Shown here: positions 1 to 64,000 of the stretch, one piece after another | How positions within the stretch are numbered: the stretch's first letter is position 1 | How the letters are laid out: the number at the start of each line of letters is the position of its first letter | Assembly: GCA_024704765.1 (NCBI GenBank) | Contig: JAKMXF010000299.1 | Coordinates: 310,001-374,000 of the forward strand | Origin: Oopsacas minuta | Taxonomy: Eukaryota > Animalia > Porifera | Direction: 5' to 3' | DNA length: 64,000 bases | The notes under the pieces: model-generated | Database searches by the model: none | Told to the model about the DNA's origin: nothing | Seen by the model: the letters and a program-made list of their open reading frames with translations, nothing else | Program-made: the position numbers and the translations under genes

Positions 1-821
1 TACACGTAGGGTTACAAGCAAACTTTTTCCTACACACAAACTATGAATTAATTCAGTTTGTAACAATTGATCTATAAACTACTCATAATTTTCCAAATTT
101 AATCCTATTAATACTAAATGTTACTCGTGTCCACATCATATTGGTGTAACTTCCCTATGCACATATCAAGTGTCTATATAGTTTTACTTTACAGGAAATT
201 AGCATGAACCTATCTATTACAATCACTATGGAATTAGTTGAAGGAGCCTATGTATATTATTTAGCATTCGGATGCTAAGATATTCAAATTGGGATAGAAC
301 CACAGCTGGTATACCTTCAAGCCATTGTCATTCTGGTTTACAATTGTACATTAATTTGCAGGAGTTAGTTATTTCTCCAAATTTGTAATCAATTAATTGA
401 CACTATTTTTAGTCGATTTGTCTGTATCATATTCCTTGTTAGTTTATCAACAAATATGTCAGTACTTGCTATTTCCCTAAATATCATATTCATCTATAAA
501 TAGTTCCAACACAGCATGAAAGGAACAAAGCAAATAAATTAGCAAATATGCCATTAAGATATTAATTATAGCTCCCTCTCCTGACTGTTATAGGTTATAT
601 CTTGATGGTAGTCCCTCAGAGCTGCAGCCTAGTGTATTGGCTGTGAGTGCATTAGTGCTACACTCAGTACCTTTCCCCACCATCACCCGAAGTTTGAAGT
701 TGAAATAGATACTATACTATAAAACCTGCACTAATATGCAGAGCATATCGTGTGCGTGATATCCCCAATGAAATTTGCATATTTTAACTTTGTCTATTAA
801 TCAAATAATTATCAGTTTTAG

Positions 822-2147
822 ATGTTCTACATTGATAGCATAATCTTCTTTTGTATTCGCATATGGATATATTTCTTCATTCTCCCGACCGTGAAAATAC
901 TATTCTATATATTAGAATGTATTATCAATATTTCTAAGAGAATAACATTCTATTTACTTCCACAGCAAACTTTTCCATGTCGTATTTTTGAACGTGTTGA
1001 ATCTATGTATAACTACCTAGTAGGGGGTTATCGTAGGATTGTGGGAGCTATCTCTAACTGGATTCTCTCTGACAGTCCTAAATACATCGTTGCAAGGATA
1101 AAGGAACTAAAAACTCTATTATTTCTAATCGTATTAATGATCTGGTTTTCTAGCTCACTAACTACTGTCCTATTTGGTAATACTTATTTCTATTCTCCCA
1201 ACAAAAAGTTCGATTTTCCATTCTATTTTGACTACACATACCATGGATTACCTCTCACACAAATTGTCCCTTATGCATCTTCTAAAGAGATTATTCAATT
1301 TGAAGGCATCGAGCCTGCTACCATAATCCCACATGCTTTCATTGATCTGCAGGAATTGGACATCAAATTGAGTATCGGAGAATATTATGATGTTTCTATC
1401 AAGTTAGAATTACCGGAGAGTTATGCGAATCGTGATGCTGGTGTGTTTATGTTAAATCTCACTATGTACGCTGAAAACGCTACTCTAATTGCTACAGTTG
1501 GGCGTCCATTGCTTCTGAAATTTAAATCAAACTTTTTTACTTATATTCAAACCTTTGTTTTCTTTCCATTTTACTTTTTGGGTGTCATACAAGAAAAGCA
1601 ACAAATGCATAGCTTAATGTTTGAAAATTTCCAGGAAAATTTCAAACTACAGACTGAATCCATCTATGTATCCGTTTCAAATCCCAAAATCGAAATATAC
1701 GAATCTTCAATGCACTTTTCATTAAAACCACAGGGTCTTAATATGTTAGTACTGAACTGGCCATGGACAGCATGGCTTGTAATGATAACGTTAGTAGTCG
1801 TATCATCAATATTCCTATGTATTCTAATCTCACAAGCTATATTATTCATCTTAATAGATATAGTACATACTCGTTTACCTGAAGTAGCTGATATGCTACC
1901 GAGTAATGACGCCTTAATGCGCTCATTCCCTCCCTTACCTAGATACAGTAATGTTCCCCGTGTGCAAGAGGAATATCATACTATTGACGATGAAGATGCG
2001 AATGGTTTTATTAATATGTCACCGCTAAATATGAATGAAGACGCCATGACTCCACCCATTTCTCCACATGCTCCTGTTTACATCCCGAGGGAACCTGTTA
2101 CAGATACACTTGATTCTGATAATGAACGTTTACGTCAAAGACATTAG
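822..2147 (+). CDS. BSCL2: Seipin (lipid-droplet biogenesis ER membrane protein), intronless
   Basis: 441-aa ORF with hydrophobic TM segments flanking the seipin luminal domain (YDVSIKLELPESYANRDAGVFML, LKFKSNF..IQTFVFFPFYFLG..QEKQ, IEIYESSMHF, NWPWT). ATG is directly preceded by TTTTAG (816-821). Confidence 0.9.
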   Translation: MFYIDSIIFFCIRIWIYFFILPTVKILFYILECIINISKRITFYLLPQQTFPCRIFERVESMYNYLVGGYRRIVGAISNWILSDSPKYIVARIKELKTLLFLIVLMIWFSSSLTTVLFGNTYFYSPNKKFDFPFYFDYTYHGLPLTQIVPYASSKEIIQFEGIEPATIIPHAFIDLQELDIKLSIGEYYDVSIKLELPESYANRDAGVFMLNLTMYAENATLIATVGRPLLLKFKSNFFTYIQTFVFFPFYFLGVIQEKQQMHSLMFENFQENFKLQTESIYVSVSNPKIEIYESSMHFSLKPQGLNMLVLNWPWTAWLVMITLVVVSSIFLCILISQAILFILIDIVHTRLPEVADMLPSNDALMRSFPPLPRYSNVPRVQEEYHTIDDEDANGFINMSPLNMNEDAMTPPISPHAPVYIPREPVTDTLDSDNERLRQRH

Positions 2148-2297
2148 TCACAGCGTTGTATATGTGTATGTGAATTTTAGATTTTAATAGCACGTCTTTG
2201 TACACATGGAATTTTTGATTGAAGATTTGAATATTTGTATCAGAGTTTTATATATCTTGGCTTTTATTTTACTAATTTTACTAATAATTTCTTGCTA

Positions 2298-2629
2298 TAC
2301 AGTGTAACCTACACAAACTCGGCCTGTGGAAACGGTAAACATCTGGAAATTTTGTGAAAAAGTGCGAATTTCTAGTCCCATTCAAATGTACTTCTACAAA
2401 CGGGTAATTTGGCAGAAGGGGGGAACTTGGTAGCATTATTCGGCGTCCCCGTTAACCCGTTTCTAGGGCGTAACTAGCATTGAGGCAGCGGAGGCAACTG
2501 CTTTCTCGCTTTTTCGGACGTTGCCTCATCTCCCTACTGCAATCGCCATTAAATTGTGGCAAATATCCATCCTTGCCTCCTCACTCTAGCATCTCTAGTT
2601 ACGCCCAGCGGTTGTGGAGGTTACATGTA
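2298..2629. mobile_element. Tc1/mariner(pogo)-like MITE, family C copy 1, interrupted by a nested insertion
   Basis: TA|CAGTGTAACCTACACAAAC at 2298 and the inverted CGGTTGTGGAGGTTACATG|TA ending 2629. The internal sequence is collinear, in reverse orientation, with 5426-5600 and 62838-62995. Confidence 0.75.
2464..2608. mobile_element. Small hAT-like MITE nested in the family C MITE
   Basis: Perfect 12-bp inverted repeat GGGCGTAACTAG (2466-2477) / CTAGTTACGCCC (2595-2606). It displaces the right terminal inverted repeat (TIR) of the host element. No clean target-site duplication (TSD). Confidence 0.6.
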
Positions 2630-2663
2630 TTTATTCGATTTTTTATATTATCATCATATCCAA

Positions 2664-5417
2664 ATGAAGATTAGGAAAGAAATGGATATTCTGTTGTTAC
2701 ACAATTCTAATGGTGAATTACAAACACATCTACGCTCTCCTTCCTCTCATGGTATCAAAGATATACCAGAATATTTCCAAAAGCATTTTGAACTATTCAA
2801 AACTCATCAAAAATCATCTGACAATCCAAGTTACATTCAAGCATATAAACACACAATTGAGATTTTACTAATCAATCTAGATGCTGATACACTGCTAGAT
2901 AATAAAATTATAGAATTTCTTACGTTATGTCAACCAGCTCATTTATTTGCTCTCTGTATTCATATTTTGAAAAAGCCTGATAAAACTGTTCTTACTTATC
3001 AGAATTCTCTGACACTACTGCTTTATACTCTACAGCCAACCGAACTCGCGAAAGTTATCACCTCAAATATACATATATGCGGAAATACTCCGATTTCAAA
3101 CCAAATTGCTATTCTAAATCCAATACAGACATCTTTCATACAGAACCTATGTTCTATACCAGATCTTGTTATGAATAAACTTGCTAAAACTCTTGTAATG
3201 GTGGAATCTAATAAAGATTACAAACAATCACCGATTTATCCAGAGAACTTCTATACTCTTATTTCACAAGTAATATTCTGTATTCTAATCAAATCAACGG
3301 ACAATTCTGATATATTTATTCTGTTTTTCGCTTCTCTACTCAATCAAATTTGTTTATTGGGAAATGCGACTATTATTGCTCGATTTATTATTCAATTCGT
3401 GAACCGAAAAGCTTTCGCAAAACTTGATATATTGAAGGCGATAATATCAAAGATCTTACCACGTGGATTAGAAAAACTCTTGGAATCATTACTAACACAA
3501 TATTACACACCTAAATTCGGGAACACATCTATCTTTTCAAAATTTCTACTTGACCCCAGATCTTCTACTCGTGTTAAAACAGTACTAATCGATCGTCTCA
3601 TCATTTCTCGCCAATTTTCCGCGAAACAAAACCTTTTATTACACAACTTAATGCATTATATCTGTAATGAAGCTTCTGAACTGGGCGTTGAAGTACTTGA
3701 GACAGTGCTAACCGCATTCAAGTCAGAATTCTACGTGGATAGAATATCATTAGAACAACATGAATATTTGTGTAGAGTTATAATTCTCTGTGTAAGGTAT
3801 TACACTATAAGATTAGAACCAGACCATGGATATATTATTTTACAAGCTATAAAGGACGGTAATCCTAATAGAAAAGAAGATGAAGTAAGCCAAATTCCTA
3901 AAATATGCTACCCTAAGATTTTTCCTAATTATCCTCTCTTGCTTTTGACACAAAATGCCATTGAAATTCATCTAAAAAATACACGAACTGGTATCAAAAT
4001 TCATGGACAAGTAATAGGTGAAATACTGTGCGCTTGGCTCAATAATGATCCCTCAAACACTCTAAATTTTGGATTACCATCTAATGACCATACTGTTATG
4101 GAATTGAGAAATTTATTGACATCACAACATGAGAAACCTATTGTAACTGAATATGTAGATGTAACCATGGATGATTCTAATTCGTTCAATTTTAATTTGA
4201 TACCAGAACTACAAAAAATGTTTGAGCCTGAAAAACCTAATGAAATCGTATTTTCAGAAACGAATACTATATCAGCTGATGAGATAGATGCACTTATCCT
4301 ACCGAATACTGTAAAACCTGACAAGCCTCGGCCTCTTATAGAGATACTATCTGATAGCGATAATTCTGAGAGTGAAGATTTAAAACCATTTCCTTCTACA
4401 ATCGATACTCCTAGTCAAGATACCAAAAGTTACATAATTGGTATGGAGCCTATACCAGGGCCTTATTCATTGAGAGAATGTGTAGAATGGTTAGGAACTA
4501 ATGTTAAATCTAGTAATGAGGTGGATAATGTAAAGCGAATTGATGCCGCTTTGAATAAAGTAGAATCTTTTATAAGAGCATCTCCACATGATCTCAAGAT
4601 TTGGACTGGGAAGTTAGCTGAAATATTTTTGAATATCTCAAACGAATATTCAATAAAAGACATGCATATCCTGCGTTTAAATTCACTTGTCGCACTGTGT
4701 GTATGCAATCCTGTGGAAACTGCTAAATATCTTACTGCGGAATTCTACACTTTACATATTGTTATGCACGCGCGTTTTGATATTCTCGTCTCAATTGAAC
4801 GTGCTGCAGGTGAGCTTGCTAACATAAGTGAAAGCAAGACAACACACACACATTTTAAGATCCCTCTCACGAAATATCAACAGACCAAAAAGCAACCAAA
4901 AGTATGGGAAGATATTATCAAAGAGCGACTCAAATTAAAAACACGAATTATCTCATCTGCACGGAAGCAAGCTAAAATAACTGAGAATGTTTTCGGTGAC
5001 GTAGTTGGATATTTTTTCTATCCTCTCTTGTATAACTTTGATAAATCACTTGCTACTATGAATTTTTTCGGTGATGACGTTTGGCTATTTTGTGCTCTAC
5101 TTAAGACTATCGGAAGCTTGATTATATATGCTCAGGGGACAATCGCACTTAGAAAAATGACTTCTGCACTTTTCGAGTTTTTAATCGCTATTAAAACAGT
5201 AGGAAATTCTCTGGTTAAACAAGGTATGTGTTTTTGTATTCTCTGTATACTCGAAGTTACTCCTGCGTATTATATACTACCAGATCTATCTCCAGAGATG
5301 GAGGAATTGACTGAATACCTACAAGATATTTTCTTGAAAGATGCAGACCAGATAACGTTAAGGATGAGTAATGATACTCTCCATCAGATTAGTTTATTGT
5401 ATAAACAGGTCTATTGA
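2664..5417 (+). CDS. TELO2: Telomere length regulation protein Tel2 (TTT complex), intronless
   Basis: Acidic SDSDNSESEDLKPF segment, PYSLRECVEWL, FIRASPHDL, LRLNSLVALCV.NP, RFDIL..IERAAGEL, ENVFGDVVGYFFYPLL..FD. The ORF-track start at 2556 is a GTG inside the MITE; the likely ATG is 2664 (or 2682). Confidence 0.88.
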   Translation: MKIRKEMDILLLHNSNGELQTHLRSPSSHGIKDIPEYFQKHFELFKTHQKSSDNPSYIQAYKHTIEILLINLDADTLLDNKIIEFLTLCQPAHLFALCIHILKKPDKTVLTYQNSLTLLLYTLQPTELAKVITSNIHICGNTPISNQIAILNPIQTSFIQNLCSIPDLVMNKLAKTLVMVESNKDYKQSPIYPENFYTLISQVIFCILIKSTDNSDIFILFFASLLNQICLLGNATIIARFIIQFVNRKAFAKLDILKAIISKILPRGLEKLLESLLTQYYTPKFGNTSIFSKFLLDPRSSTRVKTVLIDRLIISRQFSAKQNLLLHNLMHYICNEASELGVEVLETVLTAFKSEFYVDRISLEQHEYLCRVIILCVRYYTIRLEPDHGYIILQAIKDGNPNRKEDEVSQIPKICYPKIFPNYPLLLLTQNAIEIHLKNTRTGIKIHGQVIGEILCAWLNNDPSNTLNFGLPSNDHTVMELRNLLTSQHEKPIVTEYVDVTMDDSNSFNFNLIPELQKMFEPEKPNEIVFSETNTISADEIDALILPNTVKPDKPRPLIEILSDSDNSESEDLKPFPSTIDTPSQDTKSYIIGMEPIPGPYSLRECVEWLGTNVKSSNEVDNVKRIDAALNKVESFIRASPHDLKIWTGKLAEIFLNISNEYSIKDMHILRLNSLVALCVCNPVETAKYLTAEFYTLHIVMHARFDILVSIERAAGELANISESKTTHTHFKIPLTKYQQTKKQPKVWEDIIKERLKLKTRIISSARKQAKITENVFGDVVGYFFYPLLYNFDKSLATMNFFGDDVWLFCALLKTIGSLIIYAQGTIALRKMTSALFEFLIAIKTVGNSLVKQGMCFCILCILEVTPAYYILPDLSPEMEELTEYLQDIFLKDADQITLRMSNDTLHQISLLYKQVY

Positions 5418-5425
5418 TTGAATCT

Positions 5426-5600
5426 TACAGTATAGCCTCCACAAACGGGGTGTTAGGGACGCTGAATAAGGCTACCCCGTTTCCTTGTTTCTGCCTAATT
5501 CTCCGTTTGTGAAAGTTCATTTATATGAGCCTATGAATTCGATTTATTTTTCACTTCGTATCCAGAAGTTTTCCGTATCCACAGGCCCCGTTATTTCAAT
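5426..5600. mobile_element. MITE family C copy 2
   Basis: TA|CAGTATAGCCTCCACAAACGGGG ... CCACAGGCCCCGTT; aligns over about 160 bp with the reverse complement of 2320-2460. Confidence 0.7.
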
Positions 5601-5690
5601 TTATATCAATAAATATGCAGAAATATTATTTTTGTTCGATTTACTCGTTGAAACTTTTATTTAATAATTTATCATTAGTGGCTTATTTCG

Positions 5691-7232
5691 ATGATTCGAC
5701 GCTATGAAACAAGTCATGATTACCCTTCATTTCACTCTAATGAACACACAGTATCACTTGCTCTTGTCGGGGAAATAAAACAAGCTCTACTCAACCACAA
5801 CTTCAAATTCATCCTAGATGCAACTGCCTATCTGCTAATATTATTCACTTCAGCTCGTGAATTGGTTCGTTCATGTGTACTTCTATCCAGCACATATAAC
5901 CACCTTCCCAAGAACATAGTAGAAATGATATTGGCTAGAATTGAACGGAAATCAATGCTAATCGAGTCACCAGTATTAATCCCGCTATCAATTGAACGTA
6001 CTATGTATTTCCTGGACACTCAATCTTGGAATAAAGCAGGTAATTGTGCTATCACACATTTAGATAAAAGTCTCAAACATAATCCCCTATTGAAAACTTA
6101 TGCTGGACTAACACATTACATTCTATGGCAAAAAGATAAATTATACGATGCTGAATCGACAAGAAAGGGTATGAAAATTGGTAAATCAAACACTCATCAA
6201 CAACGAATAAAAGATATACTAAAATATTTGGATGACATTTATGCTAACAAGGGAGTATGGGATATTCCATTACATTTGCATATGAAGTTATTAATTGAAG
6301 AGAGAAATGATATACAGAGTGCATTGAATATCGCTAAGCAAAATTTGGACAGTAATAAAGGAGACCTAAATGCATTAGTAACATTAGCGATTTTCTACAT
6401 AGATTTCAATGAATCAGATTTCTATAACAGAGATGAATTGATTAGTATTCTAACTAGAATACACTACATCGATCCTTCGAACTATTTGATGATAAGTCTA
6501 TGTCAGGAAACTGGGATTAGTGAAGAGAATTCTAACTTTATTGTTTCCATAGCAATGGAATTTCTTGACTATCCTTGTAATAAAGATGAACATCTAATGT
6601 GGGAATGTTTATACGGTGCTCTTACTGAATTGAGTAATTCTGTGTTTGAGAAAGTTTTAGCTGAAGAATGGGCAGATAGGAGATCATGGTGGATACCACT
6701 ACATTTTGATATAGATAATCTAATTCAAACTTTCACGATTAATTTAGTGTTATCTTGCTATAAGGCCTTAGTACTTAACACGCTGAATTGGGGCGGTACT
6801 AATCCATATACATTAAAAGCTAAGATGCTTCTCGATCAGCTGACAGATGTGGATTATAATTTAGAGTGTATTTCTAAATTGGTTACATTAGTAGTAGGTG
6901 AATTTATCCCAGAAGAGAAAAGTGATGATTGTATTATGTTAGATTTCTCGAAAGATCTCACGGATGAATCTGAGGAGATAGGGATAACAGATGACGTGGA
7001 ATTGATACCTGTACCTCTCGCGAAAAAGACCAAGTTCTTCCAGCAAGAGGATCTAGCTGCGTATTGCTATATATCAGATCAGTGTTTGGTAAAACAGGAG
7101 ATAGAACGATTATTCTATTTAAGGAGGTATAAAGCTATGGGGCCTCCTAACAACGAGACTGAACCAATGGAATCTGATAATGAATGTTCTCATTTAAGTT
7201 TAGATAATAATGGTTCTGATAGTAGTCAGTAA
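5691..7232 (+). CDS. TAF1A: TBP-associated factor RNA polymerase I subunit A (SL1 complex), intronless
   Basis: 513 aa. The motifs EFLDYPCNKDEHLMWECL and EEWADRRSWWIPLHF...LSCYKALV resemble TAF1A (LDFAGC...AW; EEWNSRKNWWPGFHF...ACEKAFV). Confidence 0.75.
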   Translation: MIRRYETSHDYPSFHSNEHTVSLALVGEIKQALLNHNFKFILDATAYLLILFTSARELVRSCVLLSSTYNHLPKNIVEMILARIERKSMLIESPVLIPLSIERTMYFLDTQSWNKAGNCAITHLDKSLKHNPLLKTYAGLTHYILWQKDKLYDAESTRKGMKIGKSNTHQQRIKDILKYLDDIYANKGVWDIPLHLHMKLLIEERNDIQSALNIAKQNLDSNKGDLNALVTLAIFYIDFNESDFYNRDELISILTRIHYIDPSNYLMISLCQETGISEENSNFIVSIAMEFLDYPCNKDEHLMWECLYGALTELSNSVFEKVLAEEWADRRSWWIPLHFDIDNLIQTFTINLVLSCYKALVLNTLNWGGTNPYTLKAKMLLDQLTDVDYNLECISKLVTLVVGEFIPEEKSDDCIMLDFSKDLTDESEEIGITDDVELIPVPLAKKTKFFQQEDLAAYCYISDQCLVKQEIERLFYLRRYKAMGPPNNETEPMESDNECSHLSLDNNGSDSSQ

Positions 7233-7321
7233 TAAACAGTTTTATACAATTTTCGATGGTATTTTCATTGGAAAATTAAGGTAATTAACTTGAATATTAG
7301 TTTGTATGTTTGTTTATCATA

Positions 7322-7460
7322 TACTATTAACTCCATTATAACGAGCACGGATGTATCGAAGTCTAAGATTGTACAAATATGGTCCTAAACGATTACACTT
7401 TTATACCGAAGTAATTATCGTGGTCTCTTAAGCTTCGATATAACGGGAATAGGCTGTGTA
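7322..7460. mobile_element. pogo/Tigger-like MITE family A
   Basis: Carries the family-diagnostic internal motifs TTGTACAAATATGGTC and CTTAAGCTTCGATATAACGGG; TIRs are decayed. Confidence 0.65.
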
Positions 7461-7497
7461 TTACAAATACTTTTTGTATATTTTAAAGATTAGATAA

Positions 7498-10400
7498 ATG
7501 TCTCAATCCTACAAAGATACTATCATTGAAGTATGGCATTTATTGAGTCGTACATACCTCTATATGAACGCTAAGATAAAGATTCACCTCAGATCAAAGT
7601 ACGCATACAATCTTCGTGATACATACTCTCAATTAACTATCATAGAGAATACTTTACCTAACATGCAGATTCACCCTCTGAAGAGTATGACGTATGCTCA
7701 CTCGATTCTAGATAGGACAAATAAACAGATATTTCCTTTAGAGGAAAATTTATTGAGTACACCTGGCCAGCTGTTCCTGGCTATTGGGCAGATCGGTACA
7801 GGGAAAACTTGGCTTGCACGTCATATAAGTACCTTATGGGCTAATGACCTGATTAATGAAGGCAAAAATATTTTGATATACATTGACTGTGAACTTCCTG
7901 AAGTAAAATCTGCTAAAGATATTCAGACTTGCATATCTTCATTGCGCACGAAAGGTACAAATTTTGTGGATTATTTTGAGCATTTATTCGTGAAAGATGG
8001 TCAAAATCTCATATTTATAATAGATGCATATGACGTATTGCTACGTTATGTTCCTAATAGCCCTCTACACGAACTTGTTAGAAGGAAGATCTTATCAAAA
8101 TCTTCTATTTTGATACTCTCTCGACCTTGTGTGCACTTCTATAACGAAATGAATACAACTTATTTGAACTATACCAAGCTTGAAGTTCTTGGTTTTTCTA
8201 GCAAAATTTGCAATGAATATTTTACCAAATCCTCAATTAAATTGCTAGAAGGATCACAAGCTGTTTTTGTATTTTTAAACATATTTCCTGATCTCAGACA
8301 ATTCGCAAGGTTCCCTCTCATAGCATTCTCTATTATAAAATTAGTTAGTATTGAGAATCTAGAACAATTCGTATCTGTTGATTACATAATGAAACATATT
8401 TGTGTGATAATTATCAACCAACAGCTTAGCCATTATTTAACCGGTGATATCAAATCTCAATACTTGAATATTGTAAGTTTAAATAGCGTATCGAGAAGTA
8501 AATTCCATTCTCTGGGGCATTTATACAAAACTGCTTATCAAGGATTACTCGACTCGTTCAATACAGTACAACAAGATATTCCAACGTTTCATGAAGGGTT
8601 TGCACCGGATGGCATGGGTATTTATTGTACTAATTTCATACAAGTTAATAGCGAATGGAAGCCTCGGTACACGTTTATTAACTTGATAACACAGGAGTTT
8701 CTCGCTGCTTTATACACCAAAGGAAATTTGAAGTCAGGCCAGGAAGAAAGCTATGAAAAAACATTACCGATCTTGCAAAAGAAAACCATTCCCCACTTCA
8801 TGATTCTTGGGTGTAGTAAAGAGTTATTATTAAACGAAGAAGGCAAAGATATTTTCCATTTCTATTTACCTCAACTCAATAATTCCCTCACAATATACGC
8901 TCTATTGCTCAACATTATTATTGAATGCGGGTTTGTACACTATCAGAAAATCAGTGCTACCTTATTATTCCCTTCAAATACAATTGAATTATTAGATTAT
9001 CCAATGGAAGGATGGATATTGAGAGGTGTATCATATTTCCTCAACAAGATTTCGAATTTTACTTCTTTGACCTTTTCAAATTGTTCCATTACAGACCAAA
9101 TTTTGTACTTTTTGATTACAAACATGAATATTAATTCAAACATAACTTTTGTTAATTTACAAGGTAACAAACTCACAGATTCTTCAATCCCGATTATCCG
9201 TAACTCATTTCGTCATATTCTATCTTCTCTACGTAAACTTGACTTAAGTAATAATTCTATAGACGCGAGCCAGGTTATATCTCTCGAATCAGATTTCCCT
9301 CAAATCGAGTTTATCTCACACCAAACTATTCCTCAAGAAATACTCAGTCGAGGAGAAGAATTTGTTTATCAGTACCAACTAGCTTGTAACGAAGGCAGTC
9401 AACAGATTAAGTTCTTTCGTCTTATGGTAGTTGGTTCTGAGGGTGTAGGTAAAACTAGCTTGTTAAAAGCCTTGAGAAATCAACCGTTTGAAGGGAAAGA
9501 AGTTTCTACTGATTTTATAGAAAAAACTGATATTACTATTACGGAATTGAGTAATGACTGGAGTCAGAATCTGAGTTTTAAAGAAAGGCTCAAAGAAACA
9601 CGAGATGATATTTTAGCTCATATAACTGTCAAACGTGTCAAATCACTCACAAACCTGTCAAATTTGGCAGATAATACAAATCTCAGTGAATTGATACTTC
9701 AACCTGAGAGTAACACTGATCTTGATACCGGCCAGATTGATGAAAATACTAACTTAAATTTTACAAAATCTGAGCCAGATTTAGTGCTAGAAAATGATAA
9801 AATTCCAGAAGAAACAAAATTGGAATCTCCTACTATAGAATCTCAACCAGAGGAGATTGATACTCCAACAGTTGAAATTGAACCTGAAATACCTGAAATA
9901 AAAATAGATACGAATGATCCAAATGAAGAAATCTCAAAAATTGATCCTCCCTTTGTTTCCTCCAGCATGCACTTATCAAATTTACCACTTAAAAATATAC
10001 AAGAACACTGGAGTAATCAACGTACTATACTACCAATAGAGTTCTTCACTGTTTGGGACTTAGCTGGACAATCCTATTTCTTCTGTATGCACTCCCTATT
10101 CCTGACCCCCAGGGCTGTATACTTAATGCCAGTCGATTTATCAGTTAACCTAAAAGAGCCTGTGTTACAGAGAAAGAGGGAAACGGGCAGATTAGACAGA
10201 CGTGAAATAAAAGGTAAAGTAACACATCTTGACATTATACAATACTGGATAATGACAATATATTCTGTGGCTAAATCTACTTCAACTGAGGTATATGAAT
10301 GTAAATCTCGTATTATTATTGTATTCACAAAAGCTGATCTAGCAGATGACCCTGTAGAGAAAGCTGCAGCTGATTACAAGTTAATTACAGACTCGCTATC

Positions 10401-11628
10401 TCGTAAGTGTAATTGTCTTTCAATTGTCGATAAGAATTATCATATTGTGAGTGCGAAAGATCGCAGTTTAGAGGGTTTTACAGCTTTGAAAGAATCAATT
10501 CACACCAATGCAGATCAAATTGGGTTTAACCATGCATTACCAGTTCGTTGGTTAGATTTCGCTTTGAATATTCTCTCAAGTTCAAATCCTGTTCTAGGCA
10601 AAGCTGATATCACAAAAATATCTGAGCAGACTAATTGTGCAGGCGATTATACCGAAATCTTACAGCTTTTCCATTCAATTGGTGTATTTTTCTTTAGAAA
10701 AAATATCTTAGTCAAATCCTTACAGAATCTATTAGACATAATTTTCCATGTGGTCTCCCCTATGAATTGTTTAAACTTGATACCATCTCTACCGAAAATA
10801 TCCAAAAGTAAATGCAAGCAAGAAAATTTCCGTCAAGAAATCGAAAATGCTTATACAACCGCGGTTCTTACTGATAACATATTATATGCAATTCTACAAC
10901 GTAACAACTTAACAGAGGTTAAAACCGAAATTACACAACTGTTAGAGGAATTTGGTGTTCTGTTATTCAAAAGCGGACATGGTAAGCATAGAGAACATTA
11001 TATCCCATATTTATTTAAGGAAGATATTACTGCGATATACCAAGCTGAATCCACTGACCAGACTATCTATTTATACTTCCCAGATAATCAAGTACCTACT
11101 TCTTTCTATTTTGCTCTACTTTCTTTATGTCTGGATAGATGTAATGCTTCAAAACATAAGAAATTTTGTAAAAATGAGGATAAATTCTCTTCAGATTGTC
11201 GGAAGCCTCAATGGCAAATGAATTTGAAAATTGATAAACATGATCCAAAACTTGCCTTTGATTGCGTTAAGTTTCAATGGGAATCAAATTTGACTTGCAT
11301 TTTAGACTTCACTGAACATCAGCCATATATTCGAGTTATTTTCCAAGACATAGATTATTCAGATTTGGCTGTACATTCAAGAATGTTCTCTCTTCTCTTT
11401 ACAATACAAAAATGGATAATACAAATTCAACGAGAATTGATATTATCCGGAAAACTTGCTAAAATTGTGCTTAACTGTCCTTGCAATTCATTTGCAAGAA
11501 CTTTAAGACCCTGCGTGTATTTCGAAACTTTCCTCAAACAATCTGGGCATGAATCTCATTTCTATTGTAAAGTTAAACAGACTTATTTTCCTTGGAGTTT
11601 TTTCAATAAATTTCTCCATTTAAGCTGA
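7498..11628 (+). CDS. NACHT-LRR-ROC-COR protein (NLR/ROCO hybrid), 1376 aa; probably the 5' part of a fusion with the downstream caspase
   Basis: NACHT: Walker A GQIGTGKT (7786), Walker B LIFIIDAYD, sensor-1 ILILSRP, WHD YTFINLITQEFLAALY. LRRs: VNLQGNKLTDSSI, LRKLDLSNNSID. ROC GTPase: LMVVGSEGVGKTSLL (9433), WDLAGQ..FFCMHSLFLTPRAVYL (10054), IIIVFTKAD. COR-like: LPVRWL, LQLFHSIGVFFF, LLEEFGVL. Confidence 0.88.
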   Translation: MSQSYKDTIIEVWHLLSRTYLYMNAKIKIHLRSKYAYNLRDTYSQLTIIENTLPNMQIHPLKSMTYAHSILDRTNKQIFPLEENLLSTPGQLFLAIGQIGTGKTWLARHISTLWANDLINEGKNILIYIDCELPEVKSAKDIQTCISSLRTKGTNFVDYFEHLFVKDGQNLIFIIDAYDVLLRYVPNSPLHELVRRKILSKSSILILSRPCVHFYNEMNTTYLNYTKLEVLGFSSKICNEYFTKSSIKLLEGSQAVFVFLNIFPDLRQFARFPLIAFSIIKLVSIENLEQFVSVDYIMKHICVIIINQQLSHYLTGDIKSQYLNIVSLNSVSRSKFHSLGHLYKTAYQGLLDSFNTVQQDIPTFHEGFAPDGMGIYCTNFIQVNSEWKPRYTFINLITQEFLAALYTKGNLKSGQEESYEKTLPILQKKTIPHFMILGCSKELLLNEEGKDIFHFYLPQLNNSLTIYALLLNIIIECGFVHYQKISATLLFPSNTIELLDYPMEGWILRGVSYFLNKISNFTSLTFSNCSITDQILYFLITNMNINSNITFVNLQGNKLTDSSIPIIRNSFRHILSSLRKLDLSNNSIDASQVISLESDFPQIEFISHQTIPQEILSRGEEFVYQYQLACNEGSQQIKFFRLMVVGSEGVGKTSLLKALRNQPFEGKEVSTDFIEKTDITITELSNDWSQNLSFKERLKETRDDILAHITVKRVKSLTNLSNLADNTNLSELILQPESNTDLDTGQIDENTNLNFTKSEPDLVLENDKIPEETKLESPTIESQPEEIDTPTVEIEPEIPEIKIDTNDPNEEISKIDPPFVSSSMHLSNLPLKNIQEHWSNQRTILPIEFFTVWDLAGQSYFFCMHSLFLTPRAVYLMPVDLSVNLKEPVLQRKRETGRLDRREIKGKVTHLDIIQYWIMTIYSVAKSTSTEVYECKSRIIIVFTKADLADDPVEKAAADYKLITDSLSRKCNCLSIVDKNYHIVSAKDRSLEGFTALKESIHTNADQIGFNHALPVRWLDFALNILSSSNPVLGKADITKISEQTNCAGDYTEILQLFHSIGVFFFRKNILVKSLQNLLDIIFHVVSPMNCLNLIPSLPKISKSKCKQENFRQEIENAYTTAVLTDNILYAILQRNNLTEVKTEITQLLEEFGVLLFKSGHGKHREHYIPYLFKEDITAIYQAESTDQTIYLYFPDNQVPTSFYFALLSLCLDRCNASKHKKFCKNEDKFSSDCRKPQWQMNLKIDKHDPKLAFDCVKFQWESNLTCILDFTEHQPYIRVIFQDIDYSDLAVHSRMFSLLFTIQKWIIQIQRELILSGKLAKIVLNCPCNSFARTLRPCVYFETFLKQSGHESHFYCKVKQTYFPWSFFNKFLHLS

Positions 11629-11637
11629 TACCTTCAG

Positions 11638-12761
11638 TGCTTGGATTATCATTCATAGATAAATACCATGGACATATTGTACAGAATTTGGACCTAGAGT
11701 TCATCCTAGAAGCTCTGTTTGAAGAGGGATTAATTAATGGTGAAGAACTTGCTCAAATATTTTCGTTAGAGAAGAAGGAAAAAGTTGAAATGATTTTACG
11801 AAATTTGCCGAATAAAGGGAAGGAATGGGCTCACAAGTTTTATAAAGTATTAAAGTCTAAGAGTGTTGAAAACCGCGAAATAAGGTCTCTATACGAATCA
11901 TACATAGTTGAAAAACTCTATGCAGAAGTTCCTAAAGGTGAAGATCTCGATTTCAGTCGATATCCAATACTGAATAATCCCTGCGGAATTTGTCTCATTA
12001 TCCATATCGAAAATTTTGATGACAATTCCAAAAGGCGAGGTTCTCATTTAGATTTCTTAAACTTAAAGCAAACATTTGAAAACATGAATTTTCTCATACA
12101 TTCGTACGAGGATTCAACTAAAATAGAAATGAGGAAAATTTTAACAGAATTACGCTGTATGGATCATTCGGCTTTTGACACATTTTTCTGTATAGTAATG
12201 TCTCATGGAGATGAAGATGAGTGTATTGTTACTCGTGACATGAAAACTATTAAGAAAGATACAATTCTTAACCATTTTACAGCTGATTCGTGTCCTAGTT
12301 TGGCTGGTAAGCCGAAAGTATTTATATTCCAAGCATGTCGTGGGCAGAAACAAGACCATGGAATAGAAATGATATCAGCTAAAGAGCCTGTTACAACAGG
12401 AGATGAAAAACTAACTATCCAAACAGATGATTTTGCGAATATTCCTGGTAAAATTGAGCATATTGAGTCCGATCGATCTATACCATCCTCTTCACAAGAA
12501 GTTCCGAAAAAGGTGGCTAATTTCGCAGATTTCTACATAGCACAAGCTACAGTGAAAGGTTATGTTTCATATCGATATGTTACTCGCGGTAGTGTGTTCA
12601 TCAGTGCTTTTTGCTCGGTGTTAAAATCCGCGAGATATCACCACCATTTGGTAGATATGATGATAGAGGTTCGTAGACAAGTTTCTATGGTAGACGTCAA
12701 TAGTAATGTACAGTGTCCTGAAGCTACTGATACGTTCACGAAACAATTGTATTTATTTTAG
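11638..12761 (+). CDS. CARD-containing initiator-type caspase, likely the 3' exon of the upstream NLR/ROCO gene
   Basis: CARD-like FIDKYHGHIVQNLDLEFILEALFEEGLINGEE...EMILRNLPNKGKEWAHKFYKVL. Caspase p20/p10 with catalytic SHG (12201) and QACRG (Cys at 12336); linker Asp sites IQTD and IESD; ADFYIA, GSVFI. The ORF-track start is a GTG overlapping the splice acceptor CCTTCAG (11631-11637). Confidence 0.9.
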
Positions 12762-13045
12762 ATAACGCTATTTATACTTTAGTTGAACAGATTGTTTATT
12801 TTGCGTATGATAATTATTAAAATTTCCTTACCAAGAATCCCATGATTTAAGTCACTAAATATTTGCTGGGAGATTTCCATGTTGCAAACTTTTGGGAATT
12901 TGTTCATGCTATGTAGTGCCATTGGGAAATCTGGATCATCTCATAATACATAACCTATTACAATATGTTCCTAATACACTTCAAATTACTGCCTAACTCT
13001 TTATCTTTTCGCTTGCAGTTTTTTCTTAGTTTAGTCTCCTAAATA

Positions 13046-13285
13046 ATGAGTAACAAAGCTCATCCCCCAGAACTAAAGAAATACATGGAGAAACGTGTAT
13101 CAGTTAAGATAGAAAGAGGAAGACACGTAACAGGAATTCTACGTGGATTTGACCCTTATATGAATATTGTACTTGAAGATACGATTGAAGAGATTTCTAA
13201 TACAGAACGTAATAGTATTGGTATGGTAGTTGTGAGAGGGAATAGCATTGTTATGTTAGAAGCTTTGGAGAAGATTATGATATAA
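13046..13285 (+). CDS. SNRPG: Small nuclear ribonucleoprotein G (Sm-G)
   Basis: [14 protein letters not shown]...[13 protein letters not shown]...[19 protein letters not shown], near-identical to Sm-G. Confidence 0.97.
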
Positions 13286-13559
13286 AGAATTCTATGTTCT
13301 TAGATTCCTTCCATTGCATGTCATATTTCTTTAATATATTTATTCTACACAATTAATAGGGTAGAATACATATTAAGCTAAAATGTGTATCAAAACTATC
13401 TTTCACGGTTGTACATACAAATAGATGGGAGACTATAAGTATTTACAATTTTAAGTGACAATTCTCAAGTATCGACTCTATAAATACCCCGAATGGGAGA
13501 TAGAATCATATGTACACACCCTCTTTCATGTATATTCCTTACTATTTATTTTGTATAGA

Positions 13560-15281
13560 ATGCAGAGCTTATCTAACATAAATTCATCAACTCTCCGATT
13601 CTACTACAAGATCAGTACTAATCTGATACCGATACACTTTATACTATTTTCTATTGGTATTATTTGGCTATCTATCCTACCTCTAGAAGATTACAACGGT
13701 AAATGTTATATCTCAGAAAATGCATTACTAGTTGGAATGATAGAATTGAAATTCTCGCAAGATTATAATAAAGCAAAAACATATACAACTACACGAAGCG
13801 ATTTGAAAGCACATGGAATAGCTGTAGAATACTTTGATAATTTACAATTTGAAGTTGCACAACAGAACTTTTCCATTAATCTACCATCTTTATTGGTGGA
13901 ATCTGGGGTTAATACGTATGCACTATTTCATGCTGAAAGGTCATCACATACAGAAATGCTCGTAGTTCATATCAGCATGAATAATCACCGTTTAACTAAG
14001 ACACAAGATATCGCGAATTTCGCGGTTTTCCTCGGCCTAGCAGACTATTTTTCACAGCAAAACTACTGGGCAAGAGACATCCTATTTCTAATGACTTCAC
14101 ATGATGTAATAGGAGTACAAGCTTGGCTACAACAGTACTTAGGAATTGCAGATAACTCACAAATACTAACTAGTCAATCTCTACACTATCATCCTGGGAA
14201 TATTATTGCCATGATTTCAATCAAGTTAAAATCTGAATTCTTCAATTTAGTTCGTATCAAGACTGAAGGAGTAAATGGAATGCTACCTAACTTGGATTTG
14301 GTTAATACTATCTCATTTGTAGCAATGAGAAACTTGAGAATGGCAACGAATTTCTTCCCTTCGAAATCTTTAGAATATAAGGATCTACTGTATAATACAT
14401 TATACATGGCCTGGAATCAGGTCACCGGCATACCTACCGGCCCTCACGGCCCGTTTCTTCATTACGGCATACAAGGGCTAACTATAGAAGCTGTTAATGA
14501 TCCTACAGTACGCACGACACGGCTTTATTCACCCGCTGAGCTTGGGAATTTAGTAGAATCATATATGCGTAGTTTGAATAATCTCCTCGAGACATTACAT
14601 CAATCTTTTAACTTCTATCTTCTCCCAGGTAACAATCGTTACATATCGATTGGTATCTATATTCCCCCGTTAATGTGTATCCTAGCTCCACTCGTTCTTA
14701 AAGCACTTGTATTTTGGATATCTTACCAATATCCTTGGCTGTCTGACCCGAATAATATCCCTCTTGATAACAAAGAGCTTTCAATAAAGTTACTGCATTC
14801 TAATCCTATTCCTCTAGAATCAATAGGTACTATTCTCTTGGCTTATACCTTGATAGTGTTATTGATTATAACACACAAATATTTGTATTTATTCCCAGGA
14901 TTCCCATTTGCAATCGTCCTTACAGTATCTTTGATCACATTCCGATTCTTCACAAATGTAACTAAGGAAAATGCACCGTTTTTCCATTCACTCTTGTTAC
15001 TACTACTTACAATGTCAACTGTCGCACTGTCAATTGTCAATTTCCCTATAGCACTAATAATATCATTGATACTGACAATATTCACAATATTCCCGAGATT
15101 AATCCCTATCTTCTGCCCGATTTTCATTCTAGCTCCTCACCTCACATTATTTATCCCAGATTTATCTTTCCTAGAGAATCTCTATCTAGAGTATGAGATT
15201 AGTCACCGTGTATTTGATGGTTGGGGTTACAGTGCAATATTTTTAATTCTGGTGCCTTTGTTTATATACAAGAATCCTTAG
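13560..15281 (+). CDS. GPAA1: GPI-anchor transamidase subunit GAA1, intronless
   Basis: YISENALL, YWARDILFL, EGVNGMLPNLDLVN, PTGPHGPF..YGIQGLT, LLETLHQSFNFYLL...RYISIGIYIP, multiple C-terminal TMs. The likely ATG at 13560 follows a pyrimidine tract plus TAG. Confidence 0.93.
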   Translation: MQSLSNINSSTLRFYYKISTNLIPIHFILFSIGIIWLSILPLEDYNGKCYISENALLVGMIELKFSQDYNKAKTYTTTRSDLKAHGIAVEYFDNLQFEVAQQNFSINLPSLLVESGVNTYALFHAERSSHTEMLVVHISMNNHRLTKTQDIANFAVFLGLADYFSQQNYWARDILFLMTSHDVIGVQAWLQQYLGIADNSQILTSQSLHYHPGNIIAMISIKLKSEFFNLVRIKTEGVNGMLPNLDLVNTISFVAMRNLRMATNFFPSKSLEYKDLLYNTLYMAWNQVTGIPTGPHGPFLHYGIQGLTIEAVNDPTVRTTRLYSPAELGNLVESYMRSLNNLLETLHQSFNFYLLPGNNRYISIGIYIPPLMCILAPLVLKALVFWISYQYPWLSDPNNIPLDNKELSIKLLHSNPIPLESIGTILLAYTLIVLLIITHKYLYLFPGFPFAIVLTVSLITFRFFTNVTKENAPFFHSLLLLLLTMSTVALSIVNFPIALIISLILTIFTIFPRLIPIFCPIFILAPHLTLFIPDLSFLENLYLEYEISHRVFDGWGYSAIFLILVPLFIYKNP

Positions 15282-15383
15282 TTGTTAATTATTTGTTTGA
15301 AATATTCTGTTTCCTAATTAGCACAGGTTTGTTTCATTGGAATTGCACTGTGGTTTTCTACGCAACTTATCCCTGTACTATAG

Positions 15384-15455
15384 CAGGGGTTCCCAACATC
15401 TTCACCTGTGGACACCCTGCTGTCGTCCGTATGGACCCCAGGTTGGGAACCACTG
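15384..15455. mobile_element. 72-bp hAT/Charlie-like MITE (family B)
   Basis: TIRs CAGGGGTTCCCAAC / GTTGGGAACCACTG. Flanked by TACTATAG and AACTATAG (7/8-identical 8-bp TSD). Confidence 0.8.
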
Positions 15456-15873
15456 AACTATAGTAATCTTGATATCACTGGAACTGTAACGCAGCTGTTC
15501 AATGTTGTGAGATCCTCTCAATGATTTTTGAATAATCTTGAATTATTACTACTTCGAACTCTCCGGCGATTCAAATAATGAATTATCATTTAATAATGCC
15601 TTAATATCTATTACGTAGATGCAATAATATACTTGTGTGCTGAATAACTACCCACAACTTTATGAGATTTGTGTAAGTATTGGAAAACACTATATCAAAT
15701 TCTTAACTAACAACAACAGAGCAAAAATTATTAGTTTAATTAAGTTTAAATTTTAGAAAATCATCCTCTACGTAGAATTTCTAGAATTTCTCTTCATTAT
15801 CTTTTCTCACAGATTTTCATAATTCTTTCTTCTACACTTTGAATAAAACCAATTAATCTCTACGCAATATCAT

Positions 15874-16853
15874 ATGGCAAGTCAGTTATCTATTGCACCA
15901 TATATCTCCCATATAATCCCTCCTACAACCTTACAGGGTATAGCTAAGCAATGGTTAGCAGAAGACGTACCTTCATTTGATATAGCAGCTTGTGTTGTTG
16001 GAGATAAACCTGAGGAATGTGTTCTGTTATGTAAATCTCCTGGTGTGTTATGTGGTGTACCATTCTTCAATGCTGTTTTCCAGCAGCTTAATTGTGACGT
16101 CACGTGGTTCATAGCTGAAGGAACATACATAGATGATACTCCATCTCGTATAGCTGTTGTTAAGGGTCCTGCTAGTTGTATATTACAAGGAGAGAGACCT
16201 GCTCTTAACTGTATAGCCAGAGCGTCAGGGATAGCTACACACGCTAGAGAACTTAGGAGGATAAGAGAAGAATATACATGGGAAGGGCAGATTGCTGGAA
16301 CGCGAAAAACAACACCTGGATTCAGATTGGTAGAGAAGTATGCTTTGTTGATAGGTGGTATATCAACTCACAGGTGAATATTAATATTTTAATATTTATT
16401 ATGTTTTTATATATTGTATTTTCAAGGTATGATCTTTCCAGTATGGTAATGCTGAAGGATAACCATATATGGTCAATGGGATCAATATCTGCTGCCGTGA
16501 AGAGGACAAGAGAAATCGGTGGGTTTTCTATTAAAATAGAAGTTGAGTGTCGTTCGATTGAGGAGGCGATAGAAGCCGCGAAATCAGGTGCAGACATTGC
16601 AATGCTAGATAATTGGAGTCCTGATTCTGCGAAAACCGCAGCCGAGCAATTGAAAAACGACTTTCCGCATTTGATAATAGAATGTTCTGGCGGTATTCGT
16701 AAAGATAATTGTCACTTATATTTCTCACAAAATATTGATGTAGTCAGTATGAGTAGTACTACACAAGGATACGGAGTTGTAGACTTTTCTCTTAAAGTTA
16801 AGAGGGATGACATTGATATTACAAATCCACTTAGAGACAGAATTAAGCAGTGA
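15874..16853 (+). CDS. QPRT: Nicotinate-nucleotide pyrophosphorylase (quinolinate phosphoribosyltransferase), 2 exons, 308 aa
   Basis: Exons 15874-16373 and 16427-16853 with a 53-nt GT-AG intron restore [15 protein letters not shown]. Other motifs: [39 protein letters not shown]. Confidence 0.96.
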
Positions 16854-17013
16854 TTCAGATAAGTTACGTATTTCAGAATTATTATTTATTTTTGAGTTTG
16901 AGTTTAATTATTTCGAAATTTCTATGATTTTAGCAAAAATATATTTTTCAACAAAATTATAATTTTTCTTCTAGCTTAATAATTGTTAAATCTTTTAAAT
17001 TAGCAATAATTCT

Positions 17014-18105
17014 ATGTTTCAAATATTTATACTTTTCATAATCTCCTCAAATTGCCTTTCTTATGGATCAGGTTCAATTAATGACACTCTAATATTATCT
17101 AATGCAAGTGATATTTCTATAACAAATACACTGTTAAATGATGAATTTCCACTTAACATTGATTCTGATTTACAGACTGTTTCATTTAATGATACAATTA
17201 CCAGTGTACTACAACCAACTGACGAATGGCAGACAATACAACCTAACCAATCTATACCAGCTGGTTGTGACATAAGAATTAATCTACAGACTGGTAAGAA
17301 GGAAGCTAAATGGTCTGCAGATCGTAATACAGATAAATTCAGAGTGAAATCACAACTTAATGAAGAGAACAATATTCCAGTTTCCATGTATGATCCATTC
17401 AAATCATCTGAATTTGCATCCATAATCCAAACAGAGAATTATAACACAACAATAAAATTAATTGAATTAGTTAGCTCTACAGAAAATACAACTGATGTTC
17501 TGCAGAATCTAGATGAATTGGAGTTAATGCTTAGCGATGGAGATCTAGCTCTCTCCATTTCCAATACAGAGCACTTCACACTTCTAATTAATCTCCTGAA
17601 TAATGCGAATTTTAACGTTTCTTCAGCAACTTGTCTAGTCCTGGGTTCCATGTGGCAAAATAATCAACAAATCCAGCTTATAGCTATCGAACAGAAAGTA
17701 TTACCTACATTGATACAATTATTTCAAAATTTTAAGAGAGTTAATTATGACATAAATTCTCTATTATTTTCCACATCTACCTTGTTAAGAGGATTACCTT
17801 ATGGATTAGGAATATATTATTTTACTAATTATAATATAGCTCGTTTATTAACAGATATTATTGTTAATAATAGAGGGAATTATAGAATTATTTCTAAAGT
17901 TGTACGGTTTACTGAATATTTGTTAGAAGAGTTTGAGAATGAAGATGATACAGAACTTGAATTGAAAATAAGAGAAATGATTGAGACAATACATAGCTCA
18001 GATTATTGTGCTGCTCTACAGGAGATTATACAATTGGAAGAGATAAGATTAGAATACAGGGTGGAATTGAGTCAAATCACTAGCAAAATTTGTAGTGCGT
18101 ATTAA
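17014..18105 (+). CDS. SIL1: Nucleotide exchange factor SIL1 (BiP NEF)
   Basis: Signal peptide; hallmark LQPTDEWQTIQPNQSIPAGCDIRINLQTGKKEAK; armadillo-like region (LGSMWQNNQQIQ). Confidence 0.85.
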   Translation: MFQIFILFIISSNCLSYGSGSINDTLILSNASDISITNTLLNDEFPLNIDSDLQTVSFNDTITSVLQPTDEWQTIQPNQSIPAGCDIRINLQTGKKEAKWSADRNTDKFRVKSQLNEENNIPVSMYDPFKSSEFASIIQTENYNTTIKLIELVSSTENTTDVLQNLDELELMLSDGDLALSISNTEHFTLLINLLNNANFNVSSATCLVLGSMWQNNQQIQLIAIEQKVLPTLIQLFQNFKRVNYDINSLLFSTSTLLRGLPYGLGIYYFTNYNIARLLTDIIVNNRGNYRIISKVVRFTEYLLEEFENEDDTELELKIREMIETIHSSDYCAALQEIIQLEEIRLEYRVELSQITSKICSAY

Positions 18106-19129
18106 TATTGTAAGCTTTCACAAAATACGACTGCTTTCACAATTTTATAGTTTATTATCATACATAGAATGAAATGCCCATATTTTTGCGTTTAAGACTA
18201 TTAGTTCTAGCTTCAATAAATCTGAGTTCCTATCTCGGCTAGTTCTGAATTCTCCAGTATCTGGAAAATGGTCCTATTAAGCGAATAACAGTATTTAAGA
18301 TAAGTGCTTATGCCTGTATCGGTGGGATATGTCATAGTTATTAACTACTATAAAGTTACATACTACACAATTTAGTATATAAGACATTGCTCTCTTGTTC
18401 AACAGCATTAAACTAGACATTATTCATTCCAAGTGATCTTGAAGAAGATATAGCATTTACGGTAAGTTTTACTTGGGATAATTTATTTTCCAGGAATACG
18501 TGACATGCTGTTTGTGTTTAATCCCCGACAATGTCTGCGGTATTCAGCATGTATATAAAAATTCAATTAACTTTCAATTTCAATTTCGGATGCTTTGGCG
18601 AGTAACTTGATTGAGTGTTTAGTTAGAAATTTTAAAATTCCCACTTTCAGATTCAATTTCAAATACCAAGACAACCAAGTGTTTTAAATATTCCAATAAT
18701 ACAGTGACATGTTGTTTTGTTTCATTCACCAATCATGAAAGAATTTGAAATGTTGTCATGAGTCACAGAATATACCAATCGTTAGATAACTAGGTAATAA
18801 GCATTTGCCCACAAATTCCAACAGCTGTTTCTAGCAAAGATCTAAGCTTTGAAATTTGATGCATAATATTCTGCACGTGCTTTCCAAAAAAATGCTATCT
18901 TCATTAATTAATTATTTGTATCTATTTTTGTGATGACACAGTAGGTGAAAAATGTTACATATATATATATATCATATTTCCGCAAGAGACATGATCTTGA
19001 TACCACAAATTATTATTATTTGCTTTGATGTTTATTCAGTTGAACTTCTATGAATATTTTAGAAATAAAATAAATCTGATCAAGATAAAACTAATACTTT
19101 TGCAAAATATTTTATCATACCCGGCCAGA

Positions 19130-20104
19130 ATGAATTCAGGATTTTCGAGGAGAATTACTTTTTGTGTCTCTTCAACTTTTCTGAGGAAAAATACTATTTT
19201 CTCTAATCTGCCAAGAGCAACAGCTAACGCTCAAGATAGGAGATTGATACTTCTTTTTGGTCCTTCACATCTCCAATTTTCTACAAGCTTAGCGCTTCCA
19301 CGGCCTTTGGATATTTGCCAAAGAATCAGCGATGGTTGTATGAGCATTTTCGTCGGTTACTTGTCCGTCAAGCTATTCTCTGGACTTATCAATGAATTCA
19401 GAACTTATATTCAAGCAACATTTCATTTATTTAGGAGACGTGAACCTCCTGTTTTGATGCATGAATATCTCTCACCTATAGCTAATTACACTTCAAGCAT
19501 TGGTAATCAGGTCATTGTGAAAATTCAGAATATTGTATCGGCTATCCCAATTGAAATTGCCTCTCCAAAAATTATAAATCCACCCGCACCTCCCATTATA
19601 ACAGAGACAAATATCCCACCTGATAAGTCAAAACAAGAATTAATTGAAAAACCTACGAAATCTCTTTACTTATCTTTCTTTTCATATTTGCCCAGACTAT
19701 CCGCACCACTTTTTAGCTTAGGAAACAGGCCAATTTCTGTACCAATTATATCTCCAAATCCTAAACTCACACGAAATACACAAAGATACATTCCATTCGT
19801 AAATCTTCCTTTACACCCTTTTCCAATAACACAAGCTAATTTATCATCATTAGTTGATGGAAGTCTCACAGATGCTATGAATGATGGTAAATCACACACT
19901 CTTGATACACTCAAAAAATTAGCAGAATCTGGTAACAAAGAAGCGAATTATCGTCTCGGTCTTGTATACGCTAAAGGAAAAGCTACAGAGCAGGATACAA
20001 ATATGGCTATTAATTATTTTCAGAAAGCCAAGGGACTTGGTCATGAAGAATGTACCAAAATATTAATAGCTTTGCGTGCTAAACTCGACAACCAGATTGT
20101 ATGA
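19130..20104 (+). CDS. Protein with mitochondrial-presequence-like N-terminus, Pro-rich middle and C-terminal Sel1-like repeat(s); possibly DELE1-like
   Basis: MNSGFSRRITF...LRKN is Arg/Ser-rich with no acidic residues early. C-terminus LKKLAESGNKEANYRLGLVYAKGKATEQDTNMAINYFQKAKGLGHEE is Sel1-like. ATG 19130 follows CAG. Confidence 0.55.
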   Translation: MNSGFSRRITFCVSSTFLRKNTIFSNLPRATANAQDRRLILLFGPSHLQFSTSLALPRPLDICQRISDGCMSIFVGYLSVKLFSGLINEFRTYIQATFHLFRRREPPVLMHEYLSPIANYTSSIGNQVIVKIQNIVSAIPIEIASPKIINPPAPPIITETNIPPDKSKQELIEKPTKSLYLSFFSYLPRLSAPLFSLGNRPISVPIISPNPKLTRNTQRYIPFVNLPLHPFPITQANLSSLVDGSLTDAMNDGKSHTLDTLKKLAESGNKEANYRLGLVYAKGKATEQDTNMAINYFQKAKGLGHEECTKILIALRAKLDNQIV

Positions 20105-20324
20105 TACTTTTTTTTACAGTTAAAACATTTGTTTACTTAACGACTAAATACATTTACTCAATCATTACTGTGATCAATACACTTCGAATTAGATATAATT
20201 TTCTAACTTTTTGTAATTTAATTTCATCTCTTCTGATTTGTAAAGACAAAATAAACATATCTTTCCTTAAAATTATCTTTTCATCATTTTGAAATATACA
20301 TTTTAATTTTATTAGAATTTATCA

Positions 20325-21815
20325 ATGTCTATCCCTGACAACCACTTGATAGAAAACTATTTTTCACTCCCAATAACATCACAACAATCTACTATCACTG
20401 AAATAATAACAAAATCTAGTTATAAGCAAATACAGCATATATACTATCTAGCAAATAACTTACTTTCAATAGACATCGTATCAAAACTATCAAACACCGA
20501 TGCACTGCATATTCTATCTTATCTAGATGCACAATCGCTGTGTAGAGCTTCAAAAGTGAATCGTAAATGGCATGACCTAGCAACTAACGATAGTTTGTGG
20601 TATTTACTCTGTCGTGAGGAAGATTGGCTCAAATATGGGATGGAATACTCTTTAATAAATTCTATTCCATCTACTCCTATTTCTTCTCATATACCACCAC
20701 ATGCTACATATCTGATTGAATTAATGCAGAATAAAAATATTCAAATTTCTAAATGGAAAGAGATTTATATTCGCGCACATTTATTGAACAGGAATTGGAG
20801 ATGTGGTTACTATTCAGTATTACCACCATTGAAAGGGCATACACGTCGAGTTAACGCATTTGACTGTCAGGATGGAGTTATATTATCTGCTGCAGATGAT
20901 AGTTCTGTGTTATTATGGGATTCCAATACATTAGAGTGTAAGTTAAAACTAGAAGGCCATAGCGATTCAGTTAACTGTGTTAAGCTTGTGGAAGGTAGTA
21001 GATTTGATAGTAGATTAGCATTGACTGGATGTAGTGATGGATTTGTTCGTTTGTTTAATGCTATTAATGGGAATTTATTGAAAGCTCTCAGTTCACAGGT
21101 AACTGGCGTAGCTGATAATTGCAGTATTGAATTATTAGATTCAAACAGAGAATATATTGTGGGTGTTGGAGATGATTTTTGTGTTAGAATATGGGAATTA
21201 TTTGAAGATTGCGAACTAATACATTTTCTACCAGGACACAAAGATGAAATACAACAGCTTATATTAAGCGGGAATATAGCGATTACCTGCTCCTGGGATA
21301 CAACAATGCGCATTTGGAATGTATCCAAAGGTTTTAATATGCAAACTCTATCAACAGCTGGTGACCCTATCATGTGTTGCGATATTGGTGAGGGTCTAAT
21401 TCTCGGTGGAGGTGGAGATGGTCACGTACGTGTATGGCATGCTAACACCCTGAAGCACTTGTTCACTATGTCAGGACATGACGGTGAAGTATACTGTATC
21501 GGATTAAATAGTGACGTAATAGTATCAGGTGGAGCTGATAGTACAGTACGTATGTATAGTCATAGCGGTGTAGAAGTTGGAGTTTTTCATGGAGTGCATA
21601 TTGGAATTGTAAGGTGTGTTAAGATGCAAACACATCGTGCTATTACTTCTGGTGATAGAAAAGTCGTTGCCATATGGGATACAAATGCTAAATATTTGTT
21701 GAATGTTGTTCACCGTAATCCTACACTTGTTTTTGATATATGGTGTGATGATACCAAGATTATAACGGGTTCTCCTGATTCACCGGGTATTCTAACTGTT
21801 ATAGCTTTCTGGTAA
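20325..21815 (+). CDS. F-box/WD40-repeat protein (FBXW7/Cdc4-like)
   Basis: F-box LSNTDALHILSYLDAQSLCRASKVNRKWHDLATNDSLW followed by about 7 WD40 repeats (LKGHTRRV, LEGHSDSV, LPGHKDEI, MSGHDGEV). Confidence 0.9.
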   Translation: MSIPDNHLIENYFSLPITSQQSTITEIITKSSYKQIQHIYYLANNLLSIDIVSKLSNTDALHILSYLDAQSLCRASKVNRKWHDLATNDSLWYLLCREEDWLKYGMEYSLINSIPSTPISSHIPPHATYLIELMQNKNIQISKWKEIYIRAHLLNRNWRCGYYSVLPPLKGHTRRVNAFDCQDGVILSAADDSSVLLWDSNTLECKLKLEGHSDSVNCVKLVEGSRFDSRLALTGCSDGFVRLFNAINGNLLKALSSQVTGVADNCSIELLDSNREYIVGVGDDFCVRIWELFEDCELIHFLPGHKDEIQQLILSGNIAITCSWDTTMRIWNVSKGFNMQTLSTAGDPIMCCDIGEGLILGGGGDGHVRVWHANTLKHLFTMSGHDGEVYCIGLNSDVIVSGGADSTVRMYSHSGVEVGVFHGVHIGIVRCVKMQTHRAITSGDRKVVAIWDTNAKYLLNVVHRNPTLVFDIWCDDTKIITGSPDSPGILTVIAFW

Positions 21816-21935
21816 TATTGGTTATCTTTTACGTCACCATTCATTTTATCACTTTTATCTGAATACACATTATAACAATTAGTTTATGTTGTTTTTCATT
21901 GCCTCGCTTTTACAATAATTTGATTTATTCTAAAT

Positions 21936-22081
21936 TACAGTGAACTCCTGTTATATCAGATGTTTCGTCTGAAATTGTACCAATATGGCCAAAACTGTCA
22001 AACGAACAAGTATTTTTATCGGTTATATTGATGTAATTTTCGCTGTCCTTTGAGCTTCGAAACAGTGTGAATTAAATGTAA
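21936..22081. mobile_element. MITE family A
   Basis: TA|CAGTGAACTCCTGTTATATC start; internal TTGTACCAATATGGCC and TTTGAGCTTCGA. Confidence 0.65.
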
Positions 22082-22132
22082 TTAAATTTTAAATTCTCCA
22101 ACTAGTTATCAATGAAATAATAGTGATTACAA

Positions 22133-25100
22133 ATGACTCGCATATTCACGCTGGTATTACTGCTAATACTCTCCTCTCACTCTACACTACAAGAATCTTG
22201 TTACGGAGACACAGAACAAGCTATTTCTTGCTATCCAATTATTACAAGCTTGTCATTTGATAGAGAAATAACATCAACATCTACATGTGGCATAGATGGC
22301 CCTACAGAATATTCTGTTAGGCAATCTACAACTGAAGTTAACTGCTGTCAAATTTGTGACAGTCGTTTTGACATATCATCACATCAACCTGCATATCTCA
22401 CGGACTTCGATGTAGGAACAGAATCAGTTACAACATGGCTCAGTGAGACTGGTATATACTCTCCTAACACAGTTAATCTAACACTATCTCTACCAGCTAA
22501 AGTAGAGCTAGACGCCTTAACAATACACTTTACTTCTTATAAGCCACATTCTTACTACCTGGAGAAGTCGCAAGATGGAGGTGATAGCTATGACGTGATG
22601 AAATACTTCAGTGTTAATTGTCTTGGCAAATACCAGCTGGATCCAAGAGAGGCTGTGCTAACAGATGGCCAAGTAGTTTGTGAGGAAATAACTGACAGCA
22701 GACCTGACATTGCGGTATGTACAACATGTATTACTACAGAATTATTTAGCTTAAGTTTAGACAACCATATATGGTATTAATGTTATTCCTATAGCTATAT
22801 ATTCCCGATCAAATTCGTCCTATTGGAGAGACAAGCCCTCCAGCAGAGAGTGACACTCTAATAGATTTCATTTCTCTCACAAATCTTCGTATTGTATTAG
22901 ATGGACATAGAATATTCTCACTTCCTACCCCTAATACTCTAGAAGCAAATATGTCTTATTACTATGAGATAGCTGATTTTAGTGTATCAGGGAGATGTGC
23001 TTGTAATGGACATGCTACACTATGTGATGACATCAATATAGTTTGTGTTTGTGAACATAATACTCAAGGTAGTTATTTACATAGAGAGATTGTACTTTAT
23101 TACAGTAGAATCTCAGAAAATTAAATTGCTATTTTCTGAATTTATTTAATTTAATATAAACTGTATTTAATTAAAACCTTTCTTATTCTATGTTGCTAGG
23201 TAACAATTGTGAGGAATGTGCTCCATTCTATCAAGACCATCCCTGGAGGAGAGGCAAGCCTTCATCACCATTTGAATGCAAACGATGTGAATGCAATTCC
23301 CATTCTACTTCCTGTTACTTTAACAATTCAGTATTTGCAGAATCTAATAATATTAGTGGTGGTGTATGTATTGACTGTATGGACAATACGATTGGGATAC
23401 ATTGTGAAACTTGTGCAGACATGTACTACGTAAATCCCAACAGTTCCCCTAGTGATGTAGATGTGTGTTTGGAATGTGCTTGTAACTCGTTGGGTACTCT
23501 TAAAGATGTATGTGATAAATCAACAGGTCAATGTGAATGTCAAACTAACGTGGAAGGGAGAACATGTGATACTTGTCTGCCTGGGTAGTTTGATATTTAA
23601 TTGATCATGGTTTACTTTTTAGTTTACTCCATTTATAGGTTTTACGATCTAAGGACTGACGACATGTCAGGATGTTCACCTTGTGATTGTCACCCATTCG
23701 GTTCTATAACTACGGAATGTGATACTGTGACAGGACAGTGTGATTGCCGCGATAACACACAATCTCAGACATGCAACGAGTGCAAGGATGGTTTCTACAA
23801 TATAATGTCAGGGACAATGGATGGTTGTTTAGAATGTTCTTGTGATGTAGGAGGTTCTATATCTCATAATTGTAACTCTGATACAGGAGCTTGTATGTGT
23901 AGAGAGGGGATAACAGGAAGACAGTGTAATGCTAGAATCGACGGTTACTTTGTTCCATTAATTGATTTTGTTACCATAGAGGGAGAGGAGGGTAATGGGA
24001 GTTTCTCTCCTAAAATTTCCACGAATGGTAATGATAGTTTAAACTTCAAAATTTTTAGAAATTTTAGAATTATCCTTATTTAGGTGTAAATCAAGAATTC
24101 ACAGGTACTGGCTATGCTTCTCTAATGCCTTTAAACACACTGACATTCCTATCACCTATATCGGTAACCAAGAGTGGAATATACCAGCTGGTTATTCGCT
24201 ATACACTCCTATCTGCAGCAGCTATATCTCTATCTTTGAGGTTTGATGTCAATATGCTTAATGCACAACCAGATGGAGCCTGTATTCAACAAATACTGAC
24301 GCCAACAGTATTGACAATTAGTGTTACTCCAGGGGCTACGCTTCAGTCATCTGTTGATGTGTGTCTGAATTCTAATATTGATTATACTGTCACTATTACA
24401 CATGCTGGTACACAATCAAATATCCTCATTGATTCTTTAGTTGTAATCCCTGTATCAGTTCTGTCTACACTCGCGGTTTTTAACACTACCTCTTCATTGC
24501 TAGAAGAGTATAGAAGAGAATGTATAGAACCGCGGAAACAGCTGAGCACCTGGTCAAGTATAAATACAAGCTTCTGCAACCCAATCACTTTATCTCTTTC
24601 TGCAGAATTATATAAGGGATTATTACAATGTAATTGCTATGCAGGAGGTTCTACTGAGGATAATTGTACTTTTGATGGACAATGCTCATGTTTGTTTGGT
24701 GTTGGTAGTAACAGGATTTGTTCACAATGTTTGCCAGGGTATTATAACTTGACAGGAGTAGGATGTGATGCTTGTGGGTGTATAGAGGATGGTTCAGTTT
24801 CTAATGTGTGTAATTTCGCGAATGGACAATGTGATTGTTTGAGTCTAGTTGATGGTGATAAGTGTGGTGAGTGTACTTTCGGTGCTTATAACTTCACTAC
24901 CGGTCAAGGATGTGATTTATGTGATTGTAATATCAATGGATCTTCTGACACACAATGTCTAGAAGCAGGTACCTGTATCTGTAGACCTGGAGTAGGAGGA
25001 AATAAATGTGATGTTTGTAGGGATGGTTATTACGGATTGGGTAGTGATGGTTGTGAATCTTGTAACTGTGATAAACGTGGTGTCGTTACAGAAAGTTCAT

Positions 25101-28100
25101 CTTGTGATACTAACACAGGAGAATGTCAATGTAAAAATAACGTAGAAGGGAGGATGTGTGGAGAGTGTATTTACGGATATTTCAGTTTGGATGAAGATAA
25201 TCCTACTGGTTGTAGAGCTTGTTATTGTAGTGGTAGAAATGATACAGTATGTACTCATGCTACAGGATATGTTGAAGATAAGGTTGTTCTTACAATAGAA
25301 TACATGAATAGTAGACAGTCATTTATACGAATCGAACTTATTTCGGAGCGATTTTCTCATATTAATCTAATATGTTCCTAACTCAGACCGGAATAATAAT
25401 ACGGCAGGTCCGGGATTTGCTACAGTACAATATGCAGGGCATTTGGAATACAACTCTTTAGAATTGCGATATTTGCAATACCACTTTCAATTTGCTTCAG
25501 CCACGCTGAATTCTTAAGAAAATACTTAGACCATATTAGCTATACAATCTCATAGTGTATGAATTAAATGGAGTATATTACAAATATGGGTAATTCATAT
25601 ATTATTGAAAACTATAGGTAACTACTCTATTCAATACAAATGACTCAGACATACTAGACGGTTGGATTACACTTGACAGCAATGAAGAGAAATTTAGCGG
25701 TTATCTCCCTCGCACTATAAACGGTCTACCAAGTATAGCTACATTCCAAACTGTACAGTATATCAGCGCACCTGCGAAATTTCTCAACTTTAAACTTAGC
25801 TCCTATACACAGCCAATATTTATAAAACTTACGATAAGCAGTACTTTCCCATTAGATGCTACATTCACATGTCCTCCTTATAGCCTGTTATTGAGAGGAT
25901 CCTCTCTGGAGCTGGCTACATGTGCTCAACTTGATCTGTCTAATAATAACGGATTAGTATCATTGAATATATTATTACATGAATCAGCTGGGTGGATAAG
26001 AACTGATACAGAAGCTGGTGTTACTGAGTATGAATTCTTACAAGTGTTGGCTAACTTATCTGCGCTTTTCGTTCGAGGAAGTCACTTCTCCGGCACAAAT
26101 ACAAATTTCCACCAGGTATATGCAAATCAAATTACAATGGAGCCGCCTATTTAGCATGCCGATTTTGCACGAATTCCTTTGCTAATCTCGAACTTGCTAT
26201 TAGACAGAGGAATTATTTCCAATACTTGCTATTAGACAAACACCATGTTTTTTAGGAAATTTTTTTAATTTTACGTCTTTATTCAGGTGTCCTTGCCTAC
26301 AGCTGTACGTAGCAATTCAGGTGTGCCAGTTAATTGGGTAGAGACTTGTGCTTGTCATACAAACTACACAGGACCTTCATGTTCAAGATGTGCACCGGGA
26401 TATTACAGACAACCGGATAGCTCCTGTATACAGTGCAATTGCTTTGGAGATTCTTCCCAGCTGACTTGTGATCCTAATACAGGGGAGTGTATTGTGTGTC
26501 CTCCCTTTACAACAGGGGATTCATGTGAGTCATGTGTTCAAGGGTACTATGGGTCTCCTTCTGAGGGTATCACTTGTGTGCCCTGTATCTGTCCTGGTGA
26601 TGGTTCTAGCGCATCATTCTCTCCCCTCTGTGAACTGATACCTGCTGCATTTGTTTCAGCAAACACTCCTACTGGTTCAAACGTAGAATGTACAGCTTGT
26701 TTAGTAGGTCATGCAGGATTACGTTGTGAATTTTGTGAGGATAATTACTATGGAGATCCTATTCAATCTATTGGATGTATGCTATGTGATTGTAATGGTA
26801 ATATTGTATTGGATGAACCGAATAACTGTGATAATATAAGTGGAATATGTCTTGAGTGTGTTGGTGATACCGAAGGAGAACACTGTGAAGTTTGTTCTAT
26901 TGGATTCTATGGAGATGCTATTCAGGCTAAGAACTGTTCAGAGTGTTTGTGTGACCAACGAGGTAAGTTATCATAAATTATATTGCCACAATATCATAAT
27001 ACTTAAATTTCTCGAATTTGGACTGTACTTCTTGCATTTTCAGTCATTCGTTGAGCGTCTTTTCCTGCGAAAACGCGACAAGACGCTAAATTGTCTCGAT
27101 TTTTGGTAGACCAGCCTAATAATACTCTACAATGTCTCGCTAGATAATAACTTCCTATTCGCTAATTATCGCTCTCATAATTACTGGCATTATAGTGTGA
27201 GACCATTTAGGTGCAGAGAATCAAGATTGCAATACAAACAATGGTGAATGTGTATGTCGACCTAACATTGAAGGGAGACAGTGTGACCAGTGTACTCCCG
27301 GTTATTTCAATATATCCAGTAGTACAGGTTGCCAAGATTGTGCATGTAATTCTACTGGTGCTGCTAGTAGTGAATGTGACGTCGTGACAGGTCAATGTGA
27401 ATGTAAACCAGGCGTCACAGGTTTGACATGTGATACCTGTCAACAATATTTCTATGGATTCTCGCTAACAGGGTGTACCCCATGTAATTGCTTTGGACCT
27501 GGTTCTATTACGGATCAATGTGATTCACAAGGCAATTGCTCTTGTTTGGAAGGTGTGTACGGTGCGAAATGTGACAGATGTGGTGAAAATTTCTATGACG
27601 TCACACAAGGGTGCATAGCTTGTCCTGAATGCTATCAAGAACTACAGGAAAACATCGATGCGTTCAGAAGTGAAATTATCAATACAACTATTATTATTGA
27701 CGAAATAGAATCTACACACATAAATGTGTCGTTCACTTCAAGGTTACGTGAAGCAACAAATCAAGTTAACGATTTAGTTGATGAAGCTACACAACTAAAA
27801 GCTATGGAGCTATTGGATATACAACTAACACAACAATTAGAGTATACGGCTCATTTTCTTAGAGATTTCATAACAGAGACGGCTACTTCTATTATTTCAC
27901 TGGAGAGAAGTGTTAATTTTATTGGATCACAAGGTATCGCAACATTTGTATTAGTCAATAATACTGAAGACAATCTTTTGGAAATCAGTCAGTACTTGAT
28001 TAATGACCCTCGTGTGTATTTGAATCTAACACAAGAATTAGTGGATATACTCTCTGATATTAGAATAATAACAAAACAGATGCAAGGGATAGCAAATCAA

Positions 28101-30090
28101 CACCAACAACAAGTAAGTGATTGCCACAACAAATACACCCAAATTTTTTCCCCATTCTTCCACTTTTCTACACAATTCCATAATGAAATTGTGATTACAG
28201 CGGGGTTTCACTGTAATACGGTCGTATTTTTATCTCGACTAATATTGATAAATCATCCATTATAGTAAACTCCCGTTATATCAAACGGATACATCAAAAT
28301 ATCCGCTTATATCTATTCTTACATTGTATAAATAGTAACAACTATTTTATCGGCTATATCGAAGTAAATATGTTTGGTCCCTTGAGATTCGATATAACGA
28401 GAGTTGACTGTATTCTTGAAATCTTTCCATCTTGCATTACTAGGCTGATCAGATAGAGCTATTCATAACAGAAGCTAGTATCTTATCTTCACAAGCTAGT
28501 TACATGGTAATGCATTCTTACCAGCATTTATTCACCATGCTCAAACCTGCAATACAAAACTTAACACTCTTACTCAACTCCATATCTACACAATCTGCTC
28601 CTATAAATTCTCAGGCTATCGACCAGCTGAATTATGCAATGGAACATATGTCACAATCCTCGCAGCTGATATTATTAGCTCAAACACCTAATACAAATGA
28701 TGGGTACAATTCAACGAATATTCAATCTACTCTTGGGAGGTTTCACTCACAAAATATTGAAATATCAGTACAATTAAATGAACTGGGGTATAATATAGAG
28801 ACAGTGAGTGAGAGAATTGAGGTTCTATTTGATAATATTAATGACTATTCGAAGGACATTATTGAACTCACAGAAAATGATAATACTTTACGTAATAAAA
28901 CACTCGTAGCTAATTACAAATCAATTGAAGCGAGAAATTTGGGAAATAGTTTGATACAGACATTGAATGAGACCCTAGAAATAATCGCGAATTTTAGCGA
29001 GATTTCTAAAATCGTGCAAAATAAAACGCGAAACTCTCTTCAGAAAGTTTCTCAGATTGAAGCAACAAGTAGACAAGCGGAAATGAATGCATCTCAGGTT
29101 TGATACAAATAATTTCATAAATATTTAAATATTTATAATTCTTCTATTTACAGGTTTTGGGAGAGTTTTCAATCGCAGCTCGTAAATCCCGTGAGAGCTA
29201 TGATATATCAGTACAAGCAGGTAGTATAGCAATAGATGCTAATGCTCAACTTGACATATTCAGAGGAAATATGTCAGAACTGTCACAAGAGCTGTCACAA
29301 TTCACAGCCTCTTTCAATTCAAGTTTATACAGGATACAAGATTATGCTAATAAAGCAGTTAATCAGGATGCTATATTAGATGATCTCAGGGATAATGCGT
29401 ATAAAGGAGCAAGCATTTGTGTTAAACAAGTAATATTTGCTTCAATAGCAGTTGAACCTAGATAAAGGCCACGGGCCACCTATTCAACGACCGATTTTTT
29501 AAGTAAACTAAAACTAAAATAAGTCTTACCCCTCCGGCTCGGGTACTAAAATTAATACGGACTAACTGAAGTACGTCTTATCTGAACATATTTCCTATAC
29601 AATTAGTACAAGAATAGAAAAATGTTTTTGCAAAAGTACCTACATACTAACTGAGTTCTACGGTATTGCATTTAATTTTGAATATTTATTGTAGTTATTA
29701 TGATTATCTAGGTTCAAGAGATTCAAAACATGACACAGACAACTATGAACGAGATTTCACGCTTGTATAAAGAATTAAACGATTCATTTAGCATTCTACA
29801 GCCACCCAAATTCGACATAGAGGAATTTACTAACTCTACCGGAATACTAATCGAAACAATTGCCAATGCAGAACTTAATAATACTGTTCGATTATTGAAG
29901 CAAAAGTAAATTACCCTTTAGTGCTAAAATTAGATTTTATTCTAATAATCAATTTGATATTTTTAGGTTGGTGGATCAGACAAGAATGAGGTTAGAATAT
30001 GTAACCAAATTATCACAACTGAAAGAAGATTTATCTGACCTTCAATACATAGAACGTTCTTTACCTAAATATTGTAACCATGGTGTCTAA
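22133..30090 (+). CDS. Laminin chain, beta/gamma hybrid type (LN-LE-LF-LE-L4-LE-coiled coil), multi-exon
   Basis: Signal peptide and LN domain (exon 22133-22714; next exon from 22795 ending YYYEIADFSVSGRCACNGHA). Many LE repeats. LF/IVB domain (YFVPLIDFVTIEGEEG, FTGTGYASL, IYQLVIRY, CNPITLSLSAELYKG). L4/IVA domain (FLQVLANLSALFVRG, WVETCAC). Coiled coil. The last exon ends LQYIERSLPKYCNHGV* at 30090. Not every internal exon boundary was resolved. Confidence 0.9.
28261..28412. mobile_element. MITE family A, best-preserved copy (laminin intron)
   Basis: 22-bp near-perfect inverted ends TATAGTAAACTCCCGTTATATC / GATATAACGAGAGTTGACTGTA, including the TA TSDs. Confidence 0.85.
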
Positions 30091-30247
30091 CCACACAACT
30101 ATTTTACTCAATATACACACATAACTAGTTGCATTTACTCTAAATTTATTTTACATTTATTTTATTATATTCCATAAAATTTATATACTATTTATACTGA
30201 GTCAAACTTTATCGGAAAAATGTCTTATTTCCCTGAATTTGAATATA

Positions 30248-30360
30248 CCCCTACCTGGGGTTCATGGACCCTTTTGGTGGTCCATGAACGACAGCATGGG
30301 CCCACATAATCTCAAAATTTGTATAAGGGGTCCACGGGTGAAATAGGTTGGTAACTGCTA
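30248..30360 (-). mobile_element. hAT/Charlie-like MITE family B copy
   Basis: The reverse complement shares GTGGACCCC, CTGTCGT.C.TGGACCACCA, GGGTCCAT.AACCCCAGGT with 15384-15455 and 51426-51519. Confidence 0.65.
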
Positions 30361-30474
30361 CCATAGCCTTATACAAAACTATATGATATAATTAACATTT
30401 ACTAGCAATAACAAGATTGTAATGCTGTATTACAAATAGCTATAAGACTAGACAATCTACATATAAAGTGTTGG

Positions 30475-31125
30475 TTATAATAATTTCTGTATTTCAACCA
30501 TAGTATTCAGCATATCAGCTATACCCATATTAAGCATCCACTGAGGTATCCAACCACCAGCATTGAATGAATACACGCTAGTCATCTTACATTTCTTATC
30601 GCCATCAGCCTCTATCTTAATAGTAAAACTCTCTCTTCCTCTCACAACTTTTTTAGGTGTTTCAAACGCGTAATTTACTGGTACGCCCCATATATATGAA
30701 CCGCCTTCGGTGTACTCCCTAGCAAATGCTGTGATGTAATCGCGTTTTTCACACGGCCATGGAAACTTTTCGCGTAGATACTTAACTTGGAGAGTTTTGT
30801 CTTCATTTGTGTAAAGAATTTTCTTATCTTCCACGTCTGTATCATAATCCTCAAAACTAGAATTCCACATAATTTCATGAAGCTTGTCTTTAGCAATTTC
30901 TCCATCCTTTGTAGATACATAATTCGCCACAAATTTGAATACAATTGTGCCATCTTTTGAATGTTCTTCGCTCTTCTGTGAAACATAGCTATCCCCTTCT
31001 TTGTATAATTTCCATGTATTGCCGTCATTGCTAATATCTTCTAGAGCTTTCCTTTCTCTCCCGAGTATTTCTATAAGTTCCGCATCGGATTGACTTGCAG
31101 TGTGTCTAGAATCTTTCGTGGCCAT
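30475..31125 (-). CDS. START-domain lipid transfer protein (PCTP/STARD10-like)
   Basis: 216 aa; VKYLREKFPWPCEKRDY, KKVVRG, MTSVYSFNAGGWIPQWMLN. Confidence 0.88.
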   Translation of the reverse strand: MATKDSRHTASQSDAELIEILGRERKALEDISNDGNTWKLYKEGDSYVSQKSEEHSKDGTIVFKFVANYVSTKDGEIAKDKLHEIMWNSSFEDYDTDVEDKKILYTNEDKTLQVKYLREKFPWPCEKRDYITAFAREYTEGGSYIWGVPVNYAFETPKKVVRGRESFTIKIEADGDKKCKMTSVYSFNAGGWIPQWMLNMGIADMLNTMVEIQKLL

Positions 31126-31340
31126 TACGCTTGTAAATTGAAATGATAATATATAGTGTTATATAAATTATTATTTATATAATGTACTGTTTCTACCTAT
31201 TGTTAGTTATTATAGCCTACAAGTGTACACGCATGTGATGGTATATGGTTTAATAGACATAATTCGTTCTTATTGGTTAATAACACAAATATGCTTTTAT
31301 TACTAGTAAGTTCATATATAATAATTTGAATGATCACAAC

Positions 31341-31669
31341 CAGGCTTGGACCGGGTCATGATATCCTGACCCGGTTTCGTTATTTAACCCGGTTTTCAAA
31401 ACATGAATTTTCTATATTACATATCTATATACATACATAAGAGTATATATGTATATAAGTATACAGTAGTAATGATACCAAACAAGTTTGGTAAAAATAC
31501 TAATGATTCATGAAAATGAAACGTGTAACTTATATTGACTGAATCTTTTTATGATTTACAAACCGTTATAATTTAATTATCCATAAAGATATAAACCGGG
31601 TCAAGTCAAAATCAGTGACCCGATTCAGACCCGGAAATTTATTAAAAATAGTGACCCGGTCCAAGCCTG
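31341..31669. mobile_element. 329-bp hAT MITE with perfect 8-bp TSD
   Basis: Perfect 18-bp TIR CAGGCTTGGACCGGGTCA / TGACCCGGTCCAAGCCTG. ATCACAAC duplicated at 31333-31340 and 31670-31677. Subterminal (G/A)ACCCGG repeats at both ends. Confidence 0.93.
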
Positions 31670-31753
31670 ATCACAACATATAATCACGATAATTACGGGC
31701 CTATAATTTACTAAATATTATTCACTTGTAGGATATATTATTCTGATAATTGA

Positions 31754-33619
31754 ATGATGCTCAGTCAGTTGACAGAGTTCTTCGAAAGCAAACCCTCCGA
31801 CAAGAATAAAGAGATGCATCGTCTCTTCAAAGATCTCCCAGAAACTGAGAAAATAATTGACGATTATTCCTGTGCTCTAGCCAAGGAAATTCTTATACAA
31901 GGTCGTATGTATGTGAGTCAAAATTGGTTGTGTTTCTATTCAAACATATTCATGATAGAGAATAAGCTAATAATCCCATTCGCTCATGTAACAGCTCTAA
32001 CAAAGGAGAGAACAGCCCTTGTAATTCCTAATGCTATTACCATTACAGCTAATAATGCGAAGTATGGATTTAGCTCATTCGTGGCTCGTGATATTGTGCA
32101 TAATATTCTAATGCTTATTTGGCAAAATTCGCGATCTTCATCGCCTCTAATCGCAATAGAACTATTCACATCGGTTAGAAAAGCTTGGGGTGTTCATATT
32201 CCGCAAGCAAACAGTGAAGAGGAGATTTGGGGTAGCTGGAAGAAGTACAAACAGTCAACTAGCTCCCAGCGTGAATTAGAACTCTCTACTAGTGTTGAAT
32301 CCCCGACTGAAGAAATTAAAGCTGGACAAATTTCTGTACAGAAATCCCCTGATATAATTCCCATAAGCGATTCCGCATCAAATTTATTAATCGATCAAAC
32401 ATATCATACCCCAGAGGAGAAATCTATCTCATCAGAGGATCTTAACTTCCCTGACAGAATATCCACAACATCTGGTGATAGTAGACAGTCAGATATCGAT
32501 GTTTCCGGTTTCTATACTGATTTAGAGACAACTTATATAGAAAAGAATTATTCTTATCCTTGTGGAAAGCTATTCAATCTTTTATTTATGGAAGGACAGT
32601 TTATGGATGAAGTTATGAGAGAGAGGAAAGGTTCTGAGTGCGATTATGGAAACTGGGAAATAAATCCGTTAGGTGGAAAGCTACGTCAATTACGCTATAG
32701 ATTAGCATTAAACTATTCAATAGGTCCACGTAGCTGTATCAATACAGAAGAACAAGTAATGTCTCCTTCCACTCAGCAAGATATAGTGTACCTCATTGAC
32801 GTACTCATCCGTAATTACAGCATACCCTATTGTGATAATTTCCATGTTATAACAAGGTATCTAATAGTCAGGACTGGTAGCAATGAAACTCTTATGAAAA
32901 TTACTGCCAAGATAATATTCACAAAGATTAGTATTATAACGCCAAAATCCTTTATACAAAGAAATGTGCTAGAAGGATTAAATACTTATTTCATGCTGCT
33001 TGAAGCTGCATTGACTAACTGGATTAAGAGATATCCTTGTGAGACAATTCGCAGTGCGAGTAGAGCTCGTCGTAGAAAGCGCGAAAGTAGAGCACCATTA
33101 CAACTCCCTCTTACTCCGAATAAAAGCGAGCCAGAGGATACATCTACAACAACTACATCCTCACCTACTAAACCAAATACTAACCTATTCCCATCCATGG
33201 TTCCTGTAACTCAAGAAACTAGTAATCGTGGTACAAACACTAGTATGCCTTTCCTAGAAAACTATAAATACTACGTCATGGCTATTTCTGTATTTATTTT
33301 CTGTATACTTTTTTGGTATTTATTACTAGGTTCAAATTCTACTCCACAACCTGATCCACAAGCCTTTAACTGGCCAACTAATCAAAAGGAATGGATAACT
33401 CTTGTACTCAAGCAACAGCGTGCTTATGAACGCAATTTCGCAGCAATAAAGGAATATTTCGCGATTGTACAGGAGAAGCTTGAAGACACAGCTAAGACTA
33501 TAGAGACTCTGAATAAAGTAACTGATGGAGCTATTATGAAAGATGCGATTAATTGTATGACAGATCCTTCTTGTAGTGAAGAAGAGTTACATTCTATTAC
33601 TGACACTCAAAATGAATAA
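31754..33619 (+). CDS. GRAMD1: GRAM domain/VASt sterol transporter (Aster/GRAMD1 family), intronless
   Basis: GRAM: LFKDLPETEKIIDDYSCALAKEILIQGRMYVSQNWLCFYSNIF. VASt: IPYCDNFHVITRY, PKSFIQRN. Single C-terminal TM and luminal helix. Confidence 0.92.
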   Translation: MMLSQLTEFFESKPSDKNKEMHRLFKDLPETEKIIDDYSCALAKEILIQGRMYVSQNWLCFYSNIFMIENKLIIPFAHVTALTKERTALVIPNAITITANNAKYGFSSFVARDIVHNILMLIWQNSRSSSPLIAIELFTSVRKAWGVHIPQANSEEEIWGSWKKYKQSTSSQRELELSTSVESPTEEIKAGQISVQKSPDIIPISDSASNLLIDQTYHTPEEKSISSEDLNFPDRISTTSGDSRQSDIDVSGFYTDLETTYIEKNYSYPCGKLFNLLFMEGQFMDEVMRERKGSECDYGNWEINPLGGKLRQLRYRLALNYSIGPRSCINTEEQVMSPSTQQDIVYLIDVLIRNYSIPYCDNFHVITRYLIVRTGSNETLMKITAKIIFTKISIITPKSFIQRNVLEGLNTYFMLLEAALTNWIKRYPCETIRSASRARRRKRESRAPLQLPLTPNKSEPEDTSTTTTSSPTKPNTNLFPSMVPVTQETSNRGTNTSMPFLENYKYYVMAISVFIFCILFWYLLLGSNSTPQPDPQAFNWPTNQKEWITLVLKQQRAYERNFAAIKEYFAIVQEKLEDTAKTIETLNKVTDGAIMKDAINCMTDPSCSEEELHSITDTQNE

Positions 33620-33783
33620 TCAACTATTATTCATTACAGCTTGTATATCAGTTGATTGATTTTTAATATTTCATCTTTACAATTTGTTTATCTTGTTTGT
33701 TTCTACATCCTGTCCCATATTACTAGCGTTAAAGTATCTGTTATGACGAAAATGGTCTGCCTTATATGTTATTAAGGATTTAA

Positions 33784-33860
33784 CCATGGATGCTGGATTT
33801 AGTTATCAGCTTGGATGTTGTTCTAGGTTATTCTGAGGTACTCTCTCGCTTGATTTGACT
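33784..33860. mobile_element. piggyBac-like MITE (family D), left half only
   Basis: TTAA|CCATGGATGCTGGATT start; shares GCTTGGATGTTG.TCTAGGT with 36516-36642. Confidence 0.6.
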
Positions 33861-33994
33861 GAAAATTTGGATCCAACAAGTTTAAATAACTAATAATCAA
33901 ATGGGGATCATTTTTGTCAAAACAGGTCCATTGGATTGAATTTTAAGTACCATATTGGTTTATTATGTTTTTATCCTATTATTAGCCCTCAGTT

Positions 33995-35086
33995 ATGGCT
34001 TCTAGTAACACTATTCAATCTGAAACAGCTATTCGTGCTGATATCCCATTAACAGAAGCTAGAAGGTTATTCTCTGATCTCTATGACATGCCTAATATCA
34101 TTAAGATGTACGAGTTACCCTCCTATTCAGATCGTAATTTCTATGTTTGTGTAGAACCAAATACAGAGTATGTATTGAAGATAATGTCTAAAATTGATAG
34201 TAATTTACCTTACATGCAAGCTATAGCGAATTTACTATTACTAGTTGATTCAAATAATCTTCCTTATAAATGTTCAAAGCCAAATATTTCTAAGAATGGA
34301 AATACTGTTGAGATGGTATCATTATCAACAGACGCAAATAGCAATGGTAAACATTGTGTAATTCTATTGACATATTTGCCTGGGAAACTGCTTAAAGATG
34401 TCTACACTGGGAATACTATTGATTTAACACTTTTGTATCAGTGTGGTAAAGATCTTGCACAATTTCTTACCATCTTAAAGGACTATTATGATCCTGGATT
34501 AGAATTCCGCAAAGGGTATATATGGGACACTGTTAACCTAAAAATGGTAGGAAAATATATACCAAAAATCAAAGATTTTATTGATCCTAAAGACTTAGAA
34601 TTACTTGAGAAATACTATGGATATTTCATTGAAAAGATTGAGCCAAATCTCGACAAATTCCACAAATGCACTATACACAGTGACCTGAACGAAATGAACT
34701 TATTAGTTAACTCTGACGGAAAATTAATTGGCATAATAGACTTCACAGATACAGTATATTCCTATAGAATATTTGAATTAAGTAATTTAACAGCCTACAT
34801 AATGGTACACTGTTACTCAGAGGGTAGCGATCCTTTTCAAGTAGGTAGACATCTTATACAAGGTTTTCTCACTAAATTACAATTATCAAAATCAGAACTT
34901 GACAACCTATTTACAGCTCTTACAGGTAGATTGATACTTTCAGCAGTAATGGGATATTACTATCATAGTCAAGAACCTACTAATGATTATCTGCTAAATA
35001 CTCCCAAACCCGCTATCAACTTATTACGTCATATATCAGAACATGAACATTCTGCTATTGAAGAGATATTATTCAAACCGTTATGA
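33995..35086 (+). CDS. HYKK: Hydroxylysine kinase (APH/choline kinase fold)
   Basis: ELPSYSDRNFYV, YVLKI, LLTYLPGK, YIWD, IHSDLNEMNLLV, GIIDFTD. Confidence 0.9.
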   Translation: MASSNTIQSETAIRADIPLTEARRLFSDLYDMPNIIKMYELPSYSDRNFYVCVEPNTEYVLKIMSKIDSNLPYMQAIANLLLLVDSNNLPYKCSKPNISKNGNTVEMVSLSTDANSNGKHCVILLTYLPGKLLKDVYTGNTIDLTLLYQCGKDLAQFLTILKDYYDPGLEFRKGYIWDTVNLKMVGKYIPKIKDFIDPKDLELLEKYYGYFIEKIEPNLDKFHKCTIHSDLNEMNLLVNSDGKLIGIIDFTDTVYSYRIFELSNLTAYIMVHCYSEGSDPFQVGRHLIQGFLTKLQLSKSELDNLFTALTGRLILSAVMGYYYHSQEPTNDYLLNTPKPAINLLRHISEHEHSAIEEILFKPL

Positions 35087-35169
35087 TAATACGTATTCTA
35101 TTTATTTATTCTTTATTAGGTTAATATTTATCTTTATATCGATTATAATATCATAAAAAGTTAGAATTC

Positions 35170-35455
35170 TGCAGTCAACTCACGTTTTATCGAATCCCAA
35201 GAGCCCGCGATAGTTACTTCGATACACTTGGAGTTCGATATATCAGATGAAAGCCTTTGACGGTTTGGGACCATATTTGTACACTTTAAGATTCCACAAA
35301 TCGTATTTTGCAAGAATTTTCGAATTTTCTATTGTGCATGCTAATTACCATACAAAACTGAGCTCTATATCAATGAGAACAGTTGTTAATAGGCGGTTTA
35401 CACTGTATTATGATATATGATATATCTGTGTTTGATATATCAAGAGTTGACTACT
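35170..35455 (-). mobile_element. MITE family A, longer reverse-orientation copy
   Basis: CAGTCAACTC ... GAGTTGACTA ends; the internal GGACCATATTTGTACA is the reverse complement of the family motif. Confidence 0.75.
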
Positions 35456-35537
35456 GCTATTTATCCAAGCAAAATGAATTTGAAATTTCCTGTAGAACTT
35501 GCTTATAACTTTCACTTCAAAAACATTATCTAGAGAA

Positions 35538-38500
35538 ATGCCTGTCAAAACCTATGACATGCCTCTGATCAGCTCAGGGCTAAGGCAAGAAGAGTTCATA
35601 CGTCAGATGGTAGACTCCCTCGAATATCTAGAAGCTGTATCAAGTGATATATTTAATCTCATATCTATATCAGTATCAGAGCAGAAAGATAAACTTATTG
35701 ATATTAATAATCGTATAAATACTGCTGAAGCTAAAGTAGAGAAACTCAAAACCAGCAGCTCAAGGGGTCAGTTGTTCCTTTTCGATTTCCTAGTCTGATA
35801 ATACTGTTACCCAATACAAGGTTACTCTGTACGAACTACCATGGATAACTTTATGCTTATTAGTTAGTTAGATAGTGGGGTTTCGTTTGTTCTAGGTCAT
35901 TTCGAGACACGGGTATTTCTAACATAAAATTTACGAAATCCACCATCCATGGTTAAATGTCTGATAAGCATATATTAGAGCATTTTCGTCAGAACAACAT
36001 TCTTATATTGATGACATAACACATTCCATTCATGGAATATACTTTACCAAATATATCAATTACTATACTAATACTGTAGGTACTGTTGTATACTCTGTAC
36101 CGAAATACCCAGCACCCCCAGTGCTAGAGGATCAGAGACCAATATTCTCAAAAGTGGAAGATGGAATCTGTAAAGTCCGCAGAAGCAAAGGAGAGATAGT
36201 ATCCAAACTGGAGCCAGCTAATGATCACCATATCAAGGAATCAACAGCTTACTATATCCTACCAGCTGATGTATGGCCTTCTGAATCAGAGCTAATGGAA
36301 GGAGGGTTTAAGCATAAATTCAAAAAGAATAAGAATCTTGAAGATAATGAAGGATTAGGTAGTCTACCTCGCTATTTACCTTCAGTGTCTTCTTTGATGT
36401 TATTCAATACTTCAGAAAATCCTTATCTCAATTATATTATCATGTAAGTACAGTTTTTATCTCGAATGGTAGCTCTGTTGGATTGTAAACGTTGTTATGG
36501 AAAAAATGTATATAACCATGGATGGTAGATTTCATTTTACCTGCTTGGATGTTGCTCTAGGTCAATTTGAGGCATTCTTCGCTTGGTTGCAGGAGATTCT
36601 ATTATAACATAACACAAAATATACCGAATCCACCATCCCTGGTTAAATATCTAATAAGTATTTTGTCATTTGTACCATCAATCATGAAGGGGTCATTTTT
36701 ATGAAACAACCCCCTTTCGATGATCGCCACCCTCGCTGAGGTAAGTGACCAAATAGCGATTTAATATTTGCTAAATATTTTTATTATATACAATAAAACT
36801 CGGTTAAGATGTGCTCGCTTGGGAAGCAAACATACTAACTCAGGTATGTCTTATCCGAGTAAGTATTAACCGAGGTTGTCAGTACATATCAATTTATACA
36901 TTGAAATTTATAGTTTTGATATAATAGTTAGAAGAATTGTAGACAAGCATCATTCTTCTGACAAACAACTATAATCTGTCCTTTATTATCTAAAGCGATA
37001 CCACATGGATGATCAAACTCACCAATTCCCTGTCCATTTTTCCCAAATCTGTGTACTAGTTCTCCCTCTTTGTTAAACACATGCACACAGTGACTCTTAT
37101 AGTCACTCATTATAAAATTGTACTCTCTGTCAATGTCAAATGCTCGTGGTTTGTTTGTTTGTTTACCATTCCCTCGTGTTATCAACCTGTTGATTAGAAC
37201 ATGTTCAGAGGTAAACACTAACATGCACGGATCGCTATCATCCAACACCAATACCCTATCTCTTGTAACCTTTATATCCAGTGGTTTATTCAACACCCCA
37301 ATGCCTAGCACAGAATGGAAACGTAGATCCTCAGTTAATATCTGTATTCTGCCATTATCAGAATCGCACACGTATATATTATCAGTCCTATGAGAGAAGT
37401 CAATACAGTGTGGTCTGTTAAATTGTGTTTCTTTATTTCCTTGACTACCGACTGATGCGATTAATTTTCCTCCTAGTTCATACATGTTTACAGAATGAAC
37501 ATTTATTTGTGTGACGTAAACATAGTTTTTAGAAATGCATATACCTCGTGGTTCATTCATCTTCGCACTGAACATGAATATGTAATCTCCGTTACTATTG
37601 AATACTTGTACACGATGGTTGTCCCGATCTGTTATATAAATATTACCAGTTTTGTAATGTACAGTCAAGCTCCTACCTCCATTCAATTCTCCTGGAGCTT
37701 TCTGATCTGACGACTTCTTGCAGCTGTAAGTTGTAGGCAGCTGTTTAGTCTTGTACTCCGGTACGATAACCTTTACTTGAGGAGGGAAGGTGCGGGTGGG
37801 AGATATGCTAGTCTCATCATTTAGCTGTATACTCCCAAGCTGTTCAATATCAGTCTCGAATAGATTATCCCATATGAACTCAATACTACAGTCTGTCTCA
37901 ACTGTTAGCTCTGCTATTTTCCTATCAATTGAAGCTTGAACTTCACGTCGAATCTCATCCAACGTATTTGGAATTAGAGTCTCAGTATTTTGCGTTTTAG
38001 CCTTACTCAGTGCTTCTAGAACATTCAACATTTCATCCGTTTTGGTTTTATATTCTGTCTCTATTTGGTCTATCCTAGTTAAAAGGATTTCTTCTCTGTT
38101 TATTAGAAGTTCACGTGTTCTCTTAAAACATTCTTTAACTCTCTTTCTTGTATCATCTATCTGTTCTAGGAATTTAACGTTTATTAATAAGTTAGCCATT
38201 TATCTATAATTCTTATATAAGAATATTATACCTTTATAGTACAAGTTCATTAGTGCGTAATATGAGAAATAATGGTGTATGCTCTTAGTATTTATGTCAT
38301 TACTACCATAGCAATCGTATTATGTTATTCGTATTAGTATGAGATGTACGTAATATTGATTGAAGAATAATTAACCGTATGTATTTATATTCGCAAAAGC
38401 TTTATTTCCTAAACATATTATGTGCAAGTGTTTGCTGAGAGCCCAGAAATTGAGCTACGTAATCTTGTACCGGTCGAAATTTTGACTGACTGCAGTTTGA

Positions 38501-40079
38501 ATTCGGCCAACTTTCTAGATACATACTTGCCAATTGCCCCGAATTTGCTCGGCGTCTTGCTTTTTCTTCACTCAGGTTGTCAAGTATGGAGTTATGATAA
38601 TAGTATACAGCTAATTGTTAAGAGACTATTTACCCTTTCCCGTATGGCTTAATTTCATTTTATTTGTTTGTCTCAGCCATGTTGCATTATCTTCGATTCC
38701 CCTATATTGGGAAACATTATATTCACAGTTTTAAGCAACCCATAAGCTCAGAAGTATACAATTATGTAGAAGGAATCACGTTTCTGTAACAGCTATGATT
38801 ATAGCATGACTAAAGTTATTGCTCCGTTTCATACATAATTTATTGCTCTGTTTAGAATCTTTCTAGTATTTATTATATTTTCATGATCTCTTTGTATTCT
38901 ACGACTTTATTATGCGTACTATATTTACATGTAATTTATGATGCAGTCACTGTAGTGATCCTCTATCTGGCGTCATCAACAAGACAAGAGAGCAACATGA
39001 TGAGAGGGAAGGTCCCAGCGAAGCTCCTAACTCCATACTGACACGAGAGGACAATACTCGTCATCCTCCCGGGTCATTCGGGTATCGTCCTGTAATGAGT
39101 GAAATTTCAAAAATAGATGTACCAGATATATTACCAGATCTACCAAATGTAGCAGAGGATATAATGTATGATGCAGATCTAGGACCTTCTATAGCTCCCT
39201 CCCTAGCTAATGTAGTGCTACCTACTCTCCCTGATATGGAAACTAGCTCTATTATTTCAGAAGCTCCTCCGAGTATTTCTGACTTCAGTCTTCCTCCACC
39301 TACTCCATTACCTGAGCCTTCTGATCTAGAACCACCCCCCCCTGATAATTTTATAGAATTTGATTCTTCTAACTCTTCTGAATCAGAGGAATCTACACCA
39401 GCTAATAGTCCAGATACTGTTGATGATAGAGGAGCATTGCTACGTCAAATTGAAAATTTCAAGAAGAAAGGTTTGTACTTAATAAGAACGTAATTTTCCA
39501 CTCAAGTTATTTAATGCTAATTTAATGATACAATCAACTCCTATTATATCGAACAAGCATATATGGAAATACGGATACTCACTTATATCGATGTCAGAAA
39601 TTGTACAAATATGGTCTCAAACCAAAGTACGAATATCAAAGTACAGTGGTTATCGCTTATAAGAACACCCTTGGGAGTAGCGAAATATTTTCTTCTAACC
39701 GATATGTTCTTATACTCACTGTACCATAATTATTGCGGCCCCTTGAGCTTCGATATAACGGGATTTGACTGTACAATTATCTTCCTTATATATCTTACAT
39801 TCATTTACTTCAGATACATTGAAGCCAATGCAGCAACGTCATGAACGCAAAATTCAGAAACAGAAACAAGTAGATGAATCAGAGGATATAATGATGCAAC
39901 TTAAGAACAGATTACATCTGAGAAGAGAAGGAATATCAGGTCACAAGAGAGAGAGAGGTGCTCACATCGAGAAGAGAGAATCTGTTTTAGAACAGATGTC
40001 TCTCCTTATTCCTCCATCTAATATTGATAATACTGAGGCTATTTTAGAAGATTCTGGCGACGGTCAATGGTCAGATTGA
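35538..40079 (+). CDS. WASHC1: WASH complex subunit 1 (Arp2/3 activator), 4 exons, 457 aa
   Basis: Exons 35538-35766, 36080-36443, 38956-39470, 39814-40079 join in frame through GT-AG introns. Motifs LRQEE, VPKYPAP, EGLGSLP....SVSSLMLFNTSENPY, DPLSG, IDVPDILPDLP..AEDIMY.ADLGPSIAPS, WH2 (LLRQIE), RREGISG, acidic C-terminal W. Confidence 0.93.
35839..35952. mobile_element. piggyBac-like MITE family D (WASHC1 intron 1)
   Basis: CCATGGATA ... AAATCCACCATCCATGG|TTAA. Confidence 0.65.
36516..36642. mobile_element. piggyBac-like MITE family D (WASHC1 intron 2)
   Basis: ATAA|CCATGGATGGTAGATT ... AATCCACCATCCCTGG|TTAA; inverted ends with (A/T)TAA-TTAA flanks. Confidence 0.75.
36789..36884. mobile_element. 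Short TA-flanked MITE remnant
   Basis: TACAATAAAACTCGGTTAA / TTAACCGAGGTTGTCAGTA imperfect inverted ends. Confidence 0.5.
36928..38199 (-). CDS. Coiled-coil plus NHL-repeat beta-propeller protein (TRIM-NHL-like, no RING/B-box), nested antisense in WASHC1 intron 2
   Basis: 423-aa intronless ORF. N-terminal coiled coil followed by about 6 NHL repeats (GNIYITDRDNHRVQVF, QFNRPHCI, IYVCDSDNGRIQIL, GEFDHPCGIALDNKGQIIV). Confidence 0.9.
   Translation of the reverse strand: MANLLINVKFLEQIDDTRKRVKECFKRTRELLINREEILLTRIDQIETEYKTKTDEMLNVLEALSKAKTQNTETLIPNTLDEIRREVQASIDRKIAELTVETDCSIEFIWDNLFETDIEQLGSIQLNDETSISPTRTFPPQVKVIVPEYKTKQLPTTYSCKKSSDQKAPGELNGGRSLTVHYKTGNIYITDRDNHRVQVFNSNGDYIFMFSAKMNEPRGICISKNYVYVTQINVHSVNMYELGGKLIASVGSQGNKETQFNRPHCIDFSHRTDNIYVCDSDNGRIQILTEDLRFHSVLGIGVLNKPLDIKVTRDRVLVLDDSDPCMLVFTSEHVLINRLITRGNGKQTNKPRAFDIDREYNFIMSDYKSHCVHVFNKEGELVHRFGKNGQGIGEFDHPCGIALDNKGQIIVVCQKNDACLQFF
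39529..39773. mobile_element. MITE family A (WASHC1 intron 3)
   Basis: TA|CAATCAACTCCTATTATATCG ... CGATATAACGGGATTTGACTG|TA. Confidence 0.8.
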
Positions 40080-40484
40080 GTTTGTGCTAAGTATTGCTTT
40101 ATACATATATCAATATTGCATGATTAGTATGTATATGTGCTACTAGCGTATATTTCTTTGAGAATTTTAAGGAATAGTTTGTGGTTATTATATCAAGTTT
40201 CGATTAGATATATAGTGGCTGCCGGTTATAAGAACCCCATTGGGAATAGCAATACATGCTCTTCTAATCTGCATAAAATATACAGGAATATAGAACCGAT
40301 TTCTAGAGGATGGTACTTATATATTATATCCGGTATGTTCTTATATCTGGCATCCACTGACACTTCGTGACTAGGAAATTTTATATTTACTCACAAACAA
40401 TATAAGTATACGCAAGTATGTTTATTTGTTCCTTACAATTAGCTTCATATATTACATAACTACACGAAGTACTACAACTTCTCT

Positions 40485-41516
40485 ATGGCTTCAGAATCAA
40501 GTATGTCAACCTCAGTGGAGCAGGGTAATAGCTCTAACGGTACCTCTAAGATGGGTCAGGTCCGTCGCGCTTACAGCCGCACGCGTCAATTCACACTTGA
40601 GAAATTCGGTAAAGGTGAGGTGACCGAATACGGCCCTGAATACACTCGCCTGTGCACTAAAGTTGATAAAATACGCTCGTATACTGAGCGTATATCGATG
40701 GAAGTAAGCTATCTACTACAGCCTAATCCCACGCTACGGATGGAAGAGTTTCTCATGAAAAGAATGAGTCCTACACATGGTATCAATCTTCCTCACCTAG
40801 CATTAGGAGATAGTCTCCTTAGTTACGGGAAAACTCAAGAAGGAATGTTAGGTGCTTATCTCTCTAACTGTGGAACAGCTCATAAAGGTATAGGAGAGAG
40901 CAGGAGAAAATTTATGGAGGAAACCAACGCGTATTTGCTCACTCCCCTCAGAGCATTTCTAGACGTAGACCTGAGAGCTGCTAATAATGAACGTAAGAGG
41001 TTAGGAATCCTCCGTTTGGATTTAGATGCCGCTAAATCTGAATACAGAAAATGTACCAAAACTGAGAAGCTTAAACAGCTGGAGGAGCGAATGGCTATAG
41101 AAGATGAAGCATACTCTGAACAGTACCAAAAGACCGTAGACTGCTATAAACGGATAGTAGAAGTACATGAACGTCATCTAGGTTACTTCAAGAAGTATAT
41201 TGCGAGCTACTCTAAGTACATGCAGGAATCTGTTATATTCTTAGATGGCATTACAACTACACCACAGGTCACGGAATCAGATGAGAAGTTGGATAATACA
41301 TCTGGTGGGAAACAAGACGGGATTTTCACTATAGGGAGTGAGCCCAGAAAAGCTAAGGCAAAGTTTGACTACACAGCAAACTCTGATGAAGAGATACCTA
41401 TCCTAAAGGATGAGGTTGTCATGGTAACGCAAGAGAATGATGCAGGCTTTGCAACAATCGAGAAGATTAACGGTGAGACTGGGAAAGTGCCTACTGCCTA
41501 TCTAGAGTTCCTATAG
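40485..41516 (+). CDS. SH3GLB1: Endophilin-B (N-BAR plus SH3), intronless
   Basis: SRTRQFTLEKFGKGEVTEY, LLQPNPTLRMEEF, ERKRLGILRLDLDAAK, C-terminal SH3 (KAKAKFDY...GKVPTAYLEFL). Confidence 0.88.
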   Translation: MASESSMSTSVEQGNSSNGTSKMGQVRRAYSRTRQFTLEKFGKGEVTEYGPEYTRLCTKVDKIRSYTERISMEVSYLLQPNPTLRMEEFLMKRMSPTHGINLPHLALGDSLLSYGKTQEGMLGAYLSNCGTAHKGIGESRRKFMEETNAYLLTPLRAFLDVDLRAANNERKRLGILRLDLDAAKSEYRKCTKTEKLKQLEERMAIEDEAYSEQYQKTVDCYKRIVEVHERHLGYFKKYIASYSKYMQESVIFLDGITTTPQVTESDEKLDNTSGGKQDGIFTIGSEPRKAKAKFDYTANSDEEIPILKDEVVMVTQENDAGFATIEKINGETGKVPTAYLEFL

Positions 41517-42011
41517 CTCCCAGTGCTAATGCATTATCTCAAACTTGTATATTTCTGTTACATGAATTACCCTTTAGATATTAGAAATTACGTGAATGAG
41601 CTCAGTGTTGTGAAGATTATTAGTGCACTAATGGGATAATACATCGTGTATGTTTATGTAATTATAACTATATCTGTAATTTGTATTACTATCCTATACT
41701 CATTGTTATTCAATTGTCTACCTATTTAGTATATATTTGTGAGTTTATTTGTATACGTAATGTTGTATATTAAGAATTGTCTGTATAACAGATTAGGGGT
41801 GCTGTACGTATAAGCAAATGGTCTAATCGGTGTTTTCACGGATTTAGGCTCGTATTTATCACCCTTACACTTTTGTGTACAAATATCTCTGTACACAAAC
41901 GTTGCGCTAGCTTTGTACACAAAGGTCATTCAACATAATCCAATAACTTCTTGAAAAGGAGATTAATGTCTATCTTATTATATATGAATACATTGCCTGT
42001 AATAAGCTATC

Positions 42012-43547
42012 ATGTTCCATCTATTTATTCCGATGATTCGCCTACCAAAATTCACCCTCAAAATCCCACAAAGCCTCCGATTATTATCAAGACTACCTCA
42101 AATGCAAGAAGATTACAATAACCTAATACAGAATATAACTTCTAATTTCAAAGTTAAAACTCAAAACCCTCATTCCGTATACGCTAACAAAATGGTTAAT
42201 CTGAGTGAAATCCATGTTTATGGCTTTGACTATGATTATACGTTAGTTCGTTATACGCCTGCTCTGATTAAAGAGATTTACAACAATTCAAAACAAGCAT
42301 TGGTAGAACAACTAAATTACCCAACGGGATTATATGATATACCATTCAACATCAAATTTTCCACCCGTGGTCTGCATTATGATATCGTAGAGGGTATTTT
42401 AATGAAAATAGATGGAACACATCGAATACAACTTGGTACGGCTTATATTGGTCACAGGCCTGTTAAAGATGATGACATAATTCGCATTTACGGTAGCACA
42501 CATATACCAATTAGTTTCATGAATGATACATATGGAAATGCACCAAGACATAAAAGACTAGTACATTTTATTGATAATTTCTCGAGTGCAGAGATAAATT
42601 TACTCACAGATGTAGCTGAGTTTTTTCTAAGTCGCAATATACCCTATGATCCTGTTAACCTATATACTGATGTGCATGATGCTGTACATGAAGTTCATGT
42701 TAAGCATCAATTACATGATGCTATTATTAATAATGTTGAAAAGTTTATTGAAAAACCTTCAAAAATTACACTTCTGCTTGAAAGACTTAAAAATGCTGGA
42801 AAGAAGACTTTCCTAGTAACGAATAGTCCATTTTATTTCATCGACGCAGGCCTCAAATATCTAACCGGTTATCCAGATTGGAAAGACTTGTTCGACTTAA
42901 TTATTATAGATGCTGGAAAGCCTGCGTTTTATACTGCAACCCGACCATTTCGGTTGTTAGAACCAAACTGTAAGTTTAAGAAATGGGACACTGTATCTGG
43001 TTTCCACCCTGGCAACGTATATTGCCAGGGGAATGTAACTGATCTTATGAAGTATTCAGGCTGGAATGGGCAGGAAGTAATATATATCGGTGACCACATG
43101 TACAGTGATTTGGTTGATCCTGTACTTAAATTTGGCTGGCGTTCAGGAGCAATTATTCCAGATTTAGAACGTGAAATAAATCGTATGAACACTAAAGAGT
43201 ATCAAATGACACTAACTACAGTGTTACAGTTGGAACAGTTAATCGCGAAATATACCCCTCTGGTTAATACAACCGCAGAAATACAAACTGTTGATTTTTG
43301 GGAAATAGAGCTAGCTAATGAGTTTAAGAATTTGAAGGAGAATTTTAACAAACAGTTTGGAAGTTTATTTCGTACAATCCACGGTACTTCTTATTTCTCG
43401 CGGCGTTTAGCACGTTTCGCAGATCTTTACACTGCTCGTGTTGATAATTTATTGAATTACAGTCTCTCTGAAAGATTTTATGGCAGAAGAATATCTTTAC
43501 CTCATGAAGCAGCCCTAGCCACTATAGATTACGAAAGAATTATATGA
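42012..43547 (+). CDS. 5'-nucleotidase domain-containing HAD hydrolase (NT5DC2/NT5DC3-like)
   Basis: VYGFDYDYTL (HAD motif I), RGLHYD, FLVTNSPF, AGKPAF, YIGDHMYSDL, GWRSGAIIP, FGSLFRT, RFADLYT, LPHE. Confidence 0.92.
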   Translation: MFHLFIPMIRLPKFTLKIPQSLRLLSRLPQMQEDYNNLIQNITSNFKVKTQNPHSVYANKMVNLSEIHVYGFDYDYTLVRYTPALIKEIYNNSKQALVEQLNYPTGLYDIPFNIKFSTRGLHYDIVEGILMKIDGTHRIQLGTAYIGHRPVKDDDIIRIYGSTHIPISFMNDTYGNAPRHKRLVHFIDNFSSAEINLLTDVAEFFLSRNIPYDPVNLYTDVHDAVHEVHVKHQLHDAIINNVEKFIEKPSKITLLLERLKNAGKKTFLVTNSPFYFIDAGLKYLTGYPDWKDLFDLIIIDAGKPAFYTATRPFRLLEPNCKFKKWDTVSGFHPGNVYCQGNVTDLMKYSGWNGQEVIYIGDHMYSDLVDPVLKFGWRSGAIIPDLEREINRMNTKEYQMTLTTVLQLEQLIAKYTPLVNTTAEIQTVDFWEIELANEFKNLKENFNKQFGSLFRTIHGTSYFSRRLARFADLYTARVDNLLNYSLSERFYGRRISLPHEAALATIDYERII

Positions 43548-43908
43548 CGTTTTTGTTCACATCTTATCGGTAATAAATTACTTAAATGATTATGTGTGAA
43601 TTTTATCCACTTACAATGGTCATATATATATTCGACTTTACAAGGCCTCTCTTCGATATTAATACGTACACTTATCAGATTTCATACTTCCTTTATATAA
43701 TTAACATCCTCTTATCGAACCTTTTGAGAAATCAAAATATGTTCTAAATGACTTTCCTTGATAACAAGAGTATTTAGAAAGTGTTAAAATTAATATCTTT
43801 GAAATGGAATTAAGCGATTTATTAATAATTATTGATATTATTATTTGATCTATTTTCGTGTAAGAAAGTTGATTAAAGTGCCGTTATGTGTGGTCATTAT
43901 AAATTCAC

Positions 43909-44080
43909 TACAGTTAACTTCTGTTATATCCAAATACCCGCTTATATCGAAGTCCGAATTTGTGCAAATATTGTTCCTGGCCCTCAGGGTAACATAATTT
44001 CCATCGGCTATATCAGCCTCGTTTCTATCGAAGCAATTATCGCAGTTCCTTGAGCTTCGATATACCCTGAGTTGACTATA
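43909..44080. mobile_element. MITE family A
   Basis: TA|CAGTTAACTTCTGTTATATC ... GATATACCCTGAGTTGACTA|TA. Confidence 0.8.
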
Positions 44081-44136
44081 TAATCTTATAACTCTCAGGG
44101 TTATTATTATCTTATCTTATCAAATAGATTTCTAAA

Positions 44137-45558
44137 ATGTTGAAATTAACCAAATACCGGAAATATCTTCCTCCTGACATTCTACTATTCTTCTTCATGT
44201 TAATCACTATATACATATACATAATACAACAACAGTTCATTTACTATCGTGTGTGTAAACTGATTGCAAGAAATAGCTGTAATTATACATTCTCACCTAA
44301 CGAGACATCAGATTGTACAGATAGTTCCCAAGTAGATAAAATCCAATCTCTGTCTTCATACTTGTATTTAGCATCCAATTTGGCAACTTCTATCCCTTCC
44401 ATTTTCACTAGTCTTATCCTCGGCCCTCTTACTGATATTGTAGGTAGAAAAATCGCGATTTACACCCCGATAATAGCACATATTCTCTCCGTGGTCTGTA
44501 TGATATGTGTGAATTATCTCAATCTACATCCTTATTACATTATAATCGGCTCGTTAATATCAGGTTTAGGAGGACACTACTCTGTGATGATTCTATCACT
44601 GAGTGCGTCTGTTGTTGACAGTGTATCGGCAAGATACAGAGTTGTCAGACTTGCCATTCTAGAAACTTCCATTACGTTTGCTTCTTTTGCTGGAAACTTT
44701 AGTGGTGGTCTCATTCTTGAAATAATTCATTTCAATTATTTCTTCGTTCTAAATATAATTCTGTTAACTTTCGTGCTTATATATTCAATACTTTTGAAAG
44801 AAACTGTTCAGCGAAAAAATATACGTTTTTCAAATATTTCAATCAAGAAAAGTATCATAAAATGTATAACTATTGTTTTCAAGCCGTTTCGATTATTTTG
44901 TACGAATAAAGAACCTTTAAAATTCACAGTACTTGTATTGGCTTTCGCATTCTCTTTGACAGCTATTTTCGGTACATTGGATCTATTCACGTTATACGCA
45001 CTGGGGCCTCCAATGTGTTGGTTACCGCATTTGATAGGTTACTTTTTCGCATTTAACTATTTAGGAGCTGCTTTAGGAATAATGCTTATACTACCCATCC
45101 TCATTAAATTTAAGATATCTGATTATATTCTAATAGCACTATCTTCATTGGATATAGTGATAGTATACATATTGATTGGTACATTTCAAACCCAATTGAT
45201 CCTTCTTGTTGCTGTTCCTATAATAGGTTGTCTGAGAATGTTAACTGCCCCTAGTGTCAAATCTGCGTTGTCTAGCTTAATCACACCAAAAGATCATGGT
45301 AGCCTATTCGCATTATTCTCAATAGAAACTGTTCTCGTTCAACTCGTATCTTCAGCTATTTTCAATGCAGTTTACCCTACTTTAAGAATTATATATCCTG
45401 GCCTAAGTTTCTATATTGTTGCAGCAGGTAGTATTATTCCTATTGCAGTGTGTATTATACTCTATGTATATGATAAATGTTGTGCGAAGGAAAGGAAAAT
45501 TTCTATACAGAATTCAGATAAAGGAGATGAAGAACAACCCCTTATTAATAGTAATTGA
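44137..45558 (+). CDS. MFS transporter of the SLC46 (PCFT-like) family
   Basis: About 12 TMs; LGPLTDIVGRK, ISGLGG, RVVRLAILE, LYALGPPMCW, SSLITPKDHGSLFA. Confidence 0.88.
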   Translation: MLKLTKYRKYLPPDILLFFFMLITIYIYIIQQQFIYYRVCKLIARNSCNYTFSPNETSDCTDSSQVDKIQSLSSYLYLASNLATSIPSIFTSLILGPLTDIVGRKIAIYTPIIAHILSVVCMICVNYLNLHPYYIIIGSLISGLGGHYSVMILSLSASVVDSVSARYRVVRLAILETSITFASFAGNFSGGLILEIIHFNYFFVLNIILLTFVLIYSILLKETVQRKNIRFSNISIKKSIIKCITIVFKPFRLFCTNKEPLKFTVLVLAFAFSLTAIFGTLDLFTLYALGPPMCWLPHLIGYFFAFNYLGAALGIMLILPILIKFKISDYILIALSSLDIVIVYILIGTFQTQLILLVAVPIIGCLRMLTAPSVKSALSSLITPKDHGSLFALFSIETVLVQLVSSAIFNAVYPTLRIIYPGLSFYIVAAGSIIPIAVCIILYVYDKCCAKERKISIQNSDKGDEEQPLINSN

Positions 45559-46273
45559 AAATGTTGTTTTGAAACTCGTATTAATTAATGTATATTTTGT
45601 TAGAATTTTTGGCTTTGTATATAAGCATTTTGATTTTTGAAAGATTTATTTAAATTTATATAACTCTAATCACTGCCACTATTTGACTAACTTCAAAGGC
45701 ATTTAATGAATGCAACAACAGCAAAGTGTGCAACGCCAGTATATGATTAATCATTAATTGAGTAATTTAATGATTAATTAGAAGATAATTTCAACTTCTA
45801 TTCTCTAAGTAAGCTATATAAATAGAAATAACTTAGCAGACAGTTTACCAACTCTGCATGATGTTTGATATTGTGATGATGACTCTTGTATTCTTAATTT
45901 ATTCAATTTTATACTATGGCCCTATTTCTCATAAGTTTATACCTGCGATACCCAATACAAATGCTTTCAATACTTGGGTTATTATTCTATTCAAAACATC
46001 ACTGTCATACCCTTTTCCAGCTTTACGAATCCTATGCAAAACATCCTGATTAGGCTTCTTTCGTCAACAATCTAATATAGATTGATAAAATTATCTCTCA
46101 ATCATATGAATATATATTTCTCTATTTACACTCGTGAGATATATAAATAAATGCCTACTGGTTGAATCTGTCCATAAGCTTCCTCAAATCAAAATTATAT
46201 ATTGTTTCATTTATTCACAAAATATTTTTCTTACTGTTAATCTTGATATAAATTTATTATCCCAACCAATCAA

Positions 46274-49200
46274 ATGTCCACGCATGAAGCGATAAATCGG
46301 CCTTTGCGAGCAATGGATCATCACGGGCATTATCATAGGAAATTTTTATTCGGCAAACATCGAAATAAACGATTAGACGAAGAGCGCAGTCCAAATGGAT
46401 CCTATGCTAGTTCTCAGCGAGTTGAAGAAGCTGAAGATTATGATGTTGAGAAGAATTCACCTCCCTCGAGCATTTCAAAAATGAGAAGAATAAATCGCGG
46501 GAATAATGCACTAACAACTCATAAAGTATTCATAGAATTAGAGGAATTGGATCAAGATGCTACTCATGACGTAGGTTGGAAAGAGACGGCTAGATGGATT
46601 AAATTTGAAGAAGATGTAAATAAAGTGAAGGGTGGTTTTGACAAGCCACGAGTTGCAACACTGTCATTTCATTCCTTATCTGATGTGAAGAAAGGCATAC
46701 AAACAGGCTGTGTTATCCTTGACCTAGAAGCTTCTTCACTTCCACAAGTTTCATTCAAAGTTGTAGACAAACTAATCCATGCCGGAAAACTTGATATGCT
46801 CAACAGGGAAGATGTGTTGAAGGCCCTTTTATTACGTCATCACCACGAACATCATCATAGTCTATGGGAAGATATCAAAAACTCATTTCACCTGCACTAC
46901 CACAGTAGGAGCCATTCTACCTCACAGTCGATTGATAATCAATCTCCTTACGAGCAGCCAAGAAATTTTCGAGGTCTCCTAACTCGTGCTAAAGCATTCA
47001 GCATCGACGACAGAGATGTTCCAGGTTCTTATGAAATGCGAAATAAACGCAGTTATCTAACTCGTTCTAAGGCAGTTAGCATTGATGAGATACCAGAAAT
47101 TAATCTATCAAAATACACACCTGAATTAGATAAAGCTATAACTATGACGGATGAAGACGATGCGTCTCATCACTCTCTTGTTCTCGATTCTAGTACTGAG
47201 GCTACTGCTGTTTTGGTAGGCCCATTGGAAAGTCTTGAAGAACCATTGTTAGCATTTGTACGTCTAAAAGAGGCAACTAAACTTGGAAACTTGCTTGAAG
47301 TTAATCTTCCTGTACGATTTCTATTCTTACTGCTAGGGCCAATAAATTGTGAATTGAATTATCATGAAATAGGGCGTTCTATTGCAACGCTAATGTCTAA
47401 CCAGGATTTCCTCGATTCTTTATACACAATGAAAACAGAGAGCGAGCTCTTAACAGCAATTGATTCTTTCCTTGACGAAAGCATAGTAGTGCCCCCGGGA
47501 GATTGGAATTTTTCACAAGCTGAAAAACCAATGATTGATAATTTTGAACTACCAGAAGGTATAAATACTGAATTCTATCTGAAACCGAATTTAATTCCAT
47601 TTTCTGGTCTCCTGCATGATATTAAGAATGTGTATAATCCGTGTCGATATTGGAGTGACTTTCGTGATGGTTTCAACTTTCAATGTCTGTGGGTTATTTG
47701 TTTCGTATTCTTTGCTTGTCTTGGGCCTACTCTGGTGTTTGGAGGTCTTTATGGTGAGAAGACACAGCAACAGATCGGTGAAATTGAATCACTTCTAGCT
47801 AGTTTAGTATTTGGAGTTATATTCTCGTTGTTTTCTGGACAACCCATTATGATACTTGGTGCTTCTGGTCCTCTGCTAATTTTCGATGAAATTATTTTCT
47901 CATTTTCTGAGAATATTTTGCAAGGTCATTTCTTGATATTCCGAGCATGGATCGGTGTTTGGCTGGCTATATTCTTGGTATTGGTCGTAGCATTGCAGGG
48001 GAGCTTTCTAGTGCGCTTTTTCACACGTTTTTCAGAGGAAATAATTGCATCACTCACGGTATGGATTTTTTTCATAGAAGCTATATTATATGTCCGTCAT
48101 TTAATCCAATGCTATCCAATCTCCGATTATTGCAATGACCATCATCCTAAAAATTATTCATCTCAATCCAACCAAACCAATTATCACTATGGAGCGAATA
48201 TTTCAAATGAATCAACTCAGATAGGAGTAGAAAGCTGTCATTATTCAGATGTAAATCCGTGTGAATCAAAACTCTTAGTCTCAAACACTGCTCTCTTCTC
48301 TATACTGCTTATAATTGGTACTTTTGGATTTCTTCTTGCAATCAGACATTTTAGACATAGCAAATTCTTCCGTCGTGTTGTACGCAATCGAATCAGTGAT
48401 TTCAATATTCTAATTTCCCTCACAGTTTTCACTATCATCTACTTATGTGTGAAGAGTACGATCTATGTGGAAACAGTCAGCATTTCAAAAGAGATCCTAC
48501 ATACAAGTACAAGTCGTGATTGGTTCATAAATCCTTTTGGTAATTTATTACCATTTTATTGGTGTATACTAGCATTTATTCCAGCTGCTTTTCTCTGTAT
48601 CCTGATCGTAATGGAAACACAACTAACTAACTTGTTAATTGCGAAAAAGCACCATTGTCTACAAAAACCACTGGGTTTTCATTTGGATCTTCTCTTGGTA
48701 GCTCTGTTCTCACTTGTTTCAGGATTTTTCGGTTTACCTTGGTTCTGTGGCGCTGCAATGCGTTCTTTACAACACGTACAATCTCTAGCTGTATACTCCA
48801 ATCGTGATACTCCAGGTGTAGTCCCTCATATCATCGGTATTCGTGAACAACGTATTACAAGTCTTTCTATACATATTCTAATTGGTATATGTATACCATT
48901 ACTTTGGGTTGCTAAAGTTCATCTGGGTGTATCTTTACCTGTTGCTGTATTATTTGGTGCTATTATCTATCTCGCGTATATTTCATGGAAAAGTTTACAA
49001 TTCGTGGTTCGAATCAAACTATTATTTATGCGTTCCAAACATCATCCAAATACTGTCTACGTGAAGAATGTAAGACCTTACCACATGCATGGTTTCACTA
49101 TAATACAAATTTTGTGCTTTTTAGTTATCCTTGGTTTTAAACTAGGCCCAGCTGTTTACTACACTCCATTGTTTTTCCCCATTCTCTGTGTTCTGCTGGT

Positions 49201-49336
49201 CCCATTCCGTAAGATTTGTTCAATTTTCTTCACACGTGAGGAGATGGAGGCATTAGACCATGAAGATGATAATCCGAAGGATCTCGGAGAGAATGACGAA
49301 CTCTCTGAATATGAAACGACACATATCCCTATCTAG
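46274..49336 (+). CDS. SLC4 bicarbonate/anion transporter, intronless, 1020 aa
   Basis: WKETARWIKFEEDV, VATLSFHSL, LPVRFLFLLLGP, YHEIGRSIATLMS, FSGQPIMILGASGPLLIF, FTRFSEE, LQKPLGFHLDL, IREQRITS. Confidence 0.95.
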   Translation: MSTHEAINRPLRAMDHHGHYHRKFLFGKHRNKRLDEERSPNGSYASSQRVEEAEDYDVEKNSPPSSISKMRRINRGNNALTTHKVFIELEELDQDATHDVGWKETARWIKFEEDVNKVKGGFDKPRVATLSFHSLSDVKKGIQTGCVILDLEASSLPQVSFKVVDKLIHAGKLDMLNREDVLKALLLRHHHEHHHSLWEDIKNSFHLHYHSRSHSTSQSIDNQSPYEQPRNFRGLLTRAKAFSIDDRDVPGSYEMRNKRSYLTRSKAVSIDEIPEINLSKYTPELDKAITMTDEDDASHHSLVLDSSTEATAVLVGPLESLEEPLLAFVRLKEATKLGNLLEVNLPVRFLFLLLGPINCELNYHEIGRSIATLMSNQDFLDSLYTMKTESELLTAIDSFLDESIVVPPGDWNFSQAEKPMIDNFELPEGINTEFYLKPNLIPFSGLLHDIKNVYNPCRYWSDFRDGFNFQCLWVICFVFFACLGPTLVFGGLYGEKTQQQIGEIESLLASLVFGVIFSLFSGQPIMILGASGPLLIFDEIIFSFSENILQGHFLIFRAWIGVWLAIFLVLVVALQGSFLVRFFTRFSEEIIASLTVWIFFIEAILYVRHLIQCYPISDYCNDHHPKNYSSQSNQTNYHYGANISNESTQIGVESCHYSDVNPCESKLLVSNTALFSILLIIGTFGFLLAIRHFRHSKFFRRVVRNRISDFNILISLTVFTIIYLCVKSTIYVETVSISKEILHTSTSRDWFINPFGNLLPFYWCILAFIPAAFLCILIVMETQLTNLLIAKKHHCLQKPLGFHLDLLLVALFSLVSGFFGLPWFCGAAMRSLQHVQSLAVYSNRDTPGVVPHIIGIREQRITSLSIHILIGICIPLLWVAKVHLGVSLPVAVLFGAIIYLAYISWKSLQFVVRIKLLFMRSKHHPNTVYVKNVRPYHMHGFTIIQILCFLVILGFKLGPAVYYTPLFFPILCVLLVPFRKICSIFFTREEMEALDHEDDNPKDLGENDELSEYETTHIPI

Positions 49337-50223
49337 CTTAATTTACAAACGATTTTTTCTATATTACCTTTATATTATCTACATTATTTCCCTAACATAA
49401 TTCTGATCAGTATTACTAATGAATAAGTATAAATTTTGTCTAGAATTTACAAGAATAGTGCGAATATATCAACCAATAGCGACAACATTTCCTTGCCGTT
49501 TCCTGTCCATGCATTATATTTTTGCAACTTAATCTTAAAATCAACAATTTATTACTAATTATATAGGAAAAATATTCGGGTTTACTCTACTGTGTAGACT
49601 GTAGGTGAATTGTAAAAAATATATATAGTAAATCTGTCCGGAAGAAATATATCATTATTGTAAATTCCGACTCATTTACATTACTACTATGATTTAAATT
49701 CAGGATGAACGTGGAGGGTATTATGATCATTATACGTATATATCTAAACATTAAGAATATCGTTAGTGAAATGGCCACCTGAGGATTTATTTTCCAATTA
49801 AAATAAGCCTTTTCAGAAATTGAGAAACGTATTTACTTTTGCGTATGATATACTAGTGGTTGAACCCCAAGATTTGACAACTAATGCTGGTCGAACAATT
49901 CAACTCTACTTGTTGTCTACTAAGTGTTAATAACTAATTAAAATTGAAATATAATGAATGTATTATTTGCAAATTACAGCCTGATTTATCACTATTGATT
50001 TCTCTGGTAAATTAGAGAATACAACAATACACATACTATCTCACATTACATCAAATGTAATATATGCCTGCTTACCATAAGAACAATTACCCAAGCATTT
50101 TACCCCTATTCACCTTATCTGCAAGGCACCCAACCATAATAGGTTATTGATTAGCATATGCTACAGTATTTATCGTGCTGTATGTATATTATTTCCATTA
50201 GCGAGTATCTGTGCTAAGACAAA

Positions 50224-53200
50224 ATGCATCATCCTTTGAGCAGACGAGGCTCTCAGGAATATATAAAGAGACCAAAGTCAGCTCAAGGCATTCTCAAGTG
50301 CCCTTCACCACTAACTATATGCTCGTTTGACGCAGATTTTCATTCACAAAGATCAACAGATTTAAGCCCACTTATTGATTATAATTTTTCACCACTCGAT
50401 CAAGTAAATCGTTCTAATTCACTCTCAATCGGAGGACTTCGACCACGTTGCTACACAAGTTCAGGAATACACCGCCCTACAAATCAAGCCCCCACAAACA
50501 AATCACATCCTCTACAATCCGCATTTCGTTCTCGGAGTATGAGTACACAACAGAATATGTTTACTCGTTTGCATGACCGTGAGCCTTTAGGTCAACGCAC
50601 ATCACTTCCAAGCCTAACCAATCTAAAACTCCGTCCTAATAATTCTTATATCAGCCAAACATTTGCTCCTTTATTTAAACACAGTATTTCTCTATCTGAT
50701 AACGATATTTCCCTCCTCTGGTCACGGAATAAAACGCAAGGGGAGAATATAGACACAGTTGATACATATTCTCTACGAGTAAAGCGATGGTTCTCTTCAC
50801 GAGCTGAGAGATTAAATGCTACAATGGCACCTAAAGCACATCCTTTCTCGCATCTTCTCTCCTTCAAATATGTGCAGTTTTCATGGTATAATGATACCTG
50901 TTATACTCGGTAAGTACAAGAATTTCAAATATTAATTAAATTCGTTTGTACGTATATAACAATATCTTTCATTGTATTGTAATTTGTCTATATTTTCTAG
51001 ATCAGCTGATAAATGTCGCGGTTGTGAAGGAGATTTCTTCCAACAAGAGCCCTGTCTCCTCCACGATAACAGACTCTGGCATTACGGCTGTCTACGGTGT
51101 GATGAGTGTAATCATGAAATTTTACCTAATACACCATATCTCTGTCCTGTTGATACAGATGTTAAACTGTCAGAAGTCAAACCTCTCTTGACAGGTACTC
51201 AGTCGTTAGGTAGAAAACGGAAATATTCTTTCTCCCCTGAATACTGGAAGGGAGTAACTCAGGTCATTTGTATGAAATGTGTTCCTACCTGTAATTCCTG
51301 TATTATGTCTATTCTGGAAAACCACGTTATGGCTCTGGGCAAGCATTGGCATCGTGAATGTTTCAGATGTTCTGCTTGTGGAGATGTAAGTTATTGCAAT
51401 ACTGTAGGTTCGGAATGTAATAACCCAGCGGTTCTCCTATGCCATTTTACCACATTCTGTGGACCCCTACTATCGTCCGTGGACCACCAAGGGTCCATAA
51501 ACCCTAGGTTGAGAATCTGACGGTATACGTACCAAATGTCCGTAATAAACTTAATTTTTAGGAATTGAATATTGGGATTATTTAGCCAAATTCACCATTA
51601 ACTTTGACAATTAATTATTTAGTGTAATCTGTATAATAAGTTCTCCACCATAATATATCTTATTAATATTCTTGATTTAATTAGACTTATCGTATGACAA
51701 ATAATTCTAAGATTGATTAGGTTATGAAAACGTTGAACCTTTTGAGGTTCAATTAGTTGGTCGTTTGAACAATGCGCTCTGTTAATTCTGATAATTATCA
51801 AAGACTTGGTTTATGATTTATTAACCTGATAATCGATAATCTTTAACGTGTACTGACGGAATGCCATATCTTATGGCGAATTCAATATATCTAAATAATG
51901 CATCGAAGCTAAATTTACCGTATTGTAATCAATGAATTTTGAAAGTAGGGAAATTGTTTTTAATGGTATTAATAATTAACTATCTAGATTACATCTAAAA
52001 TGCATCTAATGATTTTTAAATTTAGCAAACGTTGCGGTTTGCTGACATCTTGTATGGGGCTGGGTCTCAGTGTAATTGGGTGAATTTATGCTCGGAACAA
52101 AATTTGGTTGTAATTATATAATTATATCTTGAAATATTCTCCTCAGGGCATTTTATAATTCACTATTAACTCATAATCCCACCTCTTAGCGTCTCGGAGA
52201 TAATTCTAAAGTATATGGTAAGAAAGGAGACGCGTGTTGTTCAAGATGTATTCTTCCTCTATTCGGGCAAGCTCTAATGGATCCTAAACTGCTACGAAGT
52301 GCTCTTAGTCTTGAATCATCAGATGATGATACTCCAGTAGATGACAACCAAGCTCCAACCAACTTTGGAATTTGTAGAGAAAATAGTCTTCTATTTTCAA
52401 GTGTAACAGAAATGGCATCTGCGTTTGCTTACGCTCTATCAGTAAGTTACTTAATTATGCATTATCAGTTCGAAAATATTGAAATTCTGGTTTAGAACTC
52501 GCTACAAATGTGGACAAAAGTTTTAGGATAATTATTCTAAAATGGTTGTACAAACCACGTTTTCAGCATAATCGATTCGTAATAATCTCTTCTAAGAATT
52601 CTAAGTATTATACTTATCACCTAACTAGTATTAATCAGATATATATATATATATATATATATATATGGACATCCTGTATTAACTTGAGAATATATTCAAA
52701 CTAATTTTAATGAATAATTATAATACAGCACTACCATCCTAATGCTAATCTGTACTAATCACTTAAAGGCCACAAGTTAGTCATTTGATTAATCAAACGT
52801 AATTAAAGTATTTGCATAATTTTACAACACATTTATTTGTATTGTGTAATAAGGTATGGGTAGGTAAGGGTTATCATCTAACCGGCTCGATTATTATTAA
52901 TATATACATTCTGTATTTAGGTCATGTTAATTTATGATTACTTGGAAATGTACAGTCGTAAAGTATGTAGACCCACTGTCGTAATTCATTATCTGCATCT
53001 GGTACCCTAACTTCTTCATCCGAAGCATTTCGGTTACACGGACACTTTCGACAAGATTCATTTGTGGTCATTTCTCAATAATTATTAAAATTACACCTGT
53101 CTTAGCATGTTACATTCCTGTTAAGATTACGTAATCCTTTTTTGAGATTACAGAATACTGTGTTCATATTAATTAATAAATACGTATTTGACCATAATAT

Positions 53201-56200
53201 TAGTGTAAAAATAGAATATTACTTTTCAATGTTCTACAGGAGTGAGTAACCGAGTATCGATTTCACTGACATTTTCTATTTTTTCATTCTACTTTCTACT
53301 TTCTCTGGAAATTTCATCCAACTCTTCTTTAAAAGTCAATCCATCTTTGTTTGTATCTTTGTTATGTATCCATCTCAAATATGACATTCTAGATTTAATC
53401 TCTCTTTCTCGTTTCTGTTGCGACAAAATGTGTTTTTCTCTTTCCCTCTTCAATTTCATTTCTTCTTTCAAATATCTTTCCTGGTTGACTTTACCCACTA
53501 ACCACTCTGAGAAACTAGCTTTAACTACATTCTCTCTTTTCTTTACTATTTTACTTTCTAAGCTTACTATTGGCGTTGAGGGAAACTTTGACATTTTCAA
53601 AATCACTGCGGGATCAGAGAATGTTAACATTGTCTGTGTGTCGGGGATAAATTCCTTTGCTCTTTGAGGGTCAAACCATCCGTAATTGAATATATTCTCA
53701 GGTGTAGCTGACTTAATTTCGTAGCTTTTAGGAGAGATACTCCTCTCTGACCTGTTTCTATCCCAGCTATCACATTCCTAGAGGGTAAATACAACATGAC
53801 AATTGTGGTTTGTAAATTTGTATTCTTGCTAATCTTAATTACTTTCTTTTTGCTTCAACGTCGAAATATGCAAAATAAACTCTCCATAACAGATTGTGTA
53901 AGCTATCCTTAAGTTACACTCATACCAAATGTTCATAGATATATGAATACCACACTATTTCCAGGTAAGTAATTACCCGTCGGCAAATTTTTGGAATTTT
54001 TGCATATCCAAAAAGTGTGCAAATGTTGAAATCTTTGGAGGAATTTGGTAAAACTTAGTGCCCTGAATTGAACTAGACCAAAAAGTGTATATAAAAAGTA
54101 TTATTTAACAATCTACGAACCTTGATCGATATAGGATTATCATAGACTGCTAGATATCGTCTCTGTAACTTCCCTTTCATCCATGCAGGGTTGGTAGAGT
54201 CCATCGTTTGATGCGCTAATCTACAACTCAAATCTCTTGCTTTATACGGACTGTAATCTTTCTGCCAACGATCTACTTGATTATACTTCTGTAGATTCCA
54301 AGAGCAAAAATTCAGACTCTGCTCACATTTCTTCGCTCCGTAAATTCTCGTCAAATCCAATGCAGTTTTACCCTGACTATCCATGAGGATTATGTCAGCA
54401 CCCTTATCAATTAGTATACACAAGCATCTCCATTGATTAGACCTTGCAGCTGCATGCAGAGCTGTCCAATTGGCTCGAGTATGTGCATTTATATCCACAT
54501 GTGTAAGGCGTATTATCTTCTCTAGTAAGCGTGAATGCCCACGATGTGCCGCCATAAATAGTGCCATGAAAGCCCTGAAAATACTCCGTTCATCAGAATT
54601 GGTTATATTATAATCTTCTATGTCTGATATCGTGCCTTGGAAAACATCGATTAAGACGTATTCCCACATTTTCCATGGCTGTAACATGACACGAGCTCTC
54701 GGCACTATTTCATGCTGAGCTACTGTACAGTGATTCAGGAGATCTGCTTTGTCTAAATAGTTAAGACGATAGAGTTCTGTTGGAATACCGAGATCTTGTT
54801 CTATCATTACTTTTACTTCGCTAATTTTCAGATTATTGTGCACATTGTGTAGCTCAACAACTTCTCCATGTGGCAATACAATTCTTATAGTGTATACGTG
54901 TGTCTTTTTAACGTTAGTGAACATCTAATATATGTTGATATGTAAAATTATATTAGTTGCCCTAGTGTGAACAAGGCATCAAAAATTGGGTCGATAATAA
55001 ATGCATTATTTATTTCGCTGATAATATTCACAGAATTTTCACAACATCATGAAAATCCACATAGACGCATTTTATGAAATATATTTCCAGTTATTTCTAA
55101 CTTATGTTTAACTTTCAACCAATTAATTAAAATGTTTTCTAATCATTCGATAAACTCGTAGACGATAAATCTAACACTATCTCCTAATTGAACCCATTTA
55201 TCAGCTGTTCTTATACCTAATTTAATGTTTACAATATACAATTTTTCTAAAGAATACTGCGGTAATTAAATATTATTGATTCATTGACTATTCTAGGAAC
55301 ATAGTGAGAAGAATGAACAGATTTCATTACCAGAAACTCATAGGAATTATAGCGAAAATTTGAATGCGTTTCTTACACATAACAGTCTTGATAGAAAGTG
55401 AGTACAAATATTTGGAAATATATAAAAATTAATGAAATTTGTATTAATTAGACATTTAAAAGAGAGGAGAAGACAGAAAAACGCGATGCTAAATCTCACA
55501 AGCAGTTACAAGAGTGAGAAGGGAGTAGCTAAACCTATAGTAGTGCCTACAGTCCCTACGTCTCTATCCTCTTATAATACTATTATCAACAGTCATGAAG
55601 GAAGATCACTGGTAATAATTTAGAAGTGATTGCTATAAATTATCGGGGATCTAGTTATACAACTTGGCCGACGTATTTCTCGAATATTTACTTACTTTAT
55701 ATCTCTTTCCCTAGTTAATAGACTACTGTATAGAGAAATATGAAATAGAGAAAATCTACTTCATTAGTGATATAGATGGTCTCAAGGATTACGATACAGA
55801 GGAATTGGACTGGCTGGTATTAGTACGCAAGTTATACAAGTTATACATTGCCCCGGAGTGCAAACCAGATTTACTTATAAACTTGCCTAAAGATATTACC
55901 GATGAGATTAGAGGGAAAATTAAGGCTAAGAACTGCCCAATGGGTTAGTATATACTAATACTACTCTAATATAGGATGTATATTTTAACTGACGTATTCA
56001 TTTAGGAATATTTGATAGAGCTCGTGAATTTGTGTTGAATCAAGTTGACAAAAATGTTGTTAAGCATTTCTTAAAAAGTTCGGAGGGTTCTCAATACCTG
56101 AAAGCTCTGGTATCTTTTGATAATATATCTCGGCAAGTTATAAGGTAAGCTGTAGTACTATCAGTGAATTAAACAGTCCAATTACCTTGATCAAGGATTT

Positions 56201-57729
56201 CTATTTATTATCCACTTTTTATCTTGTAGGACGATAAGTAAAAATGTAAACAGATTAGAGATAGAATTGAATGTGATAGGGTATGATAAGAGGCACGACA
56301 CAAAGAAGCCAACAGGAAAATCAAAGTATTATGTAAGAATATACAAGATTATTGTTGTGTATCCGAGAAATACATTACTAGTTACAGGCATAATTAATTC
56401 AAGAAAAGTCTCTGCAAGTTATATATGTCCATGTATCTCCAGATGTGTATAAGAGACTACTTTTCGCTCTACATTTCCTCGCTATAATAACTGCAGCAAA
56501 ATGTATATTGAATACAATAATCGATATAAGGAATATACATACTAATATTTTTCTTCGATGACAATAGCTACTAATTCGTCAAATATTGATCGGAGAAAAT
56601 ACACGAAATTTATAAGGATCTGTATTCAAAATACTGATCTCTATTCGCAATTGTTTAGTGCTATTGTTTCAATGAATTTTAAGGAATTTACACTAATAAA
56701 TAGTTGAATATTAATATCTGAAAAATTGCATTAAATTGAGTAAAACATAATAGTATCTTTAGAGTAAAATTCTATTTTCTTTAACTGGTTGTCATCTTTT
56801 ATTGTCCATATGAGTTAAATCCTTTTAAGAATCTGAGATTTTTAACAATTTGCTAGTTTGTTTGATAGCTATAAGAATCAAAACCTGAGAAGATATAGCA
56901 ATAACTGTATCATTGAGAAAATTATTGTTATCCATTGTACTTTTATATTACATGATATTATTGTAATTAATATATTACGTCATTATTACATGCAGGTATA
57001 CGAGATTGAAGTTAGGATTGGAGAATATTTGTTCACAGTATTCAGAGCTTATAAAGAATTCTACAATTTACACGAGAATCTTAAGAAAGAGTTTCCTAAA
57101 CACTTACCACCTTTCCCACACAAGATATATCTAAGGAGAAGTGAAGTGAAGAGTATTGCTAGACAACGTGCAAGTGACCTAAACCAATACTTACAGGTTT
57201 GAATATATAATTTATAATGTTTCTAATACCCACCATACATGATGCAGCTTTGTTCCATGCAAATAGTTCATCCAACAAAGTTACATAGTGTATGGTGATT
57301 TTCTCTGTAACTTTGTATGTAGAATTTTGAGGCAAATTTATTATACGCAACATTATTAAACTGTGTGTATATATATACACGTATATTGCCTTGCTTCTTA
57401 CAATAATCTTATTTCTAGATAGCCAATTCAAATTGTAGACAGAAAAAAAATCCCTTTCAAAAAATTGGGGAAATGATTTAACTATGTAGAGGATATGACC
57501 TTGGTCAACACCATTAATAGACGGTCTACAAAAATTTTCCTTTCTAATAATTGTTCAAAAACCTATATTAATATATGAAATTCTTTAGGAGATCTTAAAG
57601 AAACAACCAGAAATCTCCAAACACCAAGAATTACTAACATTCATAAAACAAACAGAAACTGACGCAAAAGATGAAGAATTCAATAAATTCTTAATTCTAC
57701 GTGGAGTCAGAAGAGCGAACAAATTTTGA
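50224..57729 (+). CDS. Multi-exon protein with architecture disordered N-terminus, LIM, LIM, RGS, PX (798 aa as assembled)
   Basis: Exons 50224-50909, 51001-51385, 52190-52441, 55297-55397, 55452-55611, 55715-55943, 56006-56144, 56230-56332, 56996-57196, 57589-57729 join with GT-AG and matching phases (2397 nt). LIM2 is completed across an intron (CSACGD|RLGDNSKVYGKKGDACCSRC). RGS: LIDYCIEKYEIEKIYFISDI..LYIAP...INLP..IFDRARE..FLKS. PX: YY|VYEIEV..TVFRAYKEFYNLHENLKKEF..LPPFP..QRASDLNQYLQ. Confidence 0.75.
51426..51519. mobile_element. hAT/Charlie-like MITE family B (intronic)
   Basis: CAGCGGTTCTC ... GGTTGAGAATC with internal GTGGACCCC / GTCCGTGGACCACCAAGGGTCCAT. Confidence 0.6.
52639..52666. 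repeat. (AT)14 microsatellite
   Basis: Uninterrupted AT run, read directly from the sequence. Confidence 0.95.
53289..54924 (-). CDS. ANKRD60: Ubiquitin-like plus ankyrin repeat protein (ANKRD60-like), 2 exons, nested antisense in the LIM-RGS-PX intron
   Basis: Exons 54924-54121 and 53777-53289 join in phase 0. GIPTELYRLNYLDKADL and RAFMALFMAAHRGH resemble ANKRD60 (GIPFNLQRLQYLDEGVL, RAFVALYVASHRGH). Ankyrin TALHAAARS, GKTALDL. Confidence 0.8.
53930..54025 (+). ncRNA. Speculative spliced-leader-RNA-like element
   Basis: CAG|GTAAGT donor (53965) inside a 5-bp GUAA-tetraloop hairpin; Sm-site AATTTTTGG (53986-53994); 9-bp 3' hairpin (53999-54023). Could instead be a decayed hAT remnant. Confidence 0.25.
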
Positions 57730-58040
57730 TTTGACAATCACGGATTTTAATGTGTTGAATCTTTTTATAGCATCCTGTATTGTTTTAATTACCCTCTTTT
57801 ATATTGCTGTACTTTATTTTTAAAATGTAGTTCAACTAATCATTCAAAACAGATTACTGTTTTGTATTGTTTGTTATTACAAGTCAATATTGCTTTGTAA
57901 CAATTTAATTTCTGAGAAAATTTCTATATTTTATTGTAGCTATAATGTTTATCAATTAATAGAGAATTCTATCCAGATTCTGGGCATTTTGGATAAAGCG
58001 TTAAACACTTGGATTTACCCCAAATATTGCCTGATACATA

Positions 58041-58129
58041 TACAGTAGACTCCGCTCAATAGATCCACTGGTTTATCGGGTCAAAATGGCCTGGTTCCGA
58101 TGTAACCTTATTAAGCAGAGTATACCATA
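58041..58129. mobile_element. TA-flanked pogo-like MITE remnant
   Basis: TACAGTAGACTCCGCTCAA / TTAAGCAGAGTATACCATA imperfect inverted ends. Confidence 0.5.
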
Positions 58130-58441
58130 TATAAGTGTATACATAACGATTTCTAACTACCAATTCATGGGCCACTTTGGGTTGATAGCATTCTGACCCA
58201 ATTATCCGAAAATGTAGCATAACTTGTGACGGTTCGTTCCTTCAAAATATCCAATTAAGCGGAGAACCCGATTAACAGTAAGCGAATTACATTTTTTGCA
58301 ATAATACATTTTGTCATTTACCCTACATGAATACAACTGACTGATCATTTACAACAAATTGGACAATTTGTATATGATCCTATAATATATTGACATCTCA
58401 ATTTACAATCAGCTGATATGACGTATGTAGTATACGTTTAA

Positions 58442-59449
58442 TTAACACTCTTTAGCATCAGCTATACCACCAGGAGTAATAGCATAGCTAGCCTCATTCT
58501 CAGGCATGTCAGGACTATCGTATACTTTAGCGATTCGTATCTCCCCTCTGCCCTTTCGTAGACTGAGCCTTGTTGTAGAGGCGTGTGCTAATATATGTCC
58601 TCCTATCGGCTTCTTGGGATCCGCTTGAAATGACATTGTCGCGCCAGGATCAGCTGTCATTTGGTTTGTGATAAAAACAGCAACATTGTATTCTTCTGAT
58701 ACTTTTTGTAAGCGTGATAACATCTGAGCTAATTTCTGTTGTCTGTCAGCTAGCTCTCCTCTCCCACTGAAATCTACACGGAATAATGCCATAACAGAAT
58801 CTACGATTAGAAGTTTGAATATCCCTGGTTCTTCATGGAATTTAGCAGCTACATTATCAATGAGCTCCATCTGATGCTCGCTAGTGTAAGCTCTTGCGTA
58901 TAAAACGTTATCTAACATAGCAGTATGATCTAGATTGAATCTATCAGCGATATCTTTCAGTCGATCAGGTCTAAATGTATTTTCTGTGTCGATAAAAACT
59001 ACCTTCCCTCCTCCATAGCCTTTCGCCCCAGGCATTTGTGCTGTTACGCATAATGTGTGTGAGATTTGCGTTTTCCCTGTTCGGAATTCACCAAATGCTT
59101 CTGTAATGCTCATGCTCTCAATTCCACCTCCACATAATTTGTCTAGTTCCAATGAACCAGTTGTTATACGAAATACTTGCTTTCTCTTATCACTGTAGAC
59201 TAGAGCTGTTAGAAAATCCGAATTTGACATCTTCGCCACGGCCTCTTTGATCTTGTCAACTTTCGCTTCAGACAGACCTTTAATATTCGCCATTTTCTTT
59301 CGAGTTGTCATTTGCACTCCTTTCACAGTACAAATCCCTGCTACTTTCAATTTTTTCAAATCTGCTAGATTAATTCCATAGCTTTGCAACATTTCTACAT
59401 CTTGATAATCCAATTCACTCTCTTCTCCATTGCGTACACACTGTTCCAT
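58442..59449 (-). CDS. DMC1: Meiotic recombinase DMC1, intronless
   Basis: [81 protein letters not shown] are DMC1-diagnostic. ATG at 59449. Confidence 0.96.
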
Positions 59450-59814
59450 CAATTAATTGAAAATATCTGAAATAGTTTTATAATTATTATGCAAATATTT
59501 GCTTATATCTCAGTCAGAACCATTCAAATTCATCTCTTCACTCCTGCTGTATTTCATACGTATTTTATTCAAATACTTTCATTGGAAATGTTGTTGAGAA
59601 TTTAAATTTTTAAGGGAACGTAATTTAATCCAAATACTATTGTAATGATTTTATCAGCGCACTGGCTTGGTTCATAATAAGGACAAATCCATACCAAAAC
59701 CCATGAATTAAGTAATCAAATTGGTCGCTACATTTTCATAACACCATATGTCTCTATAAAACATATGATGCTATGAATAATGACTCTAATAAATGTATTT
59801 CTCTACAGGGAAGA

Positions 59815-61107
59815 ATGGCTACAGCTATCACTCATCAAAGCAGAGATTATTTGGAGAATTCAGAAGAAACAGAATCTCCCATACTAGATGAGACTGGTCA
59901 GGATGTGAGTGACATTTACCTCCCAGTATTCAACAATATCAAAAGGAATCTACCTGCTTTCTCAACAGATATTCTCCGTTATTTCGAAATGCGTAGTTGG
60001 ACACATTTAAATTATCCCTGGCTATTTAATGAAGATCGTACTAACTGGGGGTATTACGACCATGATCCGGTTATGGGATTTGGTATTCCAGAAAGGAACC
60101 CTCTCTTCCAATGGTGTATACAGCATCATGAACATTGGAGAGCTGACTACACATTTGCATCACATTTCTTCCCAGAGCATAAATACACATTGCTACAACG
60201 CTTGGACCAAGGACGTTGCTACTCAACACTAGGCTTGGAAGGAGACGGGGGGAGAATGGTTAATACTGGAATAATTTTTACAAATGCGTCAGATAATCCT
60301 GATGGTCCTGCTCGTAAAATACTGTATATATCGTTCAGAGAGACAACTGGGTTCGTAGAAGGACTTGTTTGGAATTTTTTGAGTTGGGAAAGGGCTGAGC
60401 AGTATCCTGGCAACCATTATTTGTATAGGTATGTGGGTAATCGTGACTGGACACCAGGTGTGAATGTGTTAGGAGGATTATGGTATGGAGCTTACTGCTC
60501 AAATGACAAAACCAATCAGACGGACTCTATACGTAGACAATTACTACAGTTTACACAAAGGAATGATATATCAAAATACAAGAAGATTATCATCACGGGA
60601 AAGAGTTTAGGAGGAGTATTAGCACAGTACACTGCATTGGATTTGTGTATTAGAACAGAACCTGGTATGATTAAGCTTGTGCTATTCGCTTCTCCAAGGG
60701 GAGGAGGAGATAGATTTGTTCAAGTATTGAATGATAGAAAAGTACAGTGTATACGGATGGAGTTTGATGAACTTGATGACGTAATCGGATTTCCTAGTGC
60801 AGTTAGACTGTTCAGTATTAGATGGAGACATGTTGGCATTCCTATACGCATGCACGTTGCTAAGGAAGACATGGTAACAGATCTATCACAGAGTGTAATA
60901 GCACCGTCAGTTACGAGAGGATATCAATTCTATCTGGGTAGAGATCTCATATACAGATTGTTGCCTACAAAATTATACTATGGATCTCTGTCTTTATGGA
61001 ATACTCATAATAGAGCCAATTACTTCAAATGGATATTCTCATTCTTTGTAAAACTGAACAAGATAAAGTCGCCTGCATGTGGATTCAATTGGGAATCTAT
61101 TAATTAA
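59815..61107 (+). CDS. Class-3 (fungal-type) lipase / alpha-beta hydrolase
   Basis: LYISFRET, IIITGKSLGGVLAQ (nucleophile elbow), LVLFASPRGGGDRF, ELDDVIGFP (Asp), WRHVG, WNTHNRANY (His). ATG 59815 follows a polypyrimidine tract plus CAG (59808). Confidence 0.8.
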   Translation: MATAITHQSRDYLENSEETESPILDETGQDVSDIYLPVFNNIKRNLPAFSTDILRYFEMRSWTHLNYPWLFNEDRTNWGYYDHDPVMGFGIPERNPLFQWCIQHHEHWRADYTFASHFFPEHKYTLLQRLDQGRCYSTLGLEGDGGRMVNTGIIFTNASDNPDGPARKILYISFRETTGFVEGLVWNFLSWERAEQYPGNHYLYRYVGNRDWTPGVNVLGGLWYGAYCSNDKTNQTDSIRRQLLQFTQRNDISKYKKIIITGKSLGGVLAQYTALDLCIRTEPGMIKLVLFASPRGGGDRFVQVLNDRKVQCIRMEFDELDDVIGFPSAVRLFSIRWRHVGIPIRMHVAKEDMVTDLSQSVIAPSVTRGYQFYLGRDLIYRLLPTKLYYGSLSLWNTHNRANYFKWIFSFFVKLNKIKSPACGFNWESIN

Positions 61108-61234
61108 ATATGTTTATGTTTAGAATAGAAATTATGTGCAGATTTTCAATCTTTGGATCACTTGTTTCCATTCAAAATCAAGCTATAAATTTGATACCAT
61201 TTATGGAGTTATTTTAAATCTAATATTATAGCAA

Positions 61235-61885
61235 ATGGATGTGAGTAAGTTCGTGTCTCTAGGCCGTAAGATAATAGGAGTAGGCCGTAATTACAAGGCT
61301 CATGCAGCAGAAATGGGATATTCACATCCTACAGATCCTGTTCTATTCCTCAAGCCCACCTCTTCCTACGTCACTCAAGGCAATCCTATAATATACCCAA
61401 AACTATGTAGTAATTTACACCATGAGGTAGAATTGGGTATTGTGATAGGACGTAAAGGCAAGAATATTCCTATTCACGATGCATTGAGTTTTATCGGAGG
61501 TTACGTGCTAGCTATTGATATGACAGCAAGAGATTTGCAGAGTGCAGCTAAAACAAAAGGAAATCCATGGTCCATTGCAAAGGGAATGGATACATTCTGT
61601 CCAGTTAGTCCAGTGTTAAGTGTAGCGGTTATACCTGAACCGCAAAATACTGCAATTTGGTTAAAAGTTAATGACAAACTTGTACAGAATGGTTGCACTA
61701 AAGATATGATATTTCCTATACCAGATATTATTAGCTATGTGAGTGCTAGGTTTACACTAGAGGAACATGACGTCATCTTAACAGGCACTCCAGAAGGGGT
61801 GGGACCAGTCGAAATAGGGCAGAAGATCACTGCAGGAATTGGAGATACTTTTGAAATGGGATTCGAGGTTGTGGAAGAGAAATAA
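61235..61885 (+). CDS. FAHD1: Acylpyruvase/oxaloacetate tautomerase FAHD1
   Basis: RKIIGVGRNYKAHAAEMG, PVLFLKPTSS, LHHEVELGIVI, DMTARDLQ, WSIAKGMDTFCPVS, DVILTGTPEGVG. Confidence 0.95.
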   Translation: MDVSKFVSLGRKIIGVGRNYKAHAAEMGYSHPTDPVLFLKPTSSYVTQGNPIIYPKLCSNLHHEVELGIVIGRKGKNIPIHDALSFIGGYVLAIDMTARDLQSAAKTKGNPWSIAKGMDTFCPVSPVLSVAVIPEPQNTAIWLKVNDKLVQNGCTKDMIFPIPDIISYVSARFTLEEHDVILTGTPEGVGPVEIGQKITAGIGDTFEMGFEVVEEK

Positions 61886-62103
61886 AATAGATATGTACCA
61901 ATTAAATTTTGATTTTAGTACCAATTATATTCTAATAGGAACTTGTATGATATATTACTTCGAATTACCGGTATAATATATATTACTTTGACGGTTGGGA
62001 CTATAATTGTACATTTTCAGACTCGATATGAGCGGGAGTTGACTTTAACTCTCATTTTTTATAAATACATACCAAAATATTTGTTTATAGAAACTACCAT
62101 GAA

Positions 62104-62676
62104 ATGGAAACAGAATACAAACCAGTGAATCCAAATTGGGAGCGTGTTAAGTCTCGGCTATCTCCCTACCGGAACAAGACACCGACTCGTGAAATGAGAC
62201 AGTGGTCACTCAACGTGTTAGCTACCACTTTTGTCGGCGTATTTCTGGGGGCAAAGATAGGTGGTCGCTTCTTGAGAGAAAGATTCATTCACTACAGCAA
62301 AGCTCAGGTGTATCACACTGTTGTAGATGCGAGGCGTAGAATGCATTCATACTCAGTTAGAGGAGCAGTAAATTTGGGCACTAAATGGGGCTGGAAAGTA
62401 GGCATATTTACTGCAGTGTATTCAGGAGTTCAGATTTCATTAGGTATATACCGTGATAGGAAGGATGTATTGAACTATGTGTGTGCAGGTGCTGTTGCTG
62501 GTCCATTGTTTTATGTTGTTAGAGGAATACGACCAATGGTGGGAGGGGCATTTGTGGGAATGATATTATCAGTGCCGCTCGGTATGGTGGGTTGGATTTT
62601 GGATTCGATTATTGATTGGTTTGAAAAGGATAAAAGTGAAAATACGCAAGAAACTATTGAAGAAGATGAAGAATGA
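62104..62676 (+). CDS. TIMMDC1: Complex I assembly factor TIMMDC1 (Tim17 family)
   Basis: GWERV-like NWERVK, RERFIHYSKAQVYH...A...H, GTKWGWKVGIF, LGIYRDRKDVLNYVCAGAVAG. Confidence 0.88.
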   Translation: METEYKPVNPNWERVKSRLSPYRNKTPTREMRQWSLNVLATTFVGVFLGAKIGGRFLRERFIHYSKAQVYHTVVDARRRMHSYSVRGAVNLGTKWGWKVGIFTAVYSGVQISLGIYRDRKDVLNYVCAGAVAGPLFYVVRGIRPMVGGAFVGMILSVPLGMVGWILDSIIDWFEKDKSENTQETIEEDEE

Positions 62677-62837
62677 CAGATGACTGGTTGAAGATGACAG
62701 CTATCAGTTGCGAATTGTGACAGGCTTGGGAAGAGAGTATTCGTCAATTTTAATGTTGATGTCACTAGCAAATATTAATTATTAAATCGATTTATATGTA
62801 ATTAAATTTCGCCTCAAAAATAGAATTTGCACTGACT

Positions 62838-62995
62838 AGTACTGGTCACCTCCACGAACGAGGTGACAGGACGCAAAAGATGTTACCCAGTTTCCCCGTT
62901 TGTAAAGGTTCACAAATTGGATAAATTAGATTTTCCACACAGTTTACAGGAGTTCCCCGCGTTTTCACAGGCCCCGTTTGTGAAATTTCACTTTA
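62838..62995. mobile_element. MITE family C copy 3
   Basis: CACCTCCACGAACGAGG ... TTTCACAGGCCCCGTTTGTGAAATTTCACTTTA; collinear with 5426-5600. Confidence 0.65.
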
Positions 62996-63043
62996 TTGTG
63001 ATATTATTTACAATTCTATAGTTATCTAGTTAATAAAATAACC

Positions 63044-64000
63044 ATGGATGGTTTACGTGAACTTAACAAACAGATTGATGCTAAGAATAAAGATGAATTT
63101 TACAAGACAAAGGGAAGAATTCCATTGATACGTTCTCTTGAAGAGTTTATATCAACAGACTTAGAAAAAGATTCAAACTACAATACAATAGTACAAGCAA
63201 CCCCATCTCTAGTCCAATCCCAACAAGAATTATTATTTGAACACTCCACATTACCAACACAAGCAACTACATTATTGGATACAGCGATGGAACAATGTCA
63301 TCCAATCCCTACCGGAATACTTAGTGTAGATATGCTATTACAAGGTGGTATATATCCAGGAGAGGTTACAGAGATACTCGGGGCTATTTCTACAGGAAAA
63401 ACGCAGTTATTACACCTGTTGGCTATTAATTGCGCACATTCGCTCAACGCAGTTCTGTATATTGATAATAATTGTAGTTTTAGTGCTAGAAGAGCGATAC
63501 GATTGTGGTCTAAAATAAATTCTCATAGTGATGAAACACAAAGTAGAACTGGAGAGAATATGCTCAAGAATATACATGTAATTTCCCTATATGATCCTTT
63601 CTTGTTACTACAAATGTTGAGGAAATTACTCATAAATATTCAAGAGAAAACTAGCGATTTCTATTTTACATTGAAATTAGTTATTTTTGATAATTTCTCA
63701 TATCTTTTATCTCAAATCTTGGATGGATATACAGTTCAAGGATCGGTGATGTATTCACAAATAGAGAAGACGATTAAATATATAGCGAATGTACACAATA
63801 TCGCGGTTGTTGTCGCGAATAGAACTTCACCTAATTTTACCAGCACAGATCTAAACACATTCAAATACACTAGACTAGGTTATCATTGGAATAATGTAGC
63901 TTCAACTAGAATACTATTAGAACGTGATACTACACAGATTGCTACACTTGAAACAGAATTGAGAGCTAAAATCAAGTTATTCCTTATAAGATCTAATTTA
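63044..64000 (+). CDS. RAD51D: RAD51 paralog D, truncated by the window edge (absent from the ORF track)
   Basis: Manual translation from ATG 63044: IPTGILSVDMLLQGGIYPGEVTEILGAISTGKTQ, VLYIDNNCSFSARR, LKLVIFDNFS, HNIAVVVAN, LGYHWNNVASTRILL. The frame is open to 64000. Confidence 0.85.
   Translation, partial: MDGLRELNKQIDAKNKDEFYKTKGRIPLIRSLEEFISTDLEKDSNYNTIVQATPSLVQSQQELLFEHSTLPTQATTLLDTAMEQCHPIPTGILSVDMLLQGGIYPGEVTEILGAISTGKTQLLHLLAINCAHSLNAVLYIDNNCSFSARRAIRLWSKINSHSDETQSRTGENMLKNIHVISLYDPFLLLQMLRKLLINIQEKTSDFYFTLKLVIFDNFSYLLSQILDGYTVQGSVMYSQIEKTIKYIANVHNIAVVVANRTSPNFTSTDLNTFKYTRLGYHWNNVASTRILLERDTTQIATLETELRAKIKLFLIRSNL

What the first reader, a model, noticed from the sequence alone, without database searches (positions are those of the whole stretch)
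7498..12761. Probable single-chain NLR-ROCO-CARD-caspase: sensor, GTPase and protease joined by a cryptic 71-nt intron
Seen: the NACHT-LRR-ROC-COR ORF stops at 11628, and a CARD+caspase frame (intact SHG/QACRG) follows. Its first in-frame ATG is mid-CARD (aa 52 of the ORF), and the first ATG after the acceptor (11668) is out of frame. A phase-1 donor GTAAAG (11567), a branch-like CTGAT (11625-11629) and an acceptor CCTTCAG (ends 11637) define a 71-nt intron that removes the stop. The product is a 1730-aa protein (...HESHFY-LLGLSFIDKYH...). WASHC1 intron 1 has a similarly short branch-to-AG spacing (36071 to 36079). Established: NLR/Apaf-1 STAND ATPases activate CARD-caspases by oligomerisation in trans (inflammasome, apoptosome), and ROC-COR is a dimerising GTPase switch (LRRK2, DAPK). 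Inference: this is a self-contained inflammasome/apoptosome with an extra GTPase switch. Intron retention would give a protease-less 1376-aa isoform, a possible arming switch. I know no named gene with this architecture.
Basis: partly seen in the sequence, partly recalled or inferred. Interest (0 to 1): 0.95.

Follow-up and report, generated by a model that had tools for sequence, protein, structure and literature searches.

The report
Single-chain NLR-ROCO-CARD-caspase, no intron
A glass-sponge gene really does encode a pathogen-sensor-type ATPase, a LRRK2-type GTPase switch and a death protease in one 1754-residue chain, but as one uninterrupted reading frame: the stop codon and the "cryptic intron" come from a one-base error in the assembly.

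Summary
The window is Oopsacas minuta (glass sponge). The 71-nt intron is not real.

- **Frameshift.** Three short-read contig sets of the same sample carry one extra T after 11614, at full depth. With it, 7498-12761 is one ORF of 1754 aa (…FFNKFLPFKLIPSVLGLSF…).
- **No splicing seen.** No run shows a 11566/11638 joint. The RNA-like run crosses the site unspliced.
- **Orthologues.** Several syntenic orthologues (60-73% identity; four checked at DNA level) are single ORFs. They encode the same peptide across the "intron", with mostly third-position changes. Three of the four lack one or both splice signals.

The architecture is confirmed: NACHT, LRR, Roc, COR (fold match to C. tepidum Roco, LRRK1 and LRRK2), CARD and caspase. 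Both P-loops, the Roc DLAGQ motif, SHG and QACRG are kept in all eight orthologue-group models.

GenBank holds the gene as "Caspase-3-like" KAI6652279.1, bridged by an artificial 53-nt intron. I found no paper describing the architecture.

It belongs to a wider, undescribed Roc-COR-caspase family. That family includes hexactinellid paralogues with other N-termini, and similar fusions in Lingula and Owenia. Only this orthologue group adds NACHT-LRR.

The function (proximity-activated caspase under two NTPase switches) is inferred. This scan also noted the NACHT-ROC-COR part separately (s1-211856).

The parts
7498..12761 (+). Whole gene. It is one uninterrupted ORF of 1754 aa once the T missing from the assembly after 11614 is counted. 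There are no introns.
   Evidence: Orthologues are single ORFs of 1717-1747 aa.
7780..8229 (+). NACHT NTPase domain (aa 95-244). Walker A GQIGTGKT is at 7786-7809 and the Walker B region FIIDAYD at 8014-8034.
   Evidence: Pfam PF05729, E 4.7e-14, 53 bits against a cut-off of 26.7. G97, G100, G102, K103 and D179 are invariant in alignment A2.
8995..9357 (+). Leucine-rich repeats (about aa 500-620) between NACHT and Roc. They sit where both an NLR (NACHT-LRR) and a ROCO protein (LRR-Roc-COR) have them.
   Evidence: Weak Pfam LRR_1 hit in this copy. Some orthologues carry PF13516 or PF27087. The nearest Atlas clusters are NACHT-LRR and LRR-COR proteins.
9418..10512 (+). Roc GTPase (aa 641-1005). 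G1 GSEGVGKT is at 9433-9456, G3 DLAGQ at 10057-10071 and G4 TKAD at 10327-10338. An acidic, poorly conserved insert of about 150 aa (low model confidence) splits the domain between G1/G2 and G3.
   Evidence: Pfam PF08477, 42 bits against a cut-off of 27, in two stretches. The best PDB sequence matches are LRRK2 Roc. The motifs are invariant in A1. The insert has low pLDDT.
10513..11565 (+). COR domain (COR-A plus COR-B), aa 1006-1356.
   Evidence: AF2 model of window:10465-11565: pLDDT 82, pTM 0.75. In Foldseek against the PDB, the top 30 hits are all Roco/LRRK COR structures, with 3dpu/3dpt/6hlu at E 1.6e-7 to 1e-6 over about 350 columns. Pfam COR-A matches 7 of 23 family members. The family profile hits the COR of Lingula, Owenia and Asterias ROCO proteins.
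11567..11637 (+). The supposed 71-nt intron. In fact it is coding linker between COR and CARD (…CKVKQTYFPWSFFNKFLPFKLIPSV…).
   Evidence: 18-19 of 25 residues are identical in four orthologues. Nucleotide differences by codon position are 9/15/43. The donor GT is absent in L003, and the acceptor AG is absent in L001 and L002. No joint in the reads.
11611..11616 (+). Site of the one-base deletion in the assembly. The reads have CTT where the window has CT. This deletion creates the false stop at 11626-11628.
   Evidence: 'Put in behind 11614: T' in X1 (81.7 of 81.7), X3 (75.9 of 75.9) and X4 (452.5 of 452.5). The DNA alignment shows a one-base gap against the orthologues.
11649..11858 (+). CARD (aa 1385-1454 of the 1754-aa protein).
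   Evidence: Pfam PF00619, E 6.8e-9, 36 bits against a cut-off of 23.9.
11985..12752 (+). Caspase p20/p10 domain. The catalytic His lies in SHG at 12201-12209 and the Cys in QACRG at 12330-12344. A conserved IQTD in the intersubunit linker is at 12417-12428.
   Evidence: Pfam PF00656, E 4.3e-51. The best solved relatives are caspase-3 and caspase-8, E about 1e-30. The dyad is invariant, and IQTD-like sequence is present in 7 of 8 orthologue-group sequences.
12762..12805 (+). Probable 3' UTR. The RNA-like run's contig ends at 12805.
   Evidence: X4 contig 24 ends at 12805 and runs straight into Illumina adapter. X4 does not hold 12806-13040, whereas X1-X3 do.

Best explanation
**Anatomy (shown).** This is one intronless gene of Oopsacas minuta. 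It encodes a 1754-aa protein with the order NACHT ATPase, LRR, Roc GTPase, COR dimerisation domain, CARD, caspase.

The stop at 11626 and the shift into the CARD-caspase frame come from a single T missing from the assembly after 11614. No splicing is needed and none occurs.

**Mechanism (inferred from the families).**
- The protein rests autoinhibited.
- A signal read through the LRR and NACHT-associated region drives nucleotide-dependent NACHT oligomerisation and/or GTP-dependent rearrangement of the Roc-COR dimer.
- Either event brings the covalently attached CARD-caspase modules together.
- Proximity-induced dimerisation then activates the caspase, with autoprocessing at the conserved IQTD in the intersubunit linker.
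- The retained CARD could nucleate recruitment of further CARD proteins.

The gene is one member of a wider Roc-COR-(CARD)-caspase family with interchangeable N-terminal modules. That pattern suggests the ROCO core is the common switch and the N-terminus the variable sensor.

I put the anatomy at about 0.95 and the activation mechanism at about 0.5.
For: **Extra T.** It is present at full depth in three read sets. With it the frame runs 1754 codons to the stop at 12761.

**Orthologues.**
- Seven relatives of 60-73% identity (P0002-P0008) are single called ORFs of 1717-1747 aa. Three of them (L001-L003) and the cluster member P0183 (L007) were looked up and sit in the same Seipin-TELO2-TAF1A-[gene]-SmG-Gaa1-QRPTase neighbourhood.
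- They encode CK.K…FFN..LPFK.IP across the junction.
- Substitutions there are biased to the third codon position (9/15/43), and three of the four DNA-checked orthologues lack one or both splice signals.

**Transcript.** X4 behaves as RNA:
- Its depth is about 16-fold higher on the neighbouring SmG gene.
- Its contig ends in adapter at 12805.
- It does not hold the 12806-13040 spacer that X1-X3 hold.
- Its contig 11244-12805 crosses the site unspliced, at the same depth as the NACHT part.

**Domains.**

**Catalytic motifs.** Both P-loops, the Roc G3 motif DLAGQ, SHG and QACRG are kept in all eight models of the orthologue group (P0001-P0008). G4 TKxD and G5 SxK are invariant in alignment A1.

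**Family.** The paralogue family and the invertebrate Roc-COR-caspases are.
Against: - No protein-level or functional data exist.
- The kind of the runs is not on record. That X4 is RNA is my inference.
- Logan contigs drop rare variants, so a minor spliced isoform or a minor frameshift allele cannot be excluded.
- X1, X3 and X4 come from one sample, probably the one that was assembled, so they are not independent individuals.
- The window's own copy does not reach Pfam COR-A or LRR thresholds.
- The AF2 model of the whole Roc-COR was poor (pLDDT 44). Only the COR-only model is good.
- With two NTPase switches, it is unknown which one gates the caspase.
Confidence: 0.85

Rival explanations
1. 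Two reading frames are joined by a cryptic 71-nt GT-AG intron (11567-11637). Intron retention gives a protease-less 1376-aa isoform that acts as an arming switch.
For: In the window as assembled, the signals exist and removing them restores the frame. The GenBank model KAI6652279.1 also bridges the break with a different short intron, 53 nt at 11572-11624.
Against: - No joint at this place in four runs, including the RNA-like X4, whose contig runs straight through.
- The reads carry an extra T that makes the intron unnecessary.
- The 'intron' encodes a peptide conserved in all orthologues, with third-position substitutions. The donor is GC in L003, and the acceptor AG is absent in L001 and L002.
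- With the T restored the segment is 72 nt, so its removal would only delete 24 conserved residues.
Confidence: 0.03
2. The missing T is a real allele of the sequenced animal: a frameshifted, possibly pseudogenising haplotype. It would not then be an assembly error, and one gene copy would end after COR.
For: Contigs drop rare variants, so a minority haplotype would not show. The assembly was Illumina-polished with Pilon (PMC10280926), which should remove many indels.
Against: - All three read sets show the T with depth_with equal to total depth.
- A second indel, a C at 12930, is likewise wrong in the assembly against the reads. This points to residual long-read indel errors.
- The downstream frame is fully intact, with conserved catalytic residues.
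Confidence: 0.05
3. Two independent adjacent genes: an NLR-ROCO gene and a CARD-caspase gene with its own promoter, or a trans-spliced or operon-type downstream cistron.
For: The genome is extremely compact, with same-strand genes 100-300 nt apart. An AG lies just before the second frame.
Against: - No in-frame ATG before the middle of the CARD.
- Orthologues are single ORFs.
- Depth in X4 is equal over both halves, and one contig spans the junction.
Confidence: 0.01
4. The anatomy is the same, but the ROCO core alone is the working switch. The NACHT would be a degenerate or scaffolding appendage, or the protein would serve non-immune regulated proteolysis rather than danger sensing.
For: Most family members (P0009-P0012, P0015-P0027, and the Lingula and Owenia proteins) have Roc-COR-caspase without NACHT. 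The gene is a single-copy syntenic orthologue rather than a fast-expanding array, which is unlike typical invertebrate NLR repertoires.
Against: NACHT Walker A and the Walker B acidic residue are invariant across orthologues of 52-70% N-terminal identity. This argues for a working ATPase.
Confidence: 0.25

Closest known systems
NLR inflammasome sensors (NLRC4, NLRP1) with caspase-1, and the Apaf-1 apoptosome with caspase-9
   Same: A STAND ATPase with a repeat sensor. CARD-mediated, proximity-induced activation of a CARD-caspase. NACHT, LRR, CARD and a caspase with the SHG/QACRG dyad are all present here.
   Different: In those systems the caspase is a separate protein recruited in trans, and the death-fold effector domain of the NLR is usually N-terminal. 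Here the CARD-caspase is covalently C-terminal, there is no N-terminal death-fold domain, and a Roc-COR GTPase lies between sensor and protease.
ROCO proteins (LRRK2, LRRK1, DAPK1, MFHAS1; Chlorobium tepidum Roco)
   Same: An LRR-Roc-COR core. The Roc is closest to LRRK2 Roc by sequence, and the COR fold matches CtRoco, LRRK1 and LRRK2. An output domain lies C-terminal to COR.
   Different: The output is a CARD-caspase instead of a kinase, a death domain or nothing. An N-terminal NACHT is added. The Roc carries an acidic insert of about 150 aa.
Prokaryotic metacaspase-NACHT-WD40 fusions (PMC3501461) and AP-GTPase/COR conflict systems with variable effectors (PMC8195603, PMC7159879)
   Same: The design principle is a single chain of sensor repeats, an NTPase switch and a C14-fold protease or other effector. 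LRR-Roc-COR with swappable C-terminal effectors is described for bacteria.
   Different: Those carry metacaspase or CHAT-type proteases, not true animal caspases with a CARD. None described combines NACHT and Roc-COR in one chain, and they are prokaryotic.
GenBank KAI6652279.1 / UniProt A0AAV7JUM9, 'Caspase-3-like [Oopsacas minuta]', 1736 aa
   Same: It is the same gene, with the same fused domain content.
   Different: It is an automatic model that hides the assembly frameshift behind an invented 53-nt intron (11572-11624) and so lacks 18 conserved residues. It is named only after its caspase domain and is not discussed in the genome paper, which has zero mentions of caspase, NACHT or NLR.
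Uncharacterised Roc-COR-caspase proteins of Lingula anatina (XP_013407220.1, XP_013412607.1) and Owenia fusiformis (CAH1786849.1), plus hexactinellid paralogues (such as O. minuta KAI6658320.1)
   Same: Roc, then COR, then a C-terminal caspase in one chain. Their COR regions are hit by the sponge family profile.
   Different: None has a NACHT. Owenia has an N-terminal Bcl-2 domain instead. Pfam lists no CARD for the lophotrochozoan proteins. Whether these fusions share one origin with the sponge family was not tested.

Membership tests
NLR (NACHT-LRR receptor) | NACHT NTPase domain with Walker A and Walker B | tested here: met
   PF05729 at 53 bits against a cut-off of 26.7. GxxGxGK and the acidic Walker B residue are invariant across orthologues.
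NLR (NACHT-LRR receptor) | Leucine-rich repeats C-terminal to the NACHT | tested here: inconclusive
   This copy has only a sub-threshold LRR_1 hit, E 0.007. Some orthologues carry PF13516 or PF27087. The nearest Atlas clusters are NACHT-LRR proteins, at scores below 0.9.
NLR (NACHT-LRR receptor) | N-terminal effector or death-fold domain (CARD, PYD, Death) | tested here: not met
   No Pfam domain lies in aa 1-94. The only death-fold domain is the CARD at aa 1385-1454, downstream of COR.
ROCO | Roc GTPase with G1, G3, G4 and G5 motifs | tested here: met
   PF08477 at 42 bits against a cut-off of 27. GSEGVGKT, DLAGQ, TKxD and SxK are invariant in A1. The top PDB hits are LRRK2 Roc.
ROCO | COR domain immediately C-terminal to Roc | tested here: met
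   Pfam and PDB sequence searches of this copy are negative. The AF2 model (pLDDT 82) matches the CtRoco COR at E 1.6e-7, plus LRRK1 and LRRK2, and the top 30 hits are all ROCO proteins. COR-A matches 7 of 23 family members. Profile links reach Pfam-positive COR proteins.
Caspase (peptidase C14A) with CARD prodomain | Peptidase_C14 fold with the His (SHG) and Cys (QACxG) dyad | tested here: met
   PF00656, E 4.3e-51. Caspase-3 and caspase-8 at E about 1e-30. The dyad is invariant.
Caspase (peptidase C14A) with CARD prodomain | CARD N-terminal to the protease domain | tested here: met
   PF00619 at 36 bits against a cut-off of 23.9.
Caspase (peptidase C14A) with CARD prodomain | Aspartate-specific autoprocessing and proteolytic activity | not testable with these tools
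   There is only a conserved IQTD-like motif in the intersubunit linker, in 7 of 8 orthologue-group sequences.
Spliceosomal intron at 11567-11637 | Spliced reads joining 11566 to 11638 | tested here: not met
   No joint there in X1, X3, X4 or X5. Contigs run through.
Spliceosomal intron at 11567-11637 | Splice signals conserved, and interior free of coding constraint | tested here: not met
   The donor GT is lost in L003, and the acceptor AG is lost in L001 and L002. The interior encodes a conserved peptide with a 9/15/43 codon-position bias.

The most novel reading that the evidence does not exclude
Glass sponges, and independently or ancestrally some lophotrochozoans, have an undescribed class of caspase-activating platforms: 'ROCO-caspases'. 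In these a Roc-COR GTPase dimer, not an adaptor complex, directly gates a covalently attached caspase, and the N-terminal sensor modules are interchangeable. This locus would be the extreme case, with a STAND ATPase and a ROCO GTPase wired in series to one protease: a two-switch, single-chain inflammasome/apoptosome in one of the earliest-branching animal lineages.
Probability: 0.45. Interest if true: 0.8.

Novelty: new variant of a known kind. Interest (0 to 1): 0.68.

Why it matters
Caspase activation is understood as recruitment in trans to NLR, Apaf-1 or death-receptor platforms. ROCO GTPases are known in animals mainly as regulators of kinases (LRRK1/2, DAPK1).

A conserved chain that joins NACHT, Roc-COR and a CARD-caspase gives a natural, minimal system. 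It could be used to ask how nucleotide switches are coupled to proximity-induced protease activation, and whether GTPase-gated caspases are an old animal invention.

The result also has a practical side. The published assembly and its GenBank model are wrong at this site. The gene is named only 'Caspase-3-like', so domain-architecture surveys of sponge immunity have overlooked it.

Tried and rejected
- **Operon or trans-splicing at the AG at 11637.** I considered this at the start because of the compact same-strand gene order. I dropped it once the orthologues proved to be single ORFs.
- **Rfam scan of 7000-13600.** Nothing found.
- **AF2 of the whole Roc-COR region with 12 sequences.** pLDDT 44, unusable. 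Replaced by a COR-only alignment of 23 sequences, which worked.
- **Sequence searches of the post-Roc region.** phmmer and hmmsearch against the PDB found only Roc-part matches or noise. Pfam finds no COR in the window's own copy.
- **Pfam on the N-termini of ten paralogues.** Essentially nothing recognisable.
- **Protein Atlas.** No cluster combines NACHT and Roc. All scores were 0.82 or below, so these are leads only.
- **Literature searches**. No description of NACHT-Roc-caspase or Roc-COR-caspase. The O. minuta genome paper mentions neither caspases nor NLRs, and a bivalve caspase survey does not mention Roc, COR or GTPase.
- **Not done.** I did not identify the species behind the ENA and Logan orthologue assemblies.
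Full report
**1. What is in the window**

ORF 7498-11628 (1376 aa) ends at TGA 11626-11628. A second open frame runs 11637-12761 (374 aa).
- GTAAAG at 11567, CTGAT at 11625-11629 and AG at 11636-11637.
- The first in-frame ATG of the second frame only at residue 52, inside the CARD.
- An out-of-frame ATG at 11668.

Pfam gives NACHT (aa 95-244, 53 bits), Roc (42 bits, two stretches) and a weak LRR for the first frame. It gives CARD (36 bits) and Peptidase_C14 (174 bits) for the second. The neighbours are TAF1A upstream and, downstream, an Sm-like protein and Gaa1. The window is a very compact, mostly same-strand, intron-poor animal genome.

**2. The stop and the "intron" are an assembly artefact**

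I laid four public runs on 7200-13100. No run shows a joint at 11566/11638 or anywhere near it. Contigs run straight through.

All three runs of the window's own organism (X1, X3, X4, one sample) carry one extra T behind 11614. The depth carrying it equals the total depth (81.7, 75.9 and 452.5). With CTT instead of CT the first frame reads …FFNKFLPFKLIPSVLGLSFIDKYH…, straight into the CARD-caspase frame. That gives 1754 codons and one stop, at 12759-12761.

A second indel between reads and assembly lies at 12930. The published assembly is PacBio-based with Pilon polishing (PMC10280926), so residual one-base indels are plausible.

**3. Independent confirmation from relatives**

A protein search identified the organism as Oopsacas minuta. 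It returned the GenBank model KAI6652279.1 ("Caspase-3-like", 1736 aa) and seven relatives of 60-73% identity and 1717-1747 aa. All of these carry NACHT, Roc and caspase Pfam hits, and most carry a CARD hit.

Four loci were fetched: three of these relatives (L001-L003) and a cluster member from a Logan run (L007). They come from three ENA assemblies and that run. Each is one uninterrupted called ORF in the same gene order: Seipin, TELO2, TAF1A, [gene], LSM/SmG, Gaa1, QRPTase. They are therefore orthologues.

Across the supposed intron they encode CK(V/L)K(Q/R)(T/I)(Y/F)F.W.FFN(K/R)(F/L)LPFK..P. This matches the +T reading of the window at 18-19 of 25 residues.

Nucleotide differences in these 25 codons fall 9, 15 and 43 on codon positions 1, 2 and 3. 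The donor is GC in L003, and the acceptor AG is absent in L001 and L002. This is coding sequence under purifying selection, not an intron.

The GenBank model bridges the same frameshift with a different invented intron, 53 nt at 11572-11624. It therefore lacks 18 conserved residues.

**4. Transcript evidence**

The kind of the runs is not on record, but X4 behaves like RNA:
- Its depth is about 400-450 over the gene and 7239 over the start of the SmG gene, while X1 and X3 stay flat near 80.
- Its last contig ends at 12805, 44 nt past the stop, directly followed by Illumina adapter.
- It is not a holder of the spacer 12806-13040, which X1-X3 hold at 0.88.

X4's contig 11244-12805 crosses the junction unspliced and with the extra T. 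Depth is similar over the NACHT and caspase halves. I read this as one mRNA with a continuous ORF. This is an inference, because contigs drop rare isoforms.

**5. Domain anatomy**

*NACHT.* Walker A GQIGTGKT and the Walker B acidic residue are invariant.

*Roc.* G1 GSEGVGKT, G3 DLAGQ, G4 TKxD and G5 SxK are invariant. An acidic insert of about 150 aa with low model confidence separates G1/G2 from G3. The best solved relatives are LRRK2 Roc.

I tested it three ways.
- Pfam COR-A matches 7 of 23 family members at the aligned position, best E 1.9e-6.
- An AF2 model of aa 990-1356 built on a 23-sequence alignment reached pLDDT 82 and pTM 0.75. Its top 30 Foldseek PDB hits are all Roco, LRRK1 or LRRK2. 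The C. tepidum COR structures 3dpu, 3dpt and 6hlu score E 1.6e-7 to 1e-6 over about 350 columns.
- The family's COR profile hits the Pfam-positive COR regions of Lingula, Owenia and Asterias ROCO proteins.

COR is confirmed, so the protein is a ROCO protein.

*Caspase.* The closest solved relatives are caspase-3 and caspase-8, E about 1e-30. SHG and QACRG are invariant, and an IQTD-like site in the intersubunit linker is present in 7 of 8 orthologue-group sequences.

**6. A wider family**

An exhaustive profile-free search with Roc-to-caspase of an orthologue found, at 30-48% identity, a set of further long proteins. They carry Roc, a COR-like region and a C-terminal caspase.
- One is a second O. 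minuta protein (KAI6658320.1, 1689 aa).
- Others are paralogues in the same ENA assemblies as the orthologues. These include tandem Roc-COR-CARD-caspase genes without any NACHT.

Their N-terminal 400-900 residues are unrelated to this gene's NACHT-LRR and have almost no Pfam matches.

Further out, Roc-COR-caspase chains exist as uncharacterised proteins in Lingula anatina and Owenia fusiformis. The Owenia protein has an N-terminal Bcl-2 domain.

So the Roc-COR-caspase fusion is not unique to this locus. The addition of NACHT-LRR was found only in this syntenic orthologue group. No architecture-wide census was possible, so that restriction is provisional.

**7. How it probably works**

*Shown:* a single chain with two intact NTPase switches, a dimerisation domain, a CARD and an intact caspase, conserved over 60-73% identity.

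*Inferred from established knowledge:*
- NACHT and Apaf-1 STAND ATPases oligomerise on activation.
- Roc-COR forms nucleotide-regulated dimers through COR.
- Initiator caspases are activated by induced proximity.

On that basis, a signal-dependent change in oligomeric state brings the tethered caspase domains together. They dimerise and self-cleave at IQTD.

The LRRs sit where both an NLR and a ROCO protein have them, so they could serve either switch. Most family members lack NACHT, so the ROCO core may be the primary gate and NACHT-LRR one of several interchangeable input modules.

The gene is single-copy and syntenic rather than part of an expanding array. That fits a housekeeping death or stress switch as well as it fits a pathogen receptor.

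**8. Comparison and novelty**

The protein works like an inflammasome or apoptosome, but it fails the NLR criterion of an N-terminal effector domain and has the protease in cis. It is a true ROCO protein with a new output domain.

The nearest design precedents are:
- bacterial metacaspase-NACHT-WD40 chains (PMC3501461);
- bacterial LRR-AP-GTPase-COR conflict proteins with variable effectors (PMC8195603).

Ten full-text searches found no description of NACHT-Roc-caspase or Roc-COR-caspase in animals. A 2024 survey of metazoan NLR inflammasomes treats sponge NLRs and caspases only as separate proteins (PMC11508797). The gene exists in GenBank only as an automatic, slightly wrong model.

I rate it a new variant of known kinds. 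It is interesting for the evolution of cell-death and immune signalling, but it lacks the splicing-switch story. This scan's other note on the same stretch (s1-211856, NACHT plus ROC-COR without an N-terminal death fold) agrees with what I tested.

Noticed in passing
window 12930: The short-read contigs of X1 and X3, and of the relative X5, carry an extra C behind 12930. This is a second one-base indel of the assembly, in the spacer before the SmG gene. The assembly may hold more such frameshifts that split or truncate ORFs.
   Followed up: no
window 7354-7448; also 28272-28401, 39747-39762, 43938-44069: A dispersed repeat of about 100-130 bp with inverted ends (GCTTCGATATAACGGG and its complement). 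It sits in intergenic spacers. Read depth there is about 30-40 times the genome level, with many loose ends, so it is probably a MITE-like element. There are 7 matches in the window against 0.23 expected.
   Followed up: partly
window 13046-13285: A 79-aa Sm-like (SmG/LSM) gene lies directly downstream and is conserved in that position in all orthologous loci. Depth in run X4 over its start is about 16-fold that of the caspase gene.
   Followed up: partly
P0035 (Owenia fusiformis CAH1786849.1, 1362 aa): One chain with the order Bcl-2 domain, Roc, COR-A, caspase. All four are above Pfam cut-offs. It combines a Bcl-2-family domain and a caspase under a ROCO switch and is named only 'unnamed protein product'.
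   Followed up: no
P0091 (Asterias rubens XP_033637020.1, 1270 aa): One chain with the order Neuralized, Roc, COR-A, Death, TIR. This is another ROCO protein with immune or death-type output domains.
   Followed up: no
L004 (ERZ20067936 ptg000228l, 7836-10838 and 15274-18120) and L005: The most divergent species with an orthologue also has several Roc-COR-CARD-caspase paralogues without NACHT. Two lie in tandem within 18 kb of a contig end, in gene-poor DNA unlike the compact syntenic locus.
   Followed up: partly
P0016 (Logan contig, 1865 aa), residues 158-246: This paralogue has a second, partial caspase-domain match near its N-terminus (E 1.4e-7) in addition to the C-terminal caspase.
   Followed up: no
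window 9827 and 12800-12890 (run X5, organism B): The related organism B, whose laid contigs are mostly 90-95% alike to the window, has a 24-nt in-frame insertion after 9827, inside the acidic Roc insert. It also has a replaced 89-nt stretch just after the gene's 3' end. Both are consistent with these two segments being the least constrained parts.
   Followed up: no
L006 (SRR2064712 contig, 5746 nt): This contig holds a complete 1814-aa Roc-COR-caspase paralogue with 253 nt and 48 nt flanks, and it ends in Illumina adapter. It looks like a full-length transcript, which would show that family members are expressed as single mRNAs in another species.
   Followed up: partly

Follow-up and report, generated by a model that had tools for sequence, protein, structure and literature searches.

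The locus considered here raises the question of whether one gene of the glass sponge Oopsacas minuta encodes two nucleotide switches, a NACHT ATPase and a Roc-COR GTPase, and, if so, how such a protein may have arisen and what it may do. In animal cell-death and innate-immune signalling, the main nucleotide-switch proteins fall into two classes, NLRs and ROCO proteins, with inflammasomes and apoptosomes on the one side and LRRK2 and DAPK1 on the other having been studied as separate systems. The window that was analysed is a stretch of 64,000 nucleotides (contig JAKMXF010000299.1, positions 310,001 to 374,000), for which an earlier note had proposed an NLR x ROCO fusion with its effector at the C-terminus and none at the N-terminus. 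This is borne out, as Pfam detects NACHT, LRR_6 and Roc, and a CARD-caspase follows, up to position 12761.

Reading frame and the break at position 11614

The ORF at 7498-11628 (plus strand, 1376 aa) is present in the window, is uninterrupted, and holds both the NACHT and the Roc-COR. In the window as given, the CARD-caspase lies in an ORF in a different frame (11637-12761), where the CARD has no in-frame ATG of its own ahead of its middle. Very likely, this reflects a 1-base assembly deletion behind 11614: the T that the window lacks is found there at full depth in the contigs of three runs of one sample (X1, X2 and X4), and the orthologues read through the position, the window matching them in frame 1 before it and in frame 0 after it. 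None of the runs in which the stretch occurs is recorded as RNA. Because a base has been lost in the assembly, the protein does not really stop at 11626-11628; the frame runs past 11628 into the CARD-caspase and closes with the true stop at 12759-12761. The corrected gene thus reads as a single intron-less ORF of ~1754 codons (7498-12761), and the caspase fusion, which the earlier note had left optional, is real in that the CARD-caspase belongs to the same ORF once the T is restored.

No intron is required when the break is an assembly indel. A reading with a 71-nt intron is not needed, and the 53-nt intron of the NCBI model ("Caspase-3-like"), which removes 18 conserved residues, is an artefact of the 1-base error, a correction to the public gene model. 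One might still suppose that assembly or annotation joined two neighbouring genes, one for an NLR and one for a ROCO-caspase, or that we see a pseudogene with a break at 11614-11628, given the stop in the window, the CARD-caspase ORF in another frame, and the fact that the NCBI model resorts to an invented intron. However, this is already contradicted, and we consider it extremely improbable: NACHT and Roc-COR share one uninterrupted 1376-codon ORF, one extra T restores the frame in the contigs of all three runs, both sides of the break match the orthologues, and the whole protein is a single uninterrupted ORF (1717-1747 aa) in seven orthologues from at least four other assemblies.

Table 1. 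Features of the gene, with positions in the window and in the protein.
Feature	Nucleotides	Residues (aa)	Strand	Basis or remark
N-terminal region, ~90 aa ahead of NACHT	7498..7767		+	aa 43-90 conserved; not death-fold
NACHT NTPase module	7768..8937	91-480	+	Pfam NACHT, phmmer, Foldseek
Walker A GQIGTGKT	7786-7809	97-104	+	motif
Walker B FIIDAYD	about 8014-8034	IIDAYD 174-179	+	motif
Sensor-1 LSRP		207-210	+	motif
Short LRR domain, 4-5 ribonuclease-inhibitor-type repeats of 28-29 residues	8938..9318	481-607	+	Pfam LRR_6, AF2
ROCO pre-Roc motif (IPQEILSRGEEFVYQY) and Roc GTPase	9319..10512	611-626 and about 640-1005	+	Pfam Roc, PDB profile search
Roc G1 GSEGVGKTS	9433-9459	646-654	+	motif
Roc insert (~125 aa) between switch I and G3	9658..10032	721-845	+	alignment, AF2
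Roc G3 DLAGQ	10057-10071	854-858	+	motif
Roc G4 TKAD	10327-10338	944-947	+	motif
Roc G5 SAK	10450-10458		+	motif
COR domain: COR-A (starts LPVRWLDF), COR-B	10513..11571	from 1006; to about 1340-1358	+	BLASTP, Foldseek
Frame break	11614..11628		+	one T lacking behind 11614 (window CTCC, reads CTTCC); false stop 11626-11628
CARD	11649..11858		+	Pfam CARD, E 6.8e-9; frame of ORF 11637-12761
Caspase domain (Peptidase_C14), catalytic His (SHG) and Cys (QACRG)	11985..12761		+	Pfam, E 4.3e-51

Domains of the predicted protein

As read from the sequence, the protein has a short N-terminus followed by a NACHT ATPase, 4-5 LRRs of the NLR type, a Roc GTPase, COR, CARD and, last, the caspase (Table 1). 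Both P-loop modules that had been noticed by their motifs, GQIGTGKT/DAYD and GSEGVGKTS/DLAGQ/TKAD, are present, and they are separated, as had been described, by only a few LRRs. The first is matched by Pfam NACHT over aa 95-244 (E 4.7e-14; 53 bits, cut-off 26.7), and the second by Pfam Roc over aa 641-689 and one further stretch (E 1.2e-10; 42 bits, cut-off 27). The NACHT region also matches NLRP3 by phmmer (E 1.3e-5 over aa 88-246), and the top Foldseek matches of its low-confidence AF2 model are NLRP3, NLRC4, NOD2 and NLRP1. The LRRs, for which Pfam LRR_6 matches six of the eight orthologues (best E 2.9e-6) and phmmer gives weak matches to the LRRs of NLRP2 and NLRP1, are the only well-predicted part of the N-terminal AF2 model (pLDDT 75-92, with strands at 495, 523, 551, 580 and 604). 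In the structure predictions, which the earlier note had proposed, individual folds match NLRs and ROCO proteins; the overall confidence of the two models is low (mean pLDDT 55 and 49) and the inter-domain arrangement cannot be read from them.

An N-terminal effector defines the NLRC, NLRP and NLRD types of NLR and is absent in the "NLRX" types. In the present protein, the NACHT with Walker A, Walker B and sensor-1 and the LRRs that follow it are found, and an N-terminal effector is not: there are ~90 aa ahead of Walker A (~70 in two orthologues, which start at the equivalent of M23), and neither a death-fold family in this region of the orthologues nor a CARD, PYD, Death or BIR effector is matched by Pfam at E <= 1. 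The AF2 model has one helix, one strand and coil here, with low pLDDT. A death domain supplied by an upstream exon, which would have spoken against the proposed architecture, was not found either, as stops occur in all frames upstream of the ORF and the intergenic gap is short (95-403 nt in the orthologues inspected). Neither the N-terminus nor the sequence upstream of it leaves space for a death-fold domain; the earlier note had described the protein as having none at its N-terminus.

The assignment of the second module to the ROCO proteins (AP-GTPase-COR proteins in the naming of the Aravind group; PMC8195603) is based on several lines of comparison. All 32 top matches in a PDB profile search are ROCO proteins, led by MbRoco2 (4wnr, 1.3e-13) and followed by LRRK2, CtRoco and LRRK1. 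Profile models call NACHT and Roc but miss COR, as Pfam COR (COR-A and COR-B) gives no match in any orthologue; here BLASTP and Foldseek provide the support. BLASTP to a Strigamia ROCO (E 1e-13) aligns aa 849-1086, from Roc G3 into the Pfam COR-A of that protein, while all 34 Foldseek matches at E <= 0.001 are ROCO proteins, including RocCOR tandems, LRRK1, LRRK2 and CtRoco, and the isolated COR domain 3dpt is matched at E 1.8e-5 over about 348 aligned columns (TM 0.54-0.55 on the target). In sequence and model, the predicted COR follows Roc directly, and both Roc G1-G5 and COR, as expected of a ROCO protein, are found. GSEGVGKTS, DLAGQ, TKAD and SAK are near-invariant across orthologues; the Roc is a putative GTPase, and the COR may mediate dimerisation.

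In comparison to LRRK1, LRRK2, DAPK1, MFHAS1 and the Roco proteins of C. tepidum and M. barkeri, the pre-Roc motif, Roc G1-G5, the adjoining COR and the general layout LRR - Roc - COR - C-terminal output domain are shared. The Oopsacas protein differs from them in that its output is a CARD-caspase and not a kinase, its LRRs are of the ribonuclease-inhibitor (RI)/NLR type and stand behind a STAND ATPase, its COR escapes the Pfam models, and its Roc contains a large insert. This insert is acidic, proline-rich, variable and predicted to be disordered (pLDDT < 50), with strongly conserved flanks. In the PDB profile search, the caspase domain retrieved caspase-3 and caspase-8 at 1e-33, and also CED-3; with the His-Cys dyad retained in 8/8 orthologues and a CARD in front, it has the features of a caspase with a CARD prodomain.

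Conservation of the gene and its probable origin by NACHT-LRR addition

The earlier note had suggested separate trees of the two modules. The Roc-COR tree, a quick search with support by SH-aLRT only, joins the caspase-bearing ROCO proteins in one clade (100), within which the NACHT-bearing group (100) is nested and adjoins the NACHT-less P0011-P0015 (99), so placing the gene among sponge ROCO-caspases. The NACHT forms a long branch (2.24 substitutions per site) without near relative. The sponge ROCO-caspases, among them KAI6658320.1 of Oopsacas ("Caspase-3", P0020; [caspase-like]-Roc-COR-(CARD)-caspase) and P0011-P0015 (Roc-COR-CARD-caspase), share the Roc-COR-(CARD)-caspase core at 37-47% identity but have neither NACHT nor LRR, their N-termini being absent or carrying extra caspase-like regions; the NACHT-LRR gene represents the only subgroup with a STAND ATPase.

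Since the gene nests among NACHT-less Roc-COR-(CARD)-caspase proteins, the CARD-caspase was most likely already C-terminal in the ROCO parent, to the front of which a NACHT-LRR without effector was probably added. The effector is thus at the C-terminus, as had been proposed, but the tree argues against its having been moved there. The LRRs had been suggested as the shared recombination point; they look NLR-type in repeat length and LRR_6 match, and are not demonstrably shared. Matches to four of the NACHT-less paralogue copies P0011-P0015 begin at aa 611-618, where the pre-Roc motif starts, and no match to NACHT or LRR was found within 7-8 kb upstream of these copies. We infer from the sequence comparison that the fusion joint lies just after the last LRR. 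Alternatively, for the sister sub-clade, the NACHT-LRR may have been lost in the sister paralogues rather than gained here.

Beyond the present orthogroup, no other protein with NACHT and Roc-COR was found among the best 150 of 1.84 billion representatives. The nearest non-sponge relatives of the Roc-COR (E 1e-14 to 1e-32) are uncharacterised Neuralized-Roc-COR-Death-TIR proteins of echinoderms, Strigamia and bivalves, where Roc-COR is likewise joined to death-fold signalling domains and where the Strigamia protein has a Roc insert at the equivalent position; these differ in lacking NACHT and caspase, their output being Death and TIR. The combination is found here in glass sponges only, and no description of it exists in the literature searched. 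There, NACHT occurs together with COR or caspase in only two sponge gene models, both from Dysidea avara, STYK-COR-DEATH-NACHT-LRRx9 and PHD-NACHT-DSRM-CASc (PMC12909245, supplement). In these unverified automatic models, kinase-COR-Death precedes NACHT, Roc is not listed, and COR and caspase are not joined in any protein. The hexactinellid Aphrocallistes vastus is reported to lack bona fide NLRs (PMC12909245); hexactinellids do carry NACHT-LRR modules, in unusual contexts.

A count of paralogues, also suggested previously, gave a single NACHT-bearing copy in each assembly inspected, at a conserved neighbourhood (Seipin-TELO2-TAF1A-gene-LSM-Gaa1 in 4/4 orthologue loci inspected) and with no lineage-specific expansion seen. 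Walker A, Walker B, sensor-1, G1-G5, SHG and QACRG are kept in 8/8 orthologues; the NACHT motifs vary in one of these only, where S replaces T as the final residue of Walker A. Against the P0003 orthologue, dN/dS is 0.08-0.09 for NACHT, 0.15 for the LRR, 0.01-0.05 for the Roc core, 0.08 for COR-A, 0.02 for the CARD and 0.09 for the caspase. The range for the LRR is 0.15-0.20, and that for the Roc insert is 0.20-0.44. All are rough values as dS is saturated, which left COR-B not computable. With dN far below dS, even these rough values show purifying selection on every domain.

As the NACHT is very divergent, it may have an altered, non-oligomerising role. Another explanation is that the fusion is real and one NTPase module is a structural relic. 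The ROCO-caspase would then function as the NACHT-less paralogues do, with the NACHT-LRR serving it only as a scaffold or an autoinhibitory cap. The long branch, the modest Pfam score and the poor AF2 model of the NACHT would agree with this, as would the Roc-COR-CARD-caspase core shared with the paralogues. Nevertheless, a relic would be expected to lose motifs such as Walker A, Walker B and sensor-1, all of which persist, and the low dN/dS of the NACHT also argues against it; we think that this explanation is quite unlikely.

A candidate single-chain caspase platform

Initiator caspases are activated by induced proximity on the Apaf-1 and NLRC4 platforms, and the dimerisation of Roc-COR proteins is nucleotide-dependent. 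By analogy, the NACHT-LRR and the Roc-COR would in the resting state keep the C-terminal caspase inactive, either as a monomer or as a non-productive dimer. In response to some signal, the NACHT would exchange its nucleotide and oligomerise, as NLRC4, NLRP3 and Apaf-1 do, and the GTPase cycle of the Roc-COR would shift the dimer state in the manner of bacterial Roco and LRRK2. Jointly, these changes would bring the caspase domains and CARDs close, and proximity-induced dimerisation would then activate the caspase in cis, with no need for an adaptor or a recruitment step of its own, so that the protein would be a self-contained, doubly gated platform that activates its own caspase. The best overall explanation, which we consider reasonably probable, combines the architecture, the origin by NACHT-LRR addition and such a doubly gated platform.

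The known apoptosomes and inflammasomes (Apaf-1 with caspase-9, NLRC4 with caspase-1, CED-4 with CED-3) share with this protein a STAND NTPase, a repeat sensor, a CARD and a CARD-bearing caspase. They recruit a separate caspase by CARD-CARD contacts, whereas in Oopsacas the parts are in one chain with an intercalated GTPase switch. Functional equivalence, with an apoptosome- or inflammasome-like activation, is suggested by this domain content. More specifically, and only tentatively, we propose a glass-sponge single-chain "cis-inflammasome/apoptosome", in which the covalently attached CARD-caspase would be under a coincidence gate formed by two switches in series, a STAND ATPase and a ROCO GTPase. 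If true, this would be a wiring of regulated cell death of a kind known in no other animal, and it might replace canonical death-platform components that are missing from the reduced hexactinellid genome. Two switches wired directly to a caspase in one chain, and kept so under purifying selection across glass sponges, represent a natural experiment in combining ATP-driven oligomerisation with GTP-driven dimerisation to control a protease, and bear on the way in which domain shuffling built death platforms in the early evolution of animals.

A different role would be that of a classical NLR-type sensor of pathogens or danger, where the LRRs bind a microbial ligand and the caspase response is immune (pyroptosis-like) and not one of housekeeping or developmental death. 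With animal NLRs (NLRP3, NLRC4, NOD2 and the sponge "NLRX"-type NACHT-LRR proteins), the Oopsacas protein shares the NACHT NTPase with its helical and winged-helix parts and the RI-type LRRs. Cytosolic immune receptors canonically have a NACHT-LRR architecture, and the fold matches of the protein are to NLRP3, NLRC4 and NOD2; the closest non-sponge Roc-COR relatives bear Death and TIR immune-signalling domains, and dN/dS of the LRR is the highest among the folded domains. It differs from animal NLRs not only in the divergent NACHT and the lack of an N-terminal CARD, PYD, Death or BIR but also in the ~1150 aa of Roc-COR-CARD-caspase that follow the LRRs, so that CARD and caspase are present in cis at the C-terminus and not recruited in trans. 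Moreover, expansion and variability are typical of immune NLRs in sponges and cnidarians (PMC12909245), as opposed to the one copy seen here, ligand-sensing NLRs have far more LRRs than the 4-5 of this protein, and the LRR dN/dS is still well below 1. We therefore regard a pathogen sensor as unlikely. The single copy in each assembly checked, its conserved neighbourhood and an LRR that is very short and has a low dN/dS point to a conserved role in cell death or stress signalling and do not fit a fast-evolving pathogen receptor.

Domain content of the open reading frame

The forward-strand open reading frame (ORF) at 7498–11628 comprises 1376 codons, and all of the motifs from which the earlier note had read two P-loop modules in it (GQIGTGKT, DAYD, GSEGVGKTS, DLAGQ and TKAD) were located. 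The first module is a NACHT ATPase as proposed, since the Pfam match (E 4.7e-14) lies above the curated cut-off and aa 88–246 match NLRP3 in a phmmer search of the PDB (E 1.3e-5). Between the two NTPases there are indeed only a few leucine-rich repeats, 4–5 with a strand spacing of 28–29 residues, and LRR_6 (Pfam) matches six of the eight orthologues (P0001–P0008, the NACHT-bearing orthogroup). The repeats are of the ribonuclease-inhibitor type, which is typical of NLRs, and were modelled with a pLDDT of 75–92, the rest of the N-terminal model being poorly predicted.

Coordinates of features in the window (amino acid numbers refer to ORF 7498–11628)
Feature	Window position	aa	Remark
Seipin	822–2147		neighbour, ordinary eukaryotic gene
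TELO2	2556–5417		neighbour, ordinary eukaryotic gene
TAF1A	5691–7232		neighbour, ordinary eukaryotic gene
Dispersed repeat	7354–7450		intergenic, upstream of the gene
NACHT		95–244	Pfam
GQIGTGKT		97–104	motif quoted in the earlier note
IIDAYD		174–179	motif quoted in the earlier note (DAYD)
Roc		641–689	Pfam, plus a second stretch
GSEGVGKTS		646–654	motif quoted in the earlier note
Roc-insert flank	9547–9663	684–722
Roc-insert flank	10033–10056	846–853
DLAGQ		854–858	motif quoted in the earlier note
TKAD		944–947	motif quoted in the earlier note
CARD-caspase ORF	11637–12761		other frame
Sm-like LSM gene	13046–13285		neighbour, ordinary eukaryotic gene
Gaa1	13455–15281		neighbour, ordinary eukaryotic gene
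F-box/WD40 protein	20325–21815		long single ORF
GRAM-VASt lipid-transfer protein	31754–33619		long single ORF
Cytosolic 5'-nucleotidase	42012–43547		long single ORF
SLC4 bicarbonate transporter	46274–49336		long single ORF

About 90 residues precede the NACHT Walker A motif, and two orthologues start at the equivalent of M23. No death-fold, TIR or other Pfam family matched this segment at E <= 1, and its model, of low confidence, has one helix, one strand and coil, not a six-helix bundle. Residues 30–90 may be akin to the stretch that NLRs commonly carry ahead of the NACHT, for example the FISNA region of NLRP3. A death domain contributed by a further exon upstream can be ruled out, as positions 7233–7497 contain stops in all three frames, the start position is kept, and the gap to TAF1A is short (265 nt in the window, 95–403 nt in the orthologues inspected). 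The claim that the protein lacks an N-terminal death-fold domain therefore stands.

The Roc part of the second module is likewise above the curated Pfam cut-off (E 1.2e-10), with aa 850–885 matching the LRRK2 Roc domain (phmmer against the PDB), but the Pfam COR-A and COR-B models matched none of the eight orthologues, so pairwise and fold comparisons were used for COR. By BLASTP, aa 849–1086 align (E 1e-13) with Roc G3–G5 and the first half of the Pfam COR-A of a Strigamia ROCO protein (Neuralized-Roc-COR-A-Death-TIR), the COR-A start LPVRWLDF pairing with IPLKWLKF, while a second segment aligns aa 603–668 with its pre-Roc motif and P-loop. The 32 top matches of a profile of the region in the PDB are ROCO proteins, headed by M. 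barkeri Roco2 (1.3e-13) and followed by LRRK2, C. tepidum Roco and LRRK1. The stretch aa 605–1366 was also modelled with AF2 (mean pLDDT 55, confident at about 260–620 and 645–710 of the segment), and the model gave 34 Foldseek matches in the PDB at E <= 0.001, all of them ROCO proteins, including the RocCOR tandems 3dpu, 6hlu and 4wnr; the isolated COR domain 3dpt was matched over ~348 columns (E 1.8e-5, TM 0.54–0.55 on the target). Roc-COR is therefore confirmed, with COR recognised by BLASTP and fold rather than by Pfam profile.

Within Roc, an insert of ~125 residues separates switch I from G3. In the orthologue alignment this acidic insert varies between flanks that are invariant. The Strigamia relative also has an insert there, so it looks like a family trait rather than damage. 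The flanks (for example ...SNDWSQNLSFKERLKETRDDILAHITVKRVKSLTNLSN... and ...LPIEFF...) are near-invariant or invariant in 8/8 orthologues, the middle varying freely, and may give the GTPase a conserved internal site for regulation or docking. A related organism (organism B, run X5), in which parts of the gene are present at ~93% DNA identity, carries a 24-nt in-frame insertion behind 9827, within the variable part.

All eight orthologues conserve the NACHT Walker A, Walker B and sensor-1 motifs, Roc G1–G5 with the COR-A start, and SHG and QACRG of the caspase. Ratios of dN/dS against the orthologue P0003, which are rough because dS is saturated, were 0.08–0.09 for NACHT, 0.15 for the LRRs, 0.01–0.05 for the Roc core, 0.20 for the Roc insert, 0.08 for COR-A, 0.02 for CARD and 0.09 for the caspase; for COR-B the ratio was not computable.

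The frame break ahead of the CARD

The next ORF, in another frame, encodes a CARD (its aa 5–74) and a caspase (E 4e-51, Pfam), and has no in-frame ATG ahead of mid-CARD. The earlier note had treated a fusion with this caspase as optional. Seven further proteins (P0002–P0008, 1717–1747 aa, 60–73% identity) combine NACHT, Roc, CARD and caspase, and the four orthologues inspected, from four different assemblies, are each one uninterrupted ORF in the order Seipin-TELO2-TAF1A-gene-LSM-Gaa1. Their junction reads FYCKVKQTYFAWRFFNKLLPFKxIPxELGLSF, corresponding in the window to FYCKVKQTYFPWSFFNKFL in frame 1 and PFKLIPSVLGLSF in frame 0, a single-base shift. Logan contigs were compared over 7300–12900 from three runs that share a single sample, from which the assembly probably also came; in all three, at full depth, an additional T follows 11614 (CTTCC, against CTCC at 11614–11615 in the assembly), which restores the orthologous reading exactly. 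Of the runs in which the stretch occurs, none is recorded as RNA. Read-through in the orthologues and the T in the contigs thus make it very likely that the window lost one base in assembly (TT read as T). The gene is then a single ORF of ~1754 codons without introns, and the caspase fusion is real. The two window pieces were searched separately, and full-length work used the orthologues.

The top database match of ORF 7498–11628, the NCBI model "Caspase-3-like [Oopsacas minuta]" (P0001, 1736 aa, 99% identity), bridges the break by a 53-nt GT-AG "intron" (11572–11624) that deletes 18 conserved residues. It is an artefact, as the orthologues continue without a break, the window agrees with them to either side of the 1-base shift, and the contigs have the T; the same evidence rules out a 41-nt GT-AG intron (11597–11637) and a 71-nt intron at the break.

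Relatives and origin of the architecture

Proteins with both switches were found only in this orthogroup. When a profile of aa 85–1280 was searched with HMMER, an orthogroup representative alone spanned it entirely among the best 150 of 1.84 billion representatives; a distant protein with NACHT and Roc-COR would be expected to reach a score that places it among them. Local NACHT and Roc-COR HMMs, applied to 162 proteins, found both domains only in P0001–P0008, and the leads from an ESM Atlas feature search were all weak (<= 0.82), pointing either to NACHT-LRR or to Roc/COR clusters, none with both.

A word-based search with aa 600–1376 identified five shorter paralogues (P0011–P0015, 37–47% identity), all from one assembly, ERZ20067936, which is also home to the orthologue P0008. 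By Pfam all five carry Roc and caspase and four a CARD, the CARD of P0015 being matched by an orthologue-built profile. In tblastn, matches to three inspected copies and a neighbouring one start at the pre-Roc motif (aa 611–618 of P0001), and no NACHT or LRR was detected in the 7–8 kb upstream of them. These NACHT-less copies form a cluster in that assembly (L005:7836-10838 and L005:15274-18120, ~4.4 kb apart; L004; L003), in gene-poor regions, and some look truncated. One NACHT-bearing copy was found per assembly inspected.

Further matches listed are sponge proteins of 1445–1921 aa that carry Roc-COR and, with one exception, end in a caspase; they include Oopsacas KAI6658320.1 (P0020), annotated "Caspase-3". 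Some from other assemblies, not P0020, have N-terminal caspase-like regions. Outside sponges, the nearest Roc-COR relatives among the matches listed come from echinoderms, myriapods and bivalves and are uncharacterised; the three scanned have Roc-COR and Death, and two also Neuralized and TIR.

In a quick maximum-likelihood tree of Roc-COR, the caspase-bearing ROCOs form one clade (SH-aLRT 100), within which the NACHT-bearing group (100) is nested, adjoining P0011–P0015 (99); the other sub-clade consists of long caspase-like-Roc-COR-caspase proteins. Most parsimoniously, a NACHT-LRR without an effector was joined to the front of a ROCO-caspase that already existed. The NACHT-LRR module might instead have been lost in the sister paralogues, a less parsimonious course. 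The proposed NLR x ROCO fusion is real, but the joint lies behind the LRRs rather than in shared ones, as matches to the paralogues begin at the pre-Roc motif. Nor does an effector "moved" to the C-terminus agree with the Roc-COR tree, which points to its inheritance from the ROCO parent. The NACHT tree was uninformative about the donor NLR, as the orthogroup has a branch of 2.24 substitutions per site to itself. The nearest NACHT relative in the word-based search (E 7e-6) was P0010, a 917-aa NACHT-LRR_6 protein in a single ORF (L006:3001-5754, ERZ25067984).

Possible function and genomic setting

Known modules thus occur in a new arrangement, so far found only in a glass-sponge orthogroup. 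The literature searched yielded no paper joining "Oopsacas minuta" and "NACHT", no description of the architecture (Oopsacas with NACHT, ROCO with NACHT, Roc-COR with caspase) and none of STAND and ROCO switches together in one chain, which does not prove absence. A 2026 survey of sponge NLRs reported that Aphrocallistes vastus, a hexactinellid, has no bona fide NLR, and its listed models for Dysidea avara are only STYK-COR-DEATH-NACHT-LRR and PHD-NACHT-DSRM-CASc (PMC12909245). The Aravind group described a bacterial theme of LRR, AP-GTPase (Roc), COR and variable C-terminal effector, and for death and immunity systems it counts STAND NTPases and AP-GTPases as alternative switches (PMC8195603, PMC7159879).

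Apoptosomes and inflammasomes have the same content (STAND NTPase, repeat sensor, CARD, CARD-caspase), whereas the sponge protein holds all of it in a single chain, into which a ROCO GTPase is inserted. From this domain content we infer that NACHT and Roc-COR may gate the protein's own caspase: nucleotide exchange and oligomerisation of NACHT, jointly with the GTP-dependent dimer cycle of Roc-COR, would bring the C-terminal caspases into proximity and so activate them in cis, and the CARD may reinforce self-association or draw in further CARD proteins. With a single NACHT-bearing copy in each assembly inspected, a constant gene neighbourhood, few LRRs and low dN/dS, the gene fits a conserved pathway of death or stress better than a receptor in an arms race, which is the less likely, rival reading.

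The window has ~34% GC and belongs to a compact, intron-poor animal genome, as illustrated by its other long single-ORF genes, which are of ordinary kinds (SLC4, GRAM-VASt, F-box/WD40, 5'-nucleotidase). The short dispersed repeat upstream of the gene, where summed contig depth rises from ~87 to >10000, looks MITE-like: it contains a 15-nt inverted repeat (7354–7368 / 7426–7440), many contigs match a 40–50-nt stretch of it alone (~90% identity), and at <=3 mismatches it is single-copy within the window.

What the first reader, a model, noticed from the sequence alone, without database searches (positions are those of the whole stretch)
50224..57729. Unfamiliar signalling scaffold: LIM-LIM-RGS-PX in one 10-exon gene
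Seen: ten exons join with canonical GT-AG and matching phases into a 798-aa ORF that the ORF track shows only in fragments. The second LIM is completed only by splicing 51385 to 52190, and that exon leads on to the RGS and PX exons. Established: RGS+PX occurs in SNX13/14/25, but with N-terminal TM/PXA and C-terminal PXC domains, not LIM domains. Inference: a protein linking actin/adhesion (LIM), G-alpha GAP activity (RGS) and phosphoinositide membranes (PX). I do not recognise this architecture.
Basis: partly seen in the sequence, partly recalled or inferred. Interest (0 to 1): 0.8.

Follow-up and report, generated by a model that had tools for sequence, protein, structure and literature searches.

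The report
Glass-sponge LIM-LIM-RGS-PX scaffold gene
The ten exons form one expressed glass-sponge gene for a protein with two LIM zinc fingers, a divergent G-protein-regulator (RGS) domain and a lipid-binding PX domain; other eukaryotes have the same combination, and I found no paper describing it.

Summary

- **Exon model.** All ten exons have GT-AG borders and matching phases. They sum to 2397 nt, which is 798 codons plus a stop.
- **Doubtful junction.** The 52441->55297 junction skips a 2855-nt intron that holds a spliced antisense gene. RNA-like contigs of run X4 show this junction from both sides.
- **Conservation.** Two related glass-sponge-like genomes (L002, L003) keep the exon lengths, phases and splice sites. 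Exon 4 has no ATG, follows an in-frame TAG, and changes mostly at third codon positions. It is therefore an internal coding exon.
- **Not unique to this genome.** A 709-aa protein from an environmental mRNA contig (P0018) scores LIM x2, RGS and PX in Pfam. Genomic contigs of at least two further eukaryotes (L005/L007, L011) carry the same order.
- **Separate from SNX13/14/25.** There is no TM, PXA or PXC part, and PXA-RGS genes lie elsewhere in this genome. The RGS is RGS2/RGS4-like and the PX is PI3K-C2alpha/SGK3-like.
- **Function is inferred.** The most likely role is a membrane-docked RGS scaffold. The sponge copy has lost several G-alpha contact residues and the canonical 3-phosphate arginine, so both GAP activity and PI3P binding are uncertain.
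- **Literature and limits.** I found no description in the papers searched.

The parts
50224..50909 (+). Exon 1: start codon plus a 228-codon Ser/Pro/Thr-rich N-terminal region with no Pfam domain; ends in phase 2.
   Evidence: The reading frame opens at 50218 and the first ATG is at 50224. The donor reads GTAAGT. L002 keeps the region at 59% aa identity, with the ATG at the same place. Pfam finds nothing.
51001..51385 (+). Exon 2: LIM1, which carries a long insertion in its second zinc-finger loop, and the first zinc finger of LIM2.
   Evidence: Pfam LIM at E 4.4e-10 in 2 stretches. The best solved match is the paxillin LIM. L002 is 80% identical. X4 shows the RNA joint 51385->52190.
52190..52441 (+). 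Exon 3: the second zinc finger of LIM2, then a linker whose last 20 codons are almost invariant in three genomes; ends in phase 0.
   Evidence: The sequence carries the C-C-x2-C ligands that complete LIM2. L002 and L003 are 76% and 67% identical. In the last 20 codons, 11 changes against L002 are synonymous and none are non-synonymous. The donor reads GTAAGT.
52442..55296 (+). Intron 3 (2855 nt), which hosts a complete antisense gene.
   Evidence: X4 loose ends join 52441 to 55297. The only blocks conserved with L002 and L003 lie within 53215-54925 and belong to the minus-strand gene.
54121..54924 (-). Nested gene, exon 1: ubiquitin-like fold (weak match) plus ankyrin repeats, ANKUB1-like.
   Evidence: Pfam Ank_2 at E 6e-9 and ubiquitin at E 0.087. 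The minus-strand GT..AG joint between 54120 and 53776 is seen in X4. L002 and L003 are 80% and 74% identical.
53289..53777 (-). Nested gene, exon 2: coiled-coil tail with a weak CCDC34-like match, ending at the stop codon.
   Evidence: The frame is continuous with exon 1, giving 162 codons. Pfam CCDC34 scores E 3e-4, below its cut-off. L002 and L003 are 58% and 52% identical.
55297..55397 (+). Exon 4: 101-nt internal coding exon with no ATG, preceded by an in-frame TAG.
   Evidence: It is 101 nt in all three genomes and 88-94% aa identical. Nucleotide changes fall at third codon positions in 10 of 13, 9 of 13 and 15 of 20 cases. The 60 nt upstream are only 27-37% identical. X4 loose ends appear on both sides.
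55452..55611 (+). Exon 5: basic linker and the first helix of the RGS domain.
   Evidence: L002 and L003 are 72% and 81% identical. X4 shows the joint 55611->55715. The exon's end lines up with the start of the RGS of P0018 and RGS4 (read by eye).
55715..55943 (+). Exon 6: core of the RGS domain.
   Evidence: Pfam RGS scores 21.1 bits here, and 23.8 and 20.1 bits in L002 and L003, over profile positions 17-83 of 117. It is colinear with the RGS of P0018. A profile of the orthologues hits only RGS22 in the PDB, at E 0.011.
56006..56144 (+). Exon 7: C-terminal helices of the RGS domain.
   Evidence: It aligns with P0018 residues 482-520. X4 shows the joint 56144->56230 in 3 contigs.
56230..56332 (+). 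Exon 8: linker and the first strands of the PX domain.
   Evidence: It aligns with P0018 residues 572-588. The X4 loose end behind 56335 equals 56999-57024. The intron position after the K-Y-Y codons is shared with L005, L009, L010 and L011.
56996..57196 (+). Exon 9: core of the PX domain, with R-A-Y in place of the usual R-R-Y.
   Evidence: Pfam PX at E 4.1e-12. The best solved matches are the PX domains of PI3K-C2alpha, SGK3 and nischarin.
57589..57729 (+). Exon 10: last PX helix, a short conserved tail (E-E-F-N-K-F-L) and the stop codon.
   Evidence: L002 and L003 are 91% and 74% identical. The tail motif is shared with P0018, P0004, P0005 and P0015.

Best explanation
**Shown.** Positions 50224-57729 (+) hold a single ten-exon gene of the glass sponge. 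The genome matches Oopsacas minuta in scaffold number and size. The mRNA joins the LIM exons to the RGS-PX exons across a 2.9-kb intron that contains an independently spliced antisense gene.

**The product.** It has 798 aa, in this order:
- a low-complexity N-terminus;
- two LIM zinc-finger domains;
- a conserved linker;
- a divergent RGS domain;
- a C-terminal PX domain with a short tail.

There is no transmembrane, PXA or PXC part. The protein belongs to a conserved LIM-LIM-RGS-PX family, for which I found no name, that also occurs in other eukaryotes.

**Inferred mechanism.** The PX domain docks the protein on a phosphoinositide membrane. The RGS domain binds an activated G-alpha subunit there and, if still catalytic, speeds its GTP hydrolysis. 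The LIM pair ties the complex to a protein partner such as a cytoskeletal or adhesion component. This resembles SNX13 in principle but arose by a separate domain fusion.

**The sponge lineage differs.** Its PX reads R-A-Y, like the R-T-F of PI3K-C2alpha, so a lipid other than PI3P is likely (PI(4,5)P2 is my guess). Its RGS keeps the key Asn (RGS4 N128) but has lost N88, D163 and R167. G-alpha binding may therefore persist with weak or no GAP activity.
For: **Gene structure**
- Exon arithmetic and splice sites fit.
- X4 shows joints or loose ends for E2-E3 through E8-E9, including 52441->55297 from both sides.
- X4 exon bins have depth 1600-8000 and intron bins about 25. The unspliced path past 52441 has depth 5.6.
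- The O. minuta project produced RNA-seq, DNA-seq and Nextera mate-pair libraries.

**Conservation**
- All exons, with the same lengths, phases and GT-AG sites, are found in L002; E3-E10 are found in L003.
- E4 shows the codon-position pattern of a coding exon.
- The intron holds no other conserved plus-strand block.

**Family**
- P0018 scores LIM x2, RGS (64 bits) and PX in Pfam on an intronless 2348-nt mRNA contig. It is colinear with the window's exons.
- L005/L007 and L011 carry the same order on 1.6-2.6 kb of DNA.
- In the genome that carries P0013, a called LIM ORF lies 10 kb upstream of the PX ORF on the same strand.

**Domain affinities**
- The RGS of P0018 is nearest to RGS2/RGS4.
- The PX is nearest to PI3K-C2alpha and SGK3.
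- The sponge copies read R-A-Y where the relatives read R-R-Y.

**Context in this genome**
- It encodes many G-alpha genes.
- Separate PXA-RGS genes lie on contig C210.
Against: - No full-length cDNA was seen. The junctions come from short contigs of one run whose type is not on record, and that run comes from the same sample as the assembly.
- E1-E2 and E9-E10 have no RNA support here.
- The sponge RGS exon stays below Pfam's cut-off on its own and did not appear in the genome-wide RGS scan.
- By sequence alone it matches no solved RGS. The orthologue profile gives only a weak RGS22 hit.
- The contact residues N88, D163 and R167 (RGS4 numbering, roles from memory of the RGS4-Gi-alpha1 structure) are replaced.
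- The PX lacks the canonical second Arg.
- Nothing was tested biochemically, and LIM partners are unknown.
- The joined protein was not scanned or folded.
Confidence: 0.72

Rival explanations
1. One gene, as above, but the RGS is a non-catalytic pseudo-RGS and the PX does not read PI3P. On this view the sponge protein is a LIM-based adaptor or sorting-nexin-like scaffold with no direct role in switching off G-alpha.
For: The sponge RGS scores 20-24 bits against Pfam, compared with 64 bits for P0018. The equivalents of N88, D163 and R167 are replaced in all three sponge genomes. The PX reads R-A-Y in all three. From general knowledge, not every RGS domain has GAP activity; those of the GRKs are described as inactive.
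Against: The equivalents of N128 and E87 are kept. The RGS exons are under clear purifying selection, with 27-33 synonymous against 16 non-synonymous codon changes in E6. The genome keeps many G-alpha genes.
Confidence: 0.22
2. Two neighbouring genes, a LIM-only protein (E1-E3) and an RGS-PX protein (E4-E10), whose transcripts are joined only now and then by read-through splicing. The antisense gene between them would mark a true intergenic space.
For: A complete, expressed antisense gene lies between E3 and E4. A conserved Met exists in exon 5. Contigs cannot give isoform proportions.
Against: - E4 has no ATG, is closed upstream by a TAG in all three genomes, and evolves as coding sequence in the frame set by E3.
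- E3 has no stop before its donor, and the unspliced continuation is about a thousandfold shallower.
- No conserved alternative first exon exists in 54926-55296.
- Distant relatives encode LIM, RGS and PX in one mRNA or one compact gene.
Confidence: 0.04
3. An assembly or annotation artefact: a chimeric scaffold brings unrelated LIM and RGS-PX exons together.
For: The assembly does contain a small adapter-derived insertion in the E8-E9 intron.
Against: Contigs of DNA-like runs cover the stretch apart from the skipped repeat at 52629-52675: X1 12.9-kb and 11.5-kb records lie either side of it. The same gene order occurs on 381-kb and 519-kb contigs of two other assemblies.
Confidence: 0.01

Closest known systems
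SNX13 (RGS-PX1), SNX14 and SNX25: the SNX-PXA-RGS-PXC sorting nexins (review PMC7956473)
   Same: An RGS domain directly followed by a PX domain in one polypeptide. The idea is also shared: a regulator of G-alpha held on a phosphoinositide membrane.
   Different: The window gene has no N-terminal transmembrane helices, no PXA and no PXC (Nexin_C) domain; only 46 residues follow exon 9. It has two LIM domains instead. Its RGS resembles RGS2/RGS4 and its PX resembles PI3K-C2alpha/SGK3, not the SNX13-type domains. The genome has separate PXA-RGS genes on contig C210. This is therefore an independent fusion and not an orthologue.
P0018, a 709-aa protein from an environmental mRNA contig, and its genomic relatives L005/L007 and L009-L011 (unidentified eukaryotes, no name)
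   Same: The order LIM-LIM-RGS-PX, colinear alignment, the same C-terminal tail motif, and the same intron position inside the PX domain.
   Different: - Identity to the sponge exons is only 26-41%.
- P0018 and L005 have a helical N-terminal region where the sponge has a low-complexity one.
- Their RGS is canonical (64 bits) and their PX has R-R-Y.
- Their genes have no nested gene and only short introns.
R4-type RGS proteins (RGS2, RGS4, RGS18, RGS1)
   Same: They are the best solved matches of the family's RGS domain. The equivalents of N128 and E87 are kept in the sponge.
   Different: R4 RGS proteins are small, with little more than the RGS domain. The sponge domain replaces N88 (Lys), D163 (Asn/Ser) and R167 (His/Ser).
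PX domain of PI3K-C2alpha (also SGK3 and nischarin)
   Same: It is the best solved match of exon 9, at 36 bits. Both lack the second Arg of the R-R-Y motif: R-T-F in PI3K-C2alpha and R-A-Y in the sponge.
   Different: The protein context differs entirely (lipid kinase against scaffold). The lipid preference of the sponge PX is untested. That PI3K-C2alpha PX prefers PI(4,5)P2 is from my memory, not from a tool.
Paxillin-type and LIM-only proteins
   Same: Tandem LIM zinc fingers. The best solved match of exon 2 is paxillin, at 43.6 bits.
   Different: There are only two LIM domains. LIM1 has a second loop of about 53 residues where P0018 has 17. No LD motifs or other paxillin features were found.

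Membership tests
LIM domain (PF00412) | Pfam score above the gathering cut-off. | tested here: met
   Exon 2 alone scores 40.1 bits against a cut-off of 22.9, in 2 stretches.
LIM domain (PF00412) | Eight zinc ligands per domain in the pattern C-x2-C-x16-23-H-x2-C-x2-C-x2-C-x16-21-C-x2-C/H/D. | tested here: met
   LIM2 shows the full pattern, read across the E2/E3 junction from the two exons separately. LIM1 has all ligands, but its last loop is about 53 residues if the C-M-K-C pair is used; that pair aligns with P0018's C-E-N-C. This loop length is atypical.
RGS domain (PF00615) | Pfam score above the gathering cut-off. | tested here: inconclusive
Exon 6 alone, covering profile positions 17-83 of 117, scores 21.1 bits against a cut-off of 23.9; L002 scores 23.8 and L003 20.1. 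The homologue P0018 scores 64.1 bits.
RGS domain (PF00615) | G-alpha contact residues (RGS4 E87, N88, N128, D163, R167; roles from memory of the RGS4-Gi-alpha1 structure). | tested here: not met
   In the sponge, E87 and N128 are kept, while N88 is Lys, D163 is Asn or Ser, and R167 is His or Ser. P0018 keeps E87, N128, D163 and R167. The set is only partly present in the sponge.
RGS domain (PF00615) | GTPase-accelerating activity on a G-alpha subunit. | not testable with these tools
   This needs a biochemical assay. Candidate substrates exist in the genome.
PX domain (PF00787) | Pfam score above the gathering cut-off. | tested here: met
   Exon 9 alone scores 46.9 bits against a cut-off of 21.6.
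PX domain (PF00787) | Canonical PI3P-binding residues (p40phox R58, Y59, K92, R105; numbering from memory). | tested here: not met
   The R58 equivalent is Ala in the window, L002 and L003 (R-A-Y). The relatives P0018, P0004, P0005 and P0015 have R-R-Y. Tyr, the Lys after the P-x-x-P motif and the later Arg are present.
SNX-PXA-RGS-PXC subfamily (SNX13/14/25) | N-terminal transmembrane helices and a PXA domain. | tested here: not met
   No exon has a PXA match. The genome's PXA matches lie on contigs C210, C221 and C14, not in this window.
SNX-PXA-RGS-PXC subfamily (SNX13/14/25) | C-terminal PXC (Nexin_C) domain after the PX. | tested here: not met
   Only the 46 residues of exon 10 follow exon 9, and they have no Pfam match.
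SNX-PXA-RGS-PXC subfamily (SNX13/14/25) | RGS immediately upstream of PX. | tested here: met
   Exons 5-7 carry the RGS and exons 8-10 the PX.

The most novel reading that the evidence does not exclude
LIM-LIM-RGS-PX is an old and so far undescribed eukaryotic protein family. It would have arisen by a fusion of RGS and PX independent of the SNX13/14/25 lineage, been kept in glass sponges and several other lineages, and be missing from the usual model animals. In glass sponges it would have been retuned: a PX without the 3-phosphate Arg and an RGS with altered G-alpha contacts. The retuned protein would couple heterotrimeric G-protein signalling to LIM-bound cytoskeletal partners at a non-endosomal membrane of the syncytial tissue.
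Probability: 0.3. Interest if true: 0.6.

Novelty: new variant of a known kind. Interest (0 to 1): 0.45.

Why it matters
- **A second route to an RGS-PX protein.** The RGS-PX pairing, known from SNX13/14/25, has been assembled at least twice with different partner domains. This adds a LIM-linked version to the regulators that could switch off G-alpha at membranes.
- **Relevance to glass sponges.** These animals have a compact genome reported to lack key metazoan core genes (PMC10280926). The gene is a conserved, expressed signalling scaffold that can be tested directly by lipid binding, GAP assays and LIM partner searches.
- **A lesson for gene models.** The case documents a host gene and a nested antisense gene conserved together in three genomes. 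ORF-based or compact-genome gene callers would probably split such a gene in two.

Tried and rejected
- **RNA runs.** The look-up of sequencing runs listed no run on record as RNA. I laid all four runs anyway, and X4 behaved as RNA.
- **Word-index protein search.** P0018, searched whole and as residues 395-709, returned only itself. The public annotation of this gene and annotated full-length relatives could therefore not be seen.
- **ESM Atlas.** The look-up of P0018 gave no usable hit.
- **Metagenome scans.** The search for related loci failed with an 11-sequence alignment, which had no conserved stretch. With P0018 alone it found nothing. A two-sequence alignment gave 4 loci.
- **L004.** This contig (GC 46%) shows only the PX exon. 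Its upstream ORFs have no Pfam match, so it says nothing about architecture.
- **Literature.** Four searches for LIM, RGS and PX together, including with Dictyostelium, found no description. A 2010 survey lists LIM as a PX-associated domain in a single unnamed protist protein. The GPCR-evolution papers checked do not mention it.
- **Identity of the other eukaryotes.** The organisms behind P0018, L005 and L011 could not be determined. A dictyostelid-like origin for the AT-rich L005 is only my impression.
- **Left out.** All searches were done exon by exon, by reference.


Full report
**1. What the sequence shows**

The window is AT-rich eukaryotic DNA with short introns. The exons are:

| Exon | Coordinates |
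|---|---|
| E1 | 50224-50909 |
| E2 | 51001-51385 |
| E3 | 52190-52441 |
| E4 | 55297-55397 |
| E5 | 55452-55611 |
| E6 | 55715-55943 |
| E7 | 56006-56144 |
| E8 | 56230-56332 |
| E9 | 56996-57196 |
| E10 | 57589-57729 |

All nine introns are GT..AG and the phases fit.

Pfam, scanned exon by exon, gives:
- LIM in E2, E 4.4e-10 in two stretches;
- RGS in E6, E 4.4e-4 (21.1 bits over profile positions 17-83 of 117, so below the 23.9-bit cut-off on its own);
- PX in E9, E 4.1e-12.

LIM2's first zinc finger ends E2 and its second (C-C-x2-C) opens E3. The second LIM therefore exists only after the 51385->52190 splice.

**2. The weak point of the model, and how it was tested**

The proposed intron between E3 and E4 is 2855 nt long and holds minus-strand ORFs with ankyrin repeats and a weak CCDC34-like match. 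In a compact genome that arrangement suggests two separate genes. Three lines of evidence argue for one gene.

*(a) RNA.*
- No run is on record as RNA. Of four runs from one sample, X4 nevertheless behaves as RNA.
- Its exon bins have depths of 1600-8000 and its intron bins about 25.
- It shows GT..AG joints at 51385->52190, 55611->55715 and 56144->56230.
- For the critical junction it shows two reciprocal loose ends. The 14 letters behind 52442 equal window 55298-55311, and the 15 letters before 55297 equal window 52427-52441. Both are unique in the window.
- E4-E5, E6-E7 and E8-E9 are seen the same way.
- The unspliced path beyond 52441 is a contig of depth 5.6.
- The genome has 365 contigs and 61.46 Mb. 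That matches the published Oopsacas minuta assembly, whose project produced RNA-seq, DNA-seq and Nextera mate-pair libraries.

*(b) Conservation.*
- The PX exon retrieved fragments lying on 519-kb and 381-kb contigs of two other assemblies, L002 and L003.
- All ten exons are present in L002 at 59-94% aa identity. E3-E10 are present in L003, where the locus is cut at its 5' end.
- Exon lengths are the same apart from two small in-frame indels in L003 (E3 264 nt against 252; E5 163 nt against 160). Phases and GT-AG sites are the same.
- E4 is 101 nt in all three. It has no ATG, follows an in-frame TAG, and is 88-94% identical in protein.
- Its nucleotide changes fall at third codon positions in 10 of 13, 9 of 13 and 15 of 20 cases. 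The 60 nt upstream are only 27-37% identical.
- The last 20 codons of E3 show 11 synonymous and no non-synonymous changes against L002.
- E4 is therefore an internal coding exon read in the frame handed on by E3.
- Within the intron, the only blocks conserved with L002 and L003 lie in 53215-54925 and belong to the minus-strand gene. The suggested micro-exon at 52921-52962 is not conserved.

*(c) An independent full-length relative.*
- P0018 (709 aa) is encoded without introns on a 2348-nt environmental mRNA contig.
- Pfam scores it as LIM x2 (69.6 bits), RGS (64.1 bits) and PX (51.2 bits).
- It aligns colinearly with E2, E6, E7, E8, E9 and E10 of the window.
- Compact genomic versions of the same order exist in an AT-rich eukaryote, where L005/L007 carry LIM, RGS and PX within 2.6 kb.
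- They also exist in a eukaryote of GC 46-49%, where L011 carries LIM2, RGS and PX on 1.6 kb; L009 and L010 are partial.
- All of these share the sponge's intron position between the K-Y-Y (or K-F-Y) codons and V-Y-E-I inside the PX domain.
- In the genome that carries P0013, a called LIM ORF lies 10 kb upstream of the PX ORF on the same strand.

**3. What the protein is**

*N-terminus (E1).* It is 228 codons long, rich in Ser, Pro and Thr, has no Pfam match, and is 59% conserved in L002.

*LIM pair.*
- Paxillin is the best solved match.
- LIM1's last loop is about 53 residues, against 17 in P0018. This assumes that the C-M-K-C pair, which aligns with P0018's C-E-N-C, supplies the last ligands.
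- The insertion is conserved in L002.

*Linker.* The stretch from the end of E3 through E4 to the start of E5 is the most conserved part among the three sponge genomes. It has no counterpart in P0018 and no Pfam match.

*RGS (end of E5, E6, E7).*
- P0018's RGS is closest to RGS2, RGS4, RGS18 and RGS1.
- I mapped RGS4 numbering through that alignment. The roles of the residues are from my memory of the RGS4-Gi-alpha1 structure.
- P0018 keeps E87, N128, D163 and R167, and has Lys at N88.
- The sponge copies keep E87 and N128 but have Lys at N88, Asn or Ser at D163, and His or Ser at R167.
- The sponge exon alone matches no solved RGS by sequence. A profile of the orthologues hits only RGS22, at E 0.011.
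- This is a real but divergent RGS domain.

*PX (E8-E10).*
- The best solved matches are PI3K-C2alpha, SGK3 and nischarin, not SNX13/14/25.
- The three sponge genomes read R-A-Y where P0018, P0004, P0005 and P0015 read R-R-Y. PI3K-C2alpha reads R-T-F at the same place.
- From memory, the second Arg (p40phox R58) holds the 3-phosphate of PI3P, and the PI3K-C2alpha PX prefers PI(4,5)P2.
- Only 46 residues follow E9. They carry a tail motif (E-E-F-N-K-F-L) shared with the relatives.

**4. Relation to known families**

RGS followed by PX is the mark of the SNX-PXA-RGS-PXC sorting nexins (PMC7956473). This gene has no transmembrane, PXA or PXC part. The genome has separate PXA-plus-RGS genes on contig C210, at 409947-411240 and 414785-416053. 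The RGS and PX here also resemble other subfamilies. It works like an RGS-PX protein in outline but is not a member of that subfamily. It is best read as an independent fusion.

Four literature searches found no description of a LIM-RGS-PX protein. A 2010 survey lists LIM as a PX-associated domain in one unnamed protist protein. The architecture may therefore already sit unremarked in databases, and I could not query InterPro.

**5. Most likely mechanism (inferred)**

- The PX domain anchors the protein to a phosphoinositide membrane.
- The RGS domain engages an activated G-alpha. The genome encodes many G-alpha genes.
- The LIM pair binds a protein partner.
- In the non-sponge relatives the residues fit a PI3P-bound, GAP-competent protein.
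- In glass sponges both the lipid pocket and the G-alpha surface have changed. Purifying selection on these exons is nonetheless clear. This points to a retuned function more than to a decaying one.

**6. Limits**

- No full-length cDNA was seen.
- All RNA evidence comes from short contigs of one run whose type is not on record.
- E1-E2 and E9-E10 lay outside the 6000 letters given to read laying.
- The organisms behind P0018, L005 and L011 are unknown.
- Under the operators' rule the spliced protein was never joined, so no Pfam scan, homology search or fold of the whole 798-aa product was made.

**7. Verdict**

The functional interpretation is plausible but weaker for this lineage. Novelty is a new variant of a known kind. 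Interest is moderate.

Noticed in passing
window 53289-54924 (-): A complete two-exon antisense gene is nested in intron 3 of the LIM-RGS-PX gene. Exon 1 is 54121-54924 and exon 2 is 53289-53777. It encodes about 430 aa: a weak ubiquitin-like match, ankyrin repeats (ANKUB1-like) and a coiled-coil tail with a weak CCDC34-like match. Its own GT..AG splice is seen in run X4, and the nesting is conserved in L002 and L003.
   Followed up: partly
window 56441-56459: A 17-of-19 match to the Nextera mosaic-end adapter sits in the E8-E9 intron. The contigs of all four runs lack 14 letters at 56443-56457. This looks like an adapter remnant built into the assembly, and it has no effect on the coding model.
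   Followed up: partly
L002 8826-9959 (-) and L003 8327-9472 (-): In both related genomes the E8-E9 intron holds a further antisense ORF of 377-381 aa with no Pfam match. The window's intron is only 663 nt and lacks it.
   Followed up: no
window 58442-59452 (-): An intronless 336-aa Rad51/Dmc1-family recombinase gene (Pfam Rad51, E 5e-115) lies tail to tail just downstream. L002 keeps it in the same place and has a second Rad51-family gene 2 kb further on.
   Followed up: no
G000:C288:239985-240341 (-): A 366-aa open frame elsewhere in the genome has the PX most similar to that of P0018 (41% over 123 residues). In size it resembles the PX-only relative P0015 (367 aa). It may be a PX-only sister family that shares the C-terminal tail motif.
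   Followed up: no
G000:C210:409947-416053 (+): Two PXA-plus-RGS genes lie in tandem. They are probably the true SNX13/14/25-type sorting nexins of this sponge.
   Followed up: no
window 52629-52675: A simple repeat, (TA)n-like, in intron 3 is where the contigs of all runs break. Read laying skipped it.
   Followed up: no
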